NCBI GenBank assembly: GCA_024277375.1
Contig: JAJRVD010000053.1
Span: forward strand, 8,680 to 72,679
From: Candidatus Omnitrophota bacterium
Lineage (GTDB): Bacteria > Omnitrophota > Gorgyraeia > Tantalellales > Tantalellaceae
DNA length: 64,000 nucleotides
Reading direction: 5' to 3'
The position numbers and the translations under genes were made by a program. This document shows, in pieces, positions 1 to 64,000 of the stretch. The notes under the pieces were generated by a model, which did no database searches, was not told the DNA's origin, and saw nothing but the letters and a program-made list of their open reading frames with translations. Positions within the stretch are counted from its first letter, which is position 1. The number at the start of each line of letters is the position of its first letter.

Positions 1-1071
1 GGATTTACTATGACAAATGGAAAGTTCGGGAAATTGTTCGGCTCGCCTCGCCGCCGGCCTGAAAGCAAGCTTGAACAGAGGCATATGGATCTGGCCAGAT
101 CCGTTCAGGTCGTTACAGAGATGGCGATGCTTAATATAGCGAAATATGTCCACGCGCGAACGGGGAGTGACAATCTTTGTCTTGCCGGGGGAGTTGCTCT
201 TAATTGCGTAGCGAATGGTAAAATATTGACCGAAGGACTTTTTAAGAATGTCTGGATACAGCCGGCCGCGTCTGACGCGGGAGGAGCGTTGGGGGCCGCG
301 TTGGCAGGGTGGTATGAATATTTGGGGAATGACCGATCAGCCGATGGAAGCGGAGATCAACAGAAAGCGAGTCTCCTCGGGCCTTCTTTTTCGGATGATG
401 AGATAGAAAAATATTTGAATGAAAATAAGATACCATTCGAGAAACTTACAAGCGAAAGTGTTTCTGAGAGCGTTTCAGATCTTTTGGCCGATCAGAAGGT
501 CATAGGATGGTTTCAAGGGCGAATGGAGTTCGGCCCACGTGCTTTGGGTTCAAGAAGTATTCTCGGAGATCCAAGATCTAAGGAGATGCAGTCTATCCTT
601 AATAGAAAAATAAAGTTCAGAGAATCTTTCAGACCCTTCGCGCCAAGTGTTATTCTGGAAAAGACGAGTGAATGCTTTAACCTGAAAGGTGAAAGTCCCT
701 ATATGCTTATTGTGGCACCCATTAATGAGAAACAAAGAGAGTCTGTTCCAAAGGAAAGTGAGCTTGCGGGATTGACGAAACTAAGCGTAAAAAGATCCCG
801 GATCCCGGCGGTCACGCATGTAGATTATTCCGCGAGGGTTCAGACCGTAAAGCGCGAGGATAATCCTGTATTTTATGACATGATCAAGAAATTTAATGAT
901 GATCACGGTTGTCCGGTGGTTATAAACACTTCATTCAATGTAAGGGGTGAGCCCATAGTTTGCACTCAGGAGGAAGCGTACAAATGTTTTATGCGGACAA
1001 ATATGGACTTCTTAATAATGGGTTCGTATCTTGTTGATAAGGCAGAACAGCGTGCAGCGTACAGCGCATAG
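1..1071 (+). CDS. Carbamoyltransferase (NodU/CmcH family), C-terminal ~355 aa; N-terminus lies upstream of the window
   Basis: Open frame runs to position 1. Translation has the carbamoyltransferase C-domain signatures LCLAGGVALNCVANGKI and NTSFNVRGEPIVCTQEEA. Stop TAG at 1069..1071. Confidence 0.8.
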   Translation, partial: GFTMTNGKFGKLFGSPRRRPESKLEQRHMDLARSVQVVTEMAMLNIAKYVHARTGSDNLCLAGGVALNCVANGKILTEGLFKNVWIQPAASDAGGALGAALAGWYEYLGNDRSADGSGDQQKASLLGPSFSDDEIEKYLNENKIPFEKLTSESVSESVSDLLADQKVIGWFQGRMEFGPRALGSRSILGDPRSKEMQSILNRKIKFRESFRPFAPSVILEKTSECFNLKGESPYMLIVAPINEKQRESVPKESELAGLTKLSVKRSRIPAVTHVDYSARVQTVKREDNPVFYDMIKKFNDDHGCPVVINTSFNVRGEPIVCTQEEAYKCFMRTNMDFLIMGSYLVDKAEQRAAYSA

Positions 1072-1155
1072 AGCATGGCGTATGGGCAGTAAATAGAGAA
1101 GATCCCTCGGTTTCGCTCGGGATGACAAGCTTTTAAAGTTGCTAAGCAAAAAATT

Positions 1156-1236
1156 GCATACAACATGTTGTAGGGGTTCGATTTATCGAACCCGATATAA
1201 CGGGTTTGATGAATCAAGCCCCTACATTATGACATA
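1156..1236 (+). repeat. Structured intergenic repeat family A, copy 1 (core 1169..1226)
   Basis: catacaacatgTTGTAGGGGTTCGATTtATCGAACCCGATATAACGGGtTTGATGAATCAAGCCCCTACATTATGACA. Confidence 0.8.
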
Positions 1237-1250
1237 GCCTGGAAGCGGGG

Positions 1251-1664
1251 ATGACGGTTTTTATGAAGAAAGAAATTACTAAAAAAGATCTAAGACAATT
1301 TGGGGTGGTTTTTGCGGTTATACTTACCCTGATAGGGTTTCTCCAGATGGGAAAGGGGTATGACGTTGTCGCTTCGTTTTTCTGGATAAGCGCGATCCAT
1401 ATGGTCGCTTTCGGGTTGATAGCCCCGGTACTGCTAAAACCTATTTTTCACATTTTCACGAAGGTAGCGCATGCCATGGGTTGGGTTAACACCCGGGTTG
1501 TCCTGGTCCTCGTATATTATTTGATCTTAACTCCGATCGGTCTCATAATGCGGTTGTTTAGAAAGGATCTTTTAGGGAGCCATATTGACAGGTCAAAAGA
1601 GACTTATTGGATAAAAAGAAAAGTTGGCGCGGTCTCTAAAGAGAGCTTGGAGAAACAGTTCTAA
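1251..1664 (+). CDS. SxtJ-like small polytopic membrane protein
   Basis: 137 aa with three hydrophobic segments. Sits immediately after a carbamoyltransferase, as in the conserved carbamoyltransferase/SxtJ/SxtK arrangement. Family assignment is from memory of the family, not from a search. Confidence 0.5.
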   Translation: MTVFMKKEITKKDLRQFGVVFAVILTLIGFLQMGKGYDVVASFFWISAIHMVAFGLIAPVLLKPIFHIFTKVAHAMGWVNTRVVLVLVYYLILTPIGLIMRLFRKDLLGSHIDRSKETYWIKRKVGAVSKESLEKQF

Positions 1665-1699
1665 TTCAGTTATAAGCGTGGAAGTGGGTGTCGTTGCGA

Positions 1700-1745
1700 G
1701 GGCACGAAGTGCCCGAAGCAATCTTTTATTTGTTGAGATTGCTTC
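1700..1745 (+). terminator. Two consecutive hairpins after the SxtJ-like gene: GGGCAC-GAA-GTGCCC, then GAAGCAATC-(13 nt, T-rich)-GATTGCTTC
   Basis: Found by direct inspection. They lie immediately upstream of repeat A copy 2. Confidence 0.35.
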
Positions 1746-1746
1746 G

Positions 1747-1856
1747 TCGTAATTTGTTTTGCGGATGGTCGTATGTAATATGTTGTAGGGGTTCGATTCA
1801 TCGAACCCGATATGACGGGCTTGACAAATCAAGCTCCTACATTATGCCACAGTCTG
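1747..1856 (+). repeat. Structured intergenic repeat family A, copy 2
   Basis: tcgtaatttgttttgcggatggtcg ... TGTAGGGGTTCGATTCATCGAACCCGATATgACGGGCTTGAcaAATCAAGCtCCTACATTATGcCACagtctga. Near-identical to copy 3 over about 110 nt. Confidence 0.85.
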
Positions 1857-1881
1857 AAGGGCAAGGCTACGAGGAGAACAC

Positions 1882-2040
1882 ATGGGGAAGATATCTATTT
1901 TGAAAGAATTTTGGGAGTTTTTGAAGGAAAGAAAAAAATGGTGGCTCTTGCCGATAATTATAGTGTTGCTTCTTTTGGGGCTTTTGATAATTTTTACAGA
2001 ATCTGCGGCTGTAGCGCCATTTGTTTATACGTTGTTCTAA
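1882..2040 (+). CDS. DUF5989/SxtK-like 52-aa membrane peptide. It is absent from the ORF track because it is under 60 aa. It lies in frame +1 of the spurious track ORF 1812..2045.
   Basis: Hand translation gives [52 protein letters not shown]. This matches the DUF5989 pattern (EFWxFLKxRKKxWLLPIIxVLLLLGxLIxxTxxSAxAPFIYTLF) and the position after SxtJ. Confidence 0.55.
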
Positions 2041-2052
2041 TCTAAGGGGGAA

Positions 2053-2989
2053 TATGAGGATACTATTAACCGGTGGGTCCGGGTTTCTCGGGTCTCATTT
2101 GGCGGAGAGATTATTGGCGGATGGGCACCAGGTAGTGTGCATGGACAATCTTATAACTGGCCGGGTGGAAAACATCGATCATCTCGCGAGTGATAAGAAC
2201 TTTGAGTTCATAAAGCATGACGTGTCGAAGTATATCGTTGTAAAAGGGCAAATAGATTGTGTCCTGCATTTCGCGTCTCCGGCCAGTCCGATAGATTATC
2301 TGGAGCATCCGATCAAAACGTTAAAGGTGGGTTCTCTCGGCACACATAACGCGCTCGGAGTCGCTAAAGCACACGGGTCCAGATTTTTGCTCGCGTCCAC
2401 TTCAGAGGTTTATGGGGATCCTCTGGTGAACCCTCAGCCGGAAACATATTGGGGTAATGTAAACCCGGTAGGACCGCGAGGATGCTATGATGAGGCAAAA
2501 CGTTTCGGTGAGGCCATAACAATGGCGTATCACAGGACACATGGTATTGACGCGAAGATCGTGCGGATATTTAATACATACGGTGAGCGTATGCGCCATC
2601 ATGACGGGAGGGTCGTTCCGAACTTTATTGATCAGGCACTCAAGGGAGAGCCTATTACGGTTTATGGTGATGGGTCTCAAACAAGAAGCTTTTGTTATGT
2701 TTCGGACCTGGTTGACGGGATCGTGCGTCTTATGATGTCGGATCTGAATGAACCGGTCAATATAGGCAATCCGACTGAGATGAATGTTCTGGATTTTGCC
2801 AAAAAAATAATTGAGTTAACCGGTAGTAAAAGTGAGATAATTTTTGAGGATCTGCCGGTCAATGACCCAAAAGTGAGAAGACCGGATATAACAAAGGCTA
2901 AAGCGAAGTTTGGATGGGAGCCGAAAGTTGATCTGGCTGAAGGGCTCGCGAGAGTTATTAAATGGTTTAAGGCGAATTATAAGGAATAA
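2053..2989 (+). CDS. NAD-dependent epimerase/dehydratase, UDP-glucuronate decarboxylase (UXS/ArnA C-domain) type
   Basis: [16 protein letters not shown] Rossmann motif with a UXS-like YDEAKR catalytic dyad context. RBS aagggggaa lies upstream of ATG 2053. The track ORF starts earlier at TTG 2021. Confidence 0.7.
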
Positions 2990-3003
2990 ACAGGGAGCAT
3001 GAG

Positions 3004-4179
3004 GTGCATAAACCGCACGGTGGTAAATTAATAGATAGAACACTCGACGCCAAGAGCGCCGCTGAATGGAAAGATATGGAGGGGAAGCTTCCCGAAATAG
3101 TTCTTGTTCATGAGAAAGTGCAGGAAGTGACGAATATCGCTTTCGGTGTTTTTAGTCCCCTTGAAGGATTTATGGACGAAGCGGATTATAAGAGCGTTAT
3201 TGGAAGATCCCGTTTAGCCAACGATCTGGCTTGGACTATCCCTATTGTGCTTGATGTGGACATTAAAGTATCAAAAGACTATACGCGCGGTGACAATGTT
3301 TTGCTTAAAGATGTAACGGGAAAGATCTTTGCGGTGCTTACGGTAAGCGATATATACGATTATGATAAAGCGGAATACTCTAAGAATGTTTTTGGAACGG
3401 ACGATAAAACGCATCCAGGCGTCAGGAAAATATTTGATATGAAGGACGTTTTGGTAGGAGGGAAGATAGATCTTATAGAAGAAGCAGAAAACGATTTTTC
3501 ACGGTACACATTACATCCTAAGGAAACGCGAGTGCTTTTTAAAGAAAAGGGATGGAGGGACGTAGCGGGGTTTCAGACGCGTAATGTCCCACATTTGGGG
3601 CACGAGTTTGTTCAAAAGACCGCTTTATCGTTTGTGGACGCTGTTTTTATAAATCCCGTTATTGGAAGAAAGAAGTGCGGGGATTTTAAAGATGAAGTTA
3701 TTCTCGAGGCGTATGAAGAGCTGCTTAAGCATTACTTCTTAAAAGAAAGAGTGTTCATGTCCATTCTTTTAACTGAGATGAGGTATGCGGGGCCAAAGGA
3801 GGCGGTATTTCACGCGATAATCAGGAAGAATTTCGGGTGTACCCATTTTATTGTAGGCAGGGACCATGCCGGTGTAGGAGATTATTACGGTCAATTTGCG
3901 GCACATGATATTTTTGATCAATTCCCTGAGATTGAAATAACTCCCATATTTTTCAGGACCTTTTTTTATTGTCGCAAATGCGCCAGTATCGCAAATGATA
4001 AAACATGCCCGCATAACGAGGCAGACAAAGTTGTTTTTAAGGGCACTCATATTCGGAACCTTTTGCAGAAGGGGGATGTTCCCCCTGAGAGTATGATGCG
4101 ACCGGAAGTGACAAAAGTTATTCTTTCGCATAAGGATCTATTTGTCGGTTCTTCTCCCCCCGAGGCAGTAGTTGGGTAG
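3004..4179 (+). CDS. sat: Sulfate adenylyltransferase (ATP sulfurylase)
   Basis: GFQTRNVPHLGHEFV (QTRN/HxxH ATP-sulfurylase motifs) and GRDHAGV. GTG start with RBS cagggagca. Confidence 0.8.
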   Translation: MHKPHGGKLIDRTLDAKSAAEWKDMEGKLPEIVLVHEKVQEVTNIAFGVFSPLEGFMDEADYKSVIGRSRLANDLAWTIPIVLDVDIKVSKDYTRGDNVLLKDVTGKIFAVLTVSDIYDYDKAEYSKNVFGTDDKTHPGVRKIFDMKDVLVGGKIDLIEEAENDFSRYTLHPKETRVLFKEKGWRDVAGFQTRNVPHLGHEFVQKTALSFVDAVFINPVIGRKKCGDFKDEVILEAYEELLKHYFLKERVFMSILLTEMRYAGPKEAVFHAIIRKNFGCTHFIVGRDHAGVGDYYGQFAAHDIFDQFPEIEITPIFFRTFFYCRKCASIANDKTCPHNEADKVVFKGTHIRNLLQKGDVPPESMMRPEVTKVILSHKDLFVGSSPPEAVVG

Positions 4180-4198
4180 GAGGGCTAAAGGAGTGGTA

Positions 4199-4795
4199 AT
4201 GGACGGGTTTACGATATGGTTTACAGGGCTTTCCGGATCAGGAAAAACAACTTTAGCGCATATGCTGGTTGATGAATTAAAAGATATGGGCCGCAAAGTT
4301 GAGCTTCTTGATGGAGACGTTATAAGAACAAATTTGAGTAAAGGACTGGGGTTCAGTAAGGAAGATCGTGACGAGAATATCAGAAGGGTGGGGTTTGTTT
4401 GTGAGCTGTTGTCGCGTAATGGCATTATCGCGATAGCTGCCTGTATTTCACCGTATAAAGATATTAGAGATTCTCATAGAGGAAAAATAGACAGGTTTTT
4501 TGAGGTTTTCACTAAATGTTCTATAGAAGAATGTATCAAACGCGATCCTAAGGGGAATTATAAAAAAGTACTTTCCGGAGAGATCAAAAATTATACAGGT
4601 ATAGATGATCCTTATGAAGAGCCGTCTGACCATGAGATTACCGTTGAGACAGACAAAGAGTCTCCGGAAGAAAGTTTGAGAAAAATAATTAATAAACTGA
4701 AAGAATTAAAGTTTCTTCCAGATTGTCGATCACATTGCGATAAGGAAGAAGAGAAAATTATTAAGGATAGGTTGAAATCGTTAGGGTACCTGTAA
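4199..4795 (+). CDS. cysC: Adenylyl-sulfate kinase (APS kinase)
   Basis: P-loop FTGLSGSGKTTLA and the APS kinase DGDVIRTNLSKGLGFSKEDRDENIRR motif. ATG 4199 preceded by RBS aaaggag. Confidence 0.85.
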   Translation: MDGFTIWFTGLSGSGKTTLAHMLVDELKDMGRKVELLDGDVIRTNLSKGLGFSKEDRDENIRRVGFVCELLSRNGIIAIAACISPYKDIRDSHRGKIDRFFEVFTKCSIEECIKRDPKGNYKKVLSGEIKNYTGIDDPYEEPSDHEITVETDKESPEESLRKIINKLKELKFLPDCRSHCDKEEEKIIKDRLKSLGYL

Positions 4796-4811
4796 GAGGA
4801 AAGTGTTTGCG

Positions 4812-6242
4812 ATGAAAAAAGTATTGGTTATAGGATTGGATTGCGCTGCGTTGAAGATAGTTTTTGATCGACGTGATCAGTTGCCAAATATTGATAAGAT
4901 GTTGTCGGGTGGAATATCCGCGCCATTCAGAAGCGGACATCCTCCGATAACGATACCGGCATGGATGACGATGACCTCGGGAAAAGACGCGGGAGAACAT
5001 GGGGTTTATGGGTTCAGGCATAGAGTGACGGGAACGTATAACGATATTAAGTTAAGTTCCGCCAGTAGTTTTAAAAAAAGCGCTATTTGGGATATTATAG
5101 CGGAAAAGGGGCTTAAGTCCTGTCTGGTGGGTGTGCCGCCAAGTTATCCGATATCGGAAGTAAATGGCAGTAAGGTGTCTTGTTTTATGACTCCCGGTTC
5201 TGATAAGGAATATACGTACCCTTCTTCGCTGAAGGCGGAATTGGAAGAGAGGTTTGGACCTTTCAAATTTGATGTCGAATTTCGTACTTCTGATCGCGAT
5301 AAATTAAAAGAAGAGCTCTTTGAAATGACATTGCAACATTTTGAGGTGATAAAATATCTTCTCCTGAATAAACCATGGCAGTTTTTCATGTTTGTTGAGA
5401 TAGGTGTGGATCGCATCCAACACGCGTTTTGGAAATTCTTTGACAAAACACACCATGGTTATACCCAGGGCAATGAATATGAAGACGTGATCATGGAGTA
5501 TTACCGTATGTTGGATAAGGGGATAGGAGAGATACTTGATCTGGTAGATACTGATACCGTAATTTTTGTTGTTTCCGATCATGGCGCGAAAGCTATTAAA
5601 GGAGTGTTTTGTATAAATCAGTGGCTTGTTGATAAAGGGTATCTTGTGCTAAGAAATACGCCTGCCGAGGGAACTCCTATCGAGCTGGCTGAAGTGGATT
5701 GGGGGCGGACAAAGGTATGGGCATGGGGAGGCTATTATTCCCGTGTGTTCTTTAATGTGAAAAACAGGGAAAAAGAGGGTATTATAGATCAGGATGAATA
5801 TGATTTTTTGAGAGATAAGGTCAAAAATGAGCTTATTTCTGTCCGCGGACCCGAAGGTGAAGAATGGAAAACCCGCGCTTTTCGTCCGGAAGAGTTGTAT
5901 GATGAATTAAATGGAGATTATCCGGATCTTATGGTATATTTTGATGACCTTTCATGGCGAGCCGCTGGGACTTTAGGCCATAAGAGTATGTATTTAAACG
6001 AGAACGATACCGGTCCGGATGACGCTGTGCACGATTGGGAAGGTGTTTTTGTGATGTATGACCCCGAGAAGCAAAGTGGGGAGCGGCGTGATGTAGTGGA
6101 TATCCTAGATTTCGCGCCGACAGTTCTGGAGATAATGGGAGTAGAGCAGCCCGCGGATATGAAGGGAAAAAGTGTTTTGCAAAGAAACAATAATGATAGA
6201 ATCCTGCAAAATGGAACTTTCGTTATTCGGACTCTGTCGTAA
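4812..6242 (+). CDS. Alkaline-phosphatase-superfamily protein, type I phosphodiesterase/nucleotide pyrophosphatase-like
   Basis: VLVIGLDCAA followed by PPITIPAWMTMTSGKDAGEHGVYG (Thr-nucleophile NPP-type core) and a VVSDHG metal-ligand motif. Confidence 0.6.
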   Translation: MKKVLVIGLDCAALKIVFDRRDQLPNIDKMLSGGISAPFRSGHPPITIPAWMTMTSGKDAGEHGVYGFRHRVTGTYNDIKLSSASSFKKSAIWDIIAEKGLKSCLVGVPPSYPISEVNGSKVSCFMTPGSDKEYTYPSSLKAELEERFGPFKFDVEFRTSDRDKLKEELFEMTLQHFEVIKYLLLNKPWQFFMFVEIGVDRIQHAFWKFFDKTHHGYTQGNEYEDVIMEYYRMLDKGIGEILDLVDTDTVIFVVSDHGAKAIKGVFCINQWLVDKGYLVLRNTPAEGTPIELAEVDWGRTKVWAWGGYYSRVFFNVKNREKEGIIDQDEYDFLRDKVKNELISVRGPEGEEWKTRAFRPEELYDELNGDYPDLMVYFDDLSWRAAGTLGHKSMYLNENDTGPDDAVHDWEGVFVMYDPEKQSGERRDVVDILDFAPTVLEIMGVEQPADMKGKSVLQRNNNDRILQNGTFVIRTLS

Positions 6243-6346
6243 TTCGTTTTGCGGATGGTCGCATACAGTACATTGTAGGGGTTCGATTCATCGAACCCGA
6301 TATAACGGGCTTGATGAATCAAGCCCCTACATTATGACACGATCTG
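6237..6346 (+). repeat. Structured intergenic repeat family A, copy 3
   Basis: tcgtaattcgttttgcggatggtcg ... TGTAGGGGTTCGATTCATCGAACCCGATATAACGGGCTTGATGAATCAAGCCCCTACATTATGACACgatctga. Confidence 0.85.
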
Positions 6347-6403
6347 ATTGAAAAAACAGCGTTTTGCATGAGTCTAACAATAGTAATGTAAAGGAGATAG
6401 CCA

Positions 6404-7393
6404 ATGGCTAAGAAAAAGGCATTGATAACGGGTATAACGGGACAGGATGGTAGCTACCTGGCGGAGTATTTGTTTGAACTGGGTTATGAAGTGCATGGTA
6501 TTGTCAGGCGTGTAGCTTTGGAAGACCAGCGCCATCGTATGTGGCGTATACGACATATACAGGACCAGGTAACACTGCATTGCGGCTCTCTGGAGAGTTA
6601 TCCAAGCATTTTCAAGGTAGTAATGGATGTGCAGCCCGATGAATGTTACCATCTGGCGGCCCAAAGTTTTGTTACATATTCGTTCGAGGACGAATTTTCG
6701 ACGTTTAATATAAATATTAACGGTACGCATTATGTCATATCCGCGCTTAAGAACGCGTGTCCGGAATGTAAGTTTTATTTCGCGGCTTCCAGTGAAATGT
6801 TCGGTAAGGTGCAGGAAGTTCCGCAGTCGGAGACGACGCCATTCCACCCGCGGTCTGTGTATGGGATATCGAAAGTAGCGGGCTATGATCTGACGAGGAA
6901 TTATCGCGAGGCTTACAATATGTACGCCGCGAGCGGAATCCTGTTTAATCACGAGTCTCCTCGCAGAGGGTTTGAGTTTGTTACACGAAAGATCACGTCA
7001 GCCGCCGCGCGCATAAAACTCGGGCTATCAGATAAACTGTTGCTTGGTAATTTGGAAGCTAAAAGAGATTGGGGACACTCCCGGGAATATGTAAAAGTTA
7101 TGCACACGATGCTTCAACAGGATGTGCCGACGGATTATGTAATAGGTACGGGAGAGACACATTCGGTTCAGGAATTTGTTGACCTGACTTTTAAGTCTTT
7201 GGATCTTGATTATAAAAAGTATGTGGGGGTAGATGAGAACTTTTTCAGGCCCGCGGAAGTGGATCTCTTGATCGCCGATACCGATAAGGCAAAGAAAGAA
7301 CTGAACTGGGAATATGCTCTTACTTTTGAACAGTTGGTAAATGAAATGGTAAAAGAGGATTATGATCTTTTAAAAAAGAGACATAATTTGTAG
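6404..7393 (+). CDS. gmd: GDP-mannose 4,6-dehydratase
   Basis: ALITGITGQDGSYLAEYL, FYFAASSEMFG and YGISKVAGYDLTRNYREAY are classic Gmd blocks. Confidence 0.85.
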   Translation: MAKKKALITGITGQDGSYLAEYLFELGYEVHGIVRRVALEDQRHRMWRIRHIQDQVTLHCGSLESYPSIFKVVMDVQPDECYHLAAQSFVTYSFEDEFSTFNININGTHYVISALKNACPECKFYFAASSEMFGKVQEVPQSETTPFHPRSVYGISKVAGYDLTRNYREAYNMYAASGILFNHESPRRGFEFVTRKITSAAARIKLGLSDKLLLGNLEAKRDWGHSREYVKVMHTMLQQDVPTDYVIGTGETHSVQEFVDLTFKSLDLDYKKYVGVDENFFRPAEVDLLIADTDKAKKELNWEYALTFEQLVNEMVKEDYDLLKKRHNL

Positions 7394-7416
7394 CATCCGC
7401 TGGTATAAAAGGGTGA

Positions 7417-7476
7417 GTTGTGTATACTTCCTACCAGGCATAGCCTGTACGGAAGCATACACAACTTCCGTTTTCG
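7417..7476 (+). terminator. Strong hairpin (about 15-bp stem with an inner 5-bp hairpin in the loop) followed by a T-run, downstream of gmd
   Basis: gttgtgtatacttcc ... ggaagcatacacaac, then ttccgttttcg. Confidence 0.4.
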
Positions 7477-7523
7477 TGAAATATGTTTTTTAAAAAATCA
7501 AAAAGAGAGAGGAGTAGGACGAA

Positions 7524-8651
7524 ATGGAAGTGCCGTTACTCGATCTGAAAGCGCAGTATCAGACGATAAAAAAAGATATTGATGAAGCGGTAAAAAGGGT
7601 TATTGACAGTCAGTATTTTATTCTCTCGGGGGAGGTAAATGCTTTTGAAGAAGAAATTGCCGCTTATACGGGGGTGCCGTACGCGGCGGGTGTAGCGTCA
7701 GGGACGGACGCTTTGATCCTCGCCTTAAAAGCTTTTGGTATAGGTGAAGGAGACAGGGTTATTACCAGCCCCTTCACTTTTTTCGCGACCGCCGAGGCGG
7801 TTTCTCTGGTTGGCGCGAAACCTGTTTTTGTGGATATCGACCCCAAGACATACAATATTGATCCCGATAAGATCGAGAAGCTGTTACGGGAAACGAGTCA
7901 TGAGTTACGAGACACGATAAAGGCTATCATCCCGGTACATCTCTATGGACAGTGCGCGGATATGGACCGTATAATGAGGATCGCGGAGGAACATGGGCTT
8001 AAGATCATAGAAGATTGCGCTCAGGCGATAGGTGCTTCGAATAATGGGCGTCCTGCCGGTAGTTTTGGGGACGCGGGAGCTTTCAGTTTTTTCCCAAGTA
8101 AAAATCTTGGCGGGTTCGGTGACGGGGGAATGGTTATTTCTAACGATAAACAGGCAATAGAGCGTGTTAAGAAACTGCGTGTTCATGGGAGTGTCGAACA
8201 ATATATACATGAGGAATTGGGATATAATTCACGTCTTGACAGCCTTCAGGCCGCTATACTTCGCGTGAAATTAAAAAAACTTAATGAATGGCTTGATGCC
8301 AGAAGGGCTATAGCCGCCAAATATGATGAGGCGTTTTCGCCCTTGGGCATTATTACCCCTAAAGTGGCCGATGGAAACGCGCATGCGTATCATCAGTACA
8401 CAATGGCGGTTGAGGAAAGGGATAGATTCGTTCAGTATCTTAATGACAATGGTATTGCCGCGCGTGTTTATTATCCCGTTCCTTTGCATCTGCAGCCATG
8501 CTATAGAGATCTGGGTTATTCTATCGGTAGTTTTCCGATCTCTGAGGAACTGGCGGAGAAGGTGTTGTCTCTCCCTATTTATCCGGAATTGTCAGAAGAA
8601 AAGGTGAACTATATTATCCAAACAGTGAAAGATTTTATCGCTAAAGGATAG
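7524..8651 (+). CDS. DegT/DnrJ/EryC1/StrS PLP-dependent sugar aminotransferase (candidate GDP-perosamine synthase)
   Basis: Family N-terminal pattern and SGTDALILAL ... FSFFPSKNLG (PLP lysine region). Adjacent to gmd. Confidence 0.75.
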   Translation: MEVPLLDLKAQYQTIKKDIDEAVKRVIDSQYFILSGEVNAFEEEIAAYTGVPYAAGVASGTDALILALKAFGIGEGDRVITSPFTFFATAEAVSLVGAKPVFVDIDPKTYNIDPDKIEKLLRETSHELRDTIKAIIPVHLYGQCADMDRIMRIAEEHGLKIIEDCAQAIGASNNGRPAGSFGDAGAFSFFPSKNLGGFGDGGMVISNDKQAIERVKKLRVHGSVEQYIHEELGYNSRLDSLQAAILRVKLKKLNEWLDARRAIAAKYDEAFSPLGIITPKVADGNAHAYHQYTMAVEERDRFVQYLNDNGIAARVYYPVPLHLQPCYRDLGYSIGSFPISEELAEKVLSLPIYPELSEEKVNYIIQTVKDFIAKG

Positions 8652-8665
8652 GGATAGTGAATAGT

Positions 8666-8711
8666 CGTAGGAGTGGCCTCCCCTCGACTTCGCTCGGGAC
8701 AGGCTGGCCGC
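8666..8711. repeat. Composite repeat: family C hairpin arms (CGTAGGAGtGGCCTC ... TGGCCGC) with a family B motif (CCCTCGACTTCGCTCGGGACAGGC) nested in the loop
   Basis: Compared with 46604..46629 and with the B copy at 1105..1130 (CCTCGGTTTCGCTCGGGATGACAAGC). Confidence 0.55.
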
Positions 8712-8823
8712 AAACTGAAAAAGTGTCAAAGCGTCATAGTGGTACATAATCACAAACTGTCATCCTGAGAGAGGGAGGAACTAAGTGACGACCGAGCCGA
8801 AGGATCTCAAAAAGGTTAGGCTT

Positions 8824-9549
8824 ATGAATGAAAAAGTATTCTTATCGATAATTATTCCCGCTTATAATGAGGAAAGTAATATTTCAGGTACACTTTCTGA
8901 GGTAGCGGAATATCTGGAAAGCAGGAACTTTTCCTGTGAAGTGATCGTTATCGATGACGGGTCTAAAGACGCTACAGTCGAGATAGCCCGCCAATTCGGG
9001 GGGAAGATCCCGAACCTGAAAATTATCGAAAGTTCGCCGAACGGTGGAAAAGGGTATGTTCTTAAAAAAGCAATATTCCAGTCTAATGGCGAATATGTAA
9101 TGTTCATGGACGCCGATAGTTCCGTTTCCGTGAGTGAATTAGATAACTTTTTGCCGCTCTTGGAGGAGGAAACAGATGTTTATATAGCTTCAAGAAGGGT
9201 TCCAGGAGCAAAAGTGTCTATGCCTCAGAGTCGTGAAATATTGGGAAAGGTATATATCTTCTTTTCGAAGGTGTTGCTCGGCATAGAAGTAAACGACATA
9301 AACTGTGGATTTAAGTTGTTCAAGGGCAAGGTCGCGAAAGAAGTGTTTTCCAAGCAGATCATGGGAGACTGGAGTTTTGACGCGGAAGTTCTGTTTATAG
9401 TCGGAAAATACGGATATAAAATAAAAGAAATTCCTGTAGAATGGATCTATAAGGATACTTCGAAGGTGCGTCCGATCCGGGACGGGATAAATAGTTTTAT
9501 TAGTCTGGTCAAGATAAGGGTCAATAACCTAAGCGGTAAATATGAGTAA
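8824..9549 (+). CDS. GT2 polyprenyl-phosphate sugar synthase (GtrB/CsbB/DPM1-like)
   Basis: SIIIPAYNEE, VIVIDDGSKD and FMDADSS (DxD) motifs. Confidence 0.75.
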   Translation: MNEKVFLSIIIPAYNEESNISGTLSEVAEYLESRNFSCEVIVIDDGSKDATVEIARQFGGKIPNLKIIESSPNGGKGYVLKKAIFQSNGEYVMFMDADSSVSVSELDNFLPLLEEETDVYIASRRVPGAKVSMPQSREILGKVYIFFSKVLLGIEVNDINCGFKLFKGKVAKEVFSKQIMGDWSFDAEVLFIVGKYGYKIKEIPVEWIYKDTSKVRPIRDGINSFISLVKIRVNNLSGKYE

Positions 9550-10261
9550 TAACGTGTTCATATCTATAATAATTCCGGCATACAACGAGGAGTAAAGAAT
9601 AGGCGCTACACTGGCGCATATATACGACTATCTTAAGTCTAAAGACTTTAAATATGAAGTGATTGTCGTTGATGACGGTAGCGATGACGATACTGTGCGG
9701 AAGGCGAAAGAAAGCGATATATTCAAAACAGGTGCTCTTAGCGTTGTTAGGAACGAGACCAATAGCGGCAAAGGATTCGCGGTTAAGGCGGGTATCTTAA
9801 AAAGTGCCGGTAAATATGTGCTGTTCAGTGACGCGGATTCCTCGACCCCGATCGATGAGTTGGATAAGATGCTTGAGTATATCGGGGATGATGTCGATAT
9901 AGTTATAGGGTCACGTTCTGTTCCTGACTCGGATGTCAGAGTTCCGCAGCCATGGCATAGAGAGAAGATGGGTAAGATATTCAACTTTTGCGTTAGAGCG
10001 CTTCTCGTAGATAGTTTTAAGGATACACAGTGTGGCTTCAAACTTTTTAAGGGGGATATTGCCCGGGAAATAGCTCGTCTTTCAGAAATTAAGGGGTTTT
10101 GTTTTGACGTAGAGATGTTGTATATCGCTGGACAGAAGGGGTATAGGGTTAGGGAAGTCGGTGTGGTGTGGAATAATTCTATTCAGAGTAAAGTGAAGAT
10201 ACTAAACAGTTCTTTAAGCATGTTTCTTGACCTCTTGAGGATAAAAAAAATACACAAATGA
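9542..10261 (+). pseudogene. Second GtrB-like GT2 paralogue interrupted by an in-frame TAA at 9593..9595 (or a sequencing error)
   Basis: ATG 9542 gives MSNNVFISIIIPAYNEE, then TAA. The same frame continues RIGATLAHIYDYLKSKDFKYEVIVVDDGSDDD... to 10261. The track shows only the downstream GTG-initiated piece 9659..10261. Confidence 0.6.
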
Positions 10262-11973
10262 TCTCTTTTCGTAAAGAACATTACTTTCTTGCCGTGATAA
10301 TCGGTCTGGGTTTTATTGTCCGTATATGGGGTTTGGACTTCGGCCTTCCTTTTCAATTCCATCAGGATGAACCGATAGTTGTCAACCATGCTATTGCTTA
10401 TGGTACAGGTGACTTTAATCCTCACTTTTTCATTATCCCGCCGCTATGTTCATACATGCTTTTTACGTTTTATGGTGGGTATTTTGTTCTGGGAAAACTC
10501 TTTGGGGCGTTTATCGGCGCTGATCAGTTCGCTTTAAGTTTCTTTTCTGATCCAAGCATTTTTTATTTGATCGCAAGGACCGTTCTGGGGGTTTTACCCG
10601 GAACTCTGGTCATATGGTTGTGCTACGTTCTGTATAAGAAACTTTTCGGGGAAAAAGGAGCGTTATATGCGGCGATGGTAATTGCCTTTTCTTTTTTGTG
10701 TGTCGCGAATGCCCATTACGCGTATACCGACAGCATAATGCTCGTTCTTATACTCATGGTATATATTTCGCTGGTTAACTTGATAAAAAAACCGGTGATC
10801 AAGAATTATTTGATATCTGCTGTGCTATTAGGGCTTGCTGTAGGTACTAAATACAATGCGGCACTCTTGGCGGTAAGCTGTTATACCGCTCATGTAATTG
10901 CCGTGTATGAGCATGGCCTGGACAAGAAAAGGGTGATCATTGATAAAGCTCTTTGGCTGTCGTTTTTGGTGGTGATCGGAATATTTGTGTTTACAAATCC
11001 GTTCGCGATATTGGATTGGTCCGCTTTTTCGAGGACAATAACAGGCGGGATAAGACATCACCCGATGGGGTGGTTGTACCATCTTCGTTATTCAACTATT
11101 GAGGGTGTCGGATTGGCTGTTCTGGCGGGTGGTATTATGGGGGGAGTTATAATGTTCATAAAGGAAAAAAAGTGGAAGGCTTTTCTTCTTTTTTCCTTTC
11201 CAGCTGCTTTTTATGTACATCTTGTATTCGCGAGTCAGAGATTTTCGAGATATGCTTTGCCTCTCGTACCGTTCCTGGCGATATGCGTGTCTTTTTTGCT
11301 CTGGCAGGTGCTATTCCAAAAAGGAGGAACGGTTCTTAGGAAGTCTGGTGTAGTTGCGATATCGTTGTTACTGCTCATCCCTACAACCGCTAAATCGATC
11401 AAGGCGGACCTTCTTTTTTCTGGTGAAGATACCAGAACATTATCGACCGATTGGATACTGAAAAACATTCCTTCAAATACTAAAATAGTCGTTGATCACA
11501 CGTCATTCAGACCCCAGATCCTTCAGACGAAAGAACAAATGTATGAAAAGAATGAAATAGCCGGGTATCAAGAAGGCATGCGTGAAACGAAAAAAAAGAA
11601 AATAGGGTTTTTGCTGAAGACAATAGAAGGTATGAAGGCCTATAACGTTTATTTCTTATCGCATAAGCCGGAGAAGGGCGGACAGTTTCTTTCTACCATG
11701 CCTGCCATTGCTTATGATCTCGATGATATAAAAGCGAGGGGCATAGAATATGTCGTTATCAATAACAATACGTCCGGCGGGAAAAAGGATAAATTCATCG
11801 AACGCCTTAAGCGAGAGTCCGAGGTTGTCGCTCAATTCAGTCCATATTATGACGAGAAGATAAGGAAACGGTTCGATCCTATAGATGTTACATGTGTTTC
11901 GGTAGGGACCAGGGAGATCTTCTCCCGGCGTTTGTCAGGACCGTGTATCATTATTTACAAGCTGAGATACTGA
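10258..11973 (+). CDS. GT-C membrane glycosyltransferase, PMT/ArnT (GT39/GT83-like)
   Basis: Polytopic protein with an HQDEP loop motif near the N-terminus, as in ArnT/PMT family transferases. Confidence 0.6.
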   Translation: MISFRKEHYFLAVIIGLGFIVRIWGLDFGLPFQFHQDEPIVVNHAIAYGTGDFNPHFFIIPPLCSYMLFTFYGGYFVLGKLFGAFIGADQFALSFFSDPSIFYLIARTVLGVLPGTLVIWLCYVLYKKLFGEKGALYAAMVIAFSFLCVANAHYAYTDSIMLVLILMVYISLVNLIKKPVIKNYLISAVLLGLAVGTKYNAALLAVSCYTAHVIAVYEHGLDKKRVIIDKALWLSFLVVIGIFVFTNPFAILDWSAFSRTITGGIRHHPMGWLYHLRYSTIEGVGLAVLAGGIMGGVIMFIKEKKWKAFLLFSFPAAFYVHLVFASQRFSRYALPLVPFLAICVSFLLWQVLFQKGGTVLRKSGVVAISLLLLIPTTAKSIKADLLFSGEDTRTLSTDWILKNIPSNTKIVVDHTSFRPQILQTKEQMYEKNEIAGYQEGMRETKKKKIGFLLKTIEGMKAYNVYFLSHKPEKGGQFLSTMPAIAYDLDDIKARGIEYVVINNNTSGGKKDKFIERLKRESEVVAQFSPYYDEKIRKRFDPIDVTCVSVGTREIFSRRLSGPCIIIYKLRY

Positions 11974-11978
11974 AAACC

Positions 11979-14252
11979 ATGAAAAAAACTAAAGATGTAT
12001 TTTTTATCTTATTGCTCGCCTCCGCGGTATGCTTTATTTTTCGGGATATTCTTTTTTTAAAAGTAACATTCATAAGAGGTGATTACCTCCAGCAGTTCTT
12101 CCCCTGGCTGAATTTTTACTCCGAAAGTATAAAAAGTTTACAATTACCCTTATGGATAAGATCTGTGCAGTGTGGGTTTCCTCTGCTTGCGGAGGGGCAG
12201 ATAGGGGTTCTTTATCCCTTAAACTTGGGGTTTTTCTACTTTTTACCTTTCAGGGAAGCCTATAATTATTCTTTTCTGTTTCATTTTATATTATCCGGAG
12301 TATTCACCTATTTATATGCCAGAAAAATGAAAGCGGATTTTTGGGGAGGAGCGCTTGCCGCTATTTTGATATGTTTTGGGAGTGCTTACGCCGGGTGTTT
12401 TGTGCATATAGCTACATTGAAGTGCCTTGTGTGGTTTCCTCTTGTTTTATTGGTATCTGAAGTTCACCTCGAAAGGAAAGACAAGAAATTACTGCCGTTG
12501 ATAGGGGTTTTTGTGGGAATGCAGTATTTATCAGGCTCATTTCAAATGGCGTTCTATTCTACCGCTATGTACATAGTATATTTCTTTATTCGAAATCGGG
12601 CGGACGGTAAAAGTTTTTGGGGCTTCGCGAAAGACATACTTATCGTTTTGGCGGTCGCGGTCGCTATAGGATTACCTCAGATAATTCAGACCGCGCAGTT
12701 AGCGGAATATTCCAACAGGCCCTTAAAGACCCTGGATTTCGCGTTATGGAACTCTTTGTCTCCGGCGGCTTTTTTGGGCACCTTTTTGCCTTATATGGGG
12801 ATGATCTTCTCTAAAGGTAATGTTTTTTATATAGGGATGATAGGTCTCTTTTTCTGTTTATACGCTATGACATCTAAAAACACATCAAAGCGGTCAAAGG
12901 GGATCGTATTTGTGTTAGTACTGGCTGTATTTATCGCGCTTGGTAAATACAACCCTCTGTACGTATGGATGATAAAGGCATTCAATTTTTATACTTTCAG
13001 GGCTCCTTCAAGGGCGATATATTTTGCTGTTTTTGCCGCCTCTGTCCTTGCTGGTGTGGGTTTTACAAGTTTTTTTAATAATATTCGAAGCCGTCGGGAG
13101 TCTTCCTTATACAGGAAATTCACAGGGATATTGATCTTTGTTCTCAGCGCGTTTTCCGCAATAAAACTTACCTTGATGTATTATGGTCCGCAGATATTGG
13201 AGATAGCAAAAAAATATGTCGCTAAGAACATTTATGGCAAACCTTTTCATCGGTATAGTTTGGATGTTTATATGAGCAAAACGGAGAATTTTTATAATAC
13301 GATCATAAACCGTTTTTCGTTGGAGGACCGATATGTTCTTACTTCTGTCGTTATGATCGCGGGGGCTTTGGTCGTGTTGTACGCCGTAAATAATATCAAA
13401 CGGAAAACGTTAGCCCGATCTTTGTGTTTTGGATTTGTGGCCGCGGAACTTTTTTTCTTCAGTTTTTTTGCCAAGGGTATAAATACGGATCTGGCGGGTT
13501 TCGACTTCGCCGCTCCAAAAGAAAAAGAAATATTTAATATTCTAAAGGCGGATAAAGAGCTGTTCAGAATATGTCCGATAGGATACCAGGAGGGCTTGCC
13601 GTTATGGTTATGGCCGAGCATGAACCAGGTGTATGGGTTTGATAGTATAGCTTTATATTCACCTTTGGCTAACAGGGATTATTTTCTTGATACAAAAGGG
13701 CTTGGCCTTGTTGACGATTCGCTGGGAATACTTCCGTATAACATAGAGGCATTGCATGACAAAATGGGCCTCCTGAAGGCGATGAACGTTAAATATGTTA
13801 TCGCGCCAGAGAAGTTGTATCACCCCGCGCTACAACTACTTATCTCTGAAGGAGATATACAGCTATACCTTGTTAAAGGATTTGGCGAAAGGTTCTTTTT
13901 CTCGACCTCTATAGAAGATATTACCTCTGCCGAGGCGGATATATCCGTAGAAGAGTATCGATCAGGTTACGCGGAAGTAATTGTTGATTGTCGGGAGAAA
14001 GGGTTCCTTGTGTTTTCCGAGAAAAATTATTCCGGGTGGGAAGTATATGTTGACGGAAAGAAGGGTAAGTTAGAAAAGTATGGTTCTGTGCTCCAGTCTG
14101 TAAGGATCTCGGCCGGATCGCATAGGGTTGTTTTTAAATACGATCCCGCGTATTTAAAGATTATTTTGTATTTTTCATTGGCTATTTTTTTAATGGCATT
14201 GTTGATCAGTGCAATGGGATTATTTGTGCAACGTACGGTAAAAAACAAATAG
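11979..14252 (+). CDS. YfhO-family GT-C membrane glycosyltransferase
   Basis: About 758 aa with many TM segments, then an extracytoplasmic C-terminal domain and a terminal TM. Size and architecture are typical of YfhO. Follows a CsbB-like GT2. Confidence 0.6.
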   Translation: MKKTKDVFFILLLASAVCFIFRDILFLKVTFIRGDYLQQFFPWLNFYSESIKSLQLPLWIRSVQCGFPLLAEGQIGVLYPLNLGFFYFLPFREAYNYSFLFHFILSGVFTYLYARKMKADFWGGALAAILICFGSAYAGCFVHIATLKCLVWFPLVLLVSEVHLERKDKKLLPLIGVFVGMQYLSGSFQMAFYSTAMYIVYFFIRNRADGKSFWGFAKDILIVLAVAVAIGLPQIIQTAQLAEYSNRPLKTLDFALWNSLSPAAFLGTFLPYMGMIFSKGNVFYIGMIGLFFCLYAMTSKNTSKRSKGIVFVLVLAVFIALGKYNPLYVWMIKAFNFYTFRAPSRAIYFAVFAASVLAGVGFTSFFNNIRSRRESSLYRKFTGILIFVLSAFSAIKLTLMYYGPQILEIAKKYVAKNIYGKPFHRYSLDVYMSKTENFYNTIINRFSLEDRYVLTSVVMIAGALVVLYAVNNIKRKTLARSLCFGFVAAELFFFSFFAKGINTDLAGFDFAAPKEKEIFNILKADKELFRICPIGYQEGLPLWLWPSMNQVYGFDSIALYSPLANRDYFLDTKGLGLVDDSLGILPYNIEALHDKMGLLKAMNVKYVIAPEKLYHPALQLLISEGDIQLYLVKGFGERFFFSTSIEDITSAEADISVEEYRSGYAEVIVDCREKGFLVFSEKNYSGWEVYVDGKKGKLEKYGSVLQSVRISAGSHRVVFKYDPAYLKIILYFSLAIFLMALLISAMGLFVQRTVKNK

Positions 14253-14277
14253 GATCGAGCCACCATCAGAAAAACAT

Positions 14278-15960
14278 ATGTGTAGAAAGTATCAAATCAA
14301 TATAATAGTGGTAGTGCTACTAGCCGTTTTTGTGTTCCTTGCCGTTTCGAGCATATGGCCTGACAGGAAATCGCCTACCTGCGACGAGCTTTCGCATCAT
14401 ATCCCTGTCGGGTATGTATTTCTCATCAAAAGGGATTTTGCTTTCGCGACAGATTCCCCTCCTCTTGCCAGATGTTTCGCGGCTTTGCCTCTTCTGGGAT
14501 TGAATATAAATCTTCCGGATGAAAGGTCTTTTTGGGCAAGAGAGGATAGGGGCGAATTTTCCAAAGAGTTCATGTATAAGCTGAACAGGTCCATCGCCGA
14601 TAAGATAGTGCGCTATGCGCGTTTGCCAAATATTCTTTTGGCGTCTTTCGGAGGCATCTTTTTATTTTTCTGGATAAGAAAGAAATTTGATCTCATTGCA
14701 GCGGTTCTAGCGTCGTTTTTTTACTTTTTGTCACCGAATATTCTGGCGCACGCAAGGCTGGCTACTACAGATATAGCGGCAACGGTATTTATTATGTGTT
14801 CTGTCTTTACGTTCTGGGATCTTGTGAATAAACCTGGTCGCGTCAAAGCTTTGATAGCCGGAGTTTTTATGGGGCTGGCTATGATGTCGAAATATTCCGC
14901 ACTCTTACTTTTTCCGGTGTATGCCGTGCTTACAGTCTCCATCTATAGCAGGCAGTTGACGTCAGCCAAAAGGTTAAAAACCCCGATCCTGTCTTCTTTC
15001 TTTCTGTTCCTATGCATATCCTTTTTTGTTTTGTGGGCGGGATATGCTTTTGAATTTAAACCGTTCCTTAAAGATGTTTTGCGGCCCGAGGGTAAGATCG
15101 AAATTTTCGAGAATGTGATACGTCGGATATATCCTGCCGCAGGAGTCGAATTTCTCGATAGGGCAAAGAGTTGGCTTTATACGGTACCCGTACCGCTTAG
15201 TTCATTCTTTTTGGGTGTTCTCGGAGTTTTGAAGCATGCTTCTGGATCTATGGGAACTTTTTTTATGGGTTACCGATCGTCCGGTCATCCCATGTATTAT
15301 GTCTTGGTGTTTCTTATCAAAACTCCGATACCTGTTATTATATCGTTCTTTCTCGGAACGTTAATATTGTTCAGGAGAACGGAGAAGAGAGCTTTACACG
15401 TTTATCTGTTGTCGGTGATGTTGATATATTTTATTATGGCGTCACGTTCTGATCTGCAGCTTGGTCTCAGATATGTTTTGCCGGTCTATCCGATCATTTT
15501 TGTTATCGCGTCGATCGGTCTTACTGATCTATTTGCGAAAAGACGCGTTTTCAAAGCGGTAGGATTCGGACTCATTTTGTGGTCATGCGTAATACCGTTA
15601 TATGTTTGGCCCGACTATTTAAGTTATTTTAATGAGTCCATAGGAGGTCCCGGGAACGGGTACAAGTATTTAAGAGGAAGCAATTTAAGCTGGGGACAGG
15701 ATCTGCCGGCTTTACGGGAATATATGAAGGATAATAGTCTTGAAGATGTCGTATTAGTTTATCATGGGAGCGCGGACCCTTCGTATTATGGAATAGGATA
15801 TAGCAAAATAAGTGATGCGGAGGTCTTCTCTCCCGAGAAGAAAGTTTACGCGATAAGTGCTCATAGTTTTGATTCTGTCGAATGGACAAAAGATCATACG
15901 CCGGTGAAAAAAATCGGTTACTCGATCTTTATTTATGATTTCAGGGATTCCACTATGTAG
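14278..15960 (+). CDS. ArnT/PMT-like GT-C membrane glycosyltransferase
   Basis: Polytopic with an N-proximal CDELSHH loop and a C-terminal soluble domain. Confidence 0.55.
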   Translation: MCRKYQINIIVVVLLAVFVFLAVSSIWPDRKSPTCDELSHHIPVGYVFLIKRDFAFATDSPPLARCFAALPLLGLNINLPDERSFWAREDRGEFSKEFMYKLNRSIADKIVRYARLPNILLASFGGIFLFFWIRKKFDLIAAVLASFFYFLSPNILAHARLATTDIAATVFIMCSVFTFWDLVNKPGRVKALIAGVFMGLAMMSKYSALLLFPVYAVLTVSIYSRQLTSAKRLKTPILSSFFLFLCISFFVLWAGYAFEFKPFLKDVLRPEGKIEIFENVIRRIYPAAGVEFLDRAKSWLYTVPVPLSSFFLGVLGVLKHASGSMGTFFMGYRSSGHPMYYVLVFLIKTPIPVIISFFLGTLILFRRTEKRALHVYLLSVMLIYFIMASRSDLQLGLRYVLPVYPIIFVIASIGLTDLFAKRRVFKAVGFGLILWSCVIPLYVWPDYLSYFNESIGGPGNGYKYLRGSNLSWGQDLPALREYMKDNSLEDVVLVYHGSADPSYYGIGYSKISDAEVFSPEKKVYAISAHSFDSVEWTKDHTPVKKIGYSIFIYDFRDSTM

Positions 15961-16034
15961 GGGTTAGTTCATTATATGACGAAAGGCTTGTGATCCAGTA
16001 GTTACAAGTTTTAAATATGCAGAAGGAGGATCGG

Positions 16035-17039
16035 ATGGTTGGCCGTAAAAATAATTTCAATAAATTCCGTTTTAATGTATTTACTGTTCTGCTTGTTTTG
16101 GCTGTAGTATCGGCAGGTATTTTGGGGGTTTTTAAGATAAGCAAAAAAATTATCAATTTCACTGAAAGTTTCAGAGATATGCGTAGCCGCATGAAAGTTA
16201 TATATGATATGACCAGAGACAATAGATCTTTGCTGGTGCCTCTTGAAGAAGTTAAAAAATCGGATCATTCTTTTGTTTTTGTGGGACATATTTATCCTTT
16301 TAACGGTGTTAACGTAGACAAGGAGACTATTGCTTTTCTTCTAAATAAGATGAATAGTGTTGATCCTCAAAGGGTTATTTTTGGGGGAGATAGCGCTCTA
16401 AGGAGCACGGAGAACAGCCTCCGGTATCTAAAAGACAAAGTTATGGGGGCGCTCAATTCGGAAACTCGGTTCGTATTGGGCAACCATGATCGTTTAAAAG
16501 CTTCGGGCAAAAGAAAAAGAGATTATAACGATCTTTTTAGCAAGGTCTACTATAAGCCGTATTATTTCGAAGATGTCGATGGTGTGAGGTTGATCTATCT
16601 GAATAGTACTATTTCCTTCGGGAAATACGGGTTGGATGAGGCCCAACTGAAATTCTTGAAAAACGCTTTAGAGCGCGGAAAATATAAATTCGCGTTAGTT
16701 TTTCTGCATCATGCTCTTTGGTTGGGAAGATCACCACATGTGAATGAGCAGTATACCAATGCTCAAGAATTGAAAGAAACTTGGATGGAGAAGGTACTGC
16801 CTATTCTGAAGAGTGGGAAGGTTAAGGCTGTTTTTTCGGGAGACGGCGGTGTAAACAAAACTACTTTTCTTCAAGATATCGAGGGGATCCCTCATTATCT
16901 GACGGGTTGGTCATTCAATTTGGATGAAAGGCCGGCGGATTTTTTGAGGATAGATGTAGAGGGGACTGTGGTTAATGTTTACCGATACATTATGCTCAAC
17001 AAACGCCTTATACGTATGCCGATATATGATAAACCATGA
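16035..17039 (+). CDS. Membrane-anchored metallophosphoesterase (calcineurin-like)
   Basis: N-terminal TM. GGDS, GNHD and FLHHALW motifs. RBS agaaggagga before ATG 16035. Confidence 0.6.
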   Translation: MVGRKNNFNKFRFNVFTVLLVLAVVSAGILGVFKISKKIINFTESFRDMRSRMKVIYDMTRDNRSLLVPLEEVKKSDHSFVFVGHIYPFNGVNVDKETIAFLLNKMNSVDPQRVIFGGDSALRSTENSLRYLKDKVMGALNSETRFVLGNHDRLKASGKRKRDYNDLFSKVYYKPYYFEDVDGVRLIYLNSTISFGKYGLDEAQLKFLKNALERGKYKFALVFLHHALWLGRSPHVNEQYTNAQELKETWMEKVLPILKSGKVKAVFSGDGGVNKTTFLQDIEGIPHYLTGWSFNLDERPADFLRIDVEGTVVNVYRYIMLNKRLIRMPIYDKP

Positions 17040-17127
17040 CATTTTTCGGGTTAGCACTTATCTGGGGTGACATTGTATCCCCGTAGTGATATAATGCCTT
17101 GTTCATAACGGCAAAAAAGGAAATTAT

Positions 17128-19881
17128 ATGAAATTACCAAATAAATCCATATATGTGGTTGGGTTCGTCAATATAGTCATAACTTTTCTTTTGGTGCTTT
17201 TTGTTGTAAATCTCTTGTTCTCAGGGGTTCTGGGGGAAGATATGGCGAGACGGCTAAGGAATGAGTATATTGAGCCGATATTAAGGAAGATAGATGTATC
17301 TTACCTTCTTTTTAACCAGACAGTTTCAAAACTTCCTGTATATGAGATCACGATATCGGCTAAAAAATACAGAAAACTACTCGCTGCCAGGGACGAAAAA
17401 CTTAAGGACAGGTTTTATAAGTTCCCTTACGTTAAAGCAAAGTTCGCCTACGAGGGTAAGGAATATGATGTTAAGGTGAAACTGAGAGGCCTTTTCCCTA
17501 ACCACTGGATGGAGGACAAGAAGTCCTGGCGGGTTAAATTTCCCAAAGAAAATCTTTTCAATGGCAAAAGACGTATCAATCTGATAATCCCGGCCGATAG
17601 GGACTACATTAAGGAATATCTGGCCTACTACACCGCACGTAAATTCGGTATCATTGCACCTGAAAGCAGGTTCGTTATTTTGAGTATCAATGGTCGTTCG
17701 CAGGGCGTTTATTTTGAAGTGGAACAGATGGGAAAAGAGTTCTTGGCTCATAATTTTCAGTCTGAGGATACGGATCTATATTACGGTGAAGACAGCAGTT
17801 TTGAGACGAATATATTCCAAAATTTAGTCTCCTGGGAAAAAATACGATCAGGGAAAAATTCTGACTTTGAAAATTACGCGAATATTGATAAATTGCTGGA
17901 CATAATGAGCCAGAGTGATGAAGAGTTTTATAGGCAGATCCCACAACTAGTGAACGTAGAAAAGATATTAAAATGGAACGCGAACTCAATGCTTTATTTC
18001 GATTATCATCAGGATAACAGACATAATGTTCGATTGTTCTTTTCGGCGGTGACGGGTCTATTTGAGCCGCTCATATGGGATTGTTCTCATCCGCTCTTTG
18101 ACTCGAAGATAGATCGGCTTTATAATGATCTGGTTACGCGCATTTTGAAGGATCCGGCTTATTTGTACAGGCGCAATGAAATATTGTGGAACTATGTCGG
18201 CGATCCTGATAATCTTGCTGATGATCTTAAGTTCTTCGACCGTACGTACGGTGACATCAAAATGGCTTTTCTGGCGGATTCATTGAAAAACATATCCAAT
18301 ACGCGTTTTGTGTACGTAATGCGCCGGATCCGAGAGGACGTAGGAAAATATTACAGTGAGATAAAGAAACAATTGAATAAAAGTTGGGCACATGCCGTAA
18401 TTTACTACAATACTCCTGATCCCGCGGTGTTCGCTCGTCTCAAGATATCAAGCGGAGGGTTTAGCGCCTCAAGTCTTGACCGAATAGAGGTTGACGACAC
18501 CGGGGAGTATGAACTTTATTATGACGCGGATAGTGACGGAGTTTTTGATGGAACGGACACCTTTTTGGGGAAATTGGAATTGAAAGACAATAGTGTTGTC
18601 CTGGATGATATCGATTTTACGCTTTTTTCGGGTAAGATCGTAAATGAGGGGTTTCTTTTACCAAAATCGGAGGATTATATATTCTTTTTGATAAGTCGAG
18701 AAGGGATCTCGACGGGGTATCGTGGCATAAAATTAAAAGCAAGTAATGCCGTGACAGAGGAAGATATTAAACCCGGAATAAGGGCTGTGGATGATTCTAA
18801 TTTTAAATATTTCGACCTAATATCTTCTTCTTCCGGGGAGTTCGTGAAACGATATCCATTTGTGAAGGTGGATCAGGGGAAAGGCCATTTTGTGGTGACT
18901 CAAGGTGAATATTTTATTGATGATATCGTAATCGTTCCGAGGGGGATAACGCTTAAAATAGATCCCGGAGTTGTTCTTAATTTCGCGCCGAAAGTTTCGT
19001 TTATTTCTTATGGAAAAGTTTTGGCGCGCGGCATAAAAGAGCTTCCCGTAGTCTTTAAAGCGAAGGATCAGGGAGAAAACTGGGGCATTTTTTCTGTGAT
19101 AGGGGACGGAGCGAATGGGAGTGTGTTTTCTAATGTTCAGGTAAAAGGCGCTTCGGAAGAGTTTATGAATGGGGTTCGATTTAGCGGTGCTTTGGCGATA
19201 CACGGAGCGGAAGCTCTCGTTGCGGATTGCGTTTTTGAGGACAATAACGGCGATGATGCTCTTAATGTCAAAGGATCCAAGGCAGAGATCGTTTCTTCTG
19301 TTTTTAGAAATAACAAAGCAGACGCGATAGATCTTGATTTTGTTCCCGGCGGTGTCGTCGGTGAGTGCCTTTTTGAAGAGAATGGGAATGATTACATAGA
19401 TATGGGGTCGTCATCCGTGATCATCAGGAATAATACTATAATCGACAGCGGGGATAAGGGTATTAGTTGCGGGGAGAAGTCGAGTTCCGTTATTTTTAAT
19501 AATCGCGTTTCAGGGTGTAATATAGGGGTTGCCGCAAAAGATAATTCAGAGGTTATTGTGATCAATTGCGACATTGTAAATAACAAAAAGGGTATTTCTT
19601 CCTACATGAAGAAACCTTTATGGCAAAAAGCCGGTACCGTTCAGGTATACAATTCTATTTTAGACAATTATCAGGAGTTGGAAATACTTGATAGCTCGGG
19701 AACAATAACAGTAGAGAATTCTTTTATCTCAGACGAAAAGTATCAGGATAAAAAGAAAAAGGTCTGGTTCGGGAAAGGGCGGCAAACGGAGAGGATGAAA
19801 GATCTTCCGGCGGATACTGACATTGTTATGAAATATTTTCCTGATGTGGATAAGAGAAAATTACGCTTGGGAGTGTTTTGA
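17128..19881 (+). CDS. CotH kinase-family protein with N-terminal TM anchor and C-terminal right-handed parallel beta-helix
   Basis: CotH core: KKSWRVKF ... INLIIPADRDYIKEYLAYYTARKFGIIAPESRFVILSINGRSQGVYFEVEQMGKEFL ... DLYYGE ... WD. The C-terminal ~300 aa contain repeated beta-helix rungs (NNGDDALNV, NKADAIDLD, NGNDYIDMG, GDKGISCG, NIGVAAKDNS). Confidence 0.75.
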   Translation: MKLPNKSIYVVGFVNIVITFLLVLFVVNLLFSGVLGEDMARRLRNEYIEPILRKIDVSYLLFNQTVSKLPVYEITISAKKYRKLLAARDEKLKDRFYKFPYVKAKFAYEGKEYDVKVKLRGLFPNHWMEDKKSWRVKFPKENLFNGKRRINLIIPADRDYIKEYLAYYTARKFGIIAPESRFVILSINGRSQGVYFEVEQMGKEFLAHNFQSEDTDLYYGEDSSFETNIFQNLVSWEKIRSGKNSDFENYANIDKLLDIMSQSDEEFYRQIPQLVNVEKILKWNANSMLYFDYHQDNRHNVRLFFSAVTGLFEPLIWDCSHPLFDSKIDRLYNDLVTRILKDPAYLYRRNEILWNYVGDPDNLADDLKFFDRTYGDIKMAFLADSLKNISNTRFVYVMRRIREDVGKYYSEIKKQLNKSWAHAVIYYNTPDPAVFARLKISSGGFSASSLDRIEVDDTGEYELYYDADSDGVFDGTDTFLGKLELKDNSVVLDDIDFTLFSGKIVNEGFLLPKSEDYIFFLISREGISTGYRGIKLKASNAVTEEDIKPGIRAVDDSNFKYFDLISSSSGEFVKRYPFVKVDQGKGHFVVTQGEYFIDDIVIVPRGITLKIDPGVVLNFAPKVSFISYGKVLARGIKELPVVFKAKDQGENWGIFSVIGDGANGSVFSNVQVKGASEEFMNGVRFSGALAIHGAEALVADCVFEDNNGDDALNVKGSKAEIVSSVFRNNKADAIDLDFVPGGVVGECLFEENGNDYIDMGSSSVIIRNNTIIDSGDKGISCGEKSSSVIFNNRVSGCNIGVAAKDNSEVIVINCDIVNNKKGISSYMKKPLWQKAGTVQVYNSILDNYQELEILDSSGTITVENSFISDEKYQDKKKKVWFGKGRQTERMKDLPADTDIVMKYFPDVDKRKLRLGVF

Positions 19882-19882
19882 G

Positions 19883-20617
19883 ATGGTTGAGAAATTCCAC
19901 TTTCACAGGTTTGAGTTTAAGTATTTGGTAGATAGAAAGACGAAAGAAAATCTGTTGAAAGATCTCCTTGACTTTATGGATTTTGATATACCTGGTAGTT
20001 CAAATAATGCTTACTACGATGTTTTGAATTTGTATATGGATTCGCAGGATCTGAGATTCTACAGGGAAAAGATAGATGGCCTTATGTTCAGGAGAAAAAT
20101 GAGGTTTCGTTTTTACACTTCAAATCCAGAGGAGAACACGCACGTATTTGCCGAGATAAAAAGAAAAAGAAATATGACGATCATAAAGGACAGGATAAGA
20201 TTGTCTTATGAAGACGCGCTGAACATCGCTATGAGGTCTTTTTCTGGGATCGTGAGGAAGCTGGACAGTTTCGGGGCTCAGGAAAGAGATATTCTGTCGG
20301 AATTTTTGTTTGAGGTTATGAAATGCAGGTTGTCCAGCAGATTATGGGTGAATTATAAAAGAACAGCGCTTGCCGCTAAAAAATTTCCCAGATTACGTGT
20401 TACATTTGATGATGATATTTTCTCTACCATAGCGAGGGATGGATTTGGATTTAACCTTAAGAGAAACCCTCGCCGGATATTTTCGAATAGATCGATCTTT
20501 GAGGTTAAATACAATGGTACGCTCCCGTACTGGATCCATGGACTAATACGCAAATACCAGTTGTTCAGGGAACCGATATCGAAATATTGTAATGCCGTAG
20601 AAAATCTTTTGTATTGA
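19883..20617 (+). CDS. VTC-domain (CYTH-like, polyphosphate-polymerase-type) protein
   Basis: Size (~245 aa), basic-rich composition and an N-terminal FEFKY strand resemble bacterial VTC-domain proteins. Start/stop overlap with the CotH gene. Called from memory of the family. Confidence 0.5.
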   Translation: MVEKFHFHRFEFKYLVDRKTKENLLKDLLDFMDFDIPGSSNNAYYDVLNLYMDSQDLRFYREKIDGLMFRRKMRFRFYTSNPEENTHVFAEIKRKRNMTIIKDRIRLSYEDALNIAMRSFSGIVRKLDSFGAQERDILSEFLFEVMKCRLSSRLWVNYKRTALAAKKFPRLRVTFDDDIFSTIARDGFGFNLKRNPRRIFSNRSIFEVKYNGTLPYWIHGLIRKYQLFREPISKYCNAVENLLY

Positions 20618-20707
20618 TGAATTCGCGGAGGAAATTGTCCTCCGGTGTACTGACAACAACTAAAAGTTCTTTGTGATCTCTGTGGTTGAAAAAAAAGGAG
20701 AAGGAAG

Positions 20708-21391
20708 ATGTTTGATGATTTAGGCAACTTGTTCACTAGTAAGACGGACTATGCTCCGGCGGCAATATTTGTAAATCTGTTAATAGCTTTTTTGTTAAGT
20801 GTTGTAGTGGCACTTTCGTATAAAAAGAATCATAAAGGATTATCATATTCCCAGTCTTTGATATTTTCTTTTATTCTGTTAAGCGTTACGACCTCATGCG
20901 TTATAATGGTTATCGGCAATAGTTTGGCCAGGGCGTTCGGACTGGTCGGGGCGCTGTCCATTATAAGGTTCAGGACCGTTGTTAAGGATACGAAGGATAC
21001 GGCATATGTGTTTTTCGCCCTTGCCATAGGAATGGCATCAGGGACAGGAGCCTATACTATCGCTGTATTGTCTACGCTAATGTTCGTCGCGGTCGATACT
21101 ATACTTACCATGACCAATTTTGGGTCTATACGAAAACATGAGTATATAGTCAGGTTCACATTTAATCCCCAGACCCAGACAGATGATGCCTACAAAGACG
21201 TATTCGATAGGTTTTTGAATTATTCACATCTGGTGGACATGACTGTTATGAGTAACGATGCGATAGAGTACAGTTACAATATCCAGCTTAAAAAAGAGAT
21301 GCAGCTTAATGTGTTTGTAGATGAGTTGAAACGGGTCGAAGGGTTGACCGCCATTAATGTTGTTACCGCTAAAATGGATGTAGAATACTGA
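20708..21391 (+). CDS. Polytopic membrane protein, DUF4956-like
   Basis: 227 aa with 4-5 TM segments and a conserved-looking ARAFGLVGALSIIRFRT...KDT..Y.FFALAIGMASGTGAY core. Position is after CotH and VTC. Confidence 0.45.
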   Translation: MFDDLGNLFTSKTDYAPAAIFVNLLIAFLLSVVVALSYKKNHKGLSYSQSLIFSFILLSVTTSCVIMVIGNSLARAFGLVGALSIIRFRTVVKDTKDTAYVFFALAIGMASGTGAYTIAVLSTLMFVAVDTILTMTNFGSIRKHEYIVRFTFNPQTQTDDAYKDVFDRFLNYSHLVDMTVMSNDAIEYSYNIQLKKEMQLNVFVDELKRVEGLTAINVVTAKMDVEY

Positions 21392-21483
21392 TCCTCGGGT
21401 AGTTAATAAAGGCCTAACAAAATCTAGTTCAAAAAACTCAATAAAGGGTTGTTTCCGCAGCCACTTTAGGGGGTATATTTTTT

Positions 21484-22928
21484 ATGTTATTTAATTCCTT
21501 GGGGTTTTTGGTATTTTTTCCAATAACGGTGATCGCTTATTTCATGATAGCTCAGCGTTATCGGTGGATTTTCTTGCTTGCGGCAAGTTATTATTTCTAT
21601 ATGTGCTGGAAGCCGGAATACATTGTATTGATCATAGCGTCGACATTGATCGATTATTTCGCCGGGATAAAAATGGGGGAGATACAGGTCAAGGCGAAGC
21701 GTAAGAAGTTTATGGCGCTAAGCTTGGTCACGAATTTAGGGTTGTTATTCGCGTTTAAATATTTTAATTTTTTTAACGATTCCGCCAGGACTATTTTTGA
21801 CCATTTCAATATATTCTATGGTGTCCCGGCGTTCAAAGTACTCCTTCCCGTAGGTATATCTTTTTATACTTTTCAGACCTTGAGTTACTCTTTTGATGTT
21901 TACAGAGGAAAAAAGGATCCGGAGAAGCATCTGGGTATCTTTGCCCTGTATGTCTCCTTTTCCCGCAGCTGGTGGCCGGGCCTATCGAAAGATCAACGCA
22001 TCTTCTGCCACAATTCCGTCAAACGCATAAATTCGAATATCGAAGAGTTACAGACGGAATAAAACTGATGATGTGGGGGTTTTTTAAAAAGATCGTGATC
22101 GCCGATAGGTTGGCTGTAATGGTCAATCATGTGTATAACTCTCCGTCTGATTATAACGGCATATCTCTTATAGTAGCTACTTATTTTTTTGCTTTTCAAA
22201 TATATTGCGATTTTTCAGGATATTCTGATATCGCTATAGGAGCCGCCCAGGTTTTCGGTTTTGACCTGATGAATAATTTTAACCGCCCATATTTCTCGAA
22301 AAACATAGTTGAGTTCTGGAAACGATGGCACATATCGCTTTCGACCTGGTTCAGGGATTATTTCTATATACCGTTAGGCGGTAACAGGGTATCTAAATAC
22401 AGGTGGGCGGTGAATATACTGGTAGTGTTTATCGTAAGCGGCCTGTGGCACGGGGCCAATTGGACTTTTGTGCTATGGGGAATGTTGCACGGGCTGTATT
22501 TTTTGGTATCCTCTAAGACCAAGGCGGCACGGGCTAAAATATCTAGTTTTTTTCGTTTAAACAGATACCCTCTGATCCGGAAATATTTGCAAGTCTTTAT
22601 AACTTTTCATCTAGTCCTGTTTGCCTGGATATTTTTCAGGGCTAACTCTTTACCTGATGCTCTATATATAGTTGGGCATTTGTTCTCAAGCGATCCTTCT
22701 AAGATAAATAGCCTATGGGTGGGGTTGGATAGAACTGAATTCATTATCGCGATATCTTCTATACTTTTTATGGAATTTGTTCATATAATACAGCGGCACA
22801 GCGGGATCAGGCACCTTTTGGCCGAAAGACCCGCATGGCTCAGGTGGACGGTTTATTTTCTTTTGCTGATAAGTATCTTTTTGTTTGGAGAATTCGGTAA
22901 AAACGAATTTATTTATTTTCAGTTTTAA
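21484..22928 (+). pseudogene. MBOAT-family O-acyltransferase (AlgI/DltB-like) with a -1 frameshift in a T-run near 21958..21961 (or a sequencing error)
   Basis: ORF 21484..22062 carries the MBOAT N-terminal half (ISFYTFQTLSYSFDVYRG ... FALYVSF). ORF 21972..22928 continues in another frame with the expected FPQLVAGPIER ... LMMWGFFKKIVIADRLA. Five T's would restore VSFFPQLVAGP. Confidence 0.7.
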
Positions 22929-22937
22929 TGAATGGTT

Positions 22938-24998
22938 TTATGCGTGAACTACCTGGCGAAAAAGATCTCGTTCGTTCATGTATTCAACCATTTTTCTGAG
23001 TGTTTGATTGATGTCTTCCGCTTTGTACTGTGCGTAAAGCTTTGCCAGTTTTGATTTTTGCTCTTCGGGAAAAAGAAAATCAATTTCGGTTCCGGATGTG
23101 AGGTATTCGGACAAGGTCTTCTGGTAAGAGTCTTCCTTCCATTTTAAAATATCGTATTCGAAGGCTTTCTTTTTTGATACGGCTAGATTTTCGAATCCTT
23201 TTGAAAAATCCACGAATCTGTTCTTTGTGTATTTAATTATCTCATTGAGCTGTGTTTTGCGGGCATTGTCATATTTATCATGTTCTTTCAATAAGATAGA
23301 AGTTGTTTCAAAAAGATATTGATCGAAAACTTCCCTGCATTCTAAGAGTATTTTGTAGGTGTACTTGTAATTTAGCTTTCCGAACCCGCCCTTGCAGATC
23401 AATTTGAAATTTTCAGGTTTTGAATAGTGGTCAACAAGATCTTTTTCAGAGTCAAACCATTCGTCGTGCGCGTCGGTCATGAAATTGTCAAAAAGTTCTT
23501 TTATCAGAGGAGGGGCCGACGAAGTATTATCAATGACGGATAAGATCAGATCCATTGGATTTATATGTTCGTTTTTTAAAAAGTGAAGCAATTCTTCGTA
23601 GTATTTATAGTTCCAGAGGAACTGTATGAGAAAATGAATAGGGCGAAAATAAAGGATATCATCTGTTGTCATCGAGTCGGTCTCGAGAACCATTTCTTCA
23701 TGTTCGATCGAAACGATATCATCATATTTTCCGAATCCACCGTCGATAAGTCTGTATTTTGTTTTAATACCAAATTTTTTACGGTTTTCCCGGGTGTTTA
23801 ACGTGCTCCCGCCTATCATCCTGAGGTTGTAACAGAAAATAGCCGGAGCGTTAAAATCGAATAGATCTTTGAGTCCGTCACGGTGGGATGCTTTAGTTTC
23901 TCCAGGTAGCGCAAGGATGAGTTCCGACGATGTTGAGATGTTCTTGCTTCTGAAGTAATCTTGTAGGTCCCTGAATTCGTCAAGGCTAAGATTAGTTCTT
24001 TTAATGTTTTTTGTGACCAGAGGATCTAATGATTGGAAAGATCCGAAAGTACTTGTTACACCGAAGATATCTTTCAGTATCTCCACCATTTTCATCATAC
24101 GTTTGGTACCGCTTTTTGCCCAGGCTACGAATATGTTGCGGGGGTAGCCATGTTTGTTCATTGTGGTCCTGATGAATTTTGCGATTTCGACATCTCTTTC
24201 CAGTATTCCGAAATTCGCGTCACCCATCATAAGCATATCTGTGTTTTTGATCCTTTTTGCTATATATTCAATTTCCCGTGTTATCCTTTCCAGGGAAAAT
24301 TGGTAGATCTTTTTTTGTGTGGATCTTCCCCAGGCGCAATATGTGCAGAGATAAGGGCATCCTCTATTCGTCTCGATCAGCGGATTCAGGTTGTCATCAA
24401 AGAACTCATCCATAATACCCTCAAGGTAGGGGGAGGGTATCTCGTTGATGTTTTCTATGAAGTCATTTTTGTCTGAGGTGACGGAGATGTTGTTGTTCCT
24501 GTCGTAAAATACACAATTTTGTACAGGCGAACTTTTCATATCTTTGATCGAGCCTGAGTCGAAAAATCTTTCCAGTATGTTTGTGAAACCTTTTTCACCC
24601 TGATCTATAACATGGAAGTCCAAGTCAGGACGGGTTTTTAAGTAAGAACTGTATTCATCGGGGGCGGATGGAAGGTCCGGCCCTCCAAAGACGGTAACAA
24701 TGTCCTTGGATAATGATTTGACCCAGGAGGTTATCTTGCGGTTTATATCCAGATTCCATGTATAGTTACTCATGCCGATAATGTGGGGGGTTTGCTCTTT
24801 GATGGCATCAAGGAGGTCCTGTGGATACTTGAATAACTTTATATGAAGTTTTTCGCCGTATATCTTTTTGGCGTAAGCGGTTATATAGCCTATGTTGATG
24901 GGAAAAGTATGGGGTCCCTTGGCAGTATAGTTATGGACCAGGTCCGCAAGGTATATAACGCATTTCTTATTGTTCTTGGGAATTAACATAACCTTCAC
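22938..24998 (-). CDS. Cobalamin (B12)-binding radical SAM protein (class B)
   Basis: N-terminal B12-binding-like domain. CPYLCTYC (Cx3Cx2C). 686 aa with a long C-terminal extension. It is the only large minus-strand gene. Confidence 0.75.
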   Translation of the reverse strand: MKVMLIPKNNKKCVIYLADLVHNYTAKGPHTFPINIGYITAYAKKIYGEKLHIKLFKYPQDLLDAIKEQTPHIIGMSNYTWNLDINRKITSWVKSLSKDIVTVFGGPDLPSAPDEYSSYLKTRPDLDFHVIDQGEKGFTNILERFFDSGSIKDMKSSPVQNCVFYDRNNNISVTSDKNDFIENINEIPSPYLEGIMDEFFDDNLNPLIETNRGCPYLCTYCAWGRSTQKKIYQFSLERITREIEYIAKRIKNTDMLMMGDANFGILERDVEIAKFIRTTMNKHGYPRNIFVAWAKSGTKRMMKMVEILKDIFGVTSTFGSFQSLDPLVTKNIKRTNLSLDEFRDLQDYFRSKNISTSSELILALPGETKASHRDGLKDLFDFNAPAIFCYNLRMIGGSTLNTRENRKKFGIKTKYRLIDGGFGKYDDIVSIEHEEMVLETDSMTTDDILYFRPIHFLIQFLWNYKYYEELLHFLKNEHINPMDLILSVIDNTSSAPPLIKELFDNFMTDAHDEWFDSEKDLVDHYSKPENFKLICKGGFGKLNYKYTYKILLECREVFDQYLFETTSILLKEHDKYDNARKTQLNEIIKYTKNRFVDFSKGFENLAVSKKKAFEYDILKWKEDSYQKTLSEYLTSGTEIDFLFPEEQKSKLAKLYAQYKAEDINQTLRKMVEYMNERDLFRQVVHA

Positions 24999-25093
24999 TC
25001 TAACAGAAAAACTCTATTTTATCAAGGAAAAATATAGCCGCATTTGGCATCTAGTGACCACTGATGACATCTAATGACCGAGGGAGAAACCTG

Positions 25094-25121
25094 TTGATAA
25101 TATGCACTATCTTGATATAAT
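25094..25121 (+). promoter_or_regulatory. Sigma70-like promoter (TTGATA, 16-nt spacer, TATAAT) in the divergent intergenic region
   Basis: -35 TTGATA at 25094..25099 and -10 TATAAT at 25116..25121, about 50 nt upstream of ATG 25171 with RBS aaggggga. Confidence 0.35.
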
Positions 25122-25170
25122 ATCACTGATGTACTATGAGTTATGTGTTGTTTAATCTATAAGGGGGAAC

Positions 25171-25446
25171 ATGGAGATCAAATCTAACGAGGTATACACT
25201 ACTCAGGAAGTTCAGGAACTGCTGAAGGTAAGCTCCAGCACAACTATGCGCCTTATAAAGAAGGGCATTATCCGTACCGCGAAAGTGGGCAAACAGTACC
25301 GGGTATTGGGGAAGGAACTACTCAGGCTTGTTTCTCCTGAATTGGAGGACAAGGTCGGAAAAGTGTATAACAAGGGCCGTCATTGGCTCCATGAAGGTGT
25401 AGTCGAGGAAGATTCGGACTCAAACACACAAAACAGGAAGAGGTAG
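25171..25446 (+). CDS. Small helix-turn-helix DNA-binding protein (excisionase/MerR-like HTH)
   Basis: YTTQEVQELLKVSSSTTMRLIKKGIIRTAKVGKQYRV is a typical HTH_17-like DNA-binding segment. It is the first gene of the long + operon. Confidence 0.55.
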   Translation: MEIKSNEVYTTQEVQELLKVSSSTTMRLIKKGIIRTAKVGKQYRVLGKELLRLVSPELEDKVGKVYNKGRHWLHEGVVEEDSDSNTQNRKR

Positions 25447-25448
25447 AC

Positions 25449-26447
25449 ATGGCAAAAATTCTTATTACCGGTGGTGCGGGATATATTGGAAATGTCATTA
25501 GCAGTGTGGCGTTGCAAAATGGTCATAATGTGAGGGCTATTGACCTTTTATGGTTTGAAAAAGACATTCCGATGGTTCACATGTCCAATCCGTCATATGA
25601 ATTCACAAGGGGTGACATATGTGATGAAGATCTTGTAAATAAAATGTTGGAAGGCGTAGATTTTGTTATTCATACAGCCGCGATCGTTGGAGAACCTGCC
25701 ACAAAAAAATTTCCGGACCTAACAAAAAAAATAAATCAGGATGCTTCTCTGAGTCTTATCAAAAAGGCCGGAGGAGCCGGGGTGAAGGGTCTTATCTTTT
25801 TATCTACCTGTTCCAATTACGGGATAGCAGATGGTATCGCGACCGAAGATACGACTTTGCAGCCGCTTTCACCTTATTCGGAAACAAAAGTAAATGTTGA
25901 GAAGTATTTGATGAATGAGGTTAAAGGTCTTGATTGGGTTATATGCAGGCTTTCTACCGTATACGGAGTTTCGCCAAGAATGAGATTTGATCTGACAGTA
26001 AACGATTTCACGATGAATGCCTATGTTAACAAGTATCTGGACGTTTTTATGCCTCGTTCATATCGTCCATATGTACACGTTTTTGATGTTGCCAGGGTAT
26101 TGATGAATGTTATCGGAAGTTTTGAGCAAGTTAAAAACAATGTATTTAATGTTGGATTTGAGGGCGAAAATTATCAAAAAATACAGATAGCCGATATGGT
26201 TAAGAAATATATACCGGATATTAAGATAGATATTGTTGAAAAAGGTACGGACCTCAGGGATTATCAAGTAGATTTTTCAAAGCTGAAGAAGTATTTTGAT
26301 CTGGAAAAGACCCATATCGTGGAAGATGGGGTCAAAGAAGTTGTGAATTTATTGGAGATGGGGCTTGTGGCCGATCCCCTGGATAGCAGTTATTATAATA
26401 CTACCCCTGATATCGGAGACGGAGAACAAAATGCGACTAGAACTTGA
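25449..26447 (+). CDS. NAD-dependent epimerase/dehydratase (SDR). Candidate nucleotide-sugar 4,6-dehydratase of the nonulosonate pathway.
   Basis: ILITGGAGYIGN Rossmann motif and SPYSETK (YxxxK). Confidence 0.65.
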   Translation: MAKILITGGAGYIGNVISSVALQNGHNVRAIDLLWFEKDIPMVHMSNPSYEFTRGDICDEDLVNKMLEGVDFVIHTAAIVGEPATKKFPDLTKKINQDASLSLIKKAGGAGVKGLIFLSTCSNYGIADGIATEDTTLQPLSPYSETKVNVEKYLMNEVKGLDWVICRLSTVYGVSPRMRFDLTVNDFTMNAYVNKYLDVFMPRSYRPYVHVFDVARVLMNVIGSFEQVKNNVFNVGFEGENYQKIQIADMVKKYIPDIKIDIVEKGTDLRDYQVDFSKLKKYFDLEKTHIVEDGVKEVVNLLEMGLVADPLDSSYYNTTPDIGDGEQNATRT

Positions 26448-27530
26448 TGCTCCGAATGTCGGAGAATTGGAAAAGAAATGTGTATGCGGTACGATAGATT
26501 CCGGTTTTGTCTCCACATTTGGGCCGAATGTAACGAAATTCGAGGAAAAATTTGCCGAATATCTCGGTTCACAAAAGCTGTCTCCACCCAAAGTGGAACA
26601 GCGGCACTCCATGCGGCGCTTTATGAGCTAGGAATAGGTGAGGGGGACGAAGTGATCGTTCCCGCTCTGACTTTTGTGGCAACAGTAAATCCCGTTATGT
26701 ATGTAGGCGCGCGTCCCGTTTTTGCGGATGTGAATATCAATACATGGAATATAGATCCCTCGGCGATAGAGAAAAATATCACTCCAAAGACAAGGGCGAT
26801 AATTCCTGTTCATCTTTATGGGAATCCTTGTGAAATGGATAAGATAATGGAGATAGCAAAAAAGCATGGTCTTTTTGTTATAGAAGATGCTACAGAAAGC
26901 CTGGGCGCTCAGTACGCCGGAAGGTATACGGGGACTTATGGTGATTATGGTTGTTTTAGTTTTAACGGCAATAAGACTATTACGACAGGTGGAGGTGGGA
27001 TGATAGTTGGAAACGATCCGGAAGGCATGGATCATCTGAAGTTTTTAGTAAATCAAGCGAGAGATGAGACCAGAGGGTACTTCCATCCGGAAGTGGGGTT
27101 TAACTACAGAATGACAAATTTGGAAGCCTCCATGGGTCTGGCACAGATGGAGCGTTTGGAAGAGTTGTCTAACAAAAAAGAACGTATACACGCGATATAT
27201 CAAGAAGAACTTGCAGGCGAGAGCTGTATAGATCTGCAGCTGGAATATGAAGGGGGTGTAAGTTCCTGGTGGTTTAATTGTATTTATTTCACCGATGGAA
27301 TGGATCTGGCGGATGTTATGAGACGCTTAAAAAATGAAGGTATTCCGACGCGACGGGTATTTATGCCTATAAACCAGTTTCCTCCGTATGAACGATGTGG
27401 ATCCGGGGATCTCGAAAATTCTCAGAAAATTTACGAAAGAGGCTTGTGTCTGCCGAGTTCTACGTTGAACCGGGAGGAAGACATAGGGTTCGCGTGTAGG
27501 AAAATTAAAGAGCTAATAGCTATTGGCTGA
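26431..27530 (+). pseudogene. DegT/DnrJ/EryC1 aminotransferase (LegC/PseC-like position) with a frameshift in an A-run near 26573..26576 (or a sequencing error)
   Basis: ATG 26431 gives MRLELDAPNVGELEKK ... FAEYLGSQK, then falls out of frame. ORF 26478..27530 continues KAVSTQSGTAALHAALYELGIGEGDEVIVP. One extra A would fuse them. Confidence 0.7.
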
Positions 27531-27542
27531 TGAGAGGTTGAT

Positions 27543-28199
27543 ATGTCTGAGAAAATAATATTAGTTGGCGGCGGTGGACATTGTAAAGTGGTGATAGACG
27601 CTATAAAAAAAGCCGGTATTTTTGAGGTAGAAGGGGTGCTTGATCCAGCGCAGACAGATGATATCCTCGGAGTGAAAATTTGTGGGAACGACAATAAGAT
27701 GAAAGAATTATTTGAAAAAGGCATAAAGAACGCGTTTATCACTGTGGGTTCCACCGGTGATTGTTCCTTGAGAAAAAAGTTATACAAAAAAGCTAAAGAT
27801 ATTGGATTCGAGTTCCCTGTGATAATTCATCCTCGCGCGGAAATAGCGGACGATGTCGGGGGCGAGATTGGTTGCGGAACGTTTATCGCCGCGTCAGCAA
27901 CAGTAAATCCGGGAACGAAAATAGGTGAGAATGTTATTGTCAATACTTCTGCTTCGGTTGATCATGATTGCGTTATAGGCGATTTTGCTCATATTGCTCC
28001 GGGTGCGGTGCTAAGCGGAGGAGTTGAAGTTGGTGAAGAAGCGCATATTGGAACAGGGGCCAACATTACCCAGTACGCGCGGATAGAGAAGGGCGAACTT
28101 GTTAAAGCCGGGAGTCTGGTTTTTAAGAGTAATACGCGAAAAAAAACGTATGTGTGGCCTATGCCTGCAAACGAAGAAAGTGAAAATAATGTCTTATGA
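27543..28199 (+). CDS. NeuD/PglD-family hexapeptide-repeat N-acetyltransferase
   Basis: KIILVGGGGHCKVVIDAI N-terminal Rossmann-like domain plus left-handed beta-helix hexapeptide repeats. Confidence 0.7.
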   Translation: MSEKIILVGGGGHCKVVIDAIKKAGIFEVEGVLDPAQTDDILGVKICGNDNKMKELFEKGIKNAFITVGSTGDCSLRKKLYKKAKDIGFEFPVIIHPRAEIADDVGGEIGCGTFIAASATVNPGTKIGENVIVNTSASVDHDCVIGDFAHIAPGAVLSGGVEVGEEAHIGTGANITQYARIEKGELVKAGSLVFKSNTRKKTYVWPMPANEESENNVL

Positions 28200-29199
28200 A
28201 AAAGTTTTTATAATAGCCGAGGCCGGAGTTAATCATAACGGTAGTTTGGAGACCGCTAGAAAGATGATAGACGCGGCTTCTGAGGCCGGTGTGGACGCGG
28301 TGAAATTCCAAACGTTTCGTGCTGAGAACATAGCGAGCGCTAACGCTCCTAAAGCGTATTATCAGAAAAATACTACTTGCGAGGATGAATCACAGCTTGA
28401 AATGTTAAAAAAACTGGAATTGGACGAAGACGCACATAAAGACCTTAAGGTATATTGTGAGAAAAAAGATGTTATGTTCCTTTCAACTCCGTTCGATCTC
28501 GAAAGTGTGGATATGCTTGAAGATATGGGTCTAGCCCTGTTTAAAGTGCCTTCGGGCGAGATCACGAATCTGCCATACCTGAGAAAGATAGGGGCGTTAA
28601 GGAAGAAGATAATATTGTCCAGTGGGATGTCGAACCTTGATGAAATAGAAGACGCTATTATGGTGCTTGTTGCCGCGGGAACGCGGAAGGAAGACATTAC
28701 GGTGTTGCAATGTAATACCGAGTATCCGACGCCGTATGAAGATGTGAATTTACGCGCGATGTCCACGATAAGAGAATCCTTTGGTGTTGATGTCGGATAT
28801 TCCGACCATACTCTTGGAATAGATATCGTCTCTGCCGCGGTAGGCTTGGGCGCCAGCGTGATCGAGAAACATTTCACACTTGATCGTCAAATGGAAGGCC
28901 CTGATCACGCGGCTTCATTGGAACCTGAGCAGCTTAGGAGGATGGTAGAAGTAATAAGGAACACGGAACTAGCTATGGGTGATGGAATTAAAAAACCGTC
29001 ATCTTCGGAATTTAAAAACATAACGGCAGTTCGGAAAAGTATAGTCGCGGCATGTCCGATCGCTGTCGATGAGGTTTTCACCGAAGATAATCTTACGGTT
29101 AAAAGACCGGCAACGGGTATAAGTCCCGTGGAGTGGGATAATGTTCTTGGAAAGTCCGCAAAGCGGGATTTTGGTCGAGATGAGGCGATTGAGCTATGA
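28189..29199 (+). CDS. NeuB-family nonulosonic acid synthase (PEP-condensing; LegI/PseI/NeuB-like)
   Basis: FIIAEAGVNHNGSLETARKMIDAASEAGVDAVKFQTF is the NeuB signature, with a C-terminal SAF/antifreeze-like domain. Confidence 0.8.
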   Translation: MSYEKVFIIAEAGVNHNGSLETARKMIDAASEAGVDAVKFQTFRAENIASANAPKAYYQKNTTCEDESQLEMLKKLELDEDAHKDLKVYCEKKDVMFLSTPFDLESVDMLEDMGLALFKVPSGEITNLPYLRKIGALRKKIILSSGMSNLDEIEDAIMVLVAAGTRKEDITVLQCNTEYPTPYEDVNLRAMSTIRESFGVDVGYSDHTLGIDIVSAAVGLGASVIEKHFTLDRQMEGPDHAASLEPEQLRRMVEVIRNTELAMGDGIKKPSSSEFKNITAVRKSIVAACPIAVDEVFTEDNLTVKRPATGISPVEWDNVLGKSAKRDFGRDEAIEL

Positions 29200-30080
29200 G
29201 AATAGTATTTGTCGGTACTGTTGAGTTCAGCCGTAGAATGTTAGAAAAATTGATATCCATGGAAGCTTTAATAGTGGGTGTCATAACAAAGAAGACGTCA
29301 GAGGCTAACGCTGATTTTTCGGATCTTTCCGGATTATGTGAAGACAAGGATATACCGTACAAGTATGTTACGGATATAAATTCACCGGATAGTGAGGAGT
29401 GGATAAAGGATAGAGAGCCCGATATTATTTTATGCTTAGGTTTTTCTCAAATATTGGAAGAAAAGATATTGAAAATCGCTCCTATGGGGGTGGTGGGGTA
29501 TCACCCGGCAAAATTACCGCAAAATCGTGGCAGACATCCGATAATTTGGGCGCTGGTCCTGGGGCTTAAGAAGACGGCATCTACTTTCTTTTTTATGGAT
29601 AAAGGTGCTGATAGCGGGGATATATTAAGCCAGGAGGAGATCGAGATCGATACCGAGGACGACGCGGGTACGCTCTACGAAAAGGTCGTGCAGACAGCCT
29701 TGAGTCAACTCAATGATATTTTGCCGCAATTGGAAGGGAAGACGTTTGATCTGATATCACAGAATGGCGTGGAAACGAATTATTGGAGAAAACGTAATAT
29801 GGAAGACGGACGCGTTGATTTTAGGATGACCGCGAGGGCGGTTTGCAACCTGATTAGAGGACTGACCCGGCCATATGTGGGCGCTCATATCAGATATAAT
29901 AACGCGGACATTAAGGTCTGGAAGGCAAAAGAAATAATAACAGACTTCGAGAATTGTGAATATGGCAAGGTTTTGGATGTAAGCGGCGGGCAAATACTAG
30001 TGAAGTGTATGGAGAACGCTGTTCTTTTTATGAAACATGAGTTTAACAAGTTACCCGAAACGGGGGATTATTTGATATGA
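29196..30080 (+). CDS. Formyltransferase (Fmt/ArnA-N-like); candidate amino-sugar N-formyltransferase
   Basis: Formyl_trans_N pattern: VVGYHPAKLPQNRGRHPIIWAL ... DKGADSGDIL. Confidence 0.65.
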   Translation: MRIVFVGTVEFSRRMLEKLISMEALIVGVITKKTSEANADFSDLSGLCEDKDIPYKYVTDINSPDSEEWIKDREPDIILCLGFSQILEEKILKIAPMGVVGYHPAKLPQNRGRHPIIWALVLGLKKTASTFFFMDKGADSGDILSQEEIEIDTEDDAGTLYEKVVQTALSQLNDILPQLEGKTFDLISQNGVETNYWRKRNMEDGRVDFRMTARAVCNLIRGLTRPYVGAHIRYNNADIKVWKAKEIITDFENCEYGKVLDVSGGQILVKCMENAVLFMKHEFNKLPETGDYLI

Positions 30081-30745
30081 AAAATGTTCTGGTATTGGCC
30101 GCTCATCCTGATGATGAGACTTTGGGGTGTGGAGGAACGTTGCTAAGGCACAAGGCGAATGGAGACCGTATCCACTGGCTTATCGCTACGGGTATGTCGA
30201 AAGAGGAGGGGTTCGCGTCGGCGGATATATCTCGAAGAGATAAAGAGATCGAGAAAGTAAGGGGACTGTATGCTTTTGATGGGGTCAGCAAACTAGATAT
30301 TCCTACGACAAAAGTGGATGATGTCCCCATTAATGAGTTGGTGGAAAAGATCTCAAAGGTGTTTCGGGAAGTTGAACCGGAGATATTGTATTTGCCTTTC
30401 AGGGGAGATGTTCATAGTGATCATCGTATGCTTTTTGACGCGGCGTATAGTTGTACGAAAACATTCCGATATCCGTTCATAAAAAAGATCCTTATGATGG
30501 AAATAATAAGTGAAACGGAATTCGTTCCGGGATTCAAGGATGCGGTATTTATCCCGAATTATTTCGTGAACATAGGTAGTTTTCTTGAAAAAAAGATCGA
30601 GATAATGAAGACCTTTGAAAGTGAGCTGGGGGAACAACCTTTTCCGAGAAGTCTTGAGAACATTAGAGCGCTGGCGACGTTCAGAGGAGCAATGTCGGGT
30701 TGTGATCACGCGGAAAGTTTTATGATCTTGAAGGAGATATCGTGA
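30077..30745 (+). CDS. PIG-L/LmbE-family N-deacetylase
   Basis: VLAAHPDDETLGCGGT motif. Confidence 0.75.
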   Translation: MKNVLVLAAHPDDETLGCGGTLLRHKANGDRIHWLIATGMSKEEGFASADISRRDKEIEKVRGLYAFDGVSKLDIPTTKVDDVPINELVEKISKVFREVEPEILYLPFRGDVHSDHRMLFDAAYSCTKTFRYPFIKKILMMEIISETEFVPGFKDAVFIPNYFVNIGSFLEKKIEIMKTFESELGEQPFPRSLENIRALATFRGAMSGCDHAESFMILKEIS

Positions 30746-31917
30746 GAAGGAAGATCTGTGTTTTTACGGGCACACGGGCTGAATACGGTCTTTTGAAGCC
30801 TTTAATGTCGGAAATAAAAGAGGATGAGGGGCTGGATCTGTTTGTAATAGTTTCCGCGATGCATTTGTCGGGAGAATTTGGTCTGACGTATCGAGACATA
30901 GTGGAGGATGGGTTCGAAATAAACGAGAAAGTGGATACAGGGCTTGATTCTGATACATCGATCGGGTTAAGCGCTTCAATGGGAAGAGGAATAGCGGGTA
31001 TTAGTGAAGCTTATTCCAGGTTGGCTCCGGATGTTGTTGTAGTGTTGGGCGACAGGGTCGAGGCTTTTGCGGCCGCCGCGGCGGCAATGATGTCGAGGAT
31101 CCCGATCGCTCATCTGCATGGAGGAGAATCAACTCGGGGGTTGATAGATGAGGCTATAAGACATTCCATTACAAAAATGAGTCATCTTCATTTTACTTCT
31201 GTAGAAGAATATCGAGGCAGAGTGATACAGATGGGAGAACAGCCCGATAAAGTATTCAACGTGGGTGCGATAGGCTTAGATAATATACGGGATATAAATC
31301 TGTTGTCAAAAGAAGAATTGGAAAAAGATCTGGGGATAAAGTTCGGGAAATATAATTTTCTGGTTACATTCCATCCTGTCACACTGGAAGAGGGCGAGTC
31401 CGGAAAACATTTTCGGGAATTATTGGATGCATTAGACCGGAATGCTCATATAAACGCTATCTTTACAAAAGCGAACGCTGACCATGAGGGCAGTGTTATC
31501 AACCGTATGATAGATGAGTATGTTTCTGAGAATAGCGATAGGTCCGTGGTATTTACTTCAATGGGACAGTTACGCTATTTGTCCGCAATGCGTGTGGTAG
31601 ACGCCGTTGTTGGTAATTCTTCAAGCGGGATAATTGAGGCTCCCAGTTTTGGTGTAGGGACAATAAATATCGGGGATAGGCAGGGTGGACGGGTTAGTGC
31701 CGATAGTGTAATAGATTGCGCACCTCGTAAAAGTGACATTATTGCCGCCATTGAAAAACTTTACTCTGAAGATTTTCAGGCAAGTTTATCCGATGTTTTT
31801 AATCCATACGGTGATGGTGGTGTCGCTAAACGCGTGAAAGATGTTTTAAAGAGTTGTGATCTGGCAAATATATTGAAAAAAGTTTTCTATGACATATCAG
31901 GGCAGGTGAAAATATGA
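30742..31917 (+). CDS. UDP-N-acetylglucosamine 2-epimerase, hydrolysing (NeuC/LegG-like)
   Basis: VFTGTRAEYGLLKPL, HLHGGE and GNSSSG blocks of the NeuC/WecB family. Confidence 0.75.
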   Translation: MRRKICVFTGTRAEYGLLKPLMSEIKEDEGLDLFVIVSAMHLSGEFGLTYRDIVEDGFEINEKVDTGLDSDTSIGLSASMGRGIAGISEAYSRLAPDVVVVLGDRVEAFAAAAAAMMSRIPIAHLHGGESTRGLIDEAIRHSITKMSHLHFTSVEEYRGRVIQMGEQPDKVFNVGAIGLDNIRDINLLSKEELEKDLGIKFGKYNFLVTFHPVTLEEGESGKHFRELLDALDRNAHINAIFTKANADHEGSVINRMIDEYVSENSDRSVVFTSMGQLRYLSAMRVVDAVVGNSSSGIIEAPSFGVGTINIGDRQGGRVSADSVIDCAPRKSDIIAAIEKLYSEDFQASLSDVFNPYGDGGVAKRVKDVLKSCDLANILKKVFYDISGQVKI

Positions 31918-32669
31918 AAAATGTGAGGGTAGTGGCGAGATTGGATGTTAAGCCTCCTTATGTGATAAAAGGGGTCCATTTTGAAGGGTTGCGAAAAGTG
32001 GGCACCCCCGAAGGTCTTGCCGGTAAATATTATGAGCAGGGAGTGGATGAGGTCTTTTACATCGATTGTGTGGCAAGTCTTTATCAAAGAGAGATATTGT
32101 ATGATTTTGTGGAAAAGACGGCTAAGAATATATTTGTTCCTTTTTGTGTAGGCGGAGGGGTTAAGAATGTCGATGATGTCGCCAGGCTTCTTCACAGTGG
32201 CGCGGATAAGGTTCTTATGAATACATATGCTATACAGACTCCGGGTCTTATTAAGGAGGCCGCTGAGATATTTGGAAGTCAATGCGTAGTGGTCTCGATA
32301 GAAGCCAAAAAGTGGGATGGATGGTGGGAATGTTATACCGATTGCGGCAGGATCAGAACCGGTAAAAATGCCGTGGAATGGGCAAAAGAAGCGGAAGACC
32401 TGGGGGCGGGTGAAATACTTGTTACTTCGGTTGACACAGAGGGAAGAAGGAAAGGGTTTGACGTTGAACTTACCCGGAAGATATCGGAAAATACAACGGT
32501 TCCTGTAGTCGCTTCAGGTGGAGCAGGTGATCTTTCTCATATTAAAAATGTTATCGAAGATGGTTACGCGGACGCGGTAAGTATCGCATCTCTTTTGCAT
32601 TACGATGAATTTTCTGTAGGTCAAATTAAGGAATTTCTCGCTTCACAAGGAATAGGGGTTGTCATATGA
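31914..32669 (+). CDS. HisF-like cyclase subunit (WbuZ-type, glycan amidine synthesis)
   Basis: (beta/alpha)8 HisF blocks: VPFCVGGGV ... VASGGAGDLSH. Located inside the glycan cluster and paired with a HisH-like gene. Confidence 0.8.
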   Translation: MKNVRVVARLDVKPPYVIKGVHFEGLRKVGTPEGLAGKYYEQGVDEVFYIDCVASLYQREILYDFVEKTAKNIFVPFCVGGGVKNVDDVARLLHSGADKVLMNTYAIQTPGLIKEAAEIFGSQCVVVSIEAKKWDGWWECYTDCGRIRTGKNAVEWAKEAEDLGAGEILVTSVDTEGRRKGFDVELTRKISENTTVPVVASGGAGDLSHIKNVIEDGYADAVSIASLLHYDEFSVGQIKEFLASQGIGVVI

Positions 32670-33271
32670 GTCAGAAAATAGGTGTTGTCGACTATGGGTA
32701 TGCCGGGAATGTTTTTAATATTAGAAAAACCATTGAGAATACCGATAAGACTGTAAGTACTATGATCATAAAAACACAGCAAGATGTTAAAAAAGCGGAT
32801 AAGATCGTTTTGCCGGGCGTTGGATCCTATAAAGACGTGATGGAAAAGATCACCGATCTTAGTGCTATGCTCGAAGAGCAAATACAAAATAAACCTACAC
32901 TTGGAATATGTTTGGGAATGCAGATACTTTCAGAAAAAGGATATGAATTCGGAGAGACTAAAGGGTTCAGTGTGATAGAAGTAGAGGTAAGAAAAATGCC
33001 GGTAAAAGGAAGAGTTCCTCATATAGGATGGGCGCGTATTGAGCCGATAAAGAATTCAAGGATATTAGCCGGTGTGACCTCTGATGATAGTTTTTATTTT
33101 ATGCATTCGTATGAGCTGATAAACTACAAAGATGTTATCGCTTTGTCGGATTATTGTGAACACAAGTTCGTATGCGCGATTGAAAGAGATAATGTTTTCG
33201 GAGTGCAATTCCATCCCGAAAAGAGCAGGGATAGCGGGTTCAGGGTATTCAAGAATTTTATAAACGTATGA
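32666..33271 (+). CDS. HisH-like glutamine amidotransferase subunit (WbuY-type)
   Basis: Class I GATase: GICLGMQIL (catalytic Cys) ... FGVQFHPEKS. Confidence 0.8.
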   Translation: MSQKIGVVDYGYAGNVFNIRKTIENTDKTVSTMIIKTQQDVKKADKIVLPGVGSYKDVMEKITDLSAMLEEQIQNKPTLGICLGMQILSEKGYEFGETKGFSVIEVEVRKMPVKGRVPHIGWARIEPIKNSRILAGVTSDDSFYFMHSYELINYKDVIALSDYCEHKFVCAIERDNVFGVQFHPEKSRDSGFRVFKNFINV

Positions 33272-33288
33272 TAAAGGAGTGGGGCATC

Positions 33289-34524
33289 ATGGAGCGATGT
33301 AATGCTGTAAATAAAAAAGAAGAACAAAGTACAGGGATGTATGGACTCCCCACTGAGGTTAAATTCTGTAAAAAGTGTGTTATGTCCAATCAAAGGCCCT
33401 CTTCCTGTATTGAGTTTAAAAATAAACCGGGCGATAAGAAAAAAACCATTGCTTTTGATGAAGATGGTGTTTGTGACGCGTGCAGGTTCGCGGAAAAGAA
33501 AAAAAATATTAACTGGGAAGAAAGGGAGCAGCAGTTAAAAGAGGTTTTAGATCGGTTCCGCAGTAAGGACGGTAGTTACGATGTTGTGGTCCCGGGTAGC
33601 GGAGGTAAGGACAGTGTAGTTGCCTCATACGTTTTGAAATATAAATATGGCATGCATCCGTTGCTTGTTACCTGGCCTCCGCATAGTTATACTCATATGG
33701 GGAGAGTTAATTTTCAGGCATGGGTGAACGCGGGTTTTGATAATATCAGCTATATGCCGAACCAGAAAGCTCACAGGTTGGTTACGCGTTTGGCTTTTGA
33801 GAACCTTGTCCATCCTTTTCAGCCTTTTATTATCGGGCAAAAAAATCTAGCTCCAAAGATATCGGCTATGTATAACATTCCGTTCGTGGTTTACGGGGAG
33901 AATGAAGCTGAATATGGAAACCCTGTGGATGATAACGATAGCGCTACCAGAGACAGTTCTTTTTATACGCATGATGAGAATTTGGAAAATGTACGTCTTG
34001 GAGGTGTAAGTGCCGTAAAGCTAATGAAAGATCATGGTTTGACCAGAGCGGACTTGGATCCTTATCTTCCGGTTGCCTCCGATCTTCTCAGGAAGGTCGG
34101 CACTGAAGTCCATTATCTTGGATATTATATGAAGTGGGATCCGCAGGAAAGTTATTATTTTTCAGTTGAGAATACTGATTTTTATCCTAACTGCGAACGT
34201 ACGGAAGGCAGCTACAGTAAATATAACAGTCTTGATGACAAAATAGATTGGTTCCATTTCTATACTTACTATATAAAATTCGGGATAGGAAGAGCTACTT
34301 ATGACGCATCGCAGGAAGTCAGGAACGGTCATTTGACCAGAGACGAAGGAGTGCGTTTAGTGAAACGGTTCGACGGGGAATTCCCGCGCAAATACTTTAA
34401 AGACAATCTTGACTATATGGGCATAACAGAAGAAAAGTTTTACGAAATAATTGAAAAAGCACGACCGCCTCATTTGTGGGAGAAAATCAAAGGTGAGTGG
34501 CGGCTTAAACACCAGGTGGGGTGA
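33289..34524 (+). CDS. N-acetyl sugar amidotransferase, PP-loop ATP pyrophosphatase (WbuX/PseA-like). Alternative upstream start 33268.
   Basis: VVPGSGGKDS PP-loop motif. RBS aaggagtgggg before ATG 33289. Confidence 0.7.
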   Translation: MERCNAVNKKEEQSTGMYGLPTEVKFCKKCVMSNQRPSSCIEFKNKPGDKKKTIAFDEDGVCDACRFAEKKKNINWEEREQQLKEVLDRFRSKDGSYDVVVPGSGGKDSVVASYVLKYKYGMHPLLVTWPPHSYTHMGRVNFQAWVNAGFDNISYMPNQKAHRLVTRLAFENLVHPFQPFIIGQKNLAPKISAMYNIPFVVYGENEAEYGNPVDDNDSATRDSSFYTHDENLENVRLGGVSAVKLMKDHGLTRADLDPYLPVASDLLRKVGTEVHYLGYYMKWDPQESYYFSVENTDFYPNCERTEGSYSKYNSLDDKIDWFHFYTYYIKFGIGRATYDASQEVRNGHLTRDEGVRLVKRFDGEFPRKYFKDNLDYMGITEEKFYEIIEKARPPHLWEKIKGEWRLKHQVG

Positions 34525-34526
34525 GT

Positions 34527-35585
34527 ATGAATTGGAAGAAACTTCTTGTAAAAGATGAACTGTCGGTGAAGGATATTCTTAAAAGAATGGATGCCGGCGG
34601 CGAAAAGATACTGTTTATAGTCGGAGAGCATGATAGGCTTAAGGGAGTTATTACTGACGGGGATATAAGACGTCATTTTCTGTCTCATGGAAGTTTGGAC
34701 GAACAAGTCGGGAAGATCTATAATCCCGAACCTTTGTACGTTTTTAAGGGGTACGACAGGCAGGATGTAAAACAGCTAATGGCAAACGAAAAGATCGAAG
34801 TAGTGCCGGTAGTGGATCAGGATAAACATGTTATAGGTGCTTTGTCCTGGACGGATATTTTCGGCAAAGAGAATATTATGCTTGCCGGAACAGTTAACGT
34901 GCCTGTAGTAATAATGGCGGGAGGCAAAGGGAAAAGGTTGGATCCTTTTACAAAGATATTGCCGAAGCCGCTTATCCCTGTGGGAGAAAAGCCAATTATC
35001 GAAATAATAATGGATGAGTTTAATCAATATGGTGTAGAGGACTTTTATGTCACTCTGAACTACAAGGGCGAAATGATAAAGATCTATTTCGCTAACGCGG
35101 AGAAAGAGTATAACGTAAGGTATGTCAGAGAAGAAGAGTTTCTGGGAACGGCGGGAAGTCTTAAACTCTTGCCCGAGAATATAGGGGATACGTTTATAGT
35201 GTCTAACTGCGATATAATAGTGAATATTGACTATGGGGACCTGATAAAGTTCCATAAAGATAATGGCAATTGTCTGACGATAGTTGGATCAATACAACAC
35301 CACAGGATCCCGTATGGTGTTATTGACTTTGAGAAGGAAGGAAAGCTTAAAAAAATAGAAGAAAAACCGGAACTTGATTTTACCGTAAATACGGGGGTTT
35401 ATGTGCTGTCAAAGAAGGTTGTAGACGCTATCCCGGAAAATAAACATTTTGATATGACAGATCTTATTCAAGCTCTTATGGATGATAAGGAAAATATAGG
35501 AGTTTACCCGGTGTCACAAAAATCATACATCGATATAGGGCAGTGGGAGGAATATAAGAAACATATTGAAAATTTGGTGATCTAA
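34527..35585 (+). CDS. CBS-pair + sugar-phosphate nucleotidyltransferase (PtmE-like)
   Basis: Two CBS motifs at the N-terminus, then the NTP-transferase GGKGKRLDPFTKILPKPLIPVGEKPII. Confidence 0.65.
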   Translation: MNWKKLLVKDELSVKDILKRMDAGGEKILFIVGEHDRLKGVITDGDIRRHFLSHGSLDEQVGKIYNPEPLYVFKGYDRQDVKQLMANEKIEVVPVVDQDKHVIGALSWTDIFGKENIMLAGTVNVPVVIMAGGKGKRLDPFTKILPKPLIPVGEKPIIEIIMDEFNQYGVEDFYVTLNYKGEMIKIYFANAEKEYNVRYVREEEFLGTAGSLKLLPENIGDTFIVSNCDIIVNIDYGDLIKFHKDNGNCLTIVGSIQHHRIPYGVIDFEKEGKLKKIEEKPELDFTVNTGVYVLSKKVVDAIPENKHFDMTDLIQALMDDKENIGVYPVSQKSYIDIGQWEEYKKHIENLVI

Positions 35586-35588
35586 ACT

Positions 35589-36320
35589 ATGCGAAAAGAT
35601 AAAAAGATACTGGGAATAGTACCCGCAAGGGGTGGTAGCAAAGGTATTCCAGGTAAAAACATCAAGAATATCGCCGATAAGCCATTAATCTGGTGGACGA
35701 TACAGGAAGCTAAAAAGTGTGGTCTATTGGATAGAACTATTGTGAGTACTGATGACGAGGAAATTTCCAACGTGGCGGTTAATTGTGGTGCCGAAGTTCC
35801 TTTTACGCGTCCCGCCGAAATTTCCGGGGATAACGCGACGTCAGTAGATCTGGTGCTTCATGCTGTTGAATACTTTCGTCAAAAAGGGGAAGAATTCGAT
35901 CTGTTTGTTTTGTTACAACCGACTTCGCCGCTAAGAACAAGTGAGGATATAAGATGTGCTATAGATGTTCTCTTTGATAGGGAGGCTGAGATGGTAGTCT
36001 CGGTTACGCGGTCTTCATCTCATGCGTTATGGACAAATGAGCTGCCTGAAAACGGATGTATGAAAGATTTTTTACCAAAGCGGGTCGTTAATAAACCGCG
36101 GCAGGAAATGCCGGTGGTTTTTCATCCGAACGGAGCGATTTTCGCGGGGGTTATCGATCGATTGGAAAATAACAGACAATTTTATGGAGACAGAACATTT
36201 GCCTACATAATGCCTAAGGAAAGATCCGTTGATATCGATGATATGCTGGACTTTGAGTTGGCGGAAGTTCTGCTTAATAGATCTATCAGGAAAGATCATA
36301 AGATTAGCGAGGAGCGTTAA
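35589..36320 (+). CDS. Acylneuraminate cytidylyltransferase family (CMP-nonulosonate synthetase, NeuA/LegF-like)
   Basis: ILGIVPARGGSKGIPGKNIK ... LLQPTSPLR motifs. Confidence 0.8.
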   Translation: MRKDKKILGIVPARGGSKGIPGKNIKNIADKPLIWWTIQEAKKCGLLDRTIVSTDDEEISNVAVNCGAEVPFTRPAEISGDNATSVDLVLHAVEYFRQKGEEFDLFVLLQPTSPLRTSEDIRCAIDVLFDREAEMVVSVTRSSSHALWTNELPENGCMKDFLPKRVVNKPRQEMPVVFHPNGAIFAGVIDRLENNRQFYGDRTFAYIMPKERSVDIDDMLDFELAEVLLNRSIRKDHKISEER

Positions 36321-36324
36321 CACA

Positions 36325-38214
36325 ATGATCATTGTGGATGATATAAGTTTTGTTAAGCGGAATATCGACGAGATCAAAAAGATCGTGGCTTATGAGGGTG
36401 GTCCGGTAGTTCCACTGTCGGACCCGGTGCTTCTGTTGTTAAGGTCGAAAGGTATAGAGTGTATGGATTATCATGATCTTGAGTCTGCCGGGATGTATGA
36501 AGACGTCTATGCTACCGCGCGGGATTGGGGTTTGCGGTGGTATAAGCCCGAAGGGACAGATCTATCCGAGTTCGGGACATATTCTCCGGGAGCTCTTCTT
36601 GAATGGTCCATGATATTTTTCTTTTCTCATGTCCTTAAGGTGTATCTTGTTCTATCTGAATTGATCAAAAGAGGTGACGCGAGAAAAATAGTATGTATAG
36701 CCGCCAACGATTTTGATCTAAAAAAGTGTTCGATCAAATTGCAGAACATTGACGCGGGACTTCTAGGGCATATTGTACGTGAGGTTAGCGGAGAGGCGCA
36801 ACAACCGGTCGAGTTTAAGCTTGTAAAATTACCGTATCCTAATGAACTTGAAGAACGGAAATTTCATTTTGTTAGATCGGCGGGAAACTATGTAAATCTT
36901 CTCGTATCGGGAGTTTGTTCGTTTTTTGAAAGGTTTTTTCGTGAAAACAGAAAAATACTCTTCTTAGAAGGAGCGCATCATTTTTTTGAGATAATGAAGT
37001 CCCCTTCGTTGAAAAAGATCAAAAAAGTTCATTTTGAAAAGAACGTTGGATTATCGTTGTTCCCGAAGATGTACTCAAATGGAATAAGGATAGTTACACA
37101 CGATAACAGAAAACCAAAAACACCTGAAAAAGGAAACTGTTTTAGCCCGGATAAAATTGACAACGTGCTTTCCGGGTTTTTTATGTACAGGGGCAAAGAT
37201 ATCTTTTCTTTGGTATCGCCCCGGCTAAAGTTTATGTTCGAGGATTATTTTCCCAATGTTGTTTTTTCGGATATTATCGCTGTTGAAAAGATGTTAAAGG
37301 CCGAGTCTCCCGACTTGATCGTGACGGAGAATGATACAACATATTTTGAGAAGATGCTGACAGTTATAGCGAAGAGGTTGTCTATCCGAACTGCCGTTGT
37401 TCAGCATGGCGCGACGTTATGCGAGGATGCCTGTGATAATAAGGGGATCATGGTCCATGACTTTTATCCTTTGACCGCGGACATGTTTTTCGCTTTTGGT
37501 AAGACTACCAAAGATTGGTTTACGAAGATGAAAGTCGATCCCGGAAGGGTAATAGTGACGGGAGGCGCGAGGTTCGACGAATATTACAGGGATAAAGTTT
37601 TAGTAAAGGATAAGCGTAATAAGGCCAGGAAGGTAGCGTTGATATTGCTTAGTGATATGTGGCTGAAAGAAGGAGTCGTTACTCATTATGCCGGGATGAC
37701 CATATTTCATAAGCATATACAGGAGTTCATGAAACTGGCAGAGAAAAATCCGGATATAGATTTTATAATAAGACCGCATGACAATACTCATTTGTGGAGT
37801 GAAGTGTTCAGAAAAGAACTTGGCGTGCTTAATAACATTACGATCTCGCGTGAGAGTGGGCTTAAAGATCTTTTTTCGCGGGTGGATATTGTGATCGGAT
37901 ATTGGTCAACCGCGCTTTTTGAGGCGTTGATCTATGATATTCCGGTCATAAGTCTGGATACGGGAGAATACTATAATCTGTTACCTTTATGGCGGTACGA
38001 GCTTTCTGAAAGGGTCGGGTCTTTCGAGGAATTGGAAAGCGCGCTACGGAAATTTATCCATAACAGAGTTGAAAGAGAGCTGTTTATAAAGGAAACATCC
38101 GAAAAATTGCACCTATTCAATTATGACAATGATGGCAGAGCGGCACAGAGGATAGCGGATGGACTTGGAGAAGTTATCTCGAAACCGAAACCATTGAAGA
38201 GGTGCGCGTTATGA
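36325..38214 (+). CDS. Hypothetical 629-aa protein; candidate nonulosonate/capsule glycosyltransferase (GT-B-like C-terminal half)
   Basis: No firm motif. C-terminal FIIRPHDNTH ... RVDIVIGYWSTALFEALIYDIPVISLD resembles GT-B / glycerophosphotransferase-like folds. Its position directly after the CMP-sugar synthetase is the main argument. Confidence 0.3.
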   Translation: MIIVDDISFVKRNIDEIKKIVAYEGGPVVPLSDPVLLLLRSKGIECMDYHDLESAGMYEDVYATARDWGLRWYKPEGTDLSEFGTYSPGALLEWSMIFFFSHVLKVYLVLSELIKRGDARKIVCIAANDFDLKKCSIKLQNIDAGLLGHIVREVSGEAQQPVEFKLVKLPYPNELEERKFHFVRSAGNYVNLLVSGVCSFFERFFRENRKILFLEGAHHFFEIMKSPSLKKIKKVHFEKNVGLSLFPKMYSNGIRIVTHDNRKPKTPEKGNCFSPDKIDNVLSGFFMYRGKDIFSLVSPRLKFMFEDYFPNVVFSDIIAVEKMLKAESPDLIVTENDTTYFEKMLTVIAKRLSIRTAVVQHGATLCEDACDNKGIMVHDFYPLTADMFFAFGKTTKDWFTKMKVDPGRVIVTGGARFDEYYRDKVLVKDKRNKARKVALILLSDMWLKEGVVTHYAGMTIFHKHIQEFMKLAEKNPDIDFIIRPHDNTHLWSEVFRKELGVLNNITISRESGLKDLFSRVDIVIGYWSTALFEALIYDIPVISLDTGEYYNLLPLWRYELSERVGSFEELESALRKFIHNRVERELFIKETSEKLHLFNYDNDGRAAQRIADGLGEVISKPKPLKRCAL

Positions 38215-39677
38215 GCGAACGTAAGAAAAATATAATTAAGGATGTGACTGCCTATGGAGTGGGTAGGTACATTGCTCAGTTCGTCGGTTTTTTTATAGCT
38301 GTTTTAATGAGAAATTTTCTCGGCCCGCTGCAAATGGGTATGTGGAGTTTGGTTAAGGTGGTTTTGAGTTATGCCATCTATAGCGAGGTAGGAATAACGC
38401 AGGCGGTATATTATAAGATCCCGCTTCATAACGGAAAAGGTGAACGCGACGAAGCGGAAAACATACAGAACGTGGTTTTTGCTTTTATGATACTCGCGAG
38501 TGTGCTTGCCAGTATTTTGATACTCGCGGCAGCTATCATTTTGAAGGACAAAATGCCGAGGGAGCTGTTTGTGGGGTTTCTGGTCTTTCCGGCGTTCTTT
38601 CTCGCGCAAAGGGTATATTCTTACCATGTAATGCTGTTGCGAGCGAACAAAAAGTTTTTTGTCTTAAGTAAAACGTATATATTCGATAGCCTGTTCAACG
38701 TTTTGCTCGTCCTTGTGGTAGTAGGCAAGTTCAGGTTGTATGGTCTGTACGCCGTAAGTGTTTTATTGCCGGTGCTTGATATCTGTTACATAAGGCGTAA
38801 CGTGAAATATAAGATCAAATGGAAGATCATGTGGGACAAGATCGGCGAGTACATAAAATTCGGGTTTCCCGTATTCGTGTCGGGCATATCAATGTTGATG
38901 CTGTATAGCGTCGACAGGATCATGATAGCGAAAATGATAGGGTTGGTTCCGTTAGGTTATTATTCTATCGCTGTCATGACCAGAACGTATACCGCGGAAC
39001 TTTCTGGAAGTTTCGCGGCGGTTCTGTCTCCTTATTTTATCGAAGACTATGGAAAAACGGGGGACATTTCAAAGACAGGAAAGGCGATAACGACGTATAC
39101 GGAGATCATCTCATGTGCTATGGCTATTATCCTCGGGCTTACATATTTGTCATTCCCCGTTTTTGTGCATTACGCTATGCCTAAGTTCTATCCCGGTGTT
39201 CCAGCTATGAAATTAATGCTTGTATGTACGTTTTTTGTGGTTATCGCGATGCAATTGAGGAATCTGTTGATAATGAAGGATAAGCAGACTACGTTGATGA
39301 AAATATCACTTTTTGCCATTGTGTTGAATGTTTGTGTTAACTATGCCGCTATAAGGTCCGGTTTCGGGATCGCGGGGGTCGCTGGAGCCAGTGTCATATC
39401 GGCATTTTCACTGTTTATACTTGTTGCCGCGAGCGCGATACATCATATCAAAGATGTAAAGCTCATGCCGTTTTTAACATATATAGCTATGCTGTTTATG
39501 TATTTTGTGTTGAGCATTTACGCTATTGAGAACATAGTATCTTTGGAAAATCTTATTTATGGGGCTCTGGCTAAGATATTATTGTTTTTGACGGTAGCGA
39601 TCGGTGCTGTTTATTATGTGAACAAGAGGACAGGTGTTATTAATATTGTGCTGGAAGCCATAAGGAAGAAAAAATGA
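38211..39677 (+). CDS. Wzx-like MOP-superfamily oligosaccharide flippase
   Basis: About 12 TM segments in the size range of polysaccharide biosynthesis proteins. ATGA overlap with the upstream gene. Confidence 0.6.
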   Translation: MSERKKNIIKDVTAYGVGRYIAQFVGFFIAVLMRNFLGPLQMGMWSLVKVVLSYAIYSEVGITQAVYYKIPLHNGKGERDEAENIQNVVFAFMILASVLASILILAAAIILKDKMPRELFVGFLVFPAFFLAQRVYSYHVMLLRANKKFFVLSKTYIFDSLFNVLLVLVVVGKFRLYGLYAVSVLLPVLDICYIRRNVKYKIKWKIMWDKIGEYIKFGFPVFVSGISMLMLYSVDRIMIAKMIGLVPLGYYSIAVMTRTYTAELSGSFAAVLSPYFIEDYGKTGDISKTGKAITTYTEIISCAMAIILGLTYLSFPVFVHYAMPKFYPGVPAMKLMLVCTFFVVIAMQLRNLLIMKDKQTTLMKISLFAIVLNVCVNYAAIRSGFGIAGVAGASVISAFSLFILVAASAIHHIKDVKLMPFLTYIAMLFMYFVLSIYAIENIVSLENLIYGALAKILLFLTVAIGAVYYVNKRTGVINIVLEAIRKKK

Positions 39678-41899
39678 CGGATGATCTACATTTTTTTAAA
39701 GATATACATATATCGAGGACTCAAAAAGGCGCGAGGTTCCTGAATATATTCGCAGACTTTCGTCGGGCGGCAAAAAATAACAGGGTACTGTTCTTTTTGT
39801 TTTTAAGCGCGACTGTTTTTACGTCAATAAGTACAGCGAAATTTCTGGGGGCTCTTTTGGGGACGGTGTTCTCTTTTTCTGATCAGATCATGATCTTTGA
39901 AGTTGTTTTGATGCTATTTTGCCTGGCCTGTTTAAAGGGGGCTGTAAAGATATCATCCAGGTTCAGGTGCAGGATGGATGTGAGCATAAGGGACAGTTGG
40001 TTTTTTCTGTTCGCGTTTAACGTGTATTTTGTTACTTTTTTGCCATTTTTTACGAATGCTCCTGTTCTAGGGTTTCTTGTTTCAAGCTTAGCTGTTGCTG
40101 GTACGTTTTCTGTGCTTTATGTCTTTTACGTTAAGAAAATAGCCGTCAAAAAACAACCGGATCTCGAAATACCCGGTACTGTCAAAGCGGATGATCCGGT
40201 GGACTTTATGGTTTCGGGATCGCATACGCGTGAAAAGGTACAGATAAACGGAGATACTCGAGACGCGTTCCTGATGGATATAGACGGAAAAATTAAAATG
40301 GAACTCCCCCCTGATGCAAAAAAAATAAAATTCGCGATTGGCGTAAGAGAATCGATAAAAAAACCAGCGTATAATGCTGTTATCATAAAGGTGTCAGAGC
40401 TGAACGTGGATGGTGAGGAAAATCTTATATATTCGAAATATTTGGAGACGTCACCCGATAATAATACGCGTTCATGGTCAGAAGTGTCTGCCGATCTTGT
40501 TGGGCAGGATCCGTCGAGATCGCGACATATCGTGGTGAAAGTGGAAGCTTCCGGCAATGGGGCTCCTCTGGACGGGGATGAGCGAAGATATTGTTTTTCC
40601 GGACCGCGTCTTTCGGGGAAAAGTAAACCCAGAAAGGTAATTCTTATTGTGGCTGACGCGGTGAGGTCGGATCATGTCGGGTGCTACGGATATGGTCGTC
40701 CGATAACACCGAATATCGATAGTTTGGCGAAGGACGGTGTCAGTTTTGATACGGCTTTTACTCAAGGGCAATTGACGCTTCCTTCATTCATGTCGATGTT
40801 GACGGGAATGTATCCGACATCGCACCACGTGTATCATAGTCAGCACTACAGTATGCTGGGTGAGGCCACCGCGACATTGCCGGAAATATTGCGCAAAAAC
40901 GGATTTGTGACCAGAAGCTATTTTACTCATAGAAGGTTGATGTCTCATTTTGGTTTCGCGAAAGGATTCGATTCGCATCTTTTCAGGCAGTATGATAAAG
41001 AGTGGAATATCGCTACCGCGGATGATGTAACAAATAAAGCTCTTGATATGTTGGAATTCCACAAAGATGATGATCTTTTCCAGATGATACACTTCTTTGA
41101 TACGCATCAGCCTTGTGACCCGCCGGCACCTTTTTCTGAGGTTTTCGACAAAACATATGGCAGGAAGATCATTAAAGACGTTCGGCATGAGTTGATGAAG
41201 GGTAAGAAAACAGGATTTGATGAAGCGGACCTTAATAACTTGATCGCGAGATATGATACTGAGATATCCCGCGTGGATATGAAAATAGGTATATTAATGG
41301 ATCGCTTGAAGAGGGAAGGGCATTATGAGGACGCGATGATCATAGTTACAGCCGATCATGGTATGTTGTTGAACGATCAAGGGAGTTTGACGGATATGAC
41401 CCTGTTCGACGAGATCGTGAAGGTACCTTTCATTGTTAAATTTCCTGAATCTGCCGAGGTGTCCAAAGGTGTCCCTGTTGAGGACAGTGTTATCGAGGCG
41501 AACATAGATATAATGCCTACGGTACTTGATGTATGTGGCATAGATGTGCCCCCAACCGTTCAGGGTAAAAGTGTTTTTCCTTTAGCGAAGGGGGAGGGAT
41601 CAATGAAGGAGTATGCTATTTCGGAATCATTATTTGATGATATTTATTCGGTATCGCTGAGGGATCAGCGATACCGGTACACTTTTAAGACAGAATTCGA
41701 CATATTGAAGTTCAATAACTATAGGGAGTCGCGTACGGAGGAACATGTTTTTAAAGCAGACGCGAGGATGCCAGAGTCGGATGTGGACCAAAACGAAAAA
41801 GCTACTTTTGTAAATAAGTACAAAACTGTGGTAGAACAGCATATAAAACAGAGTTTGGATATGAACAACAATAGTAAATGGAGGAAAGATGGATTTTAA
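39674..41899 (+). CDS. LtaS/phosphoglycerol- or phosphoethanolamine-transferase-like membrane enzyme (sulfatase fold, Thr nucleophile)
   Basis: Five N-terminal TM segments plus an extracytoplasmic sulfatase-fold domain: VILIVADAVRSDHVGCYGYG ... LTLPSFMSMLTG ... TADHG. Thr replaces the Cys/Ser formylglycine site. Confidence 0.6.
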   Translation: MTDDLHFFKDIHISRTQKGARFLNIFADFRRAAKNNRVLFFLFLSATVFTSISTAKFLGALLGTVFSFSDQIMIFEVVLMLFCLACLKGAVKISSRFRCRMDVSIRDSWFFLFAFNVYFVTFLPFFTNAPVLGFLVSSLAVAGTFSVLYVFYVKKIAVKKQPDLEIPGTVKADDPVDFMVSGSHTREKVQINGDTRDAFLMDIDGKIKMELPPDAKKIKFAIGVRESIKKPAYNAVIIKVSELNVDGEENLIYSKYLETSPDNNTRSWSEVSADLVGQDPSRSRHIVVKVEASGNGAPLDGDERRYCFSGPRLSGKSKPRKVILIVADAVRSDHVGCYGYGRPITPNIDSLAKDGVSFDTAFTQGQLTLPSFMSMLTGMYPTSHHVYHSQHYSMLGEATATLPEILRKNGFVTRSYFTHRRLMSHFGFAKGFDSHLFRQYDKEWNIATADDVTNKALDMLEFHKDDDLFQMIHFFDTHQPCDPPAPFSEVFDKTYGRKIIKDVRHELMKGKKTGFDEADLNNLIARYDTEISRVDMKIGILMDRLKREGHYEDAMIIVTADHGMLLNDQGSLTDMTLFDEIVKVPFIVKFPESAEVSKGVPVEDSVIEANIDIMPTVLDVCGIDVPPTVQGKSVFPLAKGEGSMKEYAISESLFDDIYSVSLRDQRYRYTFKTEFDILKFNNYRESRTEEHVFKADARMPESDVDQNEKATFVNKYKTVVEQHIKQSLDMNNNSKWRKDGF

Positions 41900-42878
41900 G
41901 ATCATAGTGACATTGGGACCCGCTATATTGAATGAAGAAAAACTCGCGGAGATAGCGCAGCATGGTTCTTGTCTGTTTAGGCTCAACGGAGCTCATACGG
42001 ACCCGGAAAATGTAGATAAAGTAGTCGAACTTGTCAGGGGAGTTCTGCCTGAAGCGAAATTCATGCTTGATCTGCCAGGTAATAAGGTCAGACTGAGTGG
42101 TTTGAGTGAGCCGTTGAGATTGGTCAAGGATGAGTATATCGATATCCATGAGTATCAGCTAAACTTTCCGGAATTCTATCGCTATATTAAACCGGGCGAG
42201 ATCGTTCTTGCTCATGATTCTATTTATCGACTGGAAGTCGTGGAAGTAAAAGGTAAGACCATCAGATTTCTTTCGCATTCTGACGGCATACTTTTAAGTC
42301 GAAAGGGTTTACATGTAAAAGGTGTGAGTGATAGTCTGCCGTTTTTGTTCGATAGGGACCTGGCATTGATCAAGAGCGCATGTGAATGTAAGCTGGACTA
42401 TTTAGCGCTTTCTTTTGTTCGGAACGCCGATGATATTCGTTTTGCCAAGGAGATGGTGAGCAAATATAACGCGGACGAGTGTGAACTCATCTCTAAAGTT
42501 GAAACATCCGCCGCTGTTGAAAATCTTGACGAAATTTTAACGGAGATAAACGCAATTTTGATAGATCGAGGCGATCTATCAGCTGACATAGGGATACATA
42601 ATCTTGCGTGTCATCAGGAAAATATAATAAGCGCTGCCAAAAAAGCGGGAAAAAAGATATATCTGGCGACACAATTCCTTAAAAATATGGAAAAACATCC
42701 GCTGCCGTTGATCGCTGAAACGTTGGACTTGCATAAGACACTGAAAGCGGGGATTAGCGGAATACAACTGTCCGAAGAAACAGCTGTGGGAGCGTATCCC
42801 GTCCAATGTGTCGAATATGTGTTTAAAACCCTTGAAGGGATCCGTAACGAGGTTATTCCGGCCGGAGATAAGATATGA
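41889..42878 (+). CDS. Pyruvate-kinase-like barrel-domain protein (A+B domains only; no C-terminal regulatory domain)
   Basis: KIIVTLGPA ... MLDLPGNKVRL ... LISKVETSAAVENLDEILTEINAILIDRGDLSADIG ... IQLSEETAVGAYP parallels PK motifs (TIGPAS / MLDTKGPEIR / ISKIEN ... ARGDLG ... LSGETAKG). Confidence 0.6.
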   Translation: MDFKIIVTLGPAILNEEKLAEIAQHGSCLFRLNGAHTDPENVDKVVELVRGVLPEAKFMLDLPGNKVRLSGLSEPLRLVKDEYIDIHEYQLNFPEFYRYIKPGEIVLAHDSIYRLEVVEVKGKTIRFLSHSDGILLSRKGLHVKGVSDSLPFLFDRDLALIKSACECKLDYLALSFVRNADDIRFAKEMVSKYNADECELISKVETSAAVENLDEILTEINAILIDRGDLSADIGIHNLACHQENIISAAKKAGKKIYLATQFLKNMEKHPLPLIAETLDLHKTLKAGISGIQLSEETAVGAYPVQCVEYVFKTLEGIRNEVIPAGDKI

Positions 42879-43627
42879 GATCCGTTAAAGAGCTGAGAGC
42901 TAAATGTCAGGCGGGCAAGGAAGGATCAGATACGTGGTACGGCCGTTGTTTTGCCAGAAAAATATCGATCTATTTTACGATCGCTTTTATCAAGCTGGGT
43001 ATAAGAGCTAATGTTGTAACCGGGATGTTCCTGCTAAGTGGTATTGTTGCCGCGTGTCTTTTTGCCATTGGCACAAAAGAGAGTATTTTAGCAGGCGCTC
43101 TGATGCTACAATTATGGTATATACTGGATCATTCTGACGGCGAGGTAGCCAGAAATAATAATGAAACATCTTTAACCGGGATTTACTATGATTATATTAT
43201 TCATTACATTGTTCATCCCATGGTATTTTTTGGAATCGGATTTGGTGTTTCTAGAGCAATAGGGAATGTGAACTATTTATTCCTTGGAGTTGCCGGAGCT
43301 TTCGCGATAATGCTTTTAAGTCTCGTTTCAGATCTTAAGGATATGGTTTTGTTTAGAGCTCACATAGCTTATTCCGGAGACGAGGGGGTCAAGGGCAGTG
43401 GTAAGGGCGAAAGGTCCTTTGGCAGAAAGATCTTTTCGGGTGGTCATCTGTTGTGTACCTTTCCGGTAATTATGAATCTGATAACTATTGCCGCTATTGT
43501 TGATTTTGTTTTCAATAAATACGTGATGTTGTATGTTTTAGCGTCTTACGCTGTTTTGATAAATATTGTTTGGATAATGAAGGTTATAGTTTTTATACTG
43601 GGAAAAAAAATGGATCACGAAGGATGA
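42875..43627 (+). CDS. CDP-alcohol phosphatidyltransferase family protein
   Basis: DHSDGEVAR ... G ... D ... D matches D-x2-DG-x2-AR-x8-G-x3-D-x3-D. Polytopic. Confidence 0.7.
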   Translation: MRSVKELRAKCQAGKEGSDTWYGRCFARKISIYFTIAFIKLGIRANVVTGMFLLSGIVAACLFAIGTKESILAGALMLQLWYILDHSDGEVARNNNETSLTGIYYDYIIHYIVHPMVFFGIGFGVSRAIGNVNYLFLGVAGAFAIMLLSLVSDLKDMVLFRAHIAYSGDEGVKGSGKGERSFGRKIFSGGHLLCTFPVIMNLITIAAIVDFVFNKYVMLYVLASYAVLINIVWIMKVIVFILGKKMDHEG

Positions 43628-44424
43628 TCCTTAGAAAAGGAGTTGATGTGAAGGCCATAATTATAGCGGCAGGTAGAGGCAAAAGGATGAAGCGTTTGAC
43701 GGATGATATCCCGAAATGTCTTCTGGATTTTAATGGCAGGAAGTTGTTGGATATTCAACTTGCCGCGTTGAGGCATAACGGGATAGAGGACATATCCATA
43801 GTAGTGGGGTATAAGAAAGAAAAGATCAAATATCCGGAATTGAAATATTATGTAAATGACAGGTATGAACACAATAATATTCTACATTCGTTATTATACG
43901 CGGAAAATGAGATGAATGACGGGTTTATAGCGAGTTATTCGGATATTATCTACGATAAAACCGTTATTAGAAAGCTATGTGAAAGTAAAGCTGATATATC
44001 GATCGTAGTTGATACCGATTGGAGGGGGTATTACGATGGAAGGGTTGGCCACCCTGTAGAAGAGGCCGAAAACGTTGTTTTTGATCCTGAAGGCCGGGTT
44101 CTTAACATAGGTAAGATATTGCCTGACAAGGATGCCGCGCATGGTGAATTTTTAGGCATATTTAAATGCACAAAAAAAGGTGCCCTTATATTTAAGGAGC
44201 ATTTTAACAGCTTAAAGGAAAAATTTGCTGGTAAAACTTTTCAAAGGGCAAAGGTGTTCGAAGAAGCGTATGTGACGGATATGGTACAGGATCTGGTCGA
44301 TTCCGGGATACCTGTACATTGTGTTAAGATCGAAGGCGGCTGGAAGGAAATTGATACCATCGATGATTATGAAAAAGCGGTAATTGATCTTTCAAAGGAA
44401 GAACAAAAGGCGCAGTTCGCATGA
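43624..44424 (+). CDS. LicC/PntC-like nucleotidyltransferase (phospho-alcohol or phosphonate cytidylyltransferase). Alternative GTG start 43648.
   Basis: KAIIIAAGRGKRM NTP-transferase G-loop. Size (~260 aa) and architecture resemble LicC. Confidence 0.6.
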   Translation: MILRKGVDVKAIIIAAGRGKRMKRLTDDIPKCLLDFNGRKLLDIQLAALRHNGIEDISIVVGYKKEKIKYPELKYYVNDRYEHNNILHSLLYAENEMNDGFIASYSDIIYDKTVIRKLCESKADISIVVDTDWRGYYDGRVGHPVEEAENVVFDPEGRVLNIGKILPDKDAAHGEFLGIFKCTKKGALIFKEHFNSLKEKFAGKTFQRAKVFEEAYVTDMVQDLVDSGIPVHCVKIEGGWKEIDTIDDYEKAVIDLSKEEQKAQFA

Positions 44425-45296
44425 TAACGAAGTTAAGCTTCATACTGATTATTGTCTCGGGCCTGATCCATCCTTTATGGAATATGCTTTTAAAAAGAAG
44501 CCGGGATAAGGTGATATTTTATTTGAATATACACCTCATTTTTACGGTACTGTTCAGCTTTGTTCTGTTCAAGTACCCGGTAAAGGATATAACGCTTTTA
44601 GGTTGGGGGTTTGTGCTTTTGTCGGCTTTTGCGCACTTTTTTTATCAGATGTTCTTGTGCCGTACGTATGAACTGGGGGATATGTCCTTGACGTATCCTA
44701 TTGTGAGATCTTCTCCGGTATTTGTTCTTTTAATGGGGGTAATGTTTTTAAGAGAAATGCCTTCGAAGACGGCTCTTTTAGGAGTTTGTATTGTTGTTCT
44801 CGGGGTTCATGTTATAAATCAGAAACAGTTATCCCTAGTTGGGCTTTTGTCGAGATGGGGCCATATGGATAAAAAGGTAATAGCGGTCGCGTGCCTGACA
44901 GCTATCGCGTCCGCGTGTTATTCGATAATTGATAAGAGGGGTGTTTTATTGATAGATCCCGTACTGTTCTTTTATCTCTTTTTTTCTGTTAGCGGTTTTA
45001 TGTTTTTGGGATATTTATTGACTCTTAAGGATCGAAGGAAAAAGTATTTTGAGATACTGCGAAAGGATAAGTTTAAGATCGTTCTGGCGGCTATTTTAGA
45101 GTTTTCGTCATATGTTTTAATACTGTACGCGTTCCGCATTTCAAAAGTCGCGTATGTAGTCGCGCTTCGGCAGATAAGTGTAGTGTTCGGGGTTTTATAT
45201 GGCAGTTTGTTCTTAAAGGAGAACTATGGTAGGGTAAGATTTGCGGGTGCGGTAACAATATTTATCGGAATATTTTTAATAACCGCGTTTGGATGA
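44421..45296 (+). CDS. EamA/DMT-family transporter (LicB-like)
   Basis: Ten predicted TM segments and two EamA-like halves. Confidence 0.6.
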   Translation: MITKLSFILIIVSGLIHPLWNMLLKRSRDKVIFYLNIHLIFTVLFSFVLFKYPVKDITLLGWGFVLLSAFAHFFYQMFLCRTYELGDMSLTYPIVRSSPVFVLLMGVMFLREMPSKTALLGVCIVVLGVHVINQKQLSLVGLLSRWGHMDKKVIAVACLTAIASACYSIIDKRGVLLIDPVLFFYLFFSVSGFMFLGYLLTLKDRRKKYFEILRKDKFKIVLAAILEFSSYVLILYAFRISKVAYVVALRQISVVFGVLYGSLFLKENYGRVRFAGAVTIFIGIFLITAFG

Positions 45297-45325
45297 TTGG
45301 ATAAAATAAAAGGGAGGAACTATCG

Positions 45326-46528
45326 ATGAGTAAGAAAAATGAAGAAAATTTGGTTTTATATCCGGGGATGGCAGGGCTTACGAGGGATATGATAGATCGC
45401 ATGAAAGCGGATGGGTCGGAGCTGCTCTCAGTTGATATTATGTTGACCCAAAAATGCAATTTTAAGTGTATTTATTGTTATGCCGAAGCCGGTCCGCAAA
45501 GGGTTCATCAACTTACCATGACCGAGGCAAAGAGTATAGTTAACGATGCTGTGGATATGGGCGTGAAGATACTGAACATGCAGGGAGGTGAACCCTTGAT
45601 ATGGCATCCCGACGATTGGGAAGGAAAGGGTGGCGAAGCTTTTTTTCATATAGTTGAGTATATAAGAGATCTGTACGCGGAAAGAAAACTTCCGCTTGAC
45701 CTGGTTAGCTTTACTGATGTCGCGATCATCACCGAAGAGAAAGCCAAACGGCTCGTTAAATTGGGTGTGGCTTTGTGTTGCAAACTCGATTCGATCGAGG
45801 AGGAAGTACAGGATAAATTGTTGGGGGTTCCTGGTGGCGCTAAAAAAATGAGGGATGGGTATCAACATTTGATAAACGCGGGGTATGGCCGGGACGATAT
45901 GCCGGCGATCTCAACGAATACGGTCGTTACTACTTTGAATTATGATGGAGTTCCCGAGGTTTTCAGATGGTCCAGAAATCATAATTTTCGACCGTTCATA
46001 ATTCCGGTACATGTTCACGGAACGGCCCAGGAGAACGCTTCTATGATGTTGTGTGGTAAACCGTCAGGTGGTACTCTGGATGCCGGGGACATTAAAAAAC
46101 TATTTGAAAATCTTGCCGAGATAGACGGAAAAGAATTTGATATTCATTGGAAGGCGGAAACCCCGTGGGTAGAGAACAAGGCATGTTCCAGGCATTTAGG
46201 AGGTGTTCACGTAAGGGCGGACGGGAAAGTAATACCATGTTCGGAAGCTCCGGACCAGTGGGCGCTTGGAGATATCAGAAAGGAATCTTTCAAGGATATA
46301 GTGATGTCGGAGAAGGTGAAAAAATTCAGAAATATTTATTCGGAATTACATGATCATTCGAAATGTTCTCCTGTAAATTGTCCGGCAGCAAAAGAAGGAA
46401 GATGTTATGGTTGTCGAACTCGGGCGTATGATGATTCAGGATTTGATGCTGATGGTAATTTTGACGTTGCACGGTTAGATCCGGAAGCGTTTTTCGCCGG
46501 AGATCCGGCATGTTGGAGGGAAGCCTAA
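45326..46528 (+). CDS. Radical SAM protein with C-terminal SPASM/twitch-like Cys-rich domain
   Basis: CNFKCIYC (Cx3Cx2C) near the N-terminus. C-terminal CSPVNCPAAKEGRCYGCRTRAY cysteine cluster. Confidence 0.7.
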   Translation: MSKKNEENLVLYPGMAGLTRDMIDRMKADGSELLSVDIMLTQKCNFKCIYCYAEAGPQRVHQLTMTEAKSIVNDAVDMGVKILNMQGGEPLIWHPDDWEGKGGEAFFHIVEYIRDLYAERKLPLDLVSFTDVAIITEEKAKRLVKLGVALCCKLDSIEEEVQDKLLGVPGGAKKMRDGYQHLINAGYGRDDMPAISTNTVVTTLNYDGVPEVFRWSRNHNFRPFIIPVHVHGTAQENASMMLCGKPSGGTLDAGDIKKLFENLAEIDGKEFDIHWKAETPWVENKACSRHLGGVHVRADGKVIPCSEAPDQWALGDIRKESFKDIVMSEKVKKFRNIYSELHDHSKCSPVNCPAAKEGRCYGCRTRAYDDSGFDADGNFDVARLDPEAFFAGDPACWREA

Positions 46529-46603
46529 CGGGTAGCAGGTTTTAGGTGAAAGGTTTATGGGGCGCGGAATAAAGAACCCGGAGTACTCTCCGGCTTCTTC
46601 TAA

Positions 46604-46640
46604 CGTAGGAGCGGCCTCTGGCCGCGAAGGATTTTGTTCA
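46604..46640 (+). terminator. GC hairpin (GCGGCC-TCT-GGCCGC) followed by GGATTTTGTT; a copy of short repeat family C
   Basis: A second hairpin, CCGGAG-TACT-CTCCGG, sits at 46577..46594. Both lie downstream of the radical SAM-SPASM gene. Confidence 0.4.
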
Positions 46641-46714
46641 TATCAATTATTCATAGATGCAGGGATGACATAGGTTGCGGAATATGATATCACACAAAAA
46701 AAATGAGGTAAAAA

Positions 46715-48337
46715 ATGAAAAAAAGAGCAAAATTACGAAGTTTTATAGAAAAAGGTGAACTCTTCAAGATAGTGGGAGCTCATAACGGTTTAACGGCCAA
46801 GTTGGTGGCCGAAGCCGGGTTTGACGGGGTTTGGGCATCAGGTTTTGAGATATCAAGCTCACATGCGGTTCCGGACGCTAATATTCTCACTATGACGGAT
46901 TATTTGAACGCCTCCGCTGAAATGGCATCGACGGTATCGATCCCCGTGATCTCGGATTGTGATACCGGTTACGGGAACTCGAATAATGTCATACATATGG
47001 TCCAGAAATATGAGGCTGCCGGTATCGCGGCTGTCTGTATTGAGGATAAAAAATTCCCGAAAGTAAATAGTTTTATCCCCGGACGCCAGGAACTGGCGCC
47101 AATAGCGGAATTTGTCGGGAAAATAATGGCGGCTAAGAACGCGCGGGTTACAAAAGATTTTATGGTTTTTGCCAGGGTGGAAGCTTTGATCGCCGGATGG
47201 GGGATGGATGAGGCTTTAAGGAGAGCGGAAGCGTATGTGGATGCCGGTGCCGACGGGATATTTATCCATTCGAAGTCGAAAACTTCGGATGAAATAACCG
47301 CTTTTTGTGAGGTATGGAACAAAAGAGCGCCGATCCTGATCTGTCCTACGACGTATCCGATCAGTGAGGATGAGATGAAAAATCTGGGCGTAAGTATTGT
47401 CATTTACGCGAATCATGGGCTCCGGGCGGCGATAAAACATATGGGTGAAATTTTACGACACATTAAGGAGAACGGTCTTAGCGGCGTCGATTCCAAAATT
47501 GTTTCTATGGCGGAAGTCTTCCGCCTTCAGGGCATGCATGTCATGAAACAACAGGAAAAGAAATACCTGAAGACGGAGGGAGGATCCGTTAAGGCAATAA
47601 TACCCGCTGCCGGGGCTAAGATGGACAGCTCTTTTAAAGAGATACTGGAGGATAGGCCTGTAGGAATGCTTGATATAAACGGAAAATTATTATTTCAGAG
47701 GAATATTGAAACGTTAAATTCCGCGGGGGTGCAGGATATCAATATAATTGTCGGGTATGGCGGGGATAAGGTCTCTCTTGAAGGTGTTAATATTATTAAA
47801 AATGAGGATTTTCAGAAAAAAGGAATTATGCAGTCCATCATCAAAGGTATGGATTCCATATCCGATAAAAATGTGATACTATACTCCGATATTATTCTGG
47901 ACCAGGGTCTTTTAGAAAGACTCCTTAAAAAGGAAGGAGATATAATTCTTGTTGTGGATAGCACTTACAGAAAGACGCAATCCCGGAACAAAGAACTTGA
48001 ACTGGTCATGGCTGAGTATTCTTCACATGACAACCGTCGTACTATTGATGTGAACAGAAAGAACTTAGTGCGGAAAACCGGGAAAAACCTTTCTGAAGAA
48101 GACGCAAATTTTGAGTTTATCGGCACGGCTCTTTTATCAAAAAAGGGCATGGAACTTTTGGTTAAAGAATATGAAAACGCGAAATTTCCCGAGCCGCTTT
48201 CTTTTACGGATCTTATCCAGCACTTAGTAGGTGCCGGACATGAAGTTCTTGCTTATGAAGTGACTAGCGGATGGATGGAGATACATAATTTTTCTGACTA
48301 TAAAAAAGCATGTTCAATATTTTGCGGGGGGAAATGA
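46715..48337 (+). CDS. Phosphoenolpyruvate mutase fused to a C-terminal nucleotidyltransferase domain
   Basis: The N-terminal ~290 aa match PEP mutase blocks (LRSFIEKGELFKIVGAHNGLTAKL ... VISDCDTGYGN ... AAVCIEDKKFPKVNSF). The C-terminal ~250 aa have the AIIPAAGAKMDSSFKEILEDRPVGMLDING NTP-transferase fold. Confidence 0.8.
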   Translation: MKKRAKLRSFIEKGELFKIVGAHNGLTAKLVAEAGFDGVWASGFEISSSHAVPDANILTMTDYLNASAEMASTVSIPVISDCDTGYGNSNNVIHMVQKYEAAGIAAVCIEDKKFPKVNSFIPGRQELAPIAEFVGKIMAAKNARVTKDFMVFARVEALIAGWGMDEALRRAEAYVDAGADGIFIHSKSKTSDEITAFCEVWNKRAPILICPTTYPISEDEMKNLGVSIVIYANHGLRAAIKHMGEILRHIKENGLSGVDSKIVSMAEVFRLQGMHVMKQQEKKYLKTEGGSVKAIIPAAGAKMDSSFKEILEDRPVGMLDINGKLLFQRNIETLNSAGVQDINIIVGYGGDKVSLEGVNIIKNEDFQKKGIMQSIIKGMDSISDKNVILYSDIILDQGLLERLLKKEGDIILVVDSTYRKTQSRNKELELVMAEYSSHDNRRTIDVNRKNLVRKTGKNLSEEDANFEFIGTALLSKKGMELLVKEYENAKFPEPLSFTDLIQHLVGAGHEVLAYEVTSGWMEIHNFSDYKKACSIFCGGK

Positions 48338-49452
48338 TACAGGCAGGAAATCTAATAAGTGAGTTTGATAAATACGGATTTGGGCCATATATCGAGGTTC
48401 CTTGCAGTATCCTGGGACCGATAATCGCGAATCTTATTAATAAAAGACCCGAAGAGCTGATAAATCCGACTAATGAAGCGATCGCGATGGGTATAGCCAG
48501 TGGATCTTTTATGGCTACGGGTAAAATTCCGGTTGTACTTATGCAAAATTCAGGTTTGTGTAACGCGTTGAACTCTATCACTTCTTTGAATCAAATATAC
48601 GATATTCCCATTCTGATGATGATCTCGTGGAGGGGAGAACCCGGAGCGAAAGACGCGCCTGAACATCTTGTTGTCGGAGAGCGGATGAAACAACTGCTCG
48701 AAGTGTTTGATATCCCATATGTTGTTTTGTCTGAAGACCGATTGAAGGAAGACATTGTTCGGTTAGCTGAAATAGTTGAGGAACAAAAGCGTCCAGTGGC
48801 GTTGATCATACGGCACGGGCTTTTTGAAAAAGAAGACATAGTTCTTCCGGATAGCCCGCATACCATGTATAGGGATGAGGCCATCAATATTATTATTGAC
48901 GCCGGGATCGGAAAATCCTTTTTTGTTACGACCAACGGGTTTATAAGTAGAGAGGCTTTTAATGACCTTACCGGTAAGGGAGAGGAAGATAAAAACCCCC
49001 TTTTTTATATGTTAGGATCAATGGGGCACGCTCTGCCCGTGGGGATGGGATTAGCCAGAGGTATAAACGCGGATAAAAAGATCATCGTTTTAGACGGAGA
49101 CGGGGGATGTCTTATGCATTCGGGAGCTATGGCTTCGGTTAATGATGGGAACTGCAAAAATCTCGTTCATATTGTTTTAGATAATTCCGTTTACGGGTCT
49201 ACGGGGGGGCAACCCACCATTTCGGGGAAAATAGATTTTAAAAAGATCGCTTCAGGGTGTGGATATAAGAACGTATTTCGATTTAATGATCCTGAGAAAA
49301 TGAAAGGCGAACTTCCGAGGATACTTGACGAAGATGGCCCGACATTCGTACACGTACGTGTAAATAGTGTTTCACGTGAAGCCGGACCGAGGATATCCAC
49401 AAAATATTCGTGTAAAGACATCAAAGAAAGATTTATGGAAAAATTAAAGTAA
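48334..49452 (+). CDS. Phosphonopyruvate decarboxylase (ThDP-dependent)
   Basis: ThDP-binding GSMGHALPVGMGLA ... LDGDGGCLMH motif. ATGA overlap with the PEP mutase gene. Confidence 0.75.
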   Translation: MIQAGNLISEFDKYGFGPYIEVPCSILGPIIANLINKRPEELINPTNEAIAMGIASGSFMATGKIPVVLMQNSGLCNALNSITSLNQIYDIPILMMISWRGEPGAKDAPEHLVVGERMKQLLEVFDIPYVVLSEDRLKEDIVRLAEIVEEQKRPVALIIRHGLFEKEDIVLPDSPHTMYRDEAINIIIDAGIGKSFFVTTNGFISREAFNDLTGKGEEDKNPLFYMLGSMGHALPVGMGLARGINADKKIIVLDGDGGCLMHSGAMASVNDGNCKNLVHIVLDNSVYGSTGGQPTISGKIDFKKIASGCGYKNVFRFNDPEKMKGELPRILDEDGPTFVHVRVNSVSREAGPRISTKYSCKDIKERFMEKLK

Positions 49453-49453
49453 T

Positions 49454-50566
49454 ATGAAGTACCGTCATAAACTGGTATCCATAGTTATTGCGTTGGTAAT
49501 ATCGGTATCCGTTACCGAAGTCGGGCTGAGGATGCTTCGGTTAGTTCCGCATGAAGGATATCCTGACGGTATGTATCAAAAAGACGAGCTGCTGGGATAT
49601 AGCTTGACGCCTAATTTTGAGGGGAAGTTGATAAAACATGAATTCGCAACGAAGTTCCGGACAAATTCGATCGGGATGAACGATGTAGAATACGGGCAAA
49701 AAAATGAAGATGATTATAGGGTATTAGCTTTGGGAGCGTCTTTTGCCTGGGGAGCATACGGGGCCGGGTTGAACGAGACATTTTTAAAAAAACTGGAGCA
49801 GAAACTTAATACGGAACATAACAATACGAATTATCAGGTCATGAACGCGGGTGTGCCGGGGTACGCGCTCGATAGGCAGTTGTTATGGTTAAAGAACAGG
49901 GGTCTGGCATTCAAACCGGATATGCTTTTGGTCACGGTTTACGCGGGAAATGTTTTTCACGAGGCGGCTATTAAACGTGCGGTAACGGTTGACGAAAGGG
50001 GACAACTGGTTTCACAAAAACATATCATCAAAGGTGGTTTTGCCTTTTTTGTAAAGATAAGAGATTTTTTCATTAAACATTCTCATTTCTACAGAATGGC
50101 AGAAAATAAATGCGCTAATCTTTTGAGTAGATTTGTTGAGAGAGAGTTTCTTGGGAAAATGCAGAATTGGGATAAAGGTAAGAATAACGTATTTATGATC
50201 CGTTCCTCGGATATGGTGACGGGAGAGATAAATACGGCATTAGATATGCTGGGAGAGATAAATGACATCGCTAAAGAAAATAAGTTACCGATCTTTGTAG
50301 TGATAATACCATCTAAATATCAGGTGGATGATTACTTTAAAGAGCTTTTCATTAAAGACAACGGCATGTTTGCGGGAACTTACGACATGGAAAAACCGCA
50401 AAAAATACTAGCGAAATGGGGTAAAGAGAACGGAGTTGAGATAATCGATCCGATCAGGGAATTCAGAGACAAAAATCAGGGAGGGGGGCTTTATTGGAGA
50501 ATAAATCCCCATTTGAATAAAAGGGGAAATGAGATCCTTTCCGGAACGATCTTTGGGTCGATATAA
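49454..50566 (+). CDS. SGNH/GDSL-like hydrolase-fold protein with N-terminal TM (AlgX/AlgJ/DltD-like)
   Basis: N-terminal TM. LALGASFAWG (block I Ser) and a C-terminal NPHLN (D/H-like block). Weak call. Confidence 0.4.
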   Translation: MKYRHKLVSIVIALVISVSVTEVGLRMLRLVPHEGYPDGMYQKDELLGYSLTPNFEGKLIKHEFATKFRTNSIGMNDVEYGQKNEDDYRVLALGASFAWGAYGAGLNETFLKKLEQKLNTEHNNTNYQVMNAGVPGYALDRQLLWLKNRGLAFKPDMLLVTVYAGNVFHEAAIKRAVTVDERGQLVSQKHIIKGGFAFFVKIRDFFIKHSHFYRMAENKCANLLSRFVEREFLGKMQNWDKGKNNVFMIRSSDMVTGEINTALDMLGEINDIAKENKLPIFVVIIPSKYQVDDYFKELFIKDNGMFAGTYDMEKPQKILAKWGKENGVEIIDPIREFRDKNQGGGLYWRINPHLNKRGNEILSGTIFGSI

Positions 50567-50616
50567 AAAACAATATTGTAAAACGTTTGTAGTAATGCCG
50601 ATCATAGGAGGGAAAA

Positions 50617-51576
50617 GTGAAACTGATCATTCAGATTCCATGTTATAACGAGGAAGAAACGCTATCGGTAACATTAAAGGATCTGCCTAAGCACATAGAG
50701 GGGATCGATGTTATAGAAACATTGATCATCGATGATGGCAGTTCTGACGGTACGGTGAAGAAAGCAGGGGACTTGGGAGTTGATCATATTCTCAAATTGC
50801 CGGGGCATAGAGGATTGGCGGAGGCTTTTAGACGCGGGCTTGAAAGATGCCTGGAATTGCAGTCAGATATTATCGTCAATACTGACGGTGACAATCAGTA
50901 CAATGGTGGGGATATTAAGAAACTGGTGGAGCCCATACTATCAAAAAAAGCGGATATTGTAATTGGTTGCCGGGAAATGTCAGCTATCAAACATTTTTCT
51001 GTGATAAAAAAAATACTTCAGAAAGTAGGTAGCTATATCGTGCGCAAGATATCCAATACCAATATTCCCGATACTACCAGCGGGTTCAGAGCATATTCGC
51101 GGGAAGCAGCTTTGCGGATAAATGTTTTTTCAAATTATACATACACCCTTGAAACACTAATTCAGGCCGGAAGAAAAGAGATCCCCGTAACTCATGTTGA
51201 TATTTCGACTAATGAAAAACTAAGGGAATCCAGATTGATGAAAAGCATGTTCGGTTATGTTACCAGATCCGTATCGACGATATCGCGTATATATTTAATG
51301 TACGAACCAATGAAAAGTTTTTTCTGGTTGGGGATGGTTCCCATATCGTTAAGCATTATACTGATAGTGAGGTTCGCGATAAGCTATTTTACCCGTGTTC
51401 ATGGCGGGCATGTTCAGTCCCTTATTATTGCCGCGATGTTGTTTATCGTCGGCGGGATGATAGTTCTTATAGGTCTTTTGGGGGACGTTATATCGGCTAA
51501 CAGAAAACTTAATGAAGAAACATTGTATAGGCTTAAAAAAAACGCAATGTCCAGGTCGTTGGAAAGCAAAGAGTAA
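50617..51576 (+). CDS. GT2 polyprenyl-phosphate glycosyltransferase (DPM1/ArnC-like) with C-terminal TM helices
   Basis: IIQIPCYNEEE, LIIDDGSSDGT and NTDGDNQY (DxD). Two C-terminal TM segments. GTG start with RBS ggagggaaaag. Confidence 0.75.
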   Translation: MKLIIQIPCYNEEETLSVTLKDLPKHIEGIDVIETLIIDDGSSDGTVKKAGDLGVDHILKLPGHRGLAEAFRRGLERCLELQSDIIVNTDGDNQYNGGDIKKLVEPILSKKADIVIGCREMSAIKHFSVIKKILQKVGSYIVRKISNTNIPDTTSGFRAYSREAALRINVFSNYTYTLETLIQAGRKEIPVTHVDISTNEKLRESRLMKSMFGYVTRSVSTISRIYLMYEPMKSFFWLGMVPISLSIILIVRFAISYFTRVHGGHVQSLIIAAMLFIVGGMIVLIGLLGDVISANRKLNEETLYRLKKNAMSRSLESKE

Positions 51577-51597
51577 TGATCGTTCGGGGAGAATGTA

Positions 51598-52287
51598 ATG
51601 GCGAATACAAAAGATTTTATGTACAAAGGACGAGACGCGGGGCATAAAGAGTTTTTTAGTATGTTGATCTATCGACCCATAGCTAATTTTGTGCTGAATA
51701 AGCTGGTTAGGCACATGAAAGTTACACCTAACCAGATAAGTCTCTTTTCTCTCCTGATGGTGTTCGTAGGATGTGTTGTATTTGTTAAAAATCCGTATCC
51801 ATATTCACTCGTTTTTGTGATATTCCTACATCTTGGTTATCTTTTTGATGTTTTAGACGGACAATACGCGAGATATAAAGGACTTGAGTCAAAGTATGGA
51901 CAATGGTTTGACGCTTTTCTTGATACTATCAAAGGAGCTTTGATCTTTGTGTCTTTGTCTTATAAAGCGTACCTCATCGACCATGAACCGATGGTATTGT
52001 TATGGGGCATGGTAGCTCTTATTCAAAGTTTTCTGGCGTTTTATGCTTTGAATTCCAAAGAGCAGGTTATTGAGGGGAGTTTTTCCATAAAACTGAAAAG
52101 GAAAGTATATGTAGGATATGAGGCTTCGCTCTACTGGGCAATATCATTGGTCGTGATATCCAACAGGTTATATTATGGGCTCTTGTTTCTCGGCGCGGTT
52201 TGCGCTGTAACATGGCTAAGAGTGTGTGTTGTGCTTAGCAGAAATTGTAGGGTAAATAAAAAAATGATCAAGGATGAAAATGGATAG
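51598..52287 (+). CDS. CDP-alcohol phosphatidyltransferase family protein (second copy)
   Basis: FDVLDGQYARYKGLESKYGQWFDAFLD is a perfect D-x2-DG-x2-AR-x8-G-x3-D-x3-D motif. Confidence 0.7.
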   Translation: MANTKDFMYKGRDAGHKEFFSMLIYRPIANFVLNKLVRHMKVTPNQISLFSLLMVFVGCVVFVKNPYPYSLVFVIFLHLGYLFDVLDGQYARYKGLESKYGQWFDAFLDTIKGALIFVSLSYKAYLIDHEPMVLLWGMVALIQSFLAFYALNSKEQVIEGSFSIKLKRKVYVGYEASLYWAISLVVISNRLYYGLLFLGAVCAVTWLRVCVVLSRNCRVNKKMIKDENG

Positions 52288-53824
52288 AAAATTATTATTT
52301 TATACCGCGATTTTTGGATTATTTTTTTCAATTTTTGTCTTTTTGGGGAACGGACATTACGGTGGTGACGGTCTGGAAAATTATCTGACTGCGGAGAGTA
52401 TTGTTTTGGATGGTGACCTGAAGATCTACGACAGGCCATTTGAAGTGAAAGAGATGAGGGCTAAAAAAACGAAAACGAGAGAGCAAGACGGAGCGAGATA
52501 CTCAAAGTATGGTATCGGAATGCCGTTATTGCTCGTCCCGTTGTATGGTTTGGGGCAGGCGATCGCGAGTTTTATACCAGGCATATCGTATAGCTATGTG
52601 ACGCAATTTTGCGTCGCGTTAACTAACCCCTTAATTACGGCACTGACAGTGTTGATGCTTTTTGTTTTTTTGGAAAATTTAGGATATGAGCCGCGTACAT
52701 GTTTTTTTACTGTTCTTTGCTATGCTTTTAGCACAATGGTACCGGCGTACGCGCGTTCGGGGTTTTCCGAACCTGCAGTAACTTTTTTTGTATTGTCAGC
52801 CGTCTTTTTCCTCCATAAACATGAAAAGAGTTCTTTGACGCGCTATCTAGTGCTGGCAGCGGTCCTGGTCGGGTATACACTGCTTATAAAGATCAACTCG
52901 CTGATATATCTGCCTATGATGTTTGGTTATGCCGTATATCGGTCCAAAAAAGAATGGCCGGGATGGGGGAGGTCCTTCAGATTATGGATGGCGGTTATTT
53001 TACCTCTGGCATTTGCTGTCGGGGTGGCCCTGTATGTCAGGACATTGGGAGGGGCAGGTGTGGCTGACGCTACCGTTGGCAGTTTTAACAGAATGTTCAG
53101 GGGGAGCATCGGATCGATGCAGTCACTTGTTAAGGGGCTTTATTATAATTTGTTTTCCTCCGGGAAAGGATATTTTTTCTATAATGTACCTCTGGTATTA
53201 GCGCTGTTTGCCGTAAAAGATTTCCTAAGAAAAAATAGAACTATTGCCATGGTTTGCTTGATCTTTATCGTGACAAATTTCTTCGTATACTCATTCATTT
53301 TCAAAAGGGGGTCACTTTTTTCCTGGGGGCCTAGATACCTTTATCCGACCATTCCTTTTATGTGTGTATTTTTGGCGCAATTTATTGATAATGCGAGATC
53401 TGTCGCTAAAAAGATAGCTGTGGCGGCGGCGGGGCTGATAGGATGTTTTATACAGCTGCCGGTTATGTTCATTAATGTGTCCAAATATTTATTTTTCGTA
53501 AAAGAAAAACTTATGCAGGAAGAGTATTTTATAAACTATGTGCCGCATTTAAGTCCCTTGTATGGGAATTGGAGACTCTTTCTCTCGGCAATAACAAGAT
53601 CAGTATCAGGCGTTTCGTTGAGCTTTACCTATGATCCTGACTATTGGTTCCTGAAGCCGATTATCGTTTCATTAAAAGGTTATGATGTATGGGACATATG
53701 GTGGGTAAACGCCGTGAAAGTGTCGCCGCGTTTTTCGATAATGGTCTTAATGACGGCTTTTTTGCTGGTATTTGTCATGATACTATGTTTGGTAAAGATA
53801 AAACGAACGATCTTTGTGAAATAG
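52274..53824 (+). CDS. Large polytopic membrane protein, GT-C-like (lipid-carrier-dependent glycosyltransferase candidate)
   Basis: About 516 aa and at least 10 TM segments, following a DPM1-like GT2. No diagnostic motif. Confidence 0.4.
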   Translation: MKMDRKLLFYTAIFGLFFSIFVFLGNGHYGGDGLENYLTAESIVLDGDLKIYDRPFEVKEMRAKKTKTREQDGARYSKYGIGMPLLLVPLYGLGQAIASFIPGISYSYVTQFCVALTNPLITALTVLMLFVFLENLGYEPRTCFFTVLCYAFSTMVPAYARSGFSEPAVTFFVLSAVFFLHKHEKSSLTRYLVLAAVLVGYTLLIKINSLIYLPMMFGYAVYRSKKEWPGWGRSFRLWMAVILPLAFAVGVALYVRTLGGAGVADATVGSFNRMFRGSIGSMQSLVKGLYYNLFSSGKGYFFYNVPLVLALFAVKDFLRKNRTIAMVCLIFIVTNFFVYSFIFKRGSLFSWGPRYLYPTIPFMCVFLAQFIDNARSVAKKIAVAAAGLIGCFIQLPVMFINVSKYLFFVKEKLMQEEYFINYVPHLSPLYGNWRLFLSAITRSVSGVSLSFTYDPDYWFLKPIIVSLKGYDVWDIWWVNAVKVSPRFSIMVLMTAFLLVFVMILCLVKIKRTIFVK

Positions 53825-53843
53825 CGACGTTAAAGGTAAAACG

Positions 53844-54791
53844 ATGTTCAAAAAAATATTCAAATGTATTGTACCGTATGTCATATTGATCGTTCTGATG
53901 GTGATGTTTACCGGTTTTTTGCTTGAGAATAAAGATACTCTGGCAAAACTTTCGGAAGTATCGCCGCTTCACATATTGGGTGTAGCGATCTTTATTGTTT
54001 TATTCATCGTTGTTAATGCGTACTCGACAAAAGAATTGACGAAAGCTTTTGGTGTGGATCTATCCGTTAAGGAATGGTTGGGTTTGTCCTGTATTACCGT
54101 AATGCTTAATTACTTAATGCCGGCAAGGTCAGGCGCTGTGCCGAGAGCATTGTATATGAAACGAAAATATAATTTTTCACGTACTTTATTCCTCTCATCA
54201 TATCTCGGCTTGTATGTTTTTGCGCTTGCTGTTAACGCGTTTTTCGGGATGATATTGTGTGTTGCCTATTACGCGAGATTTGGAGTGCTGCAAAAGGGAT
54301 TGATGGTGTTTTTTATTATCTTTATCTTCCTGGCCGGAGGTTGTATCGCGATAAGCAGATGGTTTGGAAAAAGGAACACGGGGTCCGGGATTTTTCATAA
54401 AGTTATAGAAGGCCTGGAGTATTTCCGGAAACAGAAAAAACTTTTGATTAAATTGCTTTTTTTGAACCTGCTTAGTATGCTTTTTCTGGCAGGCAGGTTC
54501 TGGGTGGCATATAGTGCTATCAATGTTTCACCTAGCCCGATCGCTGTGCTTATCGTGGCAAATGTTGTCGTTTTTTCTTTTGTTGTAAGCATTACGCCGG
54601 CTAATCTCGGGATCAAAGAGACGTTCATAACGCTTGTTTCCGGGATTATCGGGTTGTCAACCATTAATGGCGCGTTAATGGCCGTAATAGACAGGGGTGT
54701 TAGTTTTCTCGTCGTTTTTGTCCTTGGAATAGTTTTTAGCGTGATCTTGTTTCGCGAGATATATCCAAGGCAGGCCGAAAGGACAGGATAA
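53844..54791 (+). CDS. YbhN/UPF0104-like (lysylphosphatidylglycerol-synthase TM-domain-like) membrane protein
   Basis: About 8 TM segments. It has the size and architecture of the flippase-like domain family that often accompanies DPM1-like GT2s. Weak call. Confidence 0.45.
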   Translation: MFKKIFKCIVPYVILIVLMVMFTGFLLENKDTLAKLSEVSPLHILGVAIFIVLFIVVNAYSTKELTKAFGVDLSVKEWLGLSCITVMLNYLMPARSGAVPRALYMKRKYNFSRTLFLSSYLGLYVFALAVNAFFGMILCVAYYARFGVLQKGLMVFFIIFIFLAGGCIAISRWFGKRNTGSGIFHKVIEGLEYFRKQKKLLIKLLFLNLLSMLFLAGRFWVAYSAINVSPSPIAVLIVANVVVFSFVVSITPANLGIKETFITLVSGIIGLSTINGALMAVIDRGVSFLVVFVLGIVFSVILFREIYPRQAERTG

Positions 54792-54801
54792 TACCGATAT
54801 T

Positions 54802-56292
54802 ATGAACAAAGGCACAATGCAAATATTATTGATCTATCCCGGTGAGCGTGTTATGAAGCCGAGATTGCCCATGGCAGTGCTTACGATAGCTACCCATTGC
54901 ATCGCGGAAGGATTCAAGTGTCGGATAGTAGATGAGCGGGTGGAAGAGCTAAGTGACGAGGATATCATATCAGCGGATGTGATAGGGATAAGTACGATGT
55001 CGGGGGCGCAGTTGAAAGCATCCATAAAAACGGCAAAAAGGATAAGGGAGATAAGAACGGATGTGCCGCTAGTATGGGGAGGGGCGCACCCTTCGGCGTA
55101 TTCTGTGCAGTCGGCTGAAAGCGATCTTGTGGATTATGTGATCAAGGCTGAGGGGGAACAAGCTTTTATTGATCTTTGTCTCAGACTGCTTAAAGGTGGA
55201 GATCATGAAGATATTCCGGCACTTACTTTCAAACGGGAAGATGGCCGCATGGTAAACAATCCGGTAAGTAATTCATGGATGAATATGGATGACTTACATT
55301 TTCCCGAGTACAGATTGCTGGATATTAAGAAATACGCTGATCATGATGATGGATTGAGTTATGAGACTTCCCGCGGGTGTCCTTTTAGATGCACTTTTTG
55401 TTACGTAGAATATTTTCATAACAGGCAGTGGCGAGGGAAGAGCGCAAAAAAAGTAGTTGGTGACCTCAAAAGGATAAAAAAAGAAATAGGCGTGAAGAAA
55501 ATGTTTTTTATTGACGATAATTTCTTCGGCAGTAAAAAAAGAAGCATGGAGATATGCTCCGAAATGATAGAAGCGGGTCTCTCGATGAAATGGAGCGCGA
55601 CAATAAGAGCTGATCTTCTTTCCAAGTATACCGATGAAGAGATGAGGTTGATCAAAGAAAGCGGGTGCGAGATCCTGGCGATCGGCGCCGAATCAGGATC
55701 GGAGAGAGTGCTTAAAAAGATAAAAAAGGATATTACTCCCGGGCAGGTAAAAAGATCGGTGGCTAAATGCGCGGAAAACGGGATCATGCCTCAGGTGAGT
55801 TTTGTGATAGGGTTTCCATTCGAAGAGGAAGAGGATCTGGAGAAAACAATAAGATTTTATGATGAGTTGATGGGTTGCGGGAAGAACATTGAGATTAACG
55901 GATTGTTTATTTACATGCCGTACGTCGGAACGCAGATGTTTGATATAGCCGTTGAACATGGGTACAAGCCATGTAAGACTTTGGAGGAATGGGGGGATTG
56001 GAATTTTAGTACCGCGGATAATAACCCCTGGATCTCGGGTAAAAAAAGAAAAAGGATGGAAACTATTTCTAGTATAGCCAGATTTAAATATTTGTACCAT
56101 AGGTTTGAATATTATTCTGAGGAGTATCGAAAACAGAAATTAAGATCTCCATTGGTTAAATTAGGGTACCATGTGGGCGTTAAGTTGTTCGCGAAAATCG
56201 CGGACATACGTTGGAAATATATGTATTTTGATTTTGCCGTTGAATGGAAACTATGGCGCTTTTTGGCTTTTAAAATTTTTAAAGTTAATTGA
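54802..56292 (+). CDS. Cobalamin (B12)-binding radical SAM protein (class B), second copy
   Basis: N-terminal B12-binding-like domain and CPFRCTFC (Cx3Cx2C). Confidence 0.75.
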   Translation: MNKGTMQILLIYPGERVMKPRLPMAVLTIATHCIAEGFKCRIVDERVEELSDEDIISADVIGISTMSGAQLKASIKTAKRIREIRTDVPLVWGGAHPSAYSVQSAESDLVDYVIKAEGEQAFIDLCLRLLKGGDHEDIPALTFKREDGRMVNNPVSNSWMNMDDLHFPEYRLLDIKKYADHDDGLSYETSRGCPFRCTFCYVEYFHNRQWRGKSAKKVVGDLKRIKKEIGVKKMFFIDDNFFGSKKRSMEICSEMIEAGLSMKWSATIRADLLSKYTDEEMRLIKESGCEILAIGAESGSERVLKKIKKDITPGQVKRSVAKCAENGIMPQVSFVIGFPFEEEEDLEKTIRFYDELMGCGKNIEINGLFIYMPYVGTQMFDIAVEHGYKPCKTLEEWGDWNFSTADNNPWISGKKRKRMETISSIARFKYLYHRFEYYSEEYRKQKLRSPLVKLGYHVGVKLFAKIADIRWKYMYFDFAVEWKLWRFLAFKIFKVN

Positions 56293-56306
56293 GGGAGAGA
56301 GGAACG

Positions 56307-57005
56307 ATGAAAAAGAGTCCCACAGAACAGGACATAAAAGCATGGTATGACGATAGATATATCGTGGAAAAAGAAAAGAATAACAGGCCCTTTGAAGCGT
56401 ACCCGATCTTTCTTGATCATCTGGAGGCTGAAAAGGGGAAGAAGCTGCTTGACATTGCATGTGGATCGGGGTTTTTGCTATGTGCGGCTTCTCTGAAGGG
56501 CATAACTACGTTCGGTATTGATATCTCCCCGGAGGCGATAAAGATCGCGAAAGAGATATCTCCCTACTCGACTCTTTCTGTCGGGAAAGGTGAGGAATTG
56601 GAATATAGTGACAGGAAATTTGACTATATAACATGTCTTGGGGCATTAGAACATTTTCTTGATATTGATAAAGGTCTTCAGGAGATGAAAAGGGTAGCGA
56701 AAGATGACGCGACATTTTGCATAATGGTGCCTAATTCTGATTTTGCTTTATGGAAATTAATGGGTAGGATCGGTACGGAGCAGCAGGATATTAATGAAAA
56801 TTTAATGCCGCTTGACCAATGGAGAAGTATTTTTAAAAAGAATGGATTTGAAGAAGTGCATATTTACCGGGATAGATGGTATGAGAAATTTTCTTCTTCA
56901 AGCTTATCGGGGGCGATAAAGAGGAATGTAGGCCGTTTCATATGGATGTTTATTCCGGTGAAAAAAGCGTATCAATTTATTTTCATACTAAAAAAATGTA
57001 GATAA
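56307..57005 (+). CDS. Class I SAM-dependent methyltransferase
   Basis: LLDIACGSGFL motif I. RBS gagggagagagg. Confidence 0.7.
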   Translation: MKKSPTEQDIKAWYDDRYIVEKEKNNRPFEAYPIFLDHLEAEKGKKLLDIACGSGFLLCAASLKGITTFGIDISPEAIKIAKEISPYSTLSVGKGEELEYSDRKFDYITCLGALEHFLDIDKGLQEMKRVAKDDATFCIMVPNSDFALWKLMGRIGTEQQDINENLMPLDQWRSIFKKNGFEEVHIYRDRWYEKFSSSSLSGAIKRNVGRFIWMFIPVKKAYQFIFILKKCR

Positions 57006-57035
57006 GAATACGATCATGCAAAATATTGGACTTTT

Positions 57036-58100
57036 ATGAGGATATTAGCGGTTTCCAGGAAATATCCACCCTCTATCGGGGGGATGCAGACATATAGCAG
57101 GCATTTGATGAAACACCTGCTAAGGGATTTTAACCTGGATCAAATATTGCTTAAAAGAAGTCAGTACAATCTTATATGGTTTTTGCCGTATGCTTTTGTT
57201 ATGTCTTTTCTGCGTCTTTGTACCCGGAAGTATGATGTTATATACATATTCGACGCTTTTCTTGCCCCTCTTGGTGTTTTTTTGAAACGCGTATTTAATA
57301 TTCCGGTTATTGTAACCGTGCACGGACTTGATGTTGCATACAATAGGTTTTTTTATCAGAAGATCATACCCGGATCAGTGGGGAAGCTAGACAAGGTTAT
57401 TTGTGTAAGTAACAACACTATCGAAGAATGTGTAAAAAGGGGTATAGCTCGTAGTAAGTGTATATTTATCCCGAATGGAATGGATCCTGAAGAACATTAT
57501 ATGGATCTTTCGTTTTCCGAGGCTGTTGAGAAAACAGAGAAGTTAGCGGGTTGCGATCTGAAAGAAAAAAAGATCCTTATTACGGTCGGAAGGCTTGTAA
57601 AAAGGAAGGGGGTCGCGTGGTTCATTGAAAACGTGTTCTCTCAGTTGAACGGCGAGTATGTATATCTGATCATTGGCGAAGGACCCGAGAGTGGTGAAAT
57701 AAAAGATATTATCGCTAAGACGGGATTAGAAGAGAAGGTACGTATGTTAGGGTACGTAGACATGAAAGATCTTAGCGTATTGTACCGTGCCGCATATCTT
57801 TTTATTATGCCCAATCAGAAAGTTGTTGATGATCCGGAAGGGTTCGGTATCGTAGCGGTTGAAGCGGCGGGTTGCGGGCTACCGACGATAGCGAACAGCA
57901 TAGAGGGCATAACCGACGCGGTAATTGAAAACCAGACGGGACATTTGGTCGAATACAATAATGCCGAGTTGTTTATTAGAAAAATAAGGAATGCTGAATT
58001 TGACAGAGAAAAGGTCATGGCAAGCGCTATGAAATTTTCGTGGCAGAATATAATAGAAAAATATAACAGTGAGATAAAACAAACCGCGGAGTTTGGATAG
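57036..58100 (+). CDS. GT4-family (GT-B) glycosyltransferase
   Basis: C-terminal EGFGIVAVEAAGCGLP (E-x7-E region) typical of GT4. Confidence 0.75.
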   Translation: MRILAVSRKYPPSIGGMQTYSRHLMKHLLRDFNLDQILLKRSQYNLIWFLPYAFVMSFLRLCTRKYDVIYIFDAFLAPLGVFLKRVFNIPVIVTVHGLDVAYNRFFYQKIIPGSVGKLDKVICVSNNTIEECVKRGIARSKCIFIPNGMDPEEHYMDLSFSEAVEKTEKLAGCDLKEKKILITVGRLVKRKGVAWFIENVFSQLNGEYVYLIIGEGPESGEIKDIIAKTGLEEKVRMLGYVDMKDLSVLYRAAYLFIMPNQKVVDDPEGFGIVAVEAAGCGLPTIANSIEGITDAVIENQTGHLVEYNNAELFIRKIRNAEFDREKVMASAMKFSWQNIIEKYNSEIKQTAEFG

Positions 58101-58137
58101 TACGGCAGGATCAAAAAACTGAAAACTTAAGGAAGAT

Positions 58138-59049
58138 GTGAAAATAGATATTCTTATACTCAATTACAATTGAAAGGCGCTTTTAGAAGATAATCTGCCG
58201 TCAGTATGTGAAGCTGCCGGGAGGTCTTCGCACACCTGTAAAGTTATTGTCGTAGACAATTGCAGTAATGATGGTAGTGTAGAGTTCTTAAAAAGAGAGT
58301 TCCCTGAAGTCATCACCGTAGTCGCGAAAGAGAATCGTGTGCTTTGCTCATATAATGATATTGTAAGGGGGCTCGACAGTGAAATAGTTATATTTCTGAA
58401 TAATGATATGAAGGCTGATGAGTGTTTTGTCGATCCGTTGTCTGAACTTTTTGAGCAAAAGGATCTAATGTTCGCTGCTCCTCGTATTATGAATCCCGAT
58501 AATACGTTTAATGGTGGTAAGTCTTCCTTGAAATTCAGATTCGGAGCGGTAAGAGTAGAGGTTGATCATGCCGGATATATGGAGAGGGGTCGTACACAAG
58601 CCATTTCAACGGGAGCGTTCAGGCGAAAAATGTTTCTCGAACTCGGGGGCTTTGATGATCTCTATTTACCCGGGATATGGGAAGATGTGGACATTTGCTA
58701 TAGGGGACAGTTGCGTGGTTGGGGTGGCATATATGAGCCTAAGAGCTTGATATGGCATGAGGAATCAACGACCTTTCATCGCGAATTCGGTCGAAAAAGG
58801 AAAATGAGACTGGCACATCGGAATATGTTCCTGTTTATATGGAAGAACATAAAAGACCCTCAAATGTTGGCACAGCATGTTATTCTGGCAGTGCCTCGGG
58901 CTTTGGCTCTTTTTGTTAAGGGGCAGACCGAAGTTATAGAAGGTCTTATCCTTGCCCTCGGGAAAATAAAAACTGTACTAAAAAAACGAGCAATATTAAA
59001 AAAGGAAGCTTGCGAAGTTCTTTTTAAGGACCGAGAATTTTTTAAATGA
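58138..59049 (+). pseudogene. GT2 glycosyltransferase with in-frame TGA at 58171..58173 (or a sequencing error)
   Basis: GTG 58138 gives KIDILILNYN, then TGA. The same frame continues KALLEDNLPSV ... KVIVVDNCSNDGS ... DMKADE ... EDVDICYRG (GT2 motifs) to 59049. Only the 58339..59049 piece is in the track. Confidence 0.55.
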
Positions 59050-59726
59050 AAATATCTATTTTGACAAGTAATATTTTTGATGGCCTGGTAGTGAGCCAAA
59101 GGCTTATGGACAGCGGTAAAGATATTGTTTCAATAATATACGAGAAAAAACTTTTGTCGTATAAGGCCGTTCTTAAAAGAGTGTTATATCGGATCAAAGG
59201 GGTTTTAAAAGGTATTAGCTACGAAACGATCGCCAAGCGAAATGGTAAACTCTTTGTAGCGGGAGTAGAAAACATTGTTTGTGATCGTACACGTGAAATA
59301 ATAAATAATTCAAGTCCTGATCTTATTGTGGTTGTCGGAACACGTAAATTGCCTCCGGATATATTTGATAAAGCGCGACTAGGCGCTATAAATATGCATT
59401 CGGGTATACTTCCGTACTATAGGGGCGCTGATTCGGAGTTTTGGGCTCTTCATAACGGGGAAAAAGACAAAATTGGTGTTACGATACATTTTGTAGATGA
59501 AAAATTAGACACCGGTGATATTGTTCTGCAGGCCCGGCAGAAAGTAACGGATGCGGATGATCATAAAAGTTTAAGGATGAAGAATATATTTTTAGGTGCG
59601 GATAAAATAGTTGAGGCTATAACCCTTATAGAGAAAGGAAGCTATAGCAGGTTAAAACAAGACGAAAATTTTGCTAAATCATATAAGTCGGCTACCAGAG
59701 AAGATATCAGGAAATATCGAGGGTAA
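59046..59726 (+). CDS. Formyltransferase-family protein (second copy)
   Basis: HSGILPYYRGADSEFWAL ... IHFVDEKLDTGDIV matches the Formyl_trans_N core. Confidence 0.6.
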   Translation: MKISILTSNIFDGLVVSQRLMDSGKDIVSIIYEKKLLSYKAVLKRVLYRIKGVLKGISYETIAKRNGKLFVAGVENIVCDRTREIINNSSPDLIVVVGTRKLPPDIFDKARLGAINMHSGILPYYRGADSEFWALHNGEKDKIGVTIHFVDEKLDTGDIVLQARQKVTDADDHKSLRMKNIFLGADKIVEAITLIEKGSYSRLKQDENFAKSYKSATREDIRKYRG

Positions 59727-59735
59727 GCTGGATAT

Positions 59736-60581
59736 GTGACCCATAGCGTGAAAAACAAAGAAAACGTGATAAACAGTATAAACTACATGAGAGATAATTT
59801 ACGAAAAAAGAGTATGCTAAAAGAGTTTGGTCCTGAGGATCTTAAAGTGAAAGAAGTAGTCGCTTTGAAATCGTCACTTTGTGAATACGCTTCCGATAAA
59901 TGGCGGGAACCTGACATATTCTGTATAAGGATCGATGCCGATGAGTTCTAGGAGAGGTCTTTCAGCGCGTACTATCCTGTCTTTGAGAAGTATAAGAACG
60001 CTATAACTATATTTTTTAACGCCCGGTCATTTGGAGCGGGGAAGAAACATATCCTAAAATGTAAGGAGATGGGGTTGGATATTCAATCCCACGCGTTTTA
60101 TCACTATACATACAATGATTATGCCAGTAACAGGTTCAATATTCGCAAAGCAAAAGAGTTTTTTCTGGATCTGGGAATAGAAACGACCGGATTTGTGGCG
60201 CCGTATGGAAAGTGGAACGAACAATTGGCAGAGGCTTTAGAGGATGAAGGTTACAGGTATTCCTCGGAGTTCTCATACGATTATATGGGGTTCCCCAGTT
60301 ATCCGGTGGTGAAAGGCAAGGTCTCGAAGGTGTTAGAGATCCCGGTTTTCCCTGTGGCACCGGAATTGTTCGTTAATGAGGATATGACGTGTAATCCCGA
60401 AAAGATTCTCGAATTTTATAAAACGGCTATTGATGAACTTATTGATCATGGAATACCGGTTATAGTGTACGCGCACACGCATCCGTTGATGTCGATGATA
60501 CCTTCACTGCTTGAGAATATTATGGATTACGCAATAAATGAAAAGGGTCTAAAGCCTGTCAATATGACTAGGATTCATTAA
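59736..60581 (+). pseudogene. Polysaccharide deacetylase (NodB-like) with in-frame TAG at 59949..59951 (or a sequencing error)
   Basis: ORFs 59736..59951 (...IFCIRIDADEF) and 60069..60581 are in the same frame. The read-through text ERSFSAYYPVFEKYKNAITIFFNARSFGAGKKHILKCKEMGLDIQSHAFYH fits a NodB-type deacetylase. Confidence 0.5.
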
Positions 60582-60823
60582 ATATGGTCGCAACTTTCGG
60601 AAGGTGTGTCCGAGCGTGAAAGGTCAGATGTATTCCGGTCGCCGGCCGATAATTTTTTGGGAAGGCCCTTATCAAGGGGAATATTGACTGAATTTAAAAA
60701 TATCATAAAACAAGCGCTTGATTTTGAAAGAATTACTCCTGTAGAAGACCTAAAGTGTGGGGAAATACGGAAAATCTTAAAATTGATCGCCAGAAAAGTG
60801 ATCAGTGATAAAAACTGATCGCT

Positions 60824-61825
60824 ATGAAGGATAAAATGGAATACAAAAATGTAACAGGATTTGAGGGCAGTAAAAAGGCAGTGAATTGCATGGACAAGGC
60901 TATGCTGAACGAGAGGTTCAAAATGTGCGATGAGGAAGGAATATATTCTTCCTGTCAGCCTATATACGGATTTAGAAGGGGAGACCGTCATGCGGGTGAC
61001 ATTCAATGGTATATCATTACCAATCATATCTTGAAAATTCTCTCGAGTCTTGAATTTGATTCTCTTTTGGACGTGGGGGCCGCGGAAGGGTTTACAGCTT
61101 ACCTGGCAGGGAAACTGTTCGGGGGCGAAGTTGCTACGAGTGATTTTTGTGAAGAAGTATGTCTTCGATCTAAAGAAATTTTCGGAATGGACGCAACGGC
61201 GGCTGATTGTTGTGATCTTCCGTTCGGGGATAATGAATTCGATGTGGTTTTAAGCAGTGAATCATTAGAACATATTCCGGATCTTCCGAAAGCTGTTGAT
61301 GAGCTTTTAAGGGTTGCCAGGAAAGCCGTGGTAATAACTGTTCCGCGTGAGTCGCCGGAACTAATTGAGAAGAATATTGCCGGGCGCGGAACCGGGTCGA
61401 GTCATATACATAGTTTTGACCTGGACAGTTTTAACCATCTGGATTATCCGGTGATCGCTACGGGGTTTTACAGCCCTTCAAAGATATTGAGGGTTCTTGC
61501 CGCGGTGGTGGAAGCCGCGCCGAGGAAACATCACGAAAACATGAAGTATCCTAAGGCTCTGGTTGATATCTATAACGCAGCTATAATGCCAATCTTAAGA
61601 AAGTTGTTTGGTAAGAGAGCTGCTTCATTGTTGATAAAGTTAGATGAGCTTTTTAGCAAATTTACGAGTTCTTATAACGCGTGTTCATTTGTGATCTTAA
61701 AAGATGGTGATATAACAAAAGAACAAACCGTGAAAATTTCTCCGTATTGGATAATGGACGTATCTATGCCATATCATTATCCTGATGGAGAAAAGGATGA
61801 AGGAAAAGGGATAAAGTTAGCGTAG
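60824..61825 (+). CDS. Class I SAM-dependent methyltransferase
   Basis: LLDVGAAEGF motif I and FDVVLSSESLEHIPD. Confidence 0.65.
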   Translation: MKDKMEYKNVTGFEGSKKAVNCMDKAMLNERFKMCDEEGIYSSCQPIYGFRRGDRHAGDIQWYIITNHILKILSSLEFDSLLDVGAAEGFTAYLAGKLFGGEVATSDFCEEVCLRSKEIFGMDATAADCCDLPFGDNEFDVVLSSESLEHIPDLPKAVDELLRVARKAVVITVPRESPELIEKNIAGRGTGSSHIHSFDLDSFNHLDYPVIATGFYSPSKILRVLAAVVEAAPRKHHENMKYPKALVDIYNAAIMPILRKLFGKRAASLLIKLDELFSKFTSSYNACSFVILKDGDITKEQTVKISPYWIMDVSMPYHYPDGEKDEGKGIKLA

Positions 61826-61868
61826 GCGCCGTATCGCCTTCGGCGATGGGCGGCGAAGTATAAATATG

Positions 61869-61894
61869 TTCGCGGCCGGAGGCCGCTCCTACGT
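61869..61894. repeat. Short hairpin repeat family C (TTCGCGGCCgGAGGCCGCTCCTACGT), copy in opposite orientation to 46604..46629
   Basis: It is the reverse complement of ACGTAGGAGCGGCCTCTGGCCGCGAA at 46604..46629, differing by 1 nt. A UUCG-loop hairpin lies just upstream at 61826..61855. Confidence 0.7.
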
Positions 61895-61944
61895 GATGTT
61901 TAACGAATTGTTGTTAATGTGGTGTTAAGAAGGAGCAGTATAAG

Positions 61945-62913
61945 ATGAAGAGTTATTATAAGGGTAAAAGAGTGTTGGTTACGGGCGCGGACGGGTTTAT
62001 GGGGTCCCATCTTACCGAAAGGCTGCTTGCCGCGGGAGCGAAAGTTTCTGTCTTTGTGAGAGGGAATTCCACTACGGGGACTACCCAGTACGCGCTTAAG
62101 AACATAAAACATCTTGAGGGAGATATTGAAGATATCCTCACGGGAAATATCGCCAGTCTGGACGCGAAAGACCTGGTCATTAAGAATAGACCGGAAATAA
62201 TTTTTCATCTCGCCGCGGATGCGTATGTGCCTAATTCTTTCGATCACCCCATAGAGGTAATGGAGACGAACCTTATCGGAACCTTGAACATGCTGCATGC
62301 AGTCAAGGAAGATAAACGTATAAAACGCATTGTGTGTACATCTTCCAGCGAGATATATGGTATGACGATAGGTGGATCGATAGATGAAGACCATCTTTTG
62401 TATCCGTCATCACCTTACGCGGCCAGTAAAGTCGCGGCAGACAAATATTGCTATTCGTATTGGAATACGTATAAGTTGCCGGTAGCCGTGATAAGGCCGT
62501 TCAATACTTATGGGCCCAGGCATACTTATGACGTGATACCGAAGTTCATTGAGCTTGCCCTTAAGAACAAGCCGCTTACCGTGCATGGTACGGGCAGGCA
62601 GTCGAGAGATTTCACGTATGTTGATGACATGGTGGACGCGTTCATGATAATGGGAAAAGACAAGAAAGCTATAGGGTGCTCGGTAAATTTCGGTACCGGT
62701 GAAGCTATAACGGTAAATTATGTAGCCAAAGCGATAAAAAAGATCTCCGGGTCAAAATCTGAAATAATTCATACAAAGGACCGTACGGCACAGGTGCCGA
62801 AGTTATTGTGCAACTATTCGTTGGCAAAAAAACTTTTTGGATGGGAACCGAAGGTGTTTATAGACGAGGGGATAAGGAGGAACATAGAATGGGTGAAGAA
62901 CGAAAAGGCGTAA
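61945..62913 (+). CDS. NAD-dependent epimerase/dehydratase (SDR; dTDP-glucose/GDP-mannose 4,6-dehydratase-like)
   Basis: [14 protein letters not shown] and [11 protein letters not shown] (YxxxK). Confidence 0.75.
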
Positions 62914-63374
62914 AGATCCATTCCACGGCACTTGTTGCGGACAGCGCCAAGATAGGTGAAGGGACCGTTATATGGGCATATGTCCAGGTAGGAGAGAATG
63001 CCGAAGTGGGTAAAAGCTGCATATTGGGTAACGGCGTGTATGTGGACAGGAACGTCAAGATAGGAAATAACGTTAAGATGCATAACAAAGCTTCTGTGTA
63101 TGACGGAACTATTGTGGAAGATGATGTTTTTATCGGTCCACACGCTTGTTTTACTAACGATAAGTATCCTAAATTTGATTCGACGCGGGATCTTGAAGAT
63201 GTTTCATGGCGTGTAAAAAAGGGAGCTTCTATCGGGGCGAATGTAACGGTACTTCCCGATGTTACTATAGGCGTGGGGGCAGTGGTAGGGGCCGGATCGG
63301 TTGTTACCAAGGATGTTCCCGATGGCGCGCTTTGTTACGGAAATCCCGCGGTAGTTGTGAAGGAAGGAAAGTAA
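62889..63374 (+). CDS. Hexapeptide-repeat (left-handed beta-helix) acyltransferase
   Basis: Repeated [LIV]-G-x-x-x-x hexads along the length. RBS aaggagga before ATG 62889. Confidence 0.7.
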
Positions 63375-64000
63375 TGAATAATGAAATATTGCTTGCGAAA
63401 GATTGGTTGTTGAATTCAGGAATACAGAATACCGCGGGAGAAGTTCTTGGCGGGTTTAATTCCTGGTTTGATCTTGATACCGGGCGGTATCCTTATGTGT
63501 ATTCTGAGATCACAGGTTACGGGATAACAACTCTTTTGTTTTTGGATGATCTTTTTGAAGGTGACTTTATTGCAAGAGCAAAGCTTGCCGCTGATTGGCT
63601 CGAGAAAAACGCTTTGCATGAGTGCGGTGGAGTGAGAACCAGGGATTATAGAGAGAAAATGACAGAATCGGATGTGTATTCTTTTCAGAGCGATAATCTT
63701 TACGCGTTTGATAACGGCATGGTGCTATACGGGTTGATCAACTTATATAAGAAATGCAAAGATAAAAAGTATCTTGATTTTTCAAAGAAAATTGCCGGTC
63801 TTATGCTGAAAGAGATGAGGAAAGAAGACGGTCTGTTCTATGCTGTTTATAATCCCTCGACAGGAAAAAAGGAAGATTCTCCACGGAAATGGTCAAGCCA
63901 GAGCGGGAGTTATCACGCTAAACTGGCTATGGGGTTTGTTGATCTTTTTGAGGTTACAAAAGAAGAGAAATATAAGGACGCGGCTTTGACGCTTTGCCGG
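63374..64000 (+). CDS. Hypothetical protein, 3' end outside the window
   Basis: Open frame from ATG 63374 to the window end (209 codons). No diagnostic motif. Confidence 0.3.
   Translation, partial: MNNEILLAKDWLLNSGIQNTAGEVLGGFNSWFDLDTGRYPYVYSEITGYGITTLLFLDDLFEGDFIARAKLAADWLEKNALHECGGVRTRDYREKMTESDVYSFQSDNLYAFDNGMVLYGLINLYKKCKDKKYLDFSKKIAGLMLKEMRKEDGLFYAVYNPSTGKKEDSPRKWSSQSGSYHAKLAMGFVDLFEVTKEEKYKDAALTLCR

What the first reader, a model, noticed from the sequence alone, without database searches (positions are those of the whole stretch)
45326..46528. Stand-alone radical SAM-SPASM enzyme inside the phosphonate module
It has a Cx3Cx2C motif at residues ~44-51 and a C-terminal Cys cluster (CSPVNCPAAKEGRCYGCRTRAY) typical of auxiliary [4Fe-4S] SPASM/twitch domains. 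SPASM enzymes usually modify peptides or form formylglycine in sulfatases. Neither sulfatase-fold protein in this locus has a C/S-x-P-x-R site, and no precursor peptide is evident. The substrate is therefore probably a small molecule, such as the phosphonate or a sugar. That would be unusual chemistry for this subfamily.
Basis: partly seen in the sequence, partly recalled or inferred. Interest (0 to 1): 0.55.

Follow-up and report, generated by a model that had tools for sequence, protein, structure and literature searches.

The report
Phosphonate-pathway radical SAM/SPASM enzyme family
This gene encodes an uncharacterised iron-sulfur radical enzyme that, in every related genome fragment long enough to judge, sits inside the gene set that makes carbon-phosphorus compounds for cell-surface decoration, so it probably performs a new, still unidentified chemical step on those compounds.

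Summary
ORF 45326-46528 (+) is a real 400-aa radical SAM enzyme with a full 7-Cys SPASM domain. It is not an anSME, PqqE, MftC, AhbD/NirJ or viperin orthologue, because it fails every curated cutoff. It has no RRE domain and no conserved precursor ORF.

It defines a tight orthologous family ("A": at least 57% identity, a single 50%-identity cluster among 1.84 billion representatives). Of 31 non-redundant loci, 22 carry PEP mutase and/or phosphonopyruvate decarboxylase within 4 kb. The other 9 are truncated contigs.

A cytidylyltransferase is almost always adjacent. In a sister family (B, about 31% identity, also in Ppm-Ppd clusters) that same transferase is fused to the radical SAM enzyme. An APS-kinase-like gene often flanks it.

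Family A loci almost never encode the usual phosphonoacetaldehyde-consuming enzymes (AEP transaminase 1/31, Fe-ADH 0/31).

Best reading: a phosphonate-tailoring enzyme acting on the two-carbon phosphonate, probably as its CMP conjugate, and possibly a new post-Ppd branch point. The reaction itself is unknown. No publication describing it was found.

The parts
45326..46528 (+). Radical SAM / SPASM enzyme (family A), the finding itself. It has CX3CX2C at C44/C48/C51 and a GGEP motif at 87-90. The beta4 motif is LCCKLDS (C151, C152, K153, D155). The SPASM cysteines are C287, C305, C347, C352, C360, C363 and C396.
43648..44424 (+). LicC/PntC-like cytidylyltransferase ('NT284'). The listed ORF starts at TTG 43570, but the likely true start is GTG 43648. 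Its orthologue is fused to the sister-family rSAM-SPASM in P0318/P0354.
44421..45296 (+). EamA/DMT membrane transporter. Its best curated match is TIGR03340, 'phosphonate utilization associated putative membrane protein' (138 bits, below cutoff). It lies directly upstream of the rSAM gene in 17 of 38 loci.
46715..48337 (+). PEP mutase (EDKKFPKVNS motif) fused to a C-terminal NTP_transf_3 cytidylyltransferase domain.
48310..49452 (+). Phosphonopyruvate decarboxylase. It passes the TIGR03297 equivalog cutoff (328 bits against 312.5).
49454..50566 (+). 370-aa protein of unknown function. It occupies the slot after Ppd where an AEP transaminase or ADH usually sits. It has no family hit and is not conserved in related loci.
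42875..43627 (+). CDP-alcohol phosphatidyltransferase-family membrane enzyme (a), a candidate transferase for the CMP-phosphonate head group.
51598..52287 (+). Second CDP-alcohol phosphatidyltransferase-family enzyme (b).
54802..56292 (+). B12-binding radical SAM enzyme (class B; weak matches to HpnJ, PhpK and BchE models). Relatives occur in 14 of 38 family-A loci.
56289..57005 (+). Class I SAM methyltransferase. Relatives occur in 10 of 38 loci.
41889..42878 (+). Pyruvate-kinase barrel-only protein. It is an accessory part and is not conserved at sequence level across loci.
39674..41899 (+). Membrane-anchored sulfatase-fold protein with Thr (TLPSF) at the nucleophile position. It is a probable phospho(no)-group transferase or hydrolase and not a formylglycine sulfatase.
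50617..54791 (+). GT2 glycosyltransferase (50617-51576), PMT_2/ArnT-like transferase (52274-53824) and LPG_synthase_TM flippase-like protein (53844-54791). These form the downstream surface-decoration machinery, which is syntenic with the Omnitrophota locus L005.

Best explanation
The gene encodes a three-cluster radical SAM/SPASM enzyme. It belongs to a tight orthologous family that is genetically dedicated to the PEP mutase / phosphonopyruvate decarboxylase 'phosphonyl tailoring' pathway. It is a small-molecule tailoring enzyme, not a peptide or protein maturase.

Proposed mechanism (inferred, not shown):
1. Ppm and Ppd make phosphonoacetaldehyde.
2. The adjacent LicC/PntC-like cytidylyltransferase converts the two-carbon phosphonate (a non-amine species such as the aldehyde hydrate or 2-hydroxyethylphosphonate) into a CMP conjugate.
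3. The radical SAM cluster (C44/C48/C51) reductively cleaves SAM.
4. The 5'-deoxyadenosyl radical abstracts a hydrogen from C1 or C2 of the phosphonate side chain.
5. The substrate radical is resolved by electron transfer through the two auxiliary [4Fe-4S] clusters. The active-site-facing Cys151 and Lys153 possibly help as H-atom donor and phosphonate ligand.
6. This yields a modified CMP-phosphonate.
7. In some relatives an APS-kinase-like enzyme then 3'-phosphorylates that product. CDP-alcohol-phosphotransferase, LicD or sulfatase-fold transferases put the head group on a glycan or lipid.

In the window's family the enzyme occupies the place normally held by the AEP transaminase or the HEP-forming alcohol dehydrogenase. 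It is therefore the best candidate for a new post-Ppd branch point. The exact product is not known.
For: Domain anatomy:
- Radical_SAM plus SPASM are both above Pfam cutoffs, and the seven SPASM cysteines are invariant.
- The AF2 model (pLDDT 77, pTM 0.82) is nearest to anSME, SkfB, CteB and SuiB, followed by the nucleotide-binding cores of viperin, BlsE, MoaA and DesII.

Synteny:
- There are 31 non-redundant family-A loci. Of these, 22 have Ppm and/or Ppd within 4 kb and the other 9 are short contigs. No locus with long flanks lacks them.
- L038 carries overlapping Ppm-Ppd-NT-rSAM genes.
- In phage-like loci a non-homologous PF01467 cytidylyltransferase takes the NT position, and its stop overlaps the rSAM start.

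Rosetta stone:
- The 722-aa P0318/P0354, seen on at least 24 contigs, fuses an NT that is 44% identical to the window NT (E 2e-71) to the sister-family rSAM-SPASM.

Neighbouring and sister-family context:
- An APS-kinase-like gene lies directly next to the rSAM gene in L014/15/18 and L059.
- Sister family B occurs with PEP mutase within 8 kb in 4 of 5 contexts (Ppd also in 3) and family C lies 7.6 kb from a Ppd gene.

Missing usual enzymes:
- AEPT-like genes occur in 1/31 family-A loci and Fe-ADH-like genes in 0/31. There are none in the 64-kb window.
- The rSAM-coupled NTs have an invariant Tyr where AEP-specific PntC has Glu104, and the AEPT-linked NT of L045 has Glu at that position (PMC6697681).

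Precedent:
- CMP conjugates are the true substrates of phosphonate tailoring enzymes. Fom1 makes CMP-HEP (PMC6697681). Fom3 then acts on CMP-HEP (my own knowledge).

Against a peptide role:
- No precursor peptide and no RRE are present.
Against: There are no biochemical data. The substrate, the site of H-abstraction and the product are all inferred.

All five family-B contexts encode an Fe-ADH, and one family-A phage-like locus encodes an AEPT. So the enzyme does not universally replace those steps.

The fusion-bearing locus L046 shows no Ppm within 9 kb.

Gene order cannot tell whether the enzyme acts before or after cytidylylation.

Most characterised SPASM enzymes act on peptides. The similarity to nucleotide-binding rSAM cores is weak (E about 1e-5).

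A housekeeping reductase or transaminase encoded elsewhere cannot be excluded.
Confidence: 0.6

Rival explanations
1. The enzyme acts on free phosphonoacetaldehyde (or its hydrate), before cytidylylation, as the committed PnAA-consuming branch-point enzyme. Examples would be oxidation to phosphonoacetate or another C2 transformation. The neighbouring NT then activates its product.
For: Family-A loci lack an AEPT or Fe-ADH in 30/31 and 31/31 cases respectively. Li et al. describe 'post-Ppd other' neighbourhoods that have no known branch-point enzyme (PMC8942020). Many loci carry two NTs and two transferases, which fits an unmodified and a modified head group being activated separately.
Against: In L038 the gene order is Ppm-Ppd-NT-rSAM with overlapping genes. 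The fusion protein has the NT N-terminal to the rSAM domain. Family B always co-occurs with an Fe-ADH that already consumes PnAA. NAD-dependent aldehyde dehydrogenases already do the oxidation without radical chemistry (my own knowledge).
Confidence: 0.2
2. The enzyme tailors something other than the phosphonate: a nucleotide sugar, a nonulosonic acid or the cytidine nucleotide itself (viperin-, DesII- or BlsE-like). Its link to Ppm is only that both serve the same surface polymer.
For: Fold and sequence similarity to viperin, BlsE, DesII and MoaA cores. NeuB and CMP-NulO synthetase genes recur near these loci. NUDIX plus cytidylate kinase genes sit next to the NT in L003 and L046.
Against: The association is with Ppm/Ppd/NT specifically, at distances of 0-4 kb, while the sugar genes vary from locus to locus. 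In L038 the only NT in the four-gene operon must serve the phosphonate. Viperin and MoaA curated cutoffs are missed by a wide margin.
Confidence: 0.12
3. The enzyme is a RiPP or protein maturase (anSME-, sactisynthase- or PqqE-like) that modifies a peptide or one of the neighbouring enzymes.
For: The nearest solved structures are anSME, SkfB, CteB and SuiB. Most characterised SPASM enzymes act on peptides (my own knowledge).
Against: There is no conserved small ORF in 38 loci. There is no RRE-length N-terminal domain. There is no C/S-x-P-x-R sulfatase at a nucleophile position. All peptide-maturase NCBIfam models score far below cutoff. Ppm, Ppd and PntC are known to work unmodified in other organisms (PMC6697681).
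Confidence: 0.04

Closest known systems
Fom3 (cobalamin-dependent radical SAM methyltransferase of fosfomycin biosynthesis) with Fom1 CyTase
   Same: It is a radical SAM tailoring enzyme encoded in a Ppm-Ppd cluster together with a (Ppm-fused) cytidylyltransferase. Its real substrate is the CMP conjugate of a two-carbon phosphonate. This is the best functional analogy (PMC6697681 for Fom1; Fom3 from my own knowledge).
   Different: Fom3 is a class B enzyme with a B12-binding domain and no SPASM domain. The window protein has no B12 domain but has two auxiliary clusters. The chemistry is therefore unlikely to be methylation. A separate B12-rSAM gene is present in the cluster.
anSME (anaerobic sulfatase-maturating enzyme)
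   Same: It is the closest solved fold (TM 0.61-0.67). It has the same rSAM core plus a full SPASM domain with two auxiliary clusters that serve as an electron conduit.
   Different: Identity is only 17%, with 20-30 bits by sequence or profile. The substrate of anSME is a protein with C/S-x-P-x-R, and none is conserved here.
AhbD / NirJ / AhbC (tetrapyrrole-modifying rSAM-SPASM enzymes)
   Same: These are the best-scoring curated models (AhbD 71 bits, NirJ2 67 bits). They are small-molecule SPASM enzymes that perform oxidative decarboxylation or C-C cleavage.
   Different: The scores are about 7-fold below the 500-650 bit cutoffs. There are no heme or siroheme genes nearby.
Campylobacter jejuni MeOPN pathway (Cj1416 NT, Cj1417, Cj1415 APS-kinase-like 3'-kinase)
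   Same: The pathway logic matches: cytidylyl activation, then modification of the CDP/CMP-linked group, then 3'-phosphorylation by an APS-kinase homologue, then transfer to a glycan. JGI names the fused NT 'L-glutamine-phosphate cytidylyltransferase'. APS-kinase-like genes flank the rSAM gene.
   Different: The modifying enzyme there is an amidohydrolase acting on a phosphoramidate, not a radical enzyme acting on a C-P compound (my own knowledge).
Viperin / MoaA
   Same: These are rSAM cores that bind nucleoside triphosphates. They are among the best PDB sequence hits.
   Different: Curated cutoffs are not met (46 against 180 bits; 57 against 284 bits). Viperin has no SPASM domain.
PhnY*, HEPD, MpnS, HppE (O2-dependent iron enzymes that tailor AEP/HEP/HPP)
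   Same: They occupy the same pathway position: tailoring a C2/C3 phosphonate after Ppd.
   Different: These are unrelated folds that need O2. The window enzyme would be an O2-independent alternative (inference).

Membership tests
Radical SAM superfamily | CX3CX2C cluster motif near the N-terminus of a partial TIM barrel | tested here: met
   C44-x3-C48-x2-C51 is invariant in 33 sequences. PF04055 scores 50.7 bits against a 29.5 cutoff.
Radical SAM superfamily | GGE-type SAM-binding motif and a beta4 'SxDG'-like ribose motif | tested here: met
   G87-G88-E89-P90 are invariant. The K153-L-D155-S motif sits in predicted strand 149-153. The assignment of roles to these motifs is by analogy.
SPASM subfamily (two auxiliary [4Fe-4S] clusters) | PF13186 above its gathering score | tested here: met
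   42.9 bits against 21.5, covering residues 287-352.
SPASM subfamily (two auxiliary [4Fe-4S] clusters) | Seven-Cys motif CX9-15GX4C ... CX2CX5CX3C ... C | tested here: inconclusive
   Seven invariant Cys are present. The first half is canonical (C287-x12-G300-x4-C305). The spacing of the second half differs (C347-x4-C352-x7-C360-x2-C363 ... C396). Cluster content was not measured.
anSME | Orthology by sequence, and a C/S-x-P/A-x-R sulfatase substrate in the genome context | tested here: not met
   17% identity. E 0.003 and 20 bits over the SPASM region only. No anSME model is among the top NCBIfam hits. No sulfatase signature sits at a nucleophile position.
RiPP maturases (PqqE, MftC, AlbA, SkfB, sactisynthases) | Curated model cutoff, an RRE/PqqD-like leader-binding domain and an adjacent precursor gene | tested here: not met
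   PqqE scores 34 against 381, MftC 44 against 265, AlbA 43 against 850 and SkfB 37 against 300. Only about 40 residues precede the cluster motif. There is no conserved small ORF.
AhbD / NirJ | Curated equivalog cutoff | tested here: not met
   71 and 67 bits against 500.
Viperin / MoaA | Curated equivalog cutoff | tested here: not met
   46 against 180 bits and 57 against 284 bits.
Phosphonyl tailoring (Pnt) gene cluster (Rice et al. 2019) | PEP mutase with the EDKXXXXXNS motif | tested here: met
   EDKKFPKVNS is present in the 46715-48337 product. PEP_mutase Pfam E is 2e-59. TIGR02320 scores 310 against 319.6. The best PDB hit is a PEP phosphomutase, E 1e-96.
Phosphonyl tailoring (Pnt) gene cluster (Rice et al. 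2019) | Phosphonopyruvate decarboxylase | tested here: met
   TIGR03297 scores 328 bits against a 312.5 cutoff.
Phosphonyl tailoring (Pnt) gene cluster (Rice et al. 2019) | LicC/PntC-type cytidylyltransferase, fused to or near Ppm | tested here: met
   A fused NTP_transf_3 domain plus a stand-alone NT are present. The best PDB hits are LicC and PntC.
Phosphonyl tailoring (Pnt) gene cluster (Rice et al. 2019) | AEP transaminase (so that AEP is the head group) | tested here: not met
   No AEPT-like or Fe-ADH-like gene was found in the 64-kb window by tblastn with 2 AEPT and 3 ADH queries. The aminotransferases present are DegT-type sugar enzymes.
Class B (cobalamin) radical SAM, Fom3/PhpK-like | N-terminal B12-binding domain | tested here: not met
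   There is no PF02310 hit in this protein. The separate gene 54802-56292 does have one.

The most novel reading that the evidence does not exclude
The most consequential version is C1-C2 cleavage of CMP-phosphonoacetaldehyde or CMP-HEP to give CMP-methylphosphonate, with the invariant active-site Cys151 quenching the P-CH2 radical. That would be an MpnS-independent source of methylphosphonate, and hence of methane precursors, in anoxic, freshwater and marine settings. Family B occurs in marine Gammaproteobacteria MAGs, in sequences from Tara Oceans and in Woesearchaeota. Alternatives of similar novelty are anaerobic C1 hydroxylation (a PhnY*-like outcome) or dehydration to a vinylphosphonate.
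Probability: 0.1. Interest if true: 0.92.

Novelty: new variant of a known kind. Interest (0 to 1): 0.68.

Why it matters
Phosphonates make up a large share of marine dissolved organic phosphorus. They decorate many cell surfaces. Only seven early branch-point enzymes are known, and published inventories flag 'post-Ppd other' clusters as the place to look for new C-P chemistry (PMC8942020).

This result gives a concrete, conserved, experimentally tractable candidate enzyme for such clusters. The compact operon in L038 encodes PEP mutase, Ppd (as two subunit genes), the NT and the rSAM enzyme, and could be expressed directly.

It would be the first SPASM-type radical SAM enzyme assigned to phosphonate metabolism. 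It would also be an oxygen-independent counterpart of PhnY*, HEPD and MpnS.

Its presence on large phage-like contigs, next to the rest of a phosphonate pathway, suggests that viruses remodel host surfaces with phosphonates.

Tried and rejected
Searches that found nothing useful:
- A genome-contig scan with the single sequence found only one locus (L005, an Omnitrophota MAG).
- Two viral-contig scans gave no family member.
- The phage collection has no match. The plasmid collection has only 24-26% identity hits. The one inspected (Sinorhizobium pSmeRU11d) sits in an unrelated ATP-grasp/agmatinase context.
- The afdb50 fold library was unavailable.

The intergenic region:
- Rfam found nothing significant across 41-51 kb.
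- The 186-nt spacer after the gene folds no better than shuffles (z 0.37).
- It holds one terminator-like hairpin at 46578-46593, whose meaning is uncertain.

Leads that were dropped:
- The APS-kinase::rSAM-SPASM fusion in L038 looked like a second Rosetta stone. It is only 26% identical in the core and belongs to another clade.
- A cluster first taken for an AEPT in L010 and L024 turned out to be another protein. An AEPT is present only in L025/L040.
- NCBIfam naming of relatives P0084-P0096 gave no curated family.
- The last homologue search (family C profile) found no Campylobacter member. The link to the published Campylobacter 'radical SAM + APS kinase' ppm-ppd neighbourhood remains untested.

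Literature:
- Full-text searches for SPASM with PEP mutase or phosphonate biosynthesis returned nothing.
- Searches on radical SAM with PnAA, HEP or pepM returned only Fom3/PhpK-type work and the inventory paper.

Full report
OBSERVATION. The ORF 45326..46528 (+) encodes 400 aa. A strong ribosome-binding site (AAGGGAGGA) ends 7 nt before the ATG. Pfam finds Radical_SAM (residues 40-214, E 3e-13) and SPASM (287-352, E 5.9e-11), both above their gathering scores. The cysteines lie at 44/48/51 (CX3CX2C), 151, 152, 243, 287, 305, 347, 352, 360, 363 and 396. In an alignment of 33 homologues all of them except C243 are invariant. So are the GGEP motif (87-90) and many polar residues, including K153, D155, N198, H229, H231, R289, H290, R364 and R366. 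The first half of the SPASM signature is canonical (C287-x12-G-x4-C305). The second half keeps four Cys but with different spacing (Cx4Cx7Cx2C), followed by the terminal C396. That prediction was not measured.

WHAT IT IS NOT. None of 75 NCBIfam matches reaches its curated cutoff. The best are AhbD (71 bits against 500) and NirJ2 (67 against 500). MoaA, viperin, MftC, PqqE, AlbA and SkfB are all far below theirs. Sequence and profile searches of the PDB give only weak hits of 40 bits or less, to SkfB, viperin-like enzymes, MoaA, anSME and BtrN. An AlphaFold2 model (pLDDT 77, pTM 0.82) is closest to anSME (TM 0.61-0.67, 17% identity). SkfB, CteB, SuiB and TigE come next, then viperins, BlsE, MoaA and DesII. 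This is the generic rSAM-SPASM fold with no close structural relative.

Only about 40 residues precede the cluster motif, so there is no room for an RRE leader-binding domain. The flanking gaps are 29 and 186 nt. The single intergenic ORF (38 aa, 46557-46673) is not conserved. In a six-frame scan of 38 related loci, every recurrent small ORF lies inside a protein-coding gene in another frame. The 186-nt spacer has no Rfam match and no unusual fold.

The 741-aa sulfatase-fold neighbour has Thr (TLPSF) at the nucleophile position. The 479-aa NPP-like protein, 40 kb away, carries a chance SAPFR string upstream of its real PPITIP...TSG nucleophile motif. No sulfatase is conserved across relatives.

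THE FAMILY AND ITS CONTEXT. A search of 5.8 billion proteins returned 81 clusters, all at least 57% identical. They come from metagenomes and MAGs named Omnitrophota or 'Deltaproteobacteria'. An exhaustive profile search of 1.84 billion 50%-identity representatives collapses the family to a single representative at 766 bits. After two fragments, the score drops to 283 bits or less. I call this family A.

From 38 loci I derived 31 non-redundant ones at 95% protein identity. Of these, 22 contain PEP mutase and/or phosphonopyruvate decarboxylase within 4 kb of the rSAM gene. The remaining nine are short or truncated contigs. No locus with long flanks on both sides lacks them.

In the window, the Ppm has the diagnostic EDKKFPKVNS motif and a fused NTP_transf_3 domain. 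The Ppd passes its equivalog cutoff.

Other recurrent partners, counted over the 38 loci, are:
- a LicC/PntC-like cytidylyltransferase;
- an EamA transporter whose best curated match is a 'phosphonate utilization associated' membrane protein (17 loci), or instead a DUF2061 membrane protein (8 loci);
- a B12-binding radical SAM enzyme (14 loci);
- class I methyltransferases (10 loci);
- an APS-kinase-like gene (8 loci).

The closest locus with a name, L005 (an Omnitrophota MAG), shares the order NT-EamA-rSAM-Ppm::NT-Ppd-CDP-OH transferase-GT2-CDP-OH transferase-PMT_2-LPG_synthase_TM-MTase-GT4 with the window.

LINK TO NUCLEOTIDE ACTIVATION. Four observations tie the enzyme to the cytidylyltransferase.
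1. In L038 the genes Ppm, Ppd (split into alpha and beta), NT and rSAM follow one another with overlapping stops and starts. That NT is the only one present.
2. In phage-like loci (L001, L024, L040), and also in L019 and L033, the gene immediately upstream is a cytidylyltransferase of the unrelated PF01467 fold. In L001 and L040 its stop overlaps the rSAM start. Adjacency has thus been kept through a non-homologous replacement.
3. A sister family B (about 490-510 aa, 30-32% identical) shares the N-terminal PGMxG motif and the LCxKxD(S/T), NKxCxR and PCSE motifs. It contains a 722-aa protein, found on at least 24 contigs, in which the NT domain is fused to the rSAM-SPASM domain. That NT domain is 44% identical to the window NT over 254 residues (E 2e-71).
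4. An APS-kinase-like gene lies directly beside the rSAM gene in L014/L015/L018 and in the marine gammaproteobacterial MAG locus L059, which reads APSK-rSAM-NT-x-CT::Ppm-Ppd-FeADH.

In the Campylobacter O-methyl phosphoramidate pathway, an APS-kinase homologue 3'-phosphorylates the cytidine-linked donor after it has been modified (my own knowledge). JGI even names the fused NT after that pathway's cytidylyltransferase. Rice et al. showed that most Ppm genes are fused to or next to such transferases, that PntC makes CMP-AEP, and that Fom1 makes CMP-HEP (PMC6697681). Fom3 then acts on the CMP conjugate (my own knowledge). A CMP-linked substrate is therefore the most economical reading, although gene order cannot prove it.

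WHICH PHOSPHONATE. I ran tblastn with two AEP transaminases and three Fe-alcohol dehydrogenases taken from related loci. It finds no homologue in the 64-kb window. In family A it finds an AEPT in only one locus (L025/L040) and an ADH in none. The window's aminotransferases are DegT-type sugar enzymes that belong to a nonulosonic-acid and deoxysugar cluster. The gene after Ppd (49454-50566) has no family match and is not conserved.

In the rSAM-coupled NT family, the position of PntC Glu104 / LicC Asp105, which contacts the amine of AEP or choline (PMC6697681), is an invariant Tyr. The NT next to an AEPT in the archaeal locus L045 has Glu at that position, like PntC. The window pathway therefore probably does not use AEP.

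Family B differs. All five inspected contexts encode an Fe-ADH, and four of them show Ppm within 8 kb. Three (L041, L042, L046) also carry a phosphonate-binding-protein ABC transporter or a NUDIX/CMP-kinase pair. A third clade, C (P0085, 38% identical), lies in an archaeal AglB context 7-8 kb from Ppd-NT-AEPT-CDP-OH transferase.

Across the three clades, then, the PnAA-consuming enzyme varies (none, ADH or AEPT), while the rSAM-SPASM enzyme and an NT are present in every inspected context and Ppm or Ppd in all but L046.

MECHANISM (INFERRED). All well-studied SPASM enzymes use the auxiliary clusters to move an electron during resolution of a substrate radical, usually in a net two-electron oxidation (my own knowledge of anSME, BtrN, AhbD and peptide cross-linkers). 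I propose H-abstraction from C1 or C2 of the CMP-linked two-carbon phosphonate, followed by cluster-mediated resolution.

The beta4 motif is K-L-D-S where relatives have S-x-D-G. K153 is invariant in all three clades and C151 in all but one sequence compared. They lie two residues apart in predicted strand 149-153, so both should point into the barrel. K153 is a plausible phosphonate ligand and C151 a plausible H-atom donor. C152 is invariant only in family A.

Candidate outcomes are oxidation at C2, functionalisation at C1, dehydration, or C1-C2 cleavage. The data do not discriminate among them.

I give 0.6 to 'phosphonate tailoring enzyme acting on the CMP-linked or about-to-be-linked C2 phosphonate'. 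I give 0.2 to action on free PnAA as the branch-point step, 0.12 to a non-phosphonate small-molecule substrate, and 0.04 to a peptide or protein maturase.

COMPARISON AND NOVELTY. By membership the protein is a radical SAM/SPASM enzyme and nothing more specific. It fails the tests for anSME, RiPP maturases, AhbD/NirJ, viperin/MoaA and class B enzymes. By function it most resembles Fom3, a radical SAM enzyme that tailors a cytidylylated phosphonate, but it has a different cofactor set.

Li et al. list 'post-Ppd other' neighbourhoods, including a Campylobacter group flanked by 'radical SAM and adenylsulfate kinase' genes, as uncharacterised (PMC8942020). I found no paper that combines SPASM with PEP mutase or phosphonate biosynthesis, and none describing such an enzyme.

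I rate it a new variant of a known kind: a known enzyme architecture and a known pathway type, but apparently a new enzyme family and probably a new reaction. Interest is 0.68. The finding is directly testable with a compact operon and could reveal an oxygen-independent route to a new or environmentally important phosphonate head group.

Noticed in passing
L001/L002/L027, L024, L025/L040 (contigs of 44-135 kb; rSAM gene at 10001-11245 in L001): The family-A rSAM-SPASM gene sits beside a phage-type replication module, together with CT::Ppm, Ppd, a B12-rSAM, two LicD genes and (in L001) an APS kinase. The replication module includes a clamp loader (phrog_168, E 1e-59), PolB, primase, exonuclease and DNA invertase. 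These look like large phages or viruses carrying an entire phosphonate-decoration pathway.
   Followed up: partly
window 41889-42878; L043 4972-7782; L001 1815-2753: A pyruvate-kinase barrel without the C-terminal domain is encoded in the module. In L043 a PK domain is fused to PUA_2, ATP-sulfurylase and APS-kinase (936 aa). In L001 it is fused to a cytidylyltransferase. A PK-like domain therefore recurs with nucleotide and sulfate activation. Its role is unknown.
   Followed up: partly
L038 15753-17321: An APS-kinase domain is fused to a different rSAM-SPASM enzyme (26% identity to the window protein, in the core only) a few kb downstream of the family-A gene.
   Followed up: partly
window 43570-43650: The listed NT ORF starts at TTG 43570. 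A GTG at 43648 preceded by AAGGAG gives an N-terminus MKAIIIAAG that matches homologues. The true start is probably 43648.
   Followed up: yes
window 43648-44424 and 47588-48337; L045 486-1217: Both cytidylyltransferase copies in the window have Tyr-Ser-Asp where AEP-specific PntC has Glu-Ser-Asp. The AEPT-linked NT in L045 also has Glu-Ser-Asp. This may be a simple sequence marker that separates amine-type from non-amine phosphonate cytidylyltransferases.
   Followed up: partly
window 49454-50566: A 370-aa ORF directly after Ppd, in the slot usually taken by AEPT or ADH, has no Pfam or NCBIfam match except a sub-threshold GDSL hint. It has no homologue in the related loci.
   Followed up: partly
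window 39674-41899: This 741-aa protein has an N-terminal membrane region plus a sulfatase-fold domain with Thr (TLPSF) at the nucleophile site. Weak matches to LtaS and EptA-type transferases suggest a phospho(no)-group transferase rather than a sulfatase.
   Followed up: partly
window 4803-6242: This NPP/phosphodiesterase-family protein contains the string SAPFR (residues 39-43), which matches the C/S-x-P/A-x-R pattern by chance. Its real nucleophile motif is PPITIPAWMTMTSG, a few residues later.
   Followed up: yes
window 25449-36320; also L014, L038, L042, L046: Nonulosonic-acid genes (NeuB, PglD-like acetyltransferase, DegT, UDP-GlcNAc 2-epimerase, CMP-NulO synthetase, HisF/HisH-like pair) lie upstream in the window. 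NeuB and CTP_transf_3 genes recur near family A and B loci. The phosphonate may decorate a nonulosonic-acid-containing glycan.
   Followed up: no
window 54802-56292; P0118: A B12-binding radical SAM enzyme is a frequent partner (14 of 38 loci). Separately, an 807-aa protein in the representative library fuses an rSAM-SPASM enzyme to a B12-rSAM enzyme.
   Followed up: partly
L003 14875-16124; L046 6468-7741: A NUDIX hydrolase plus cytidylate kinase pair sits next to the NT in both a family-A and a family-B locus. This may serve CMP recycling or proofreading of CMP conjugates.
   Followed up: no
window 3004-4795: ATP-sulfurylase and an APS-kinase (49% identical to the L001 APS-kinase-like protein) are encoded at the far end of the same same-strand gene array.
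   Followed up: no
window 1-64000: Nearly all long ORFs are on the + strand (the exception is 22938-24998). GC skew is positive (+0.10 to +0.31) in every 2-kb bin.
   Followed up: no
window 46578-46593: A perfect 6-bp GC-rich hairpin (CCGGAG-TACT-CTCCGG) lies in the 186-nt spacer between the rSAM gene and Ppm. The pattern scan scored it as terminator-like on both strands. The spacer as a whole folds no better than shuffled sequence.
   Followed up: yes
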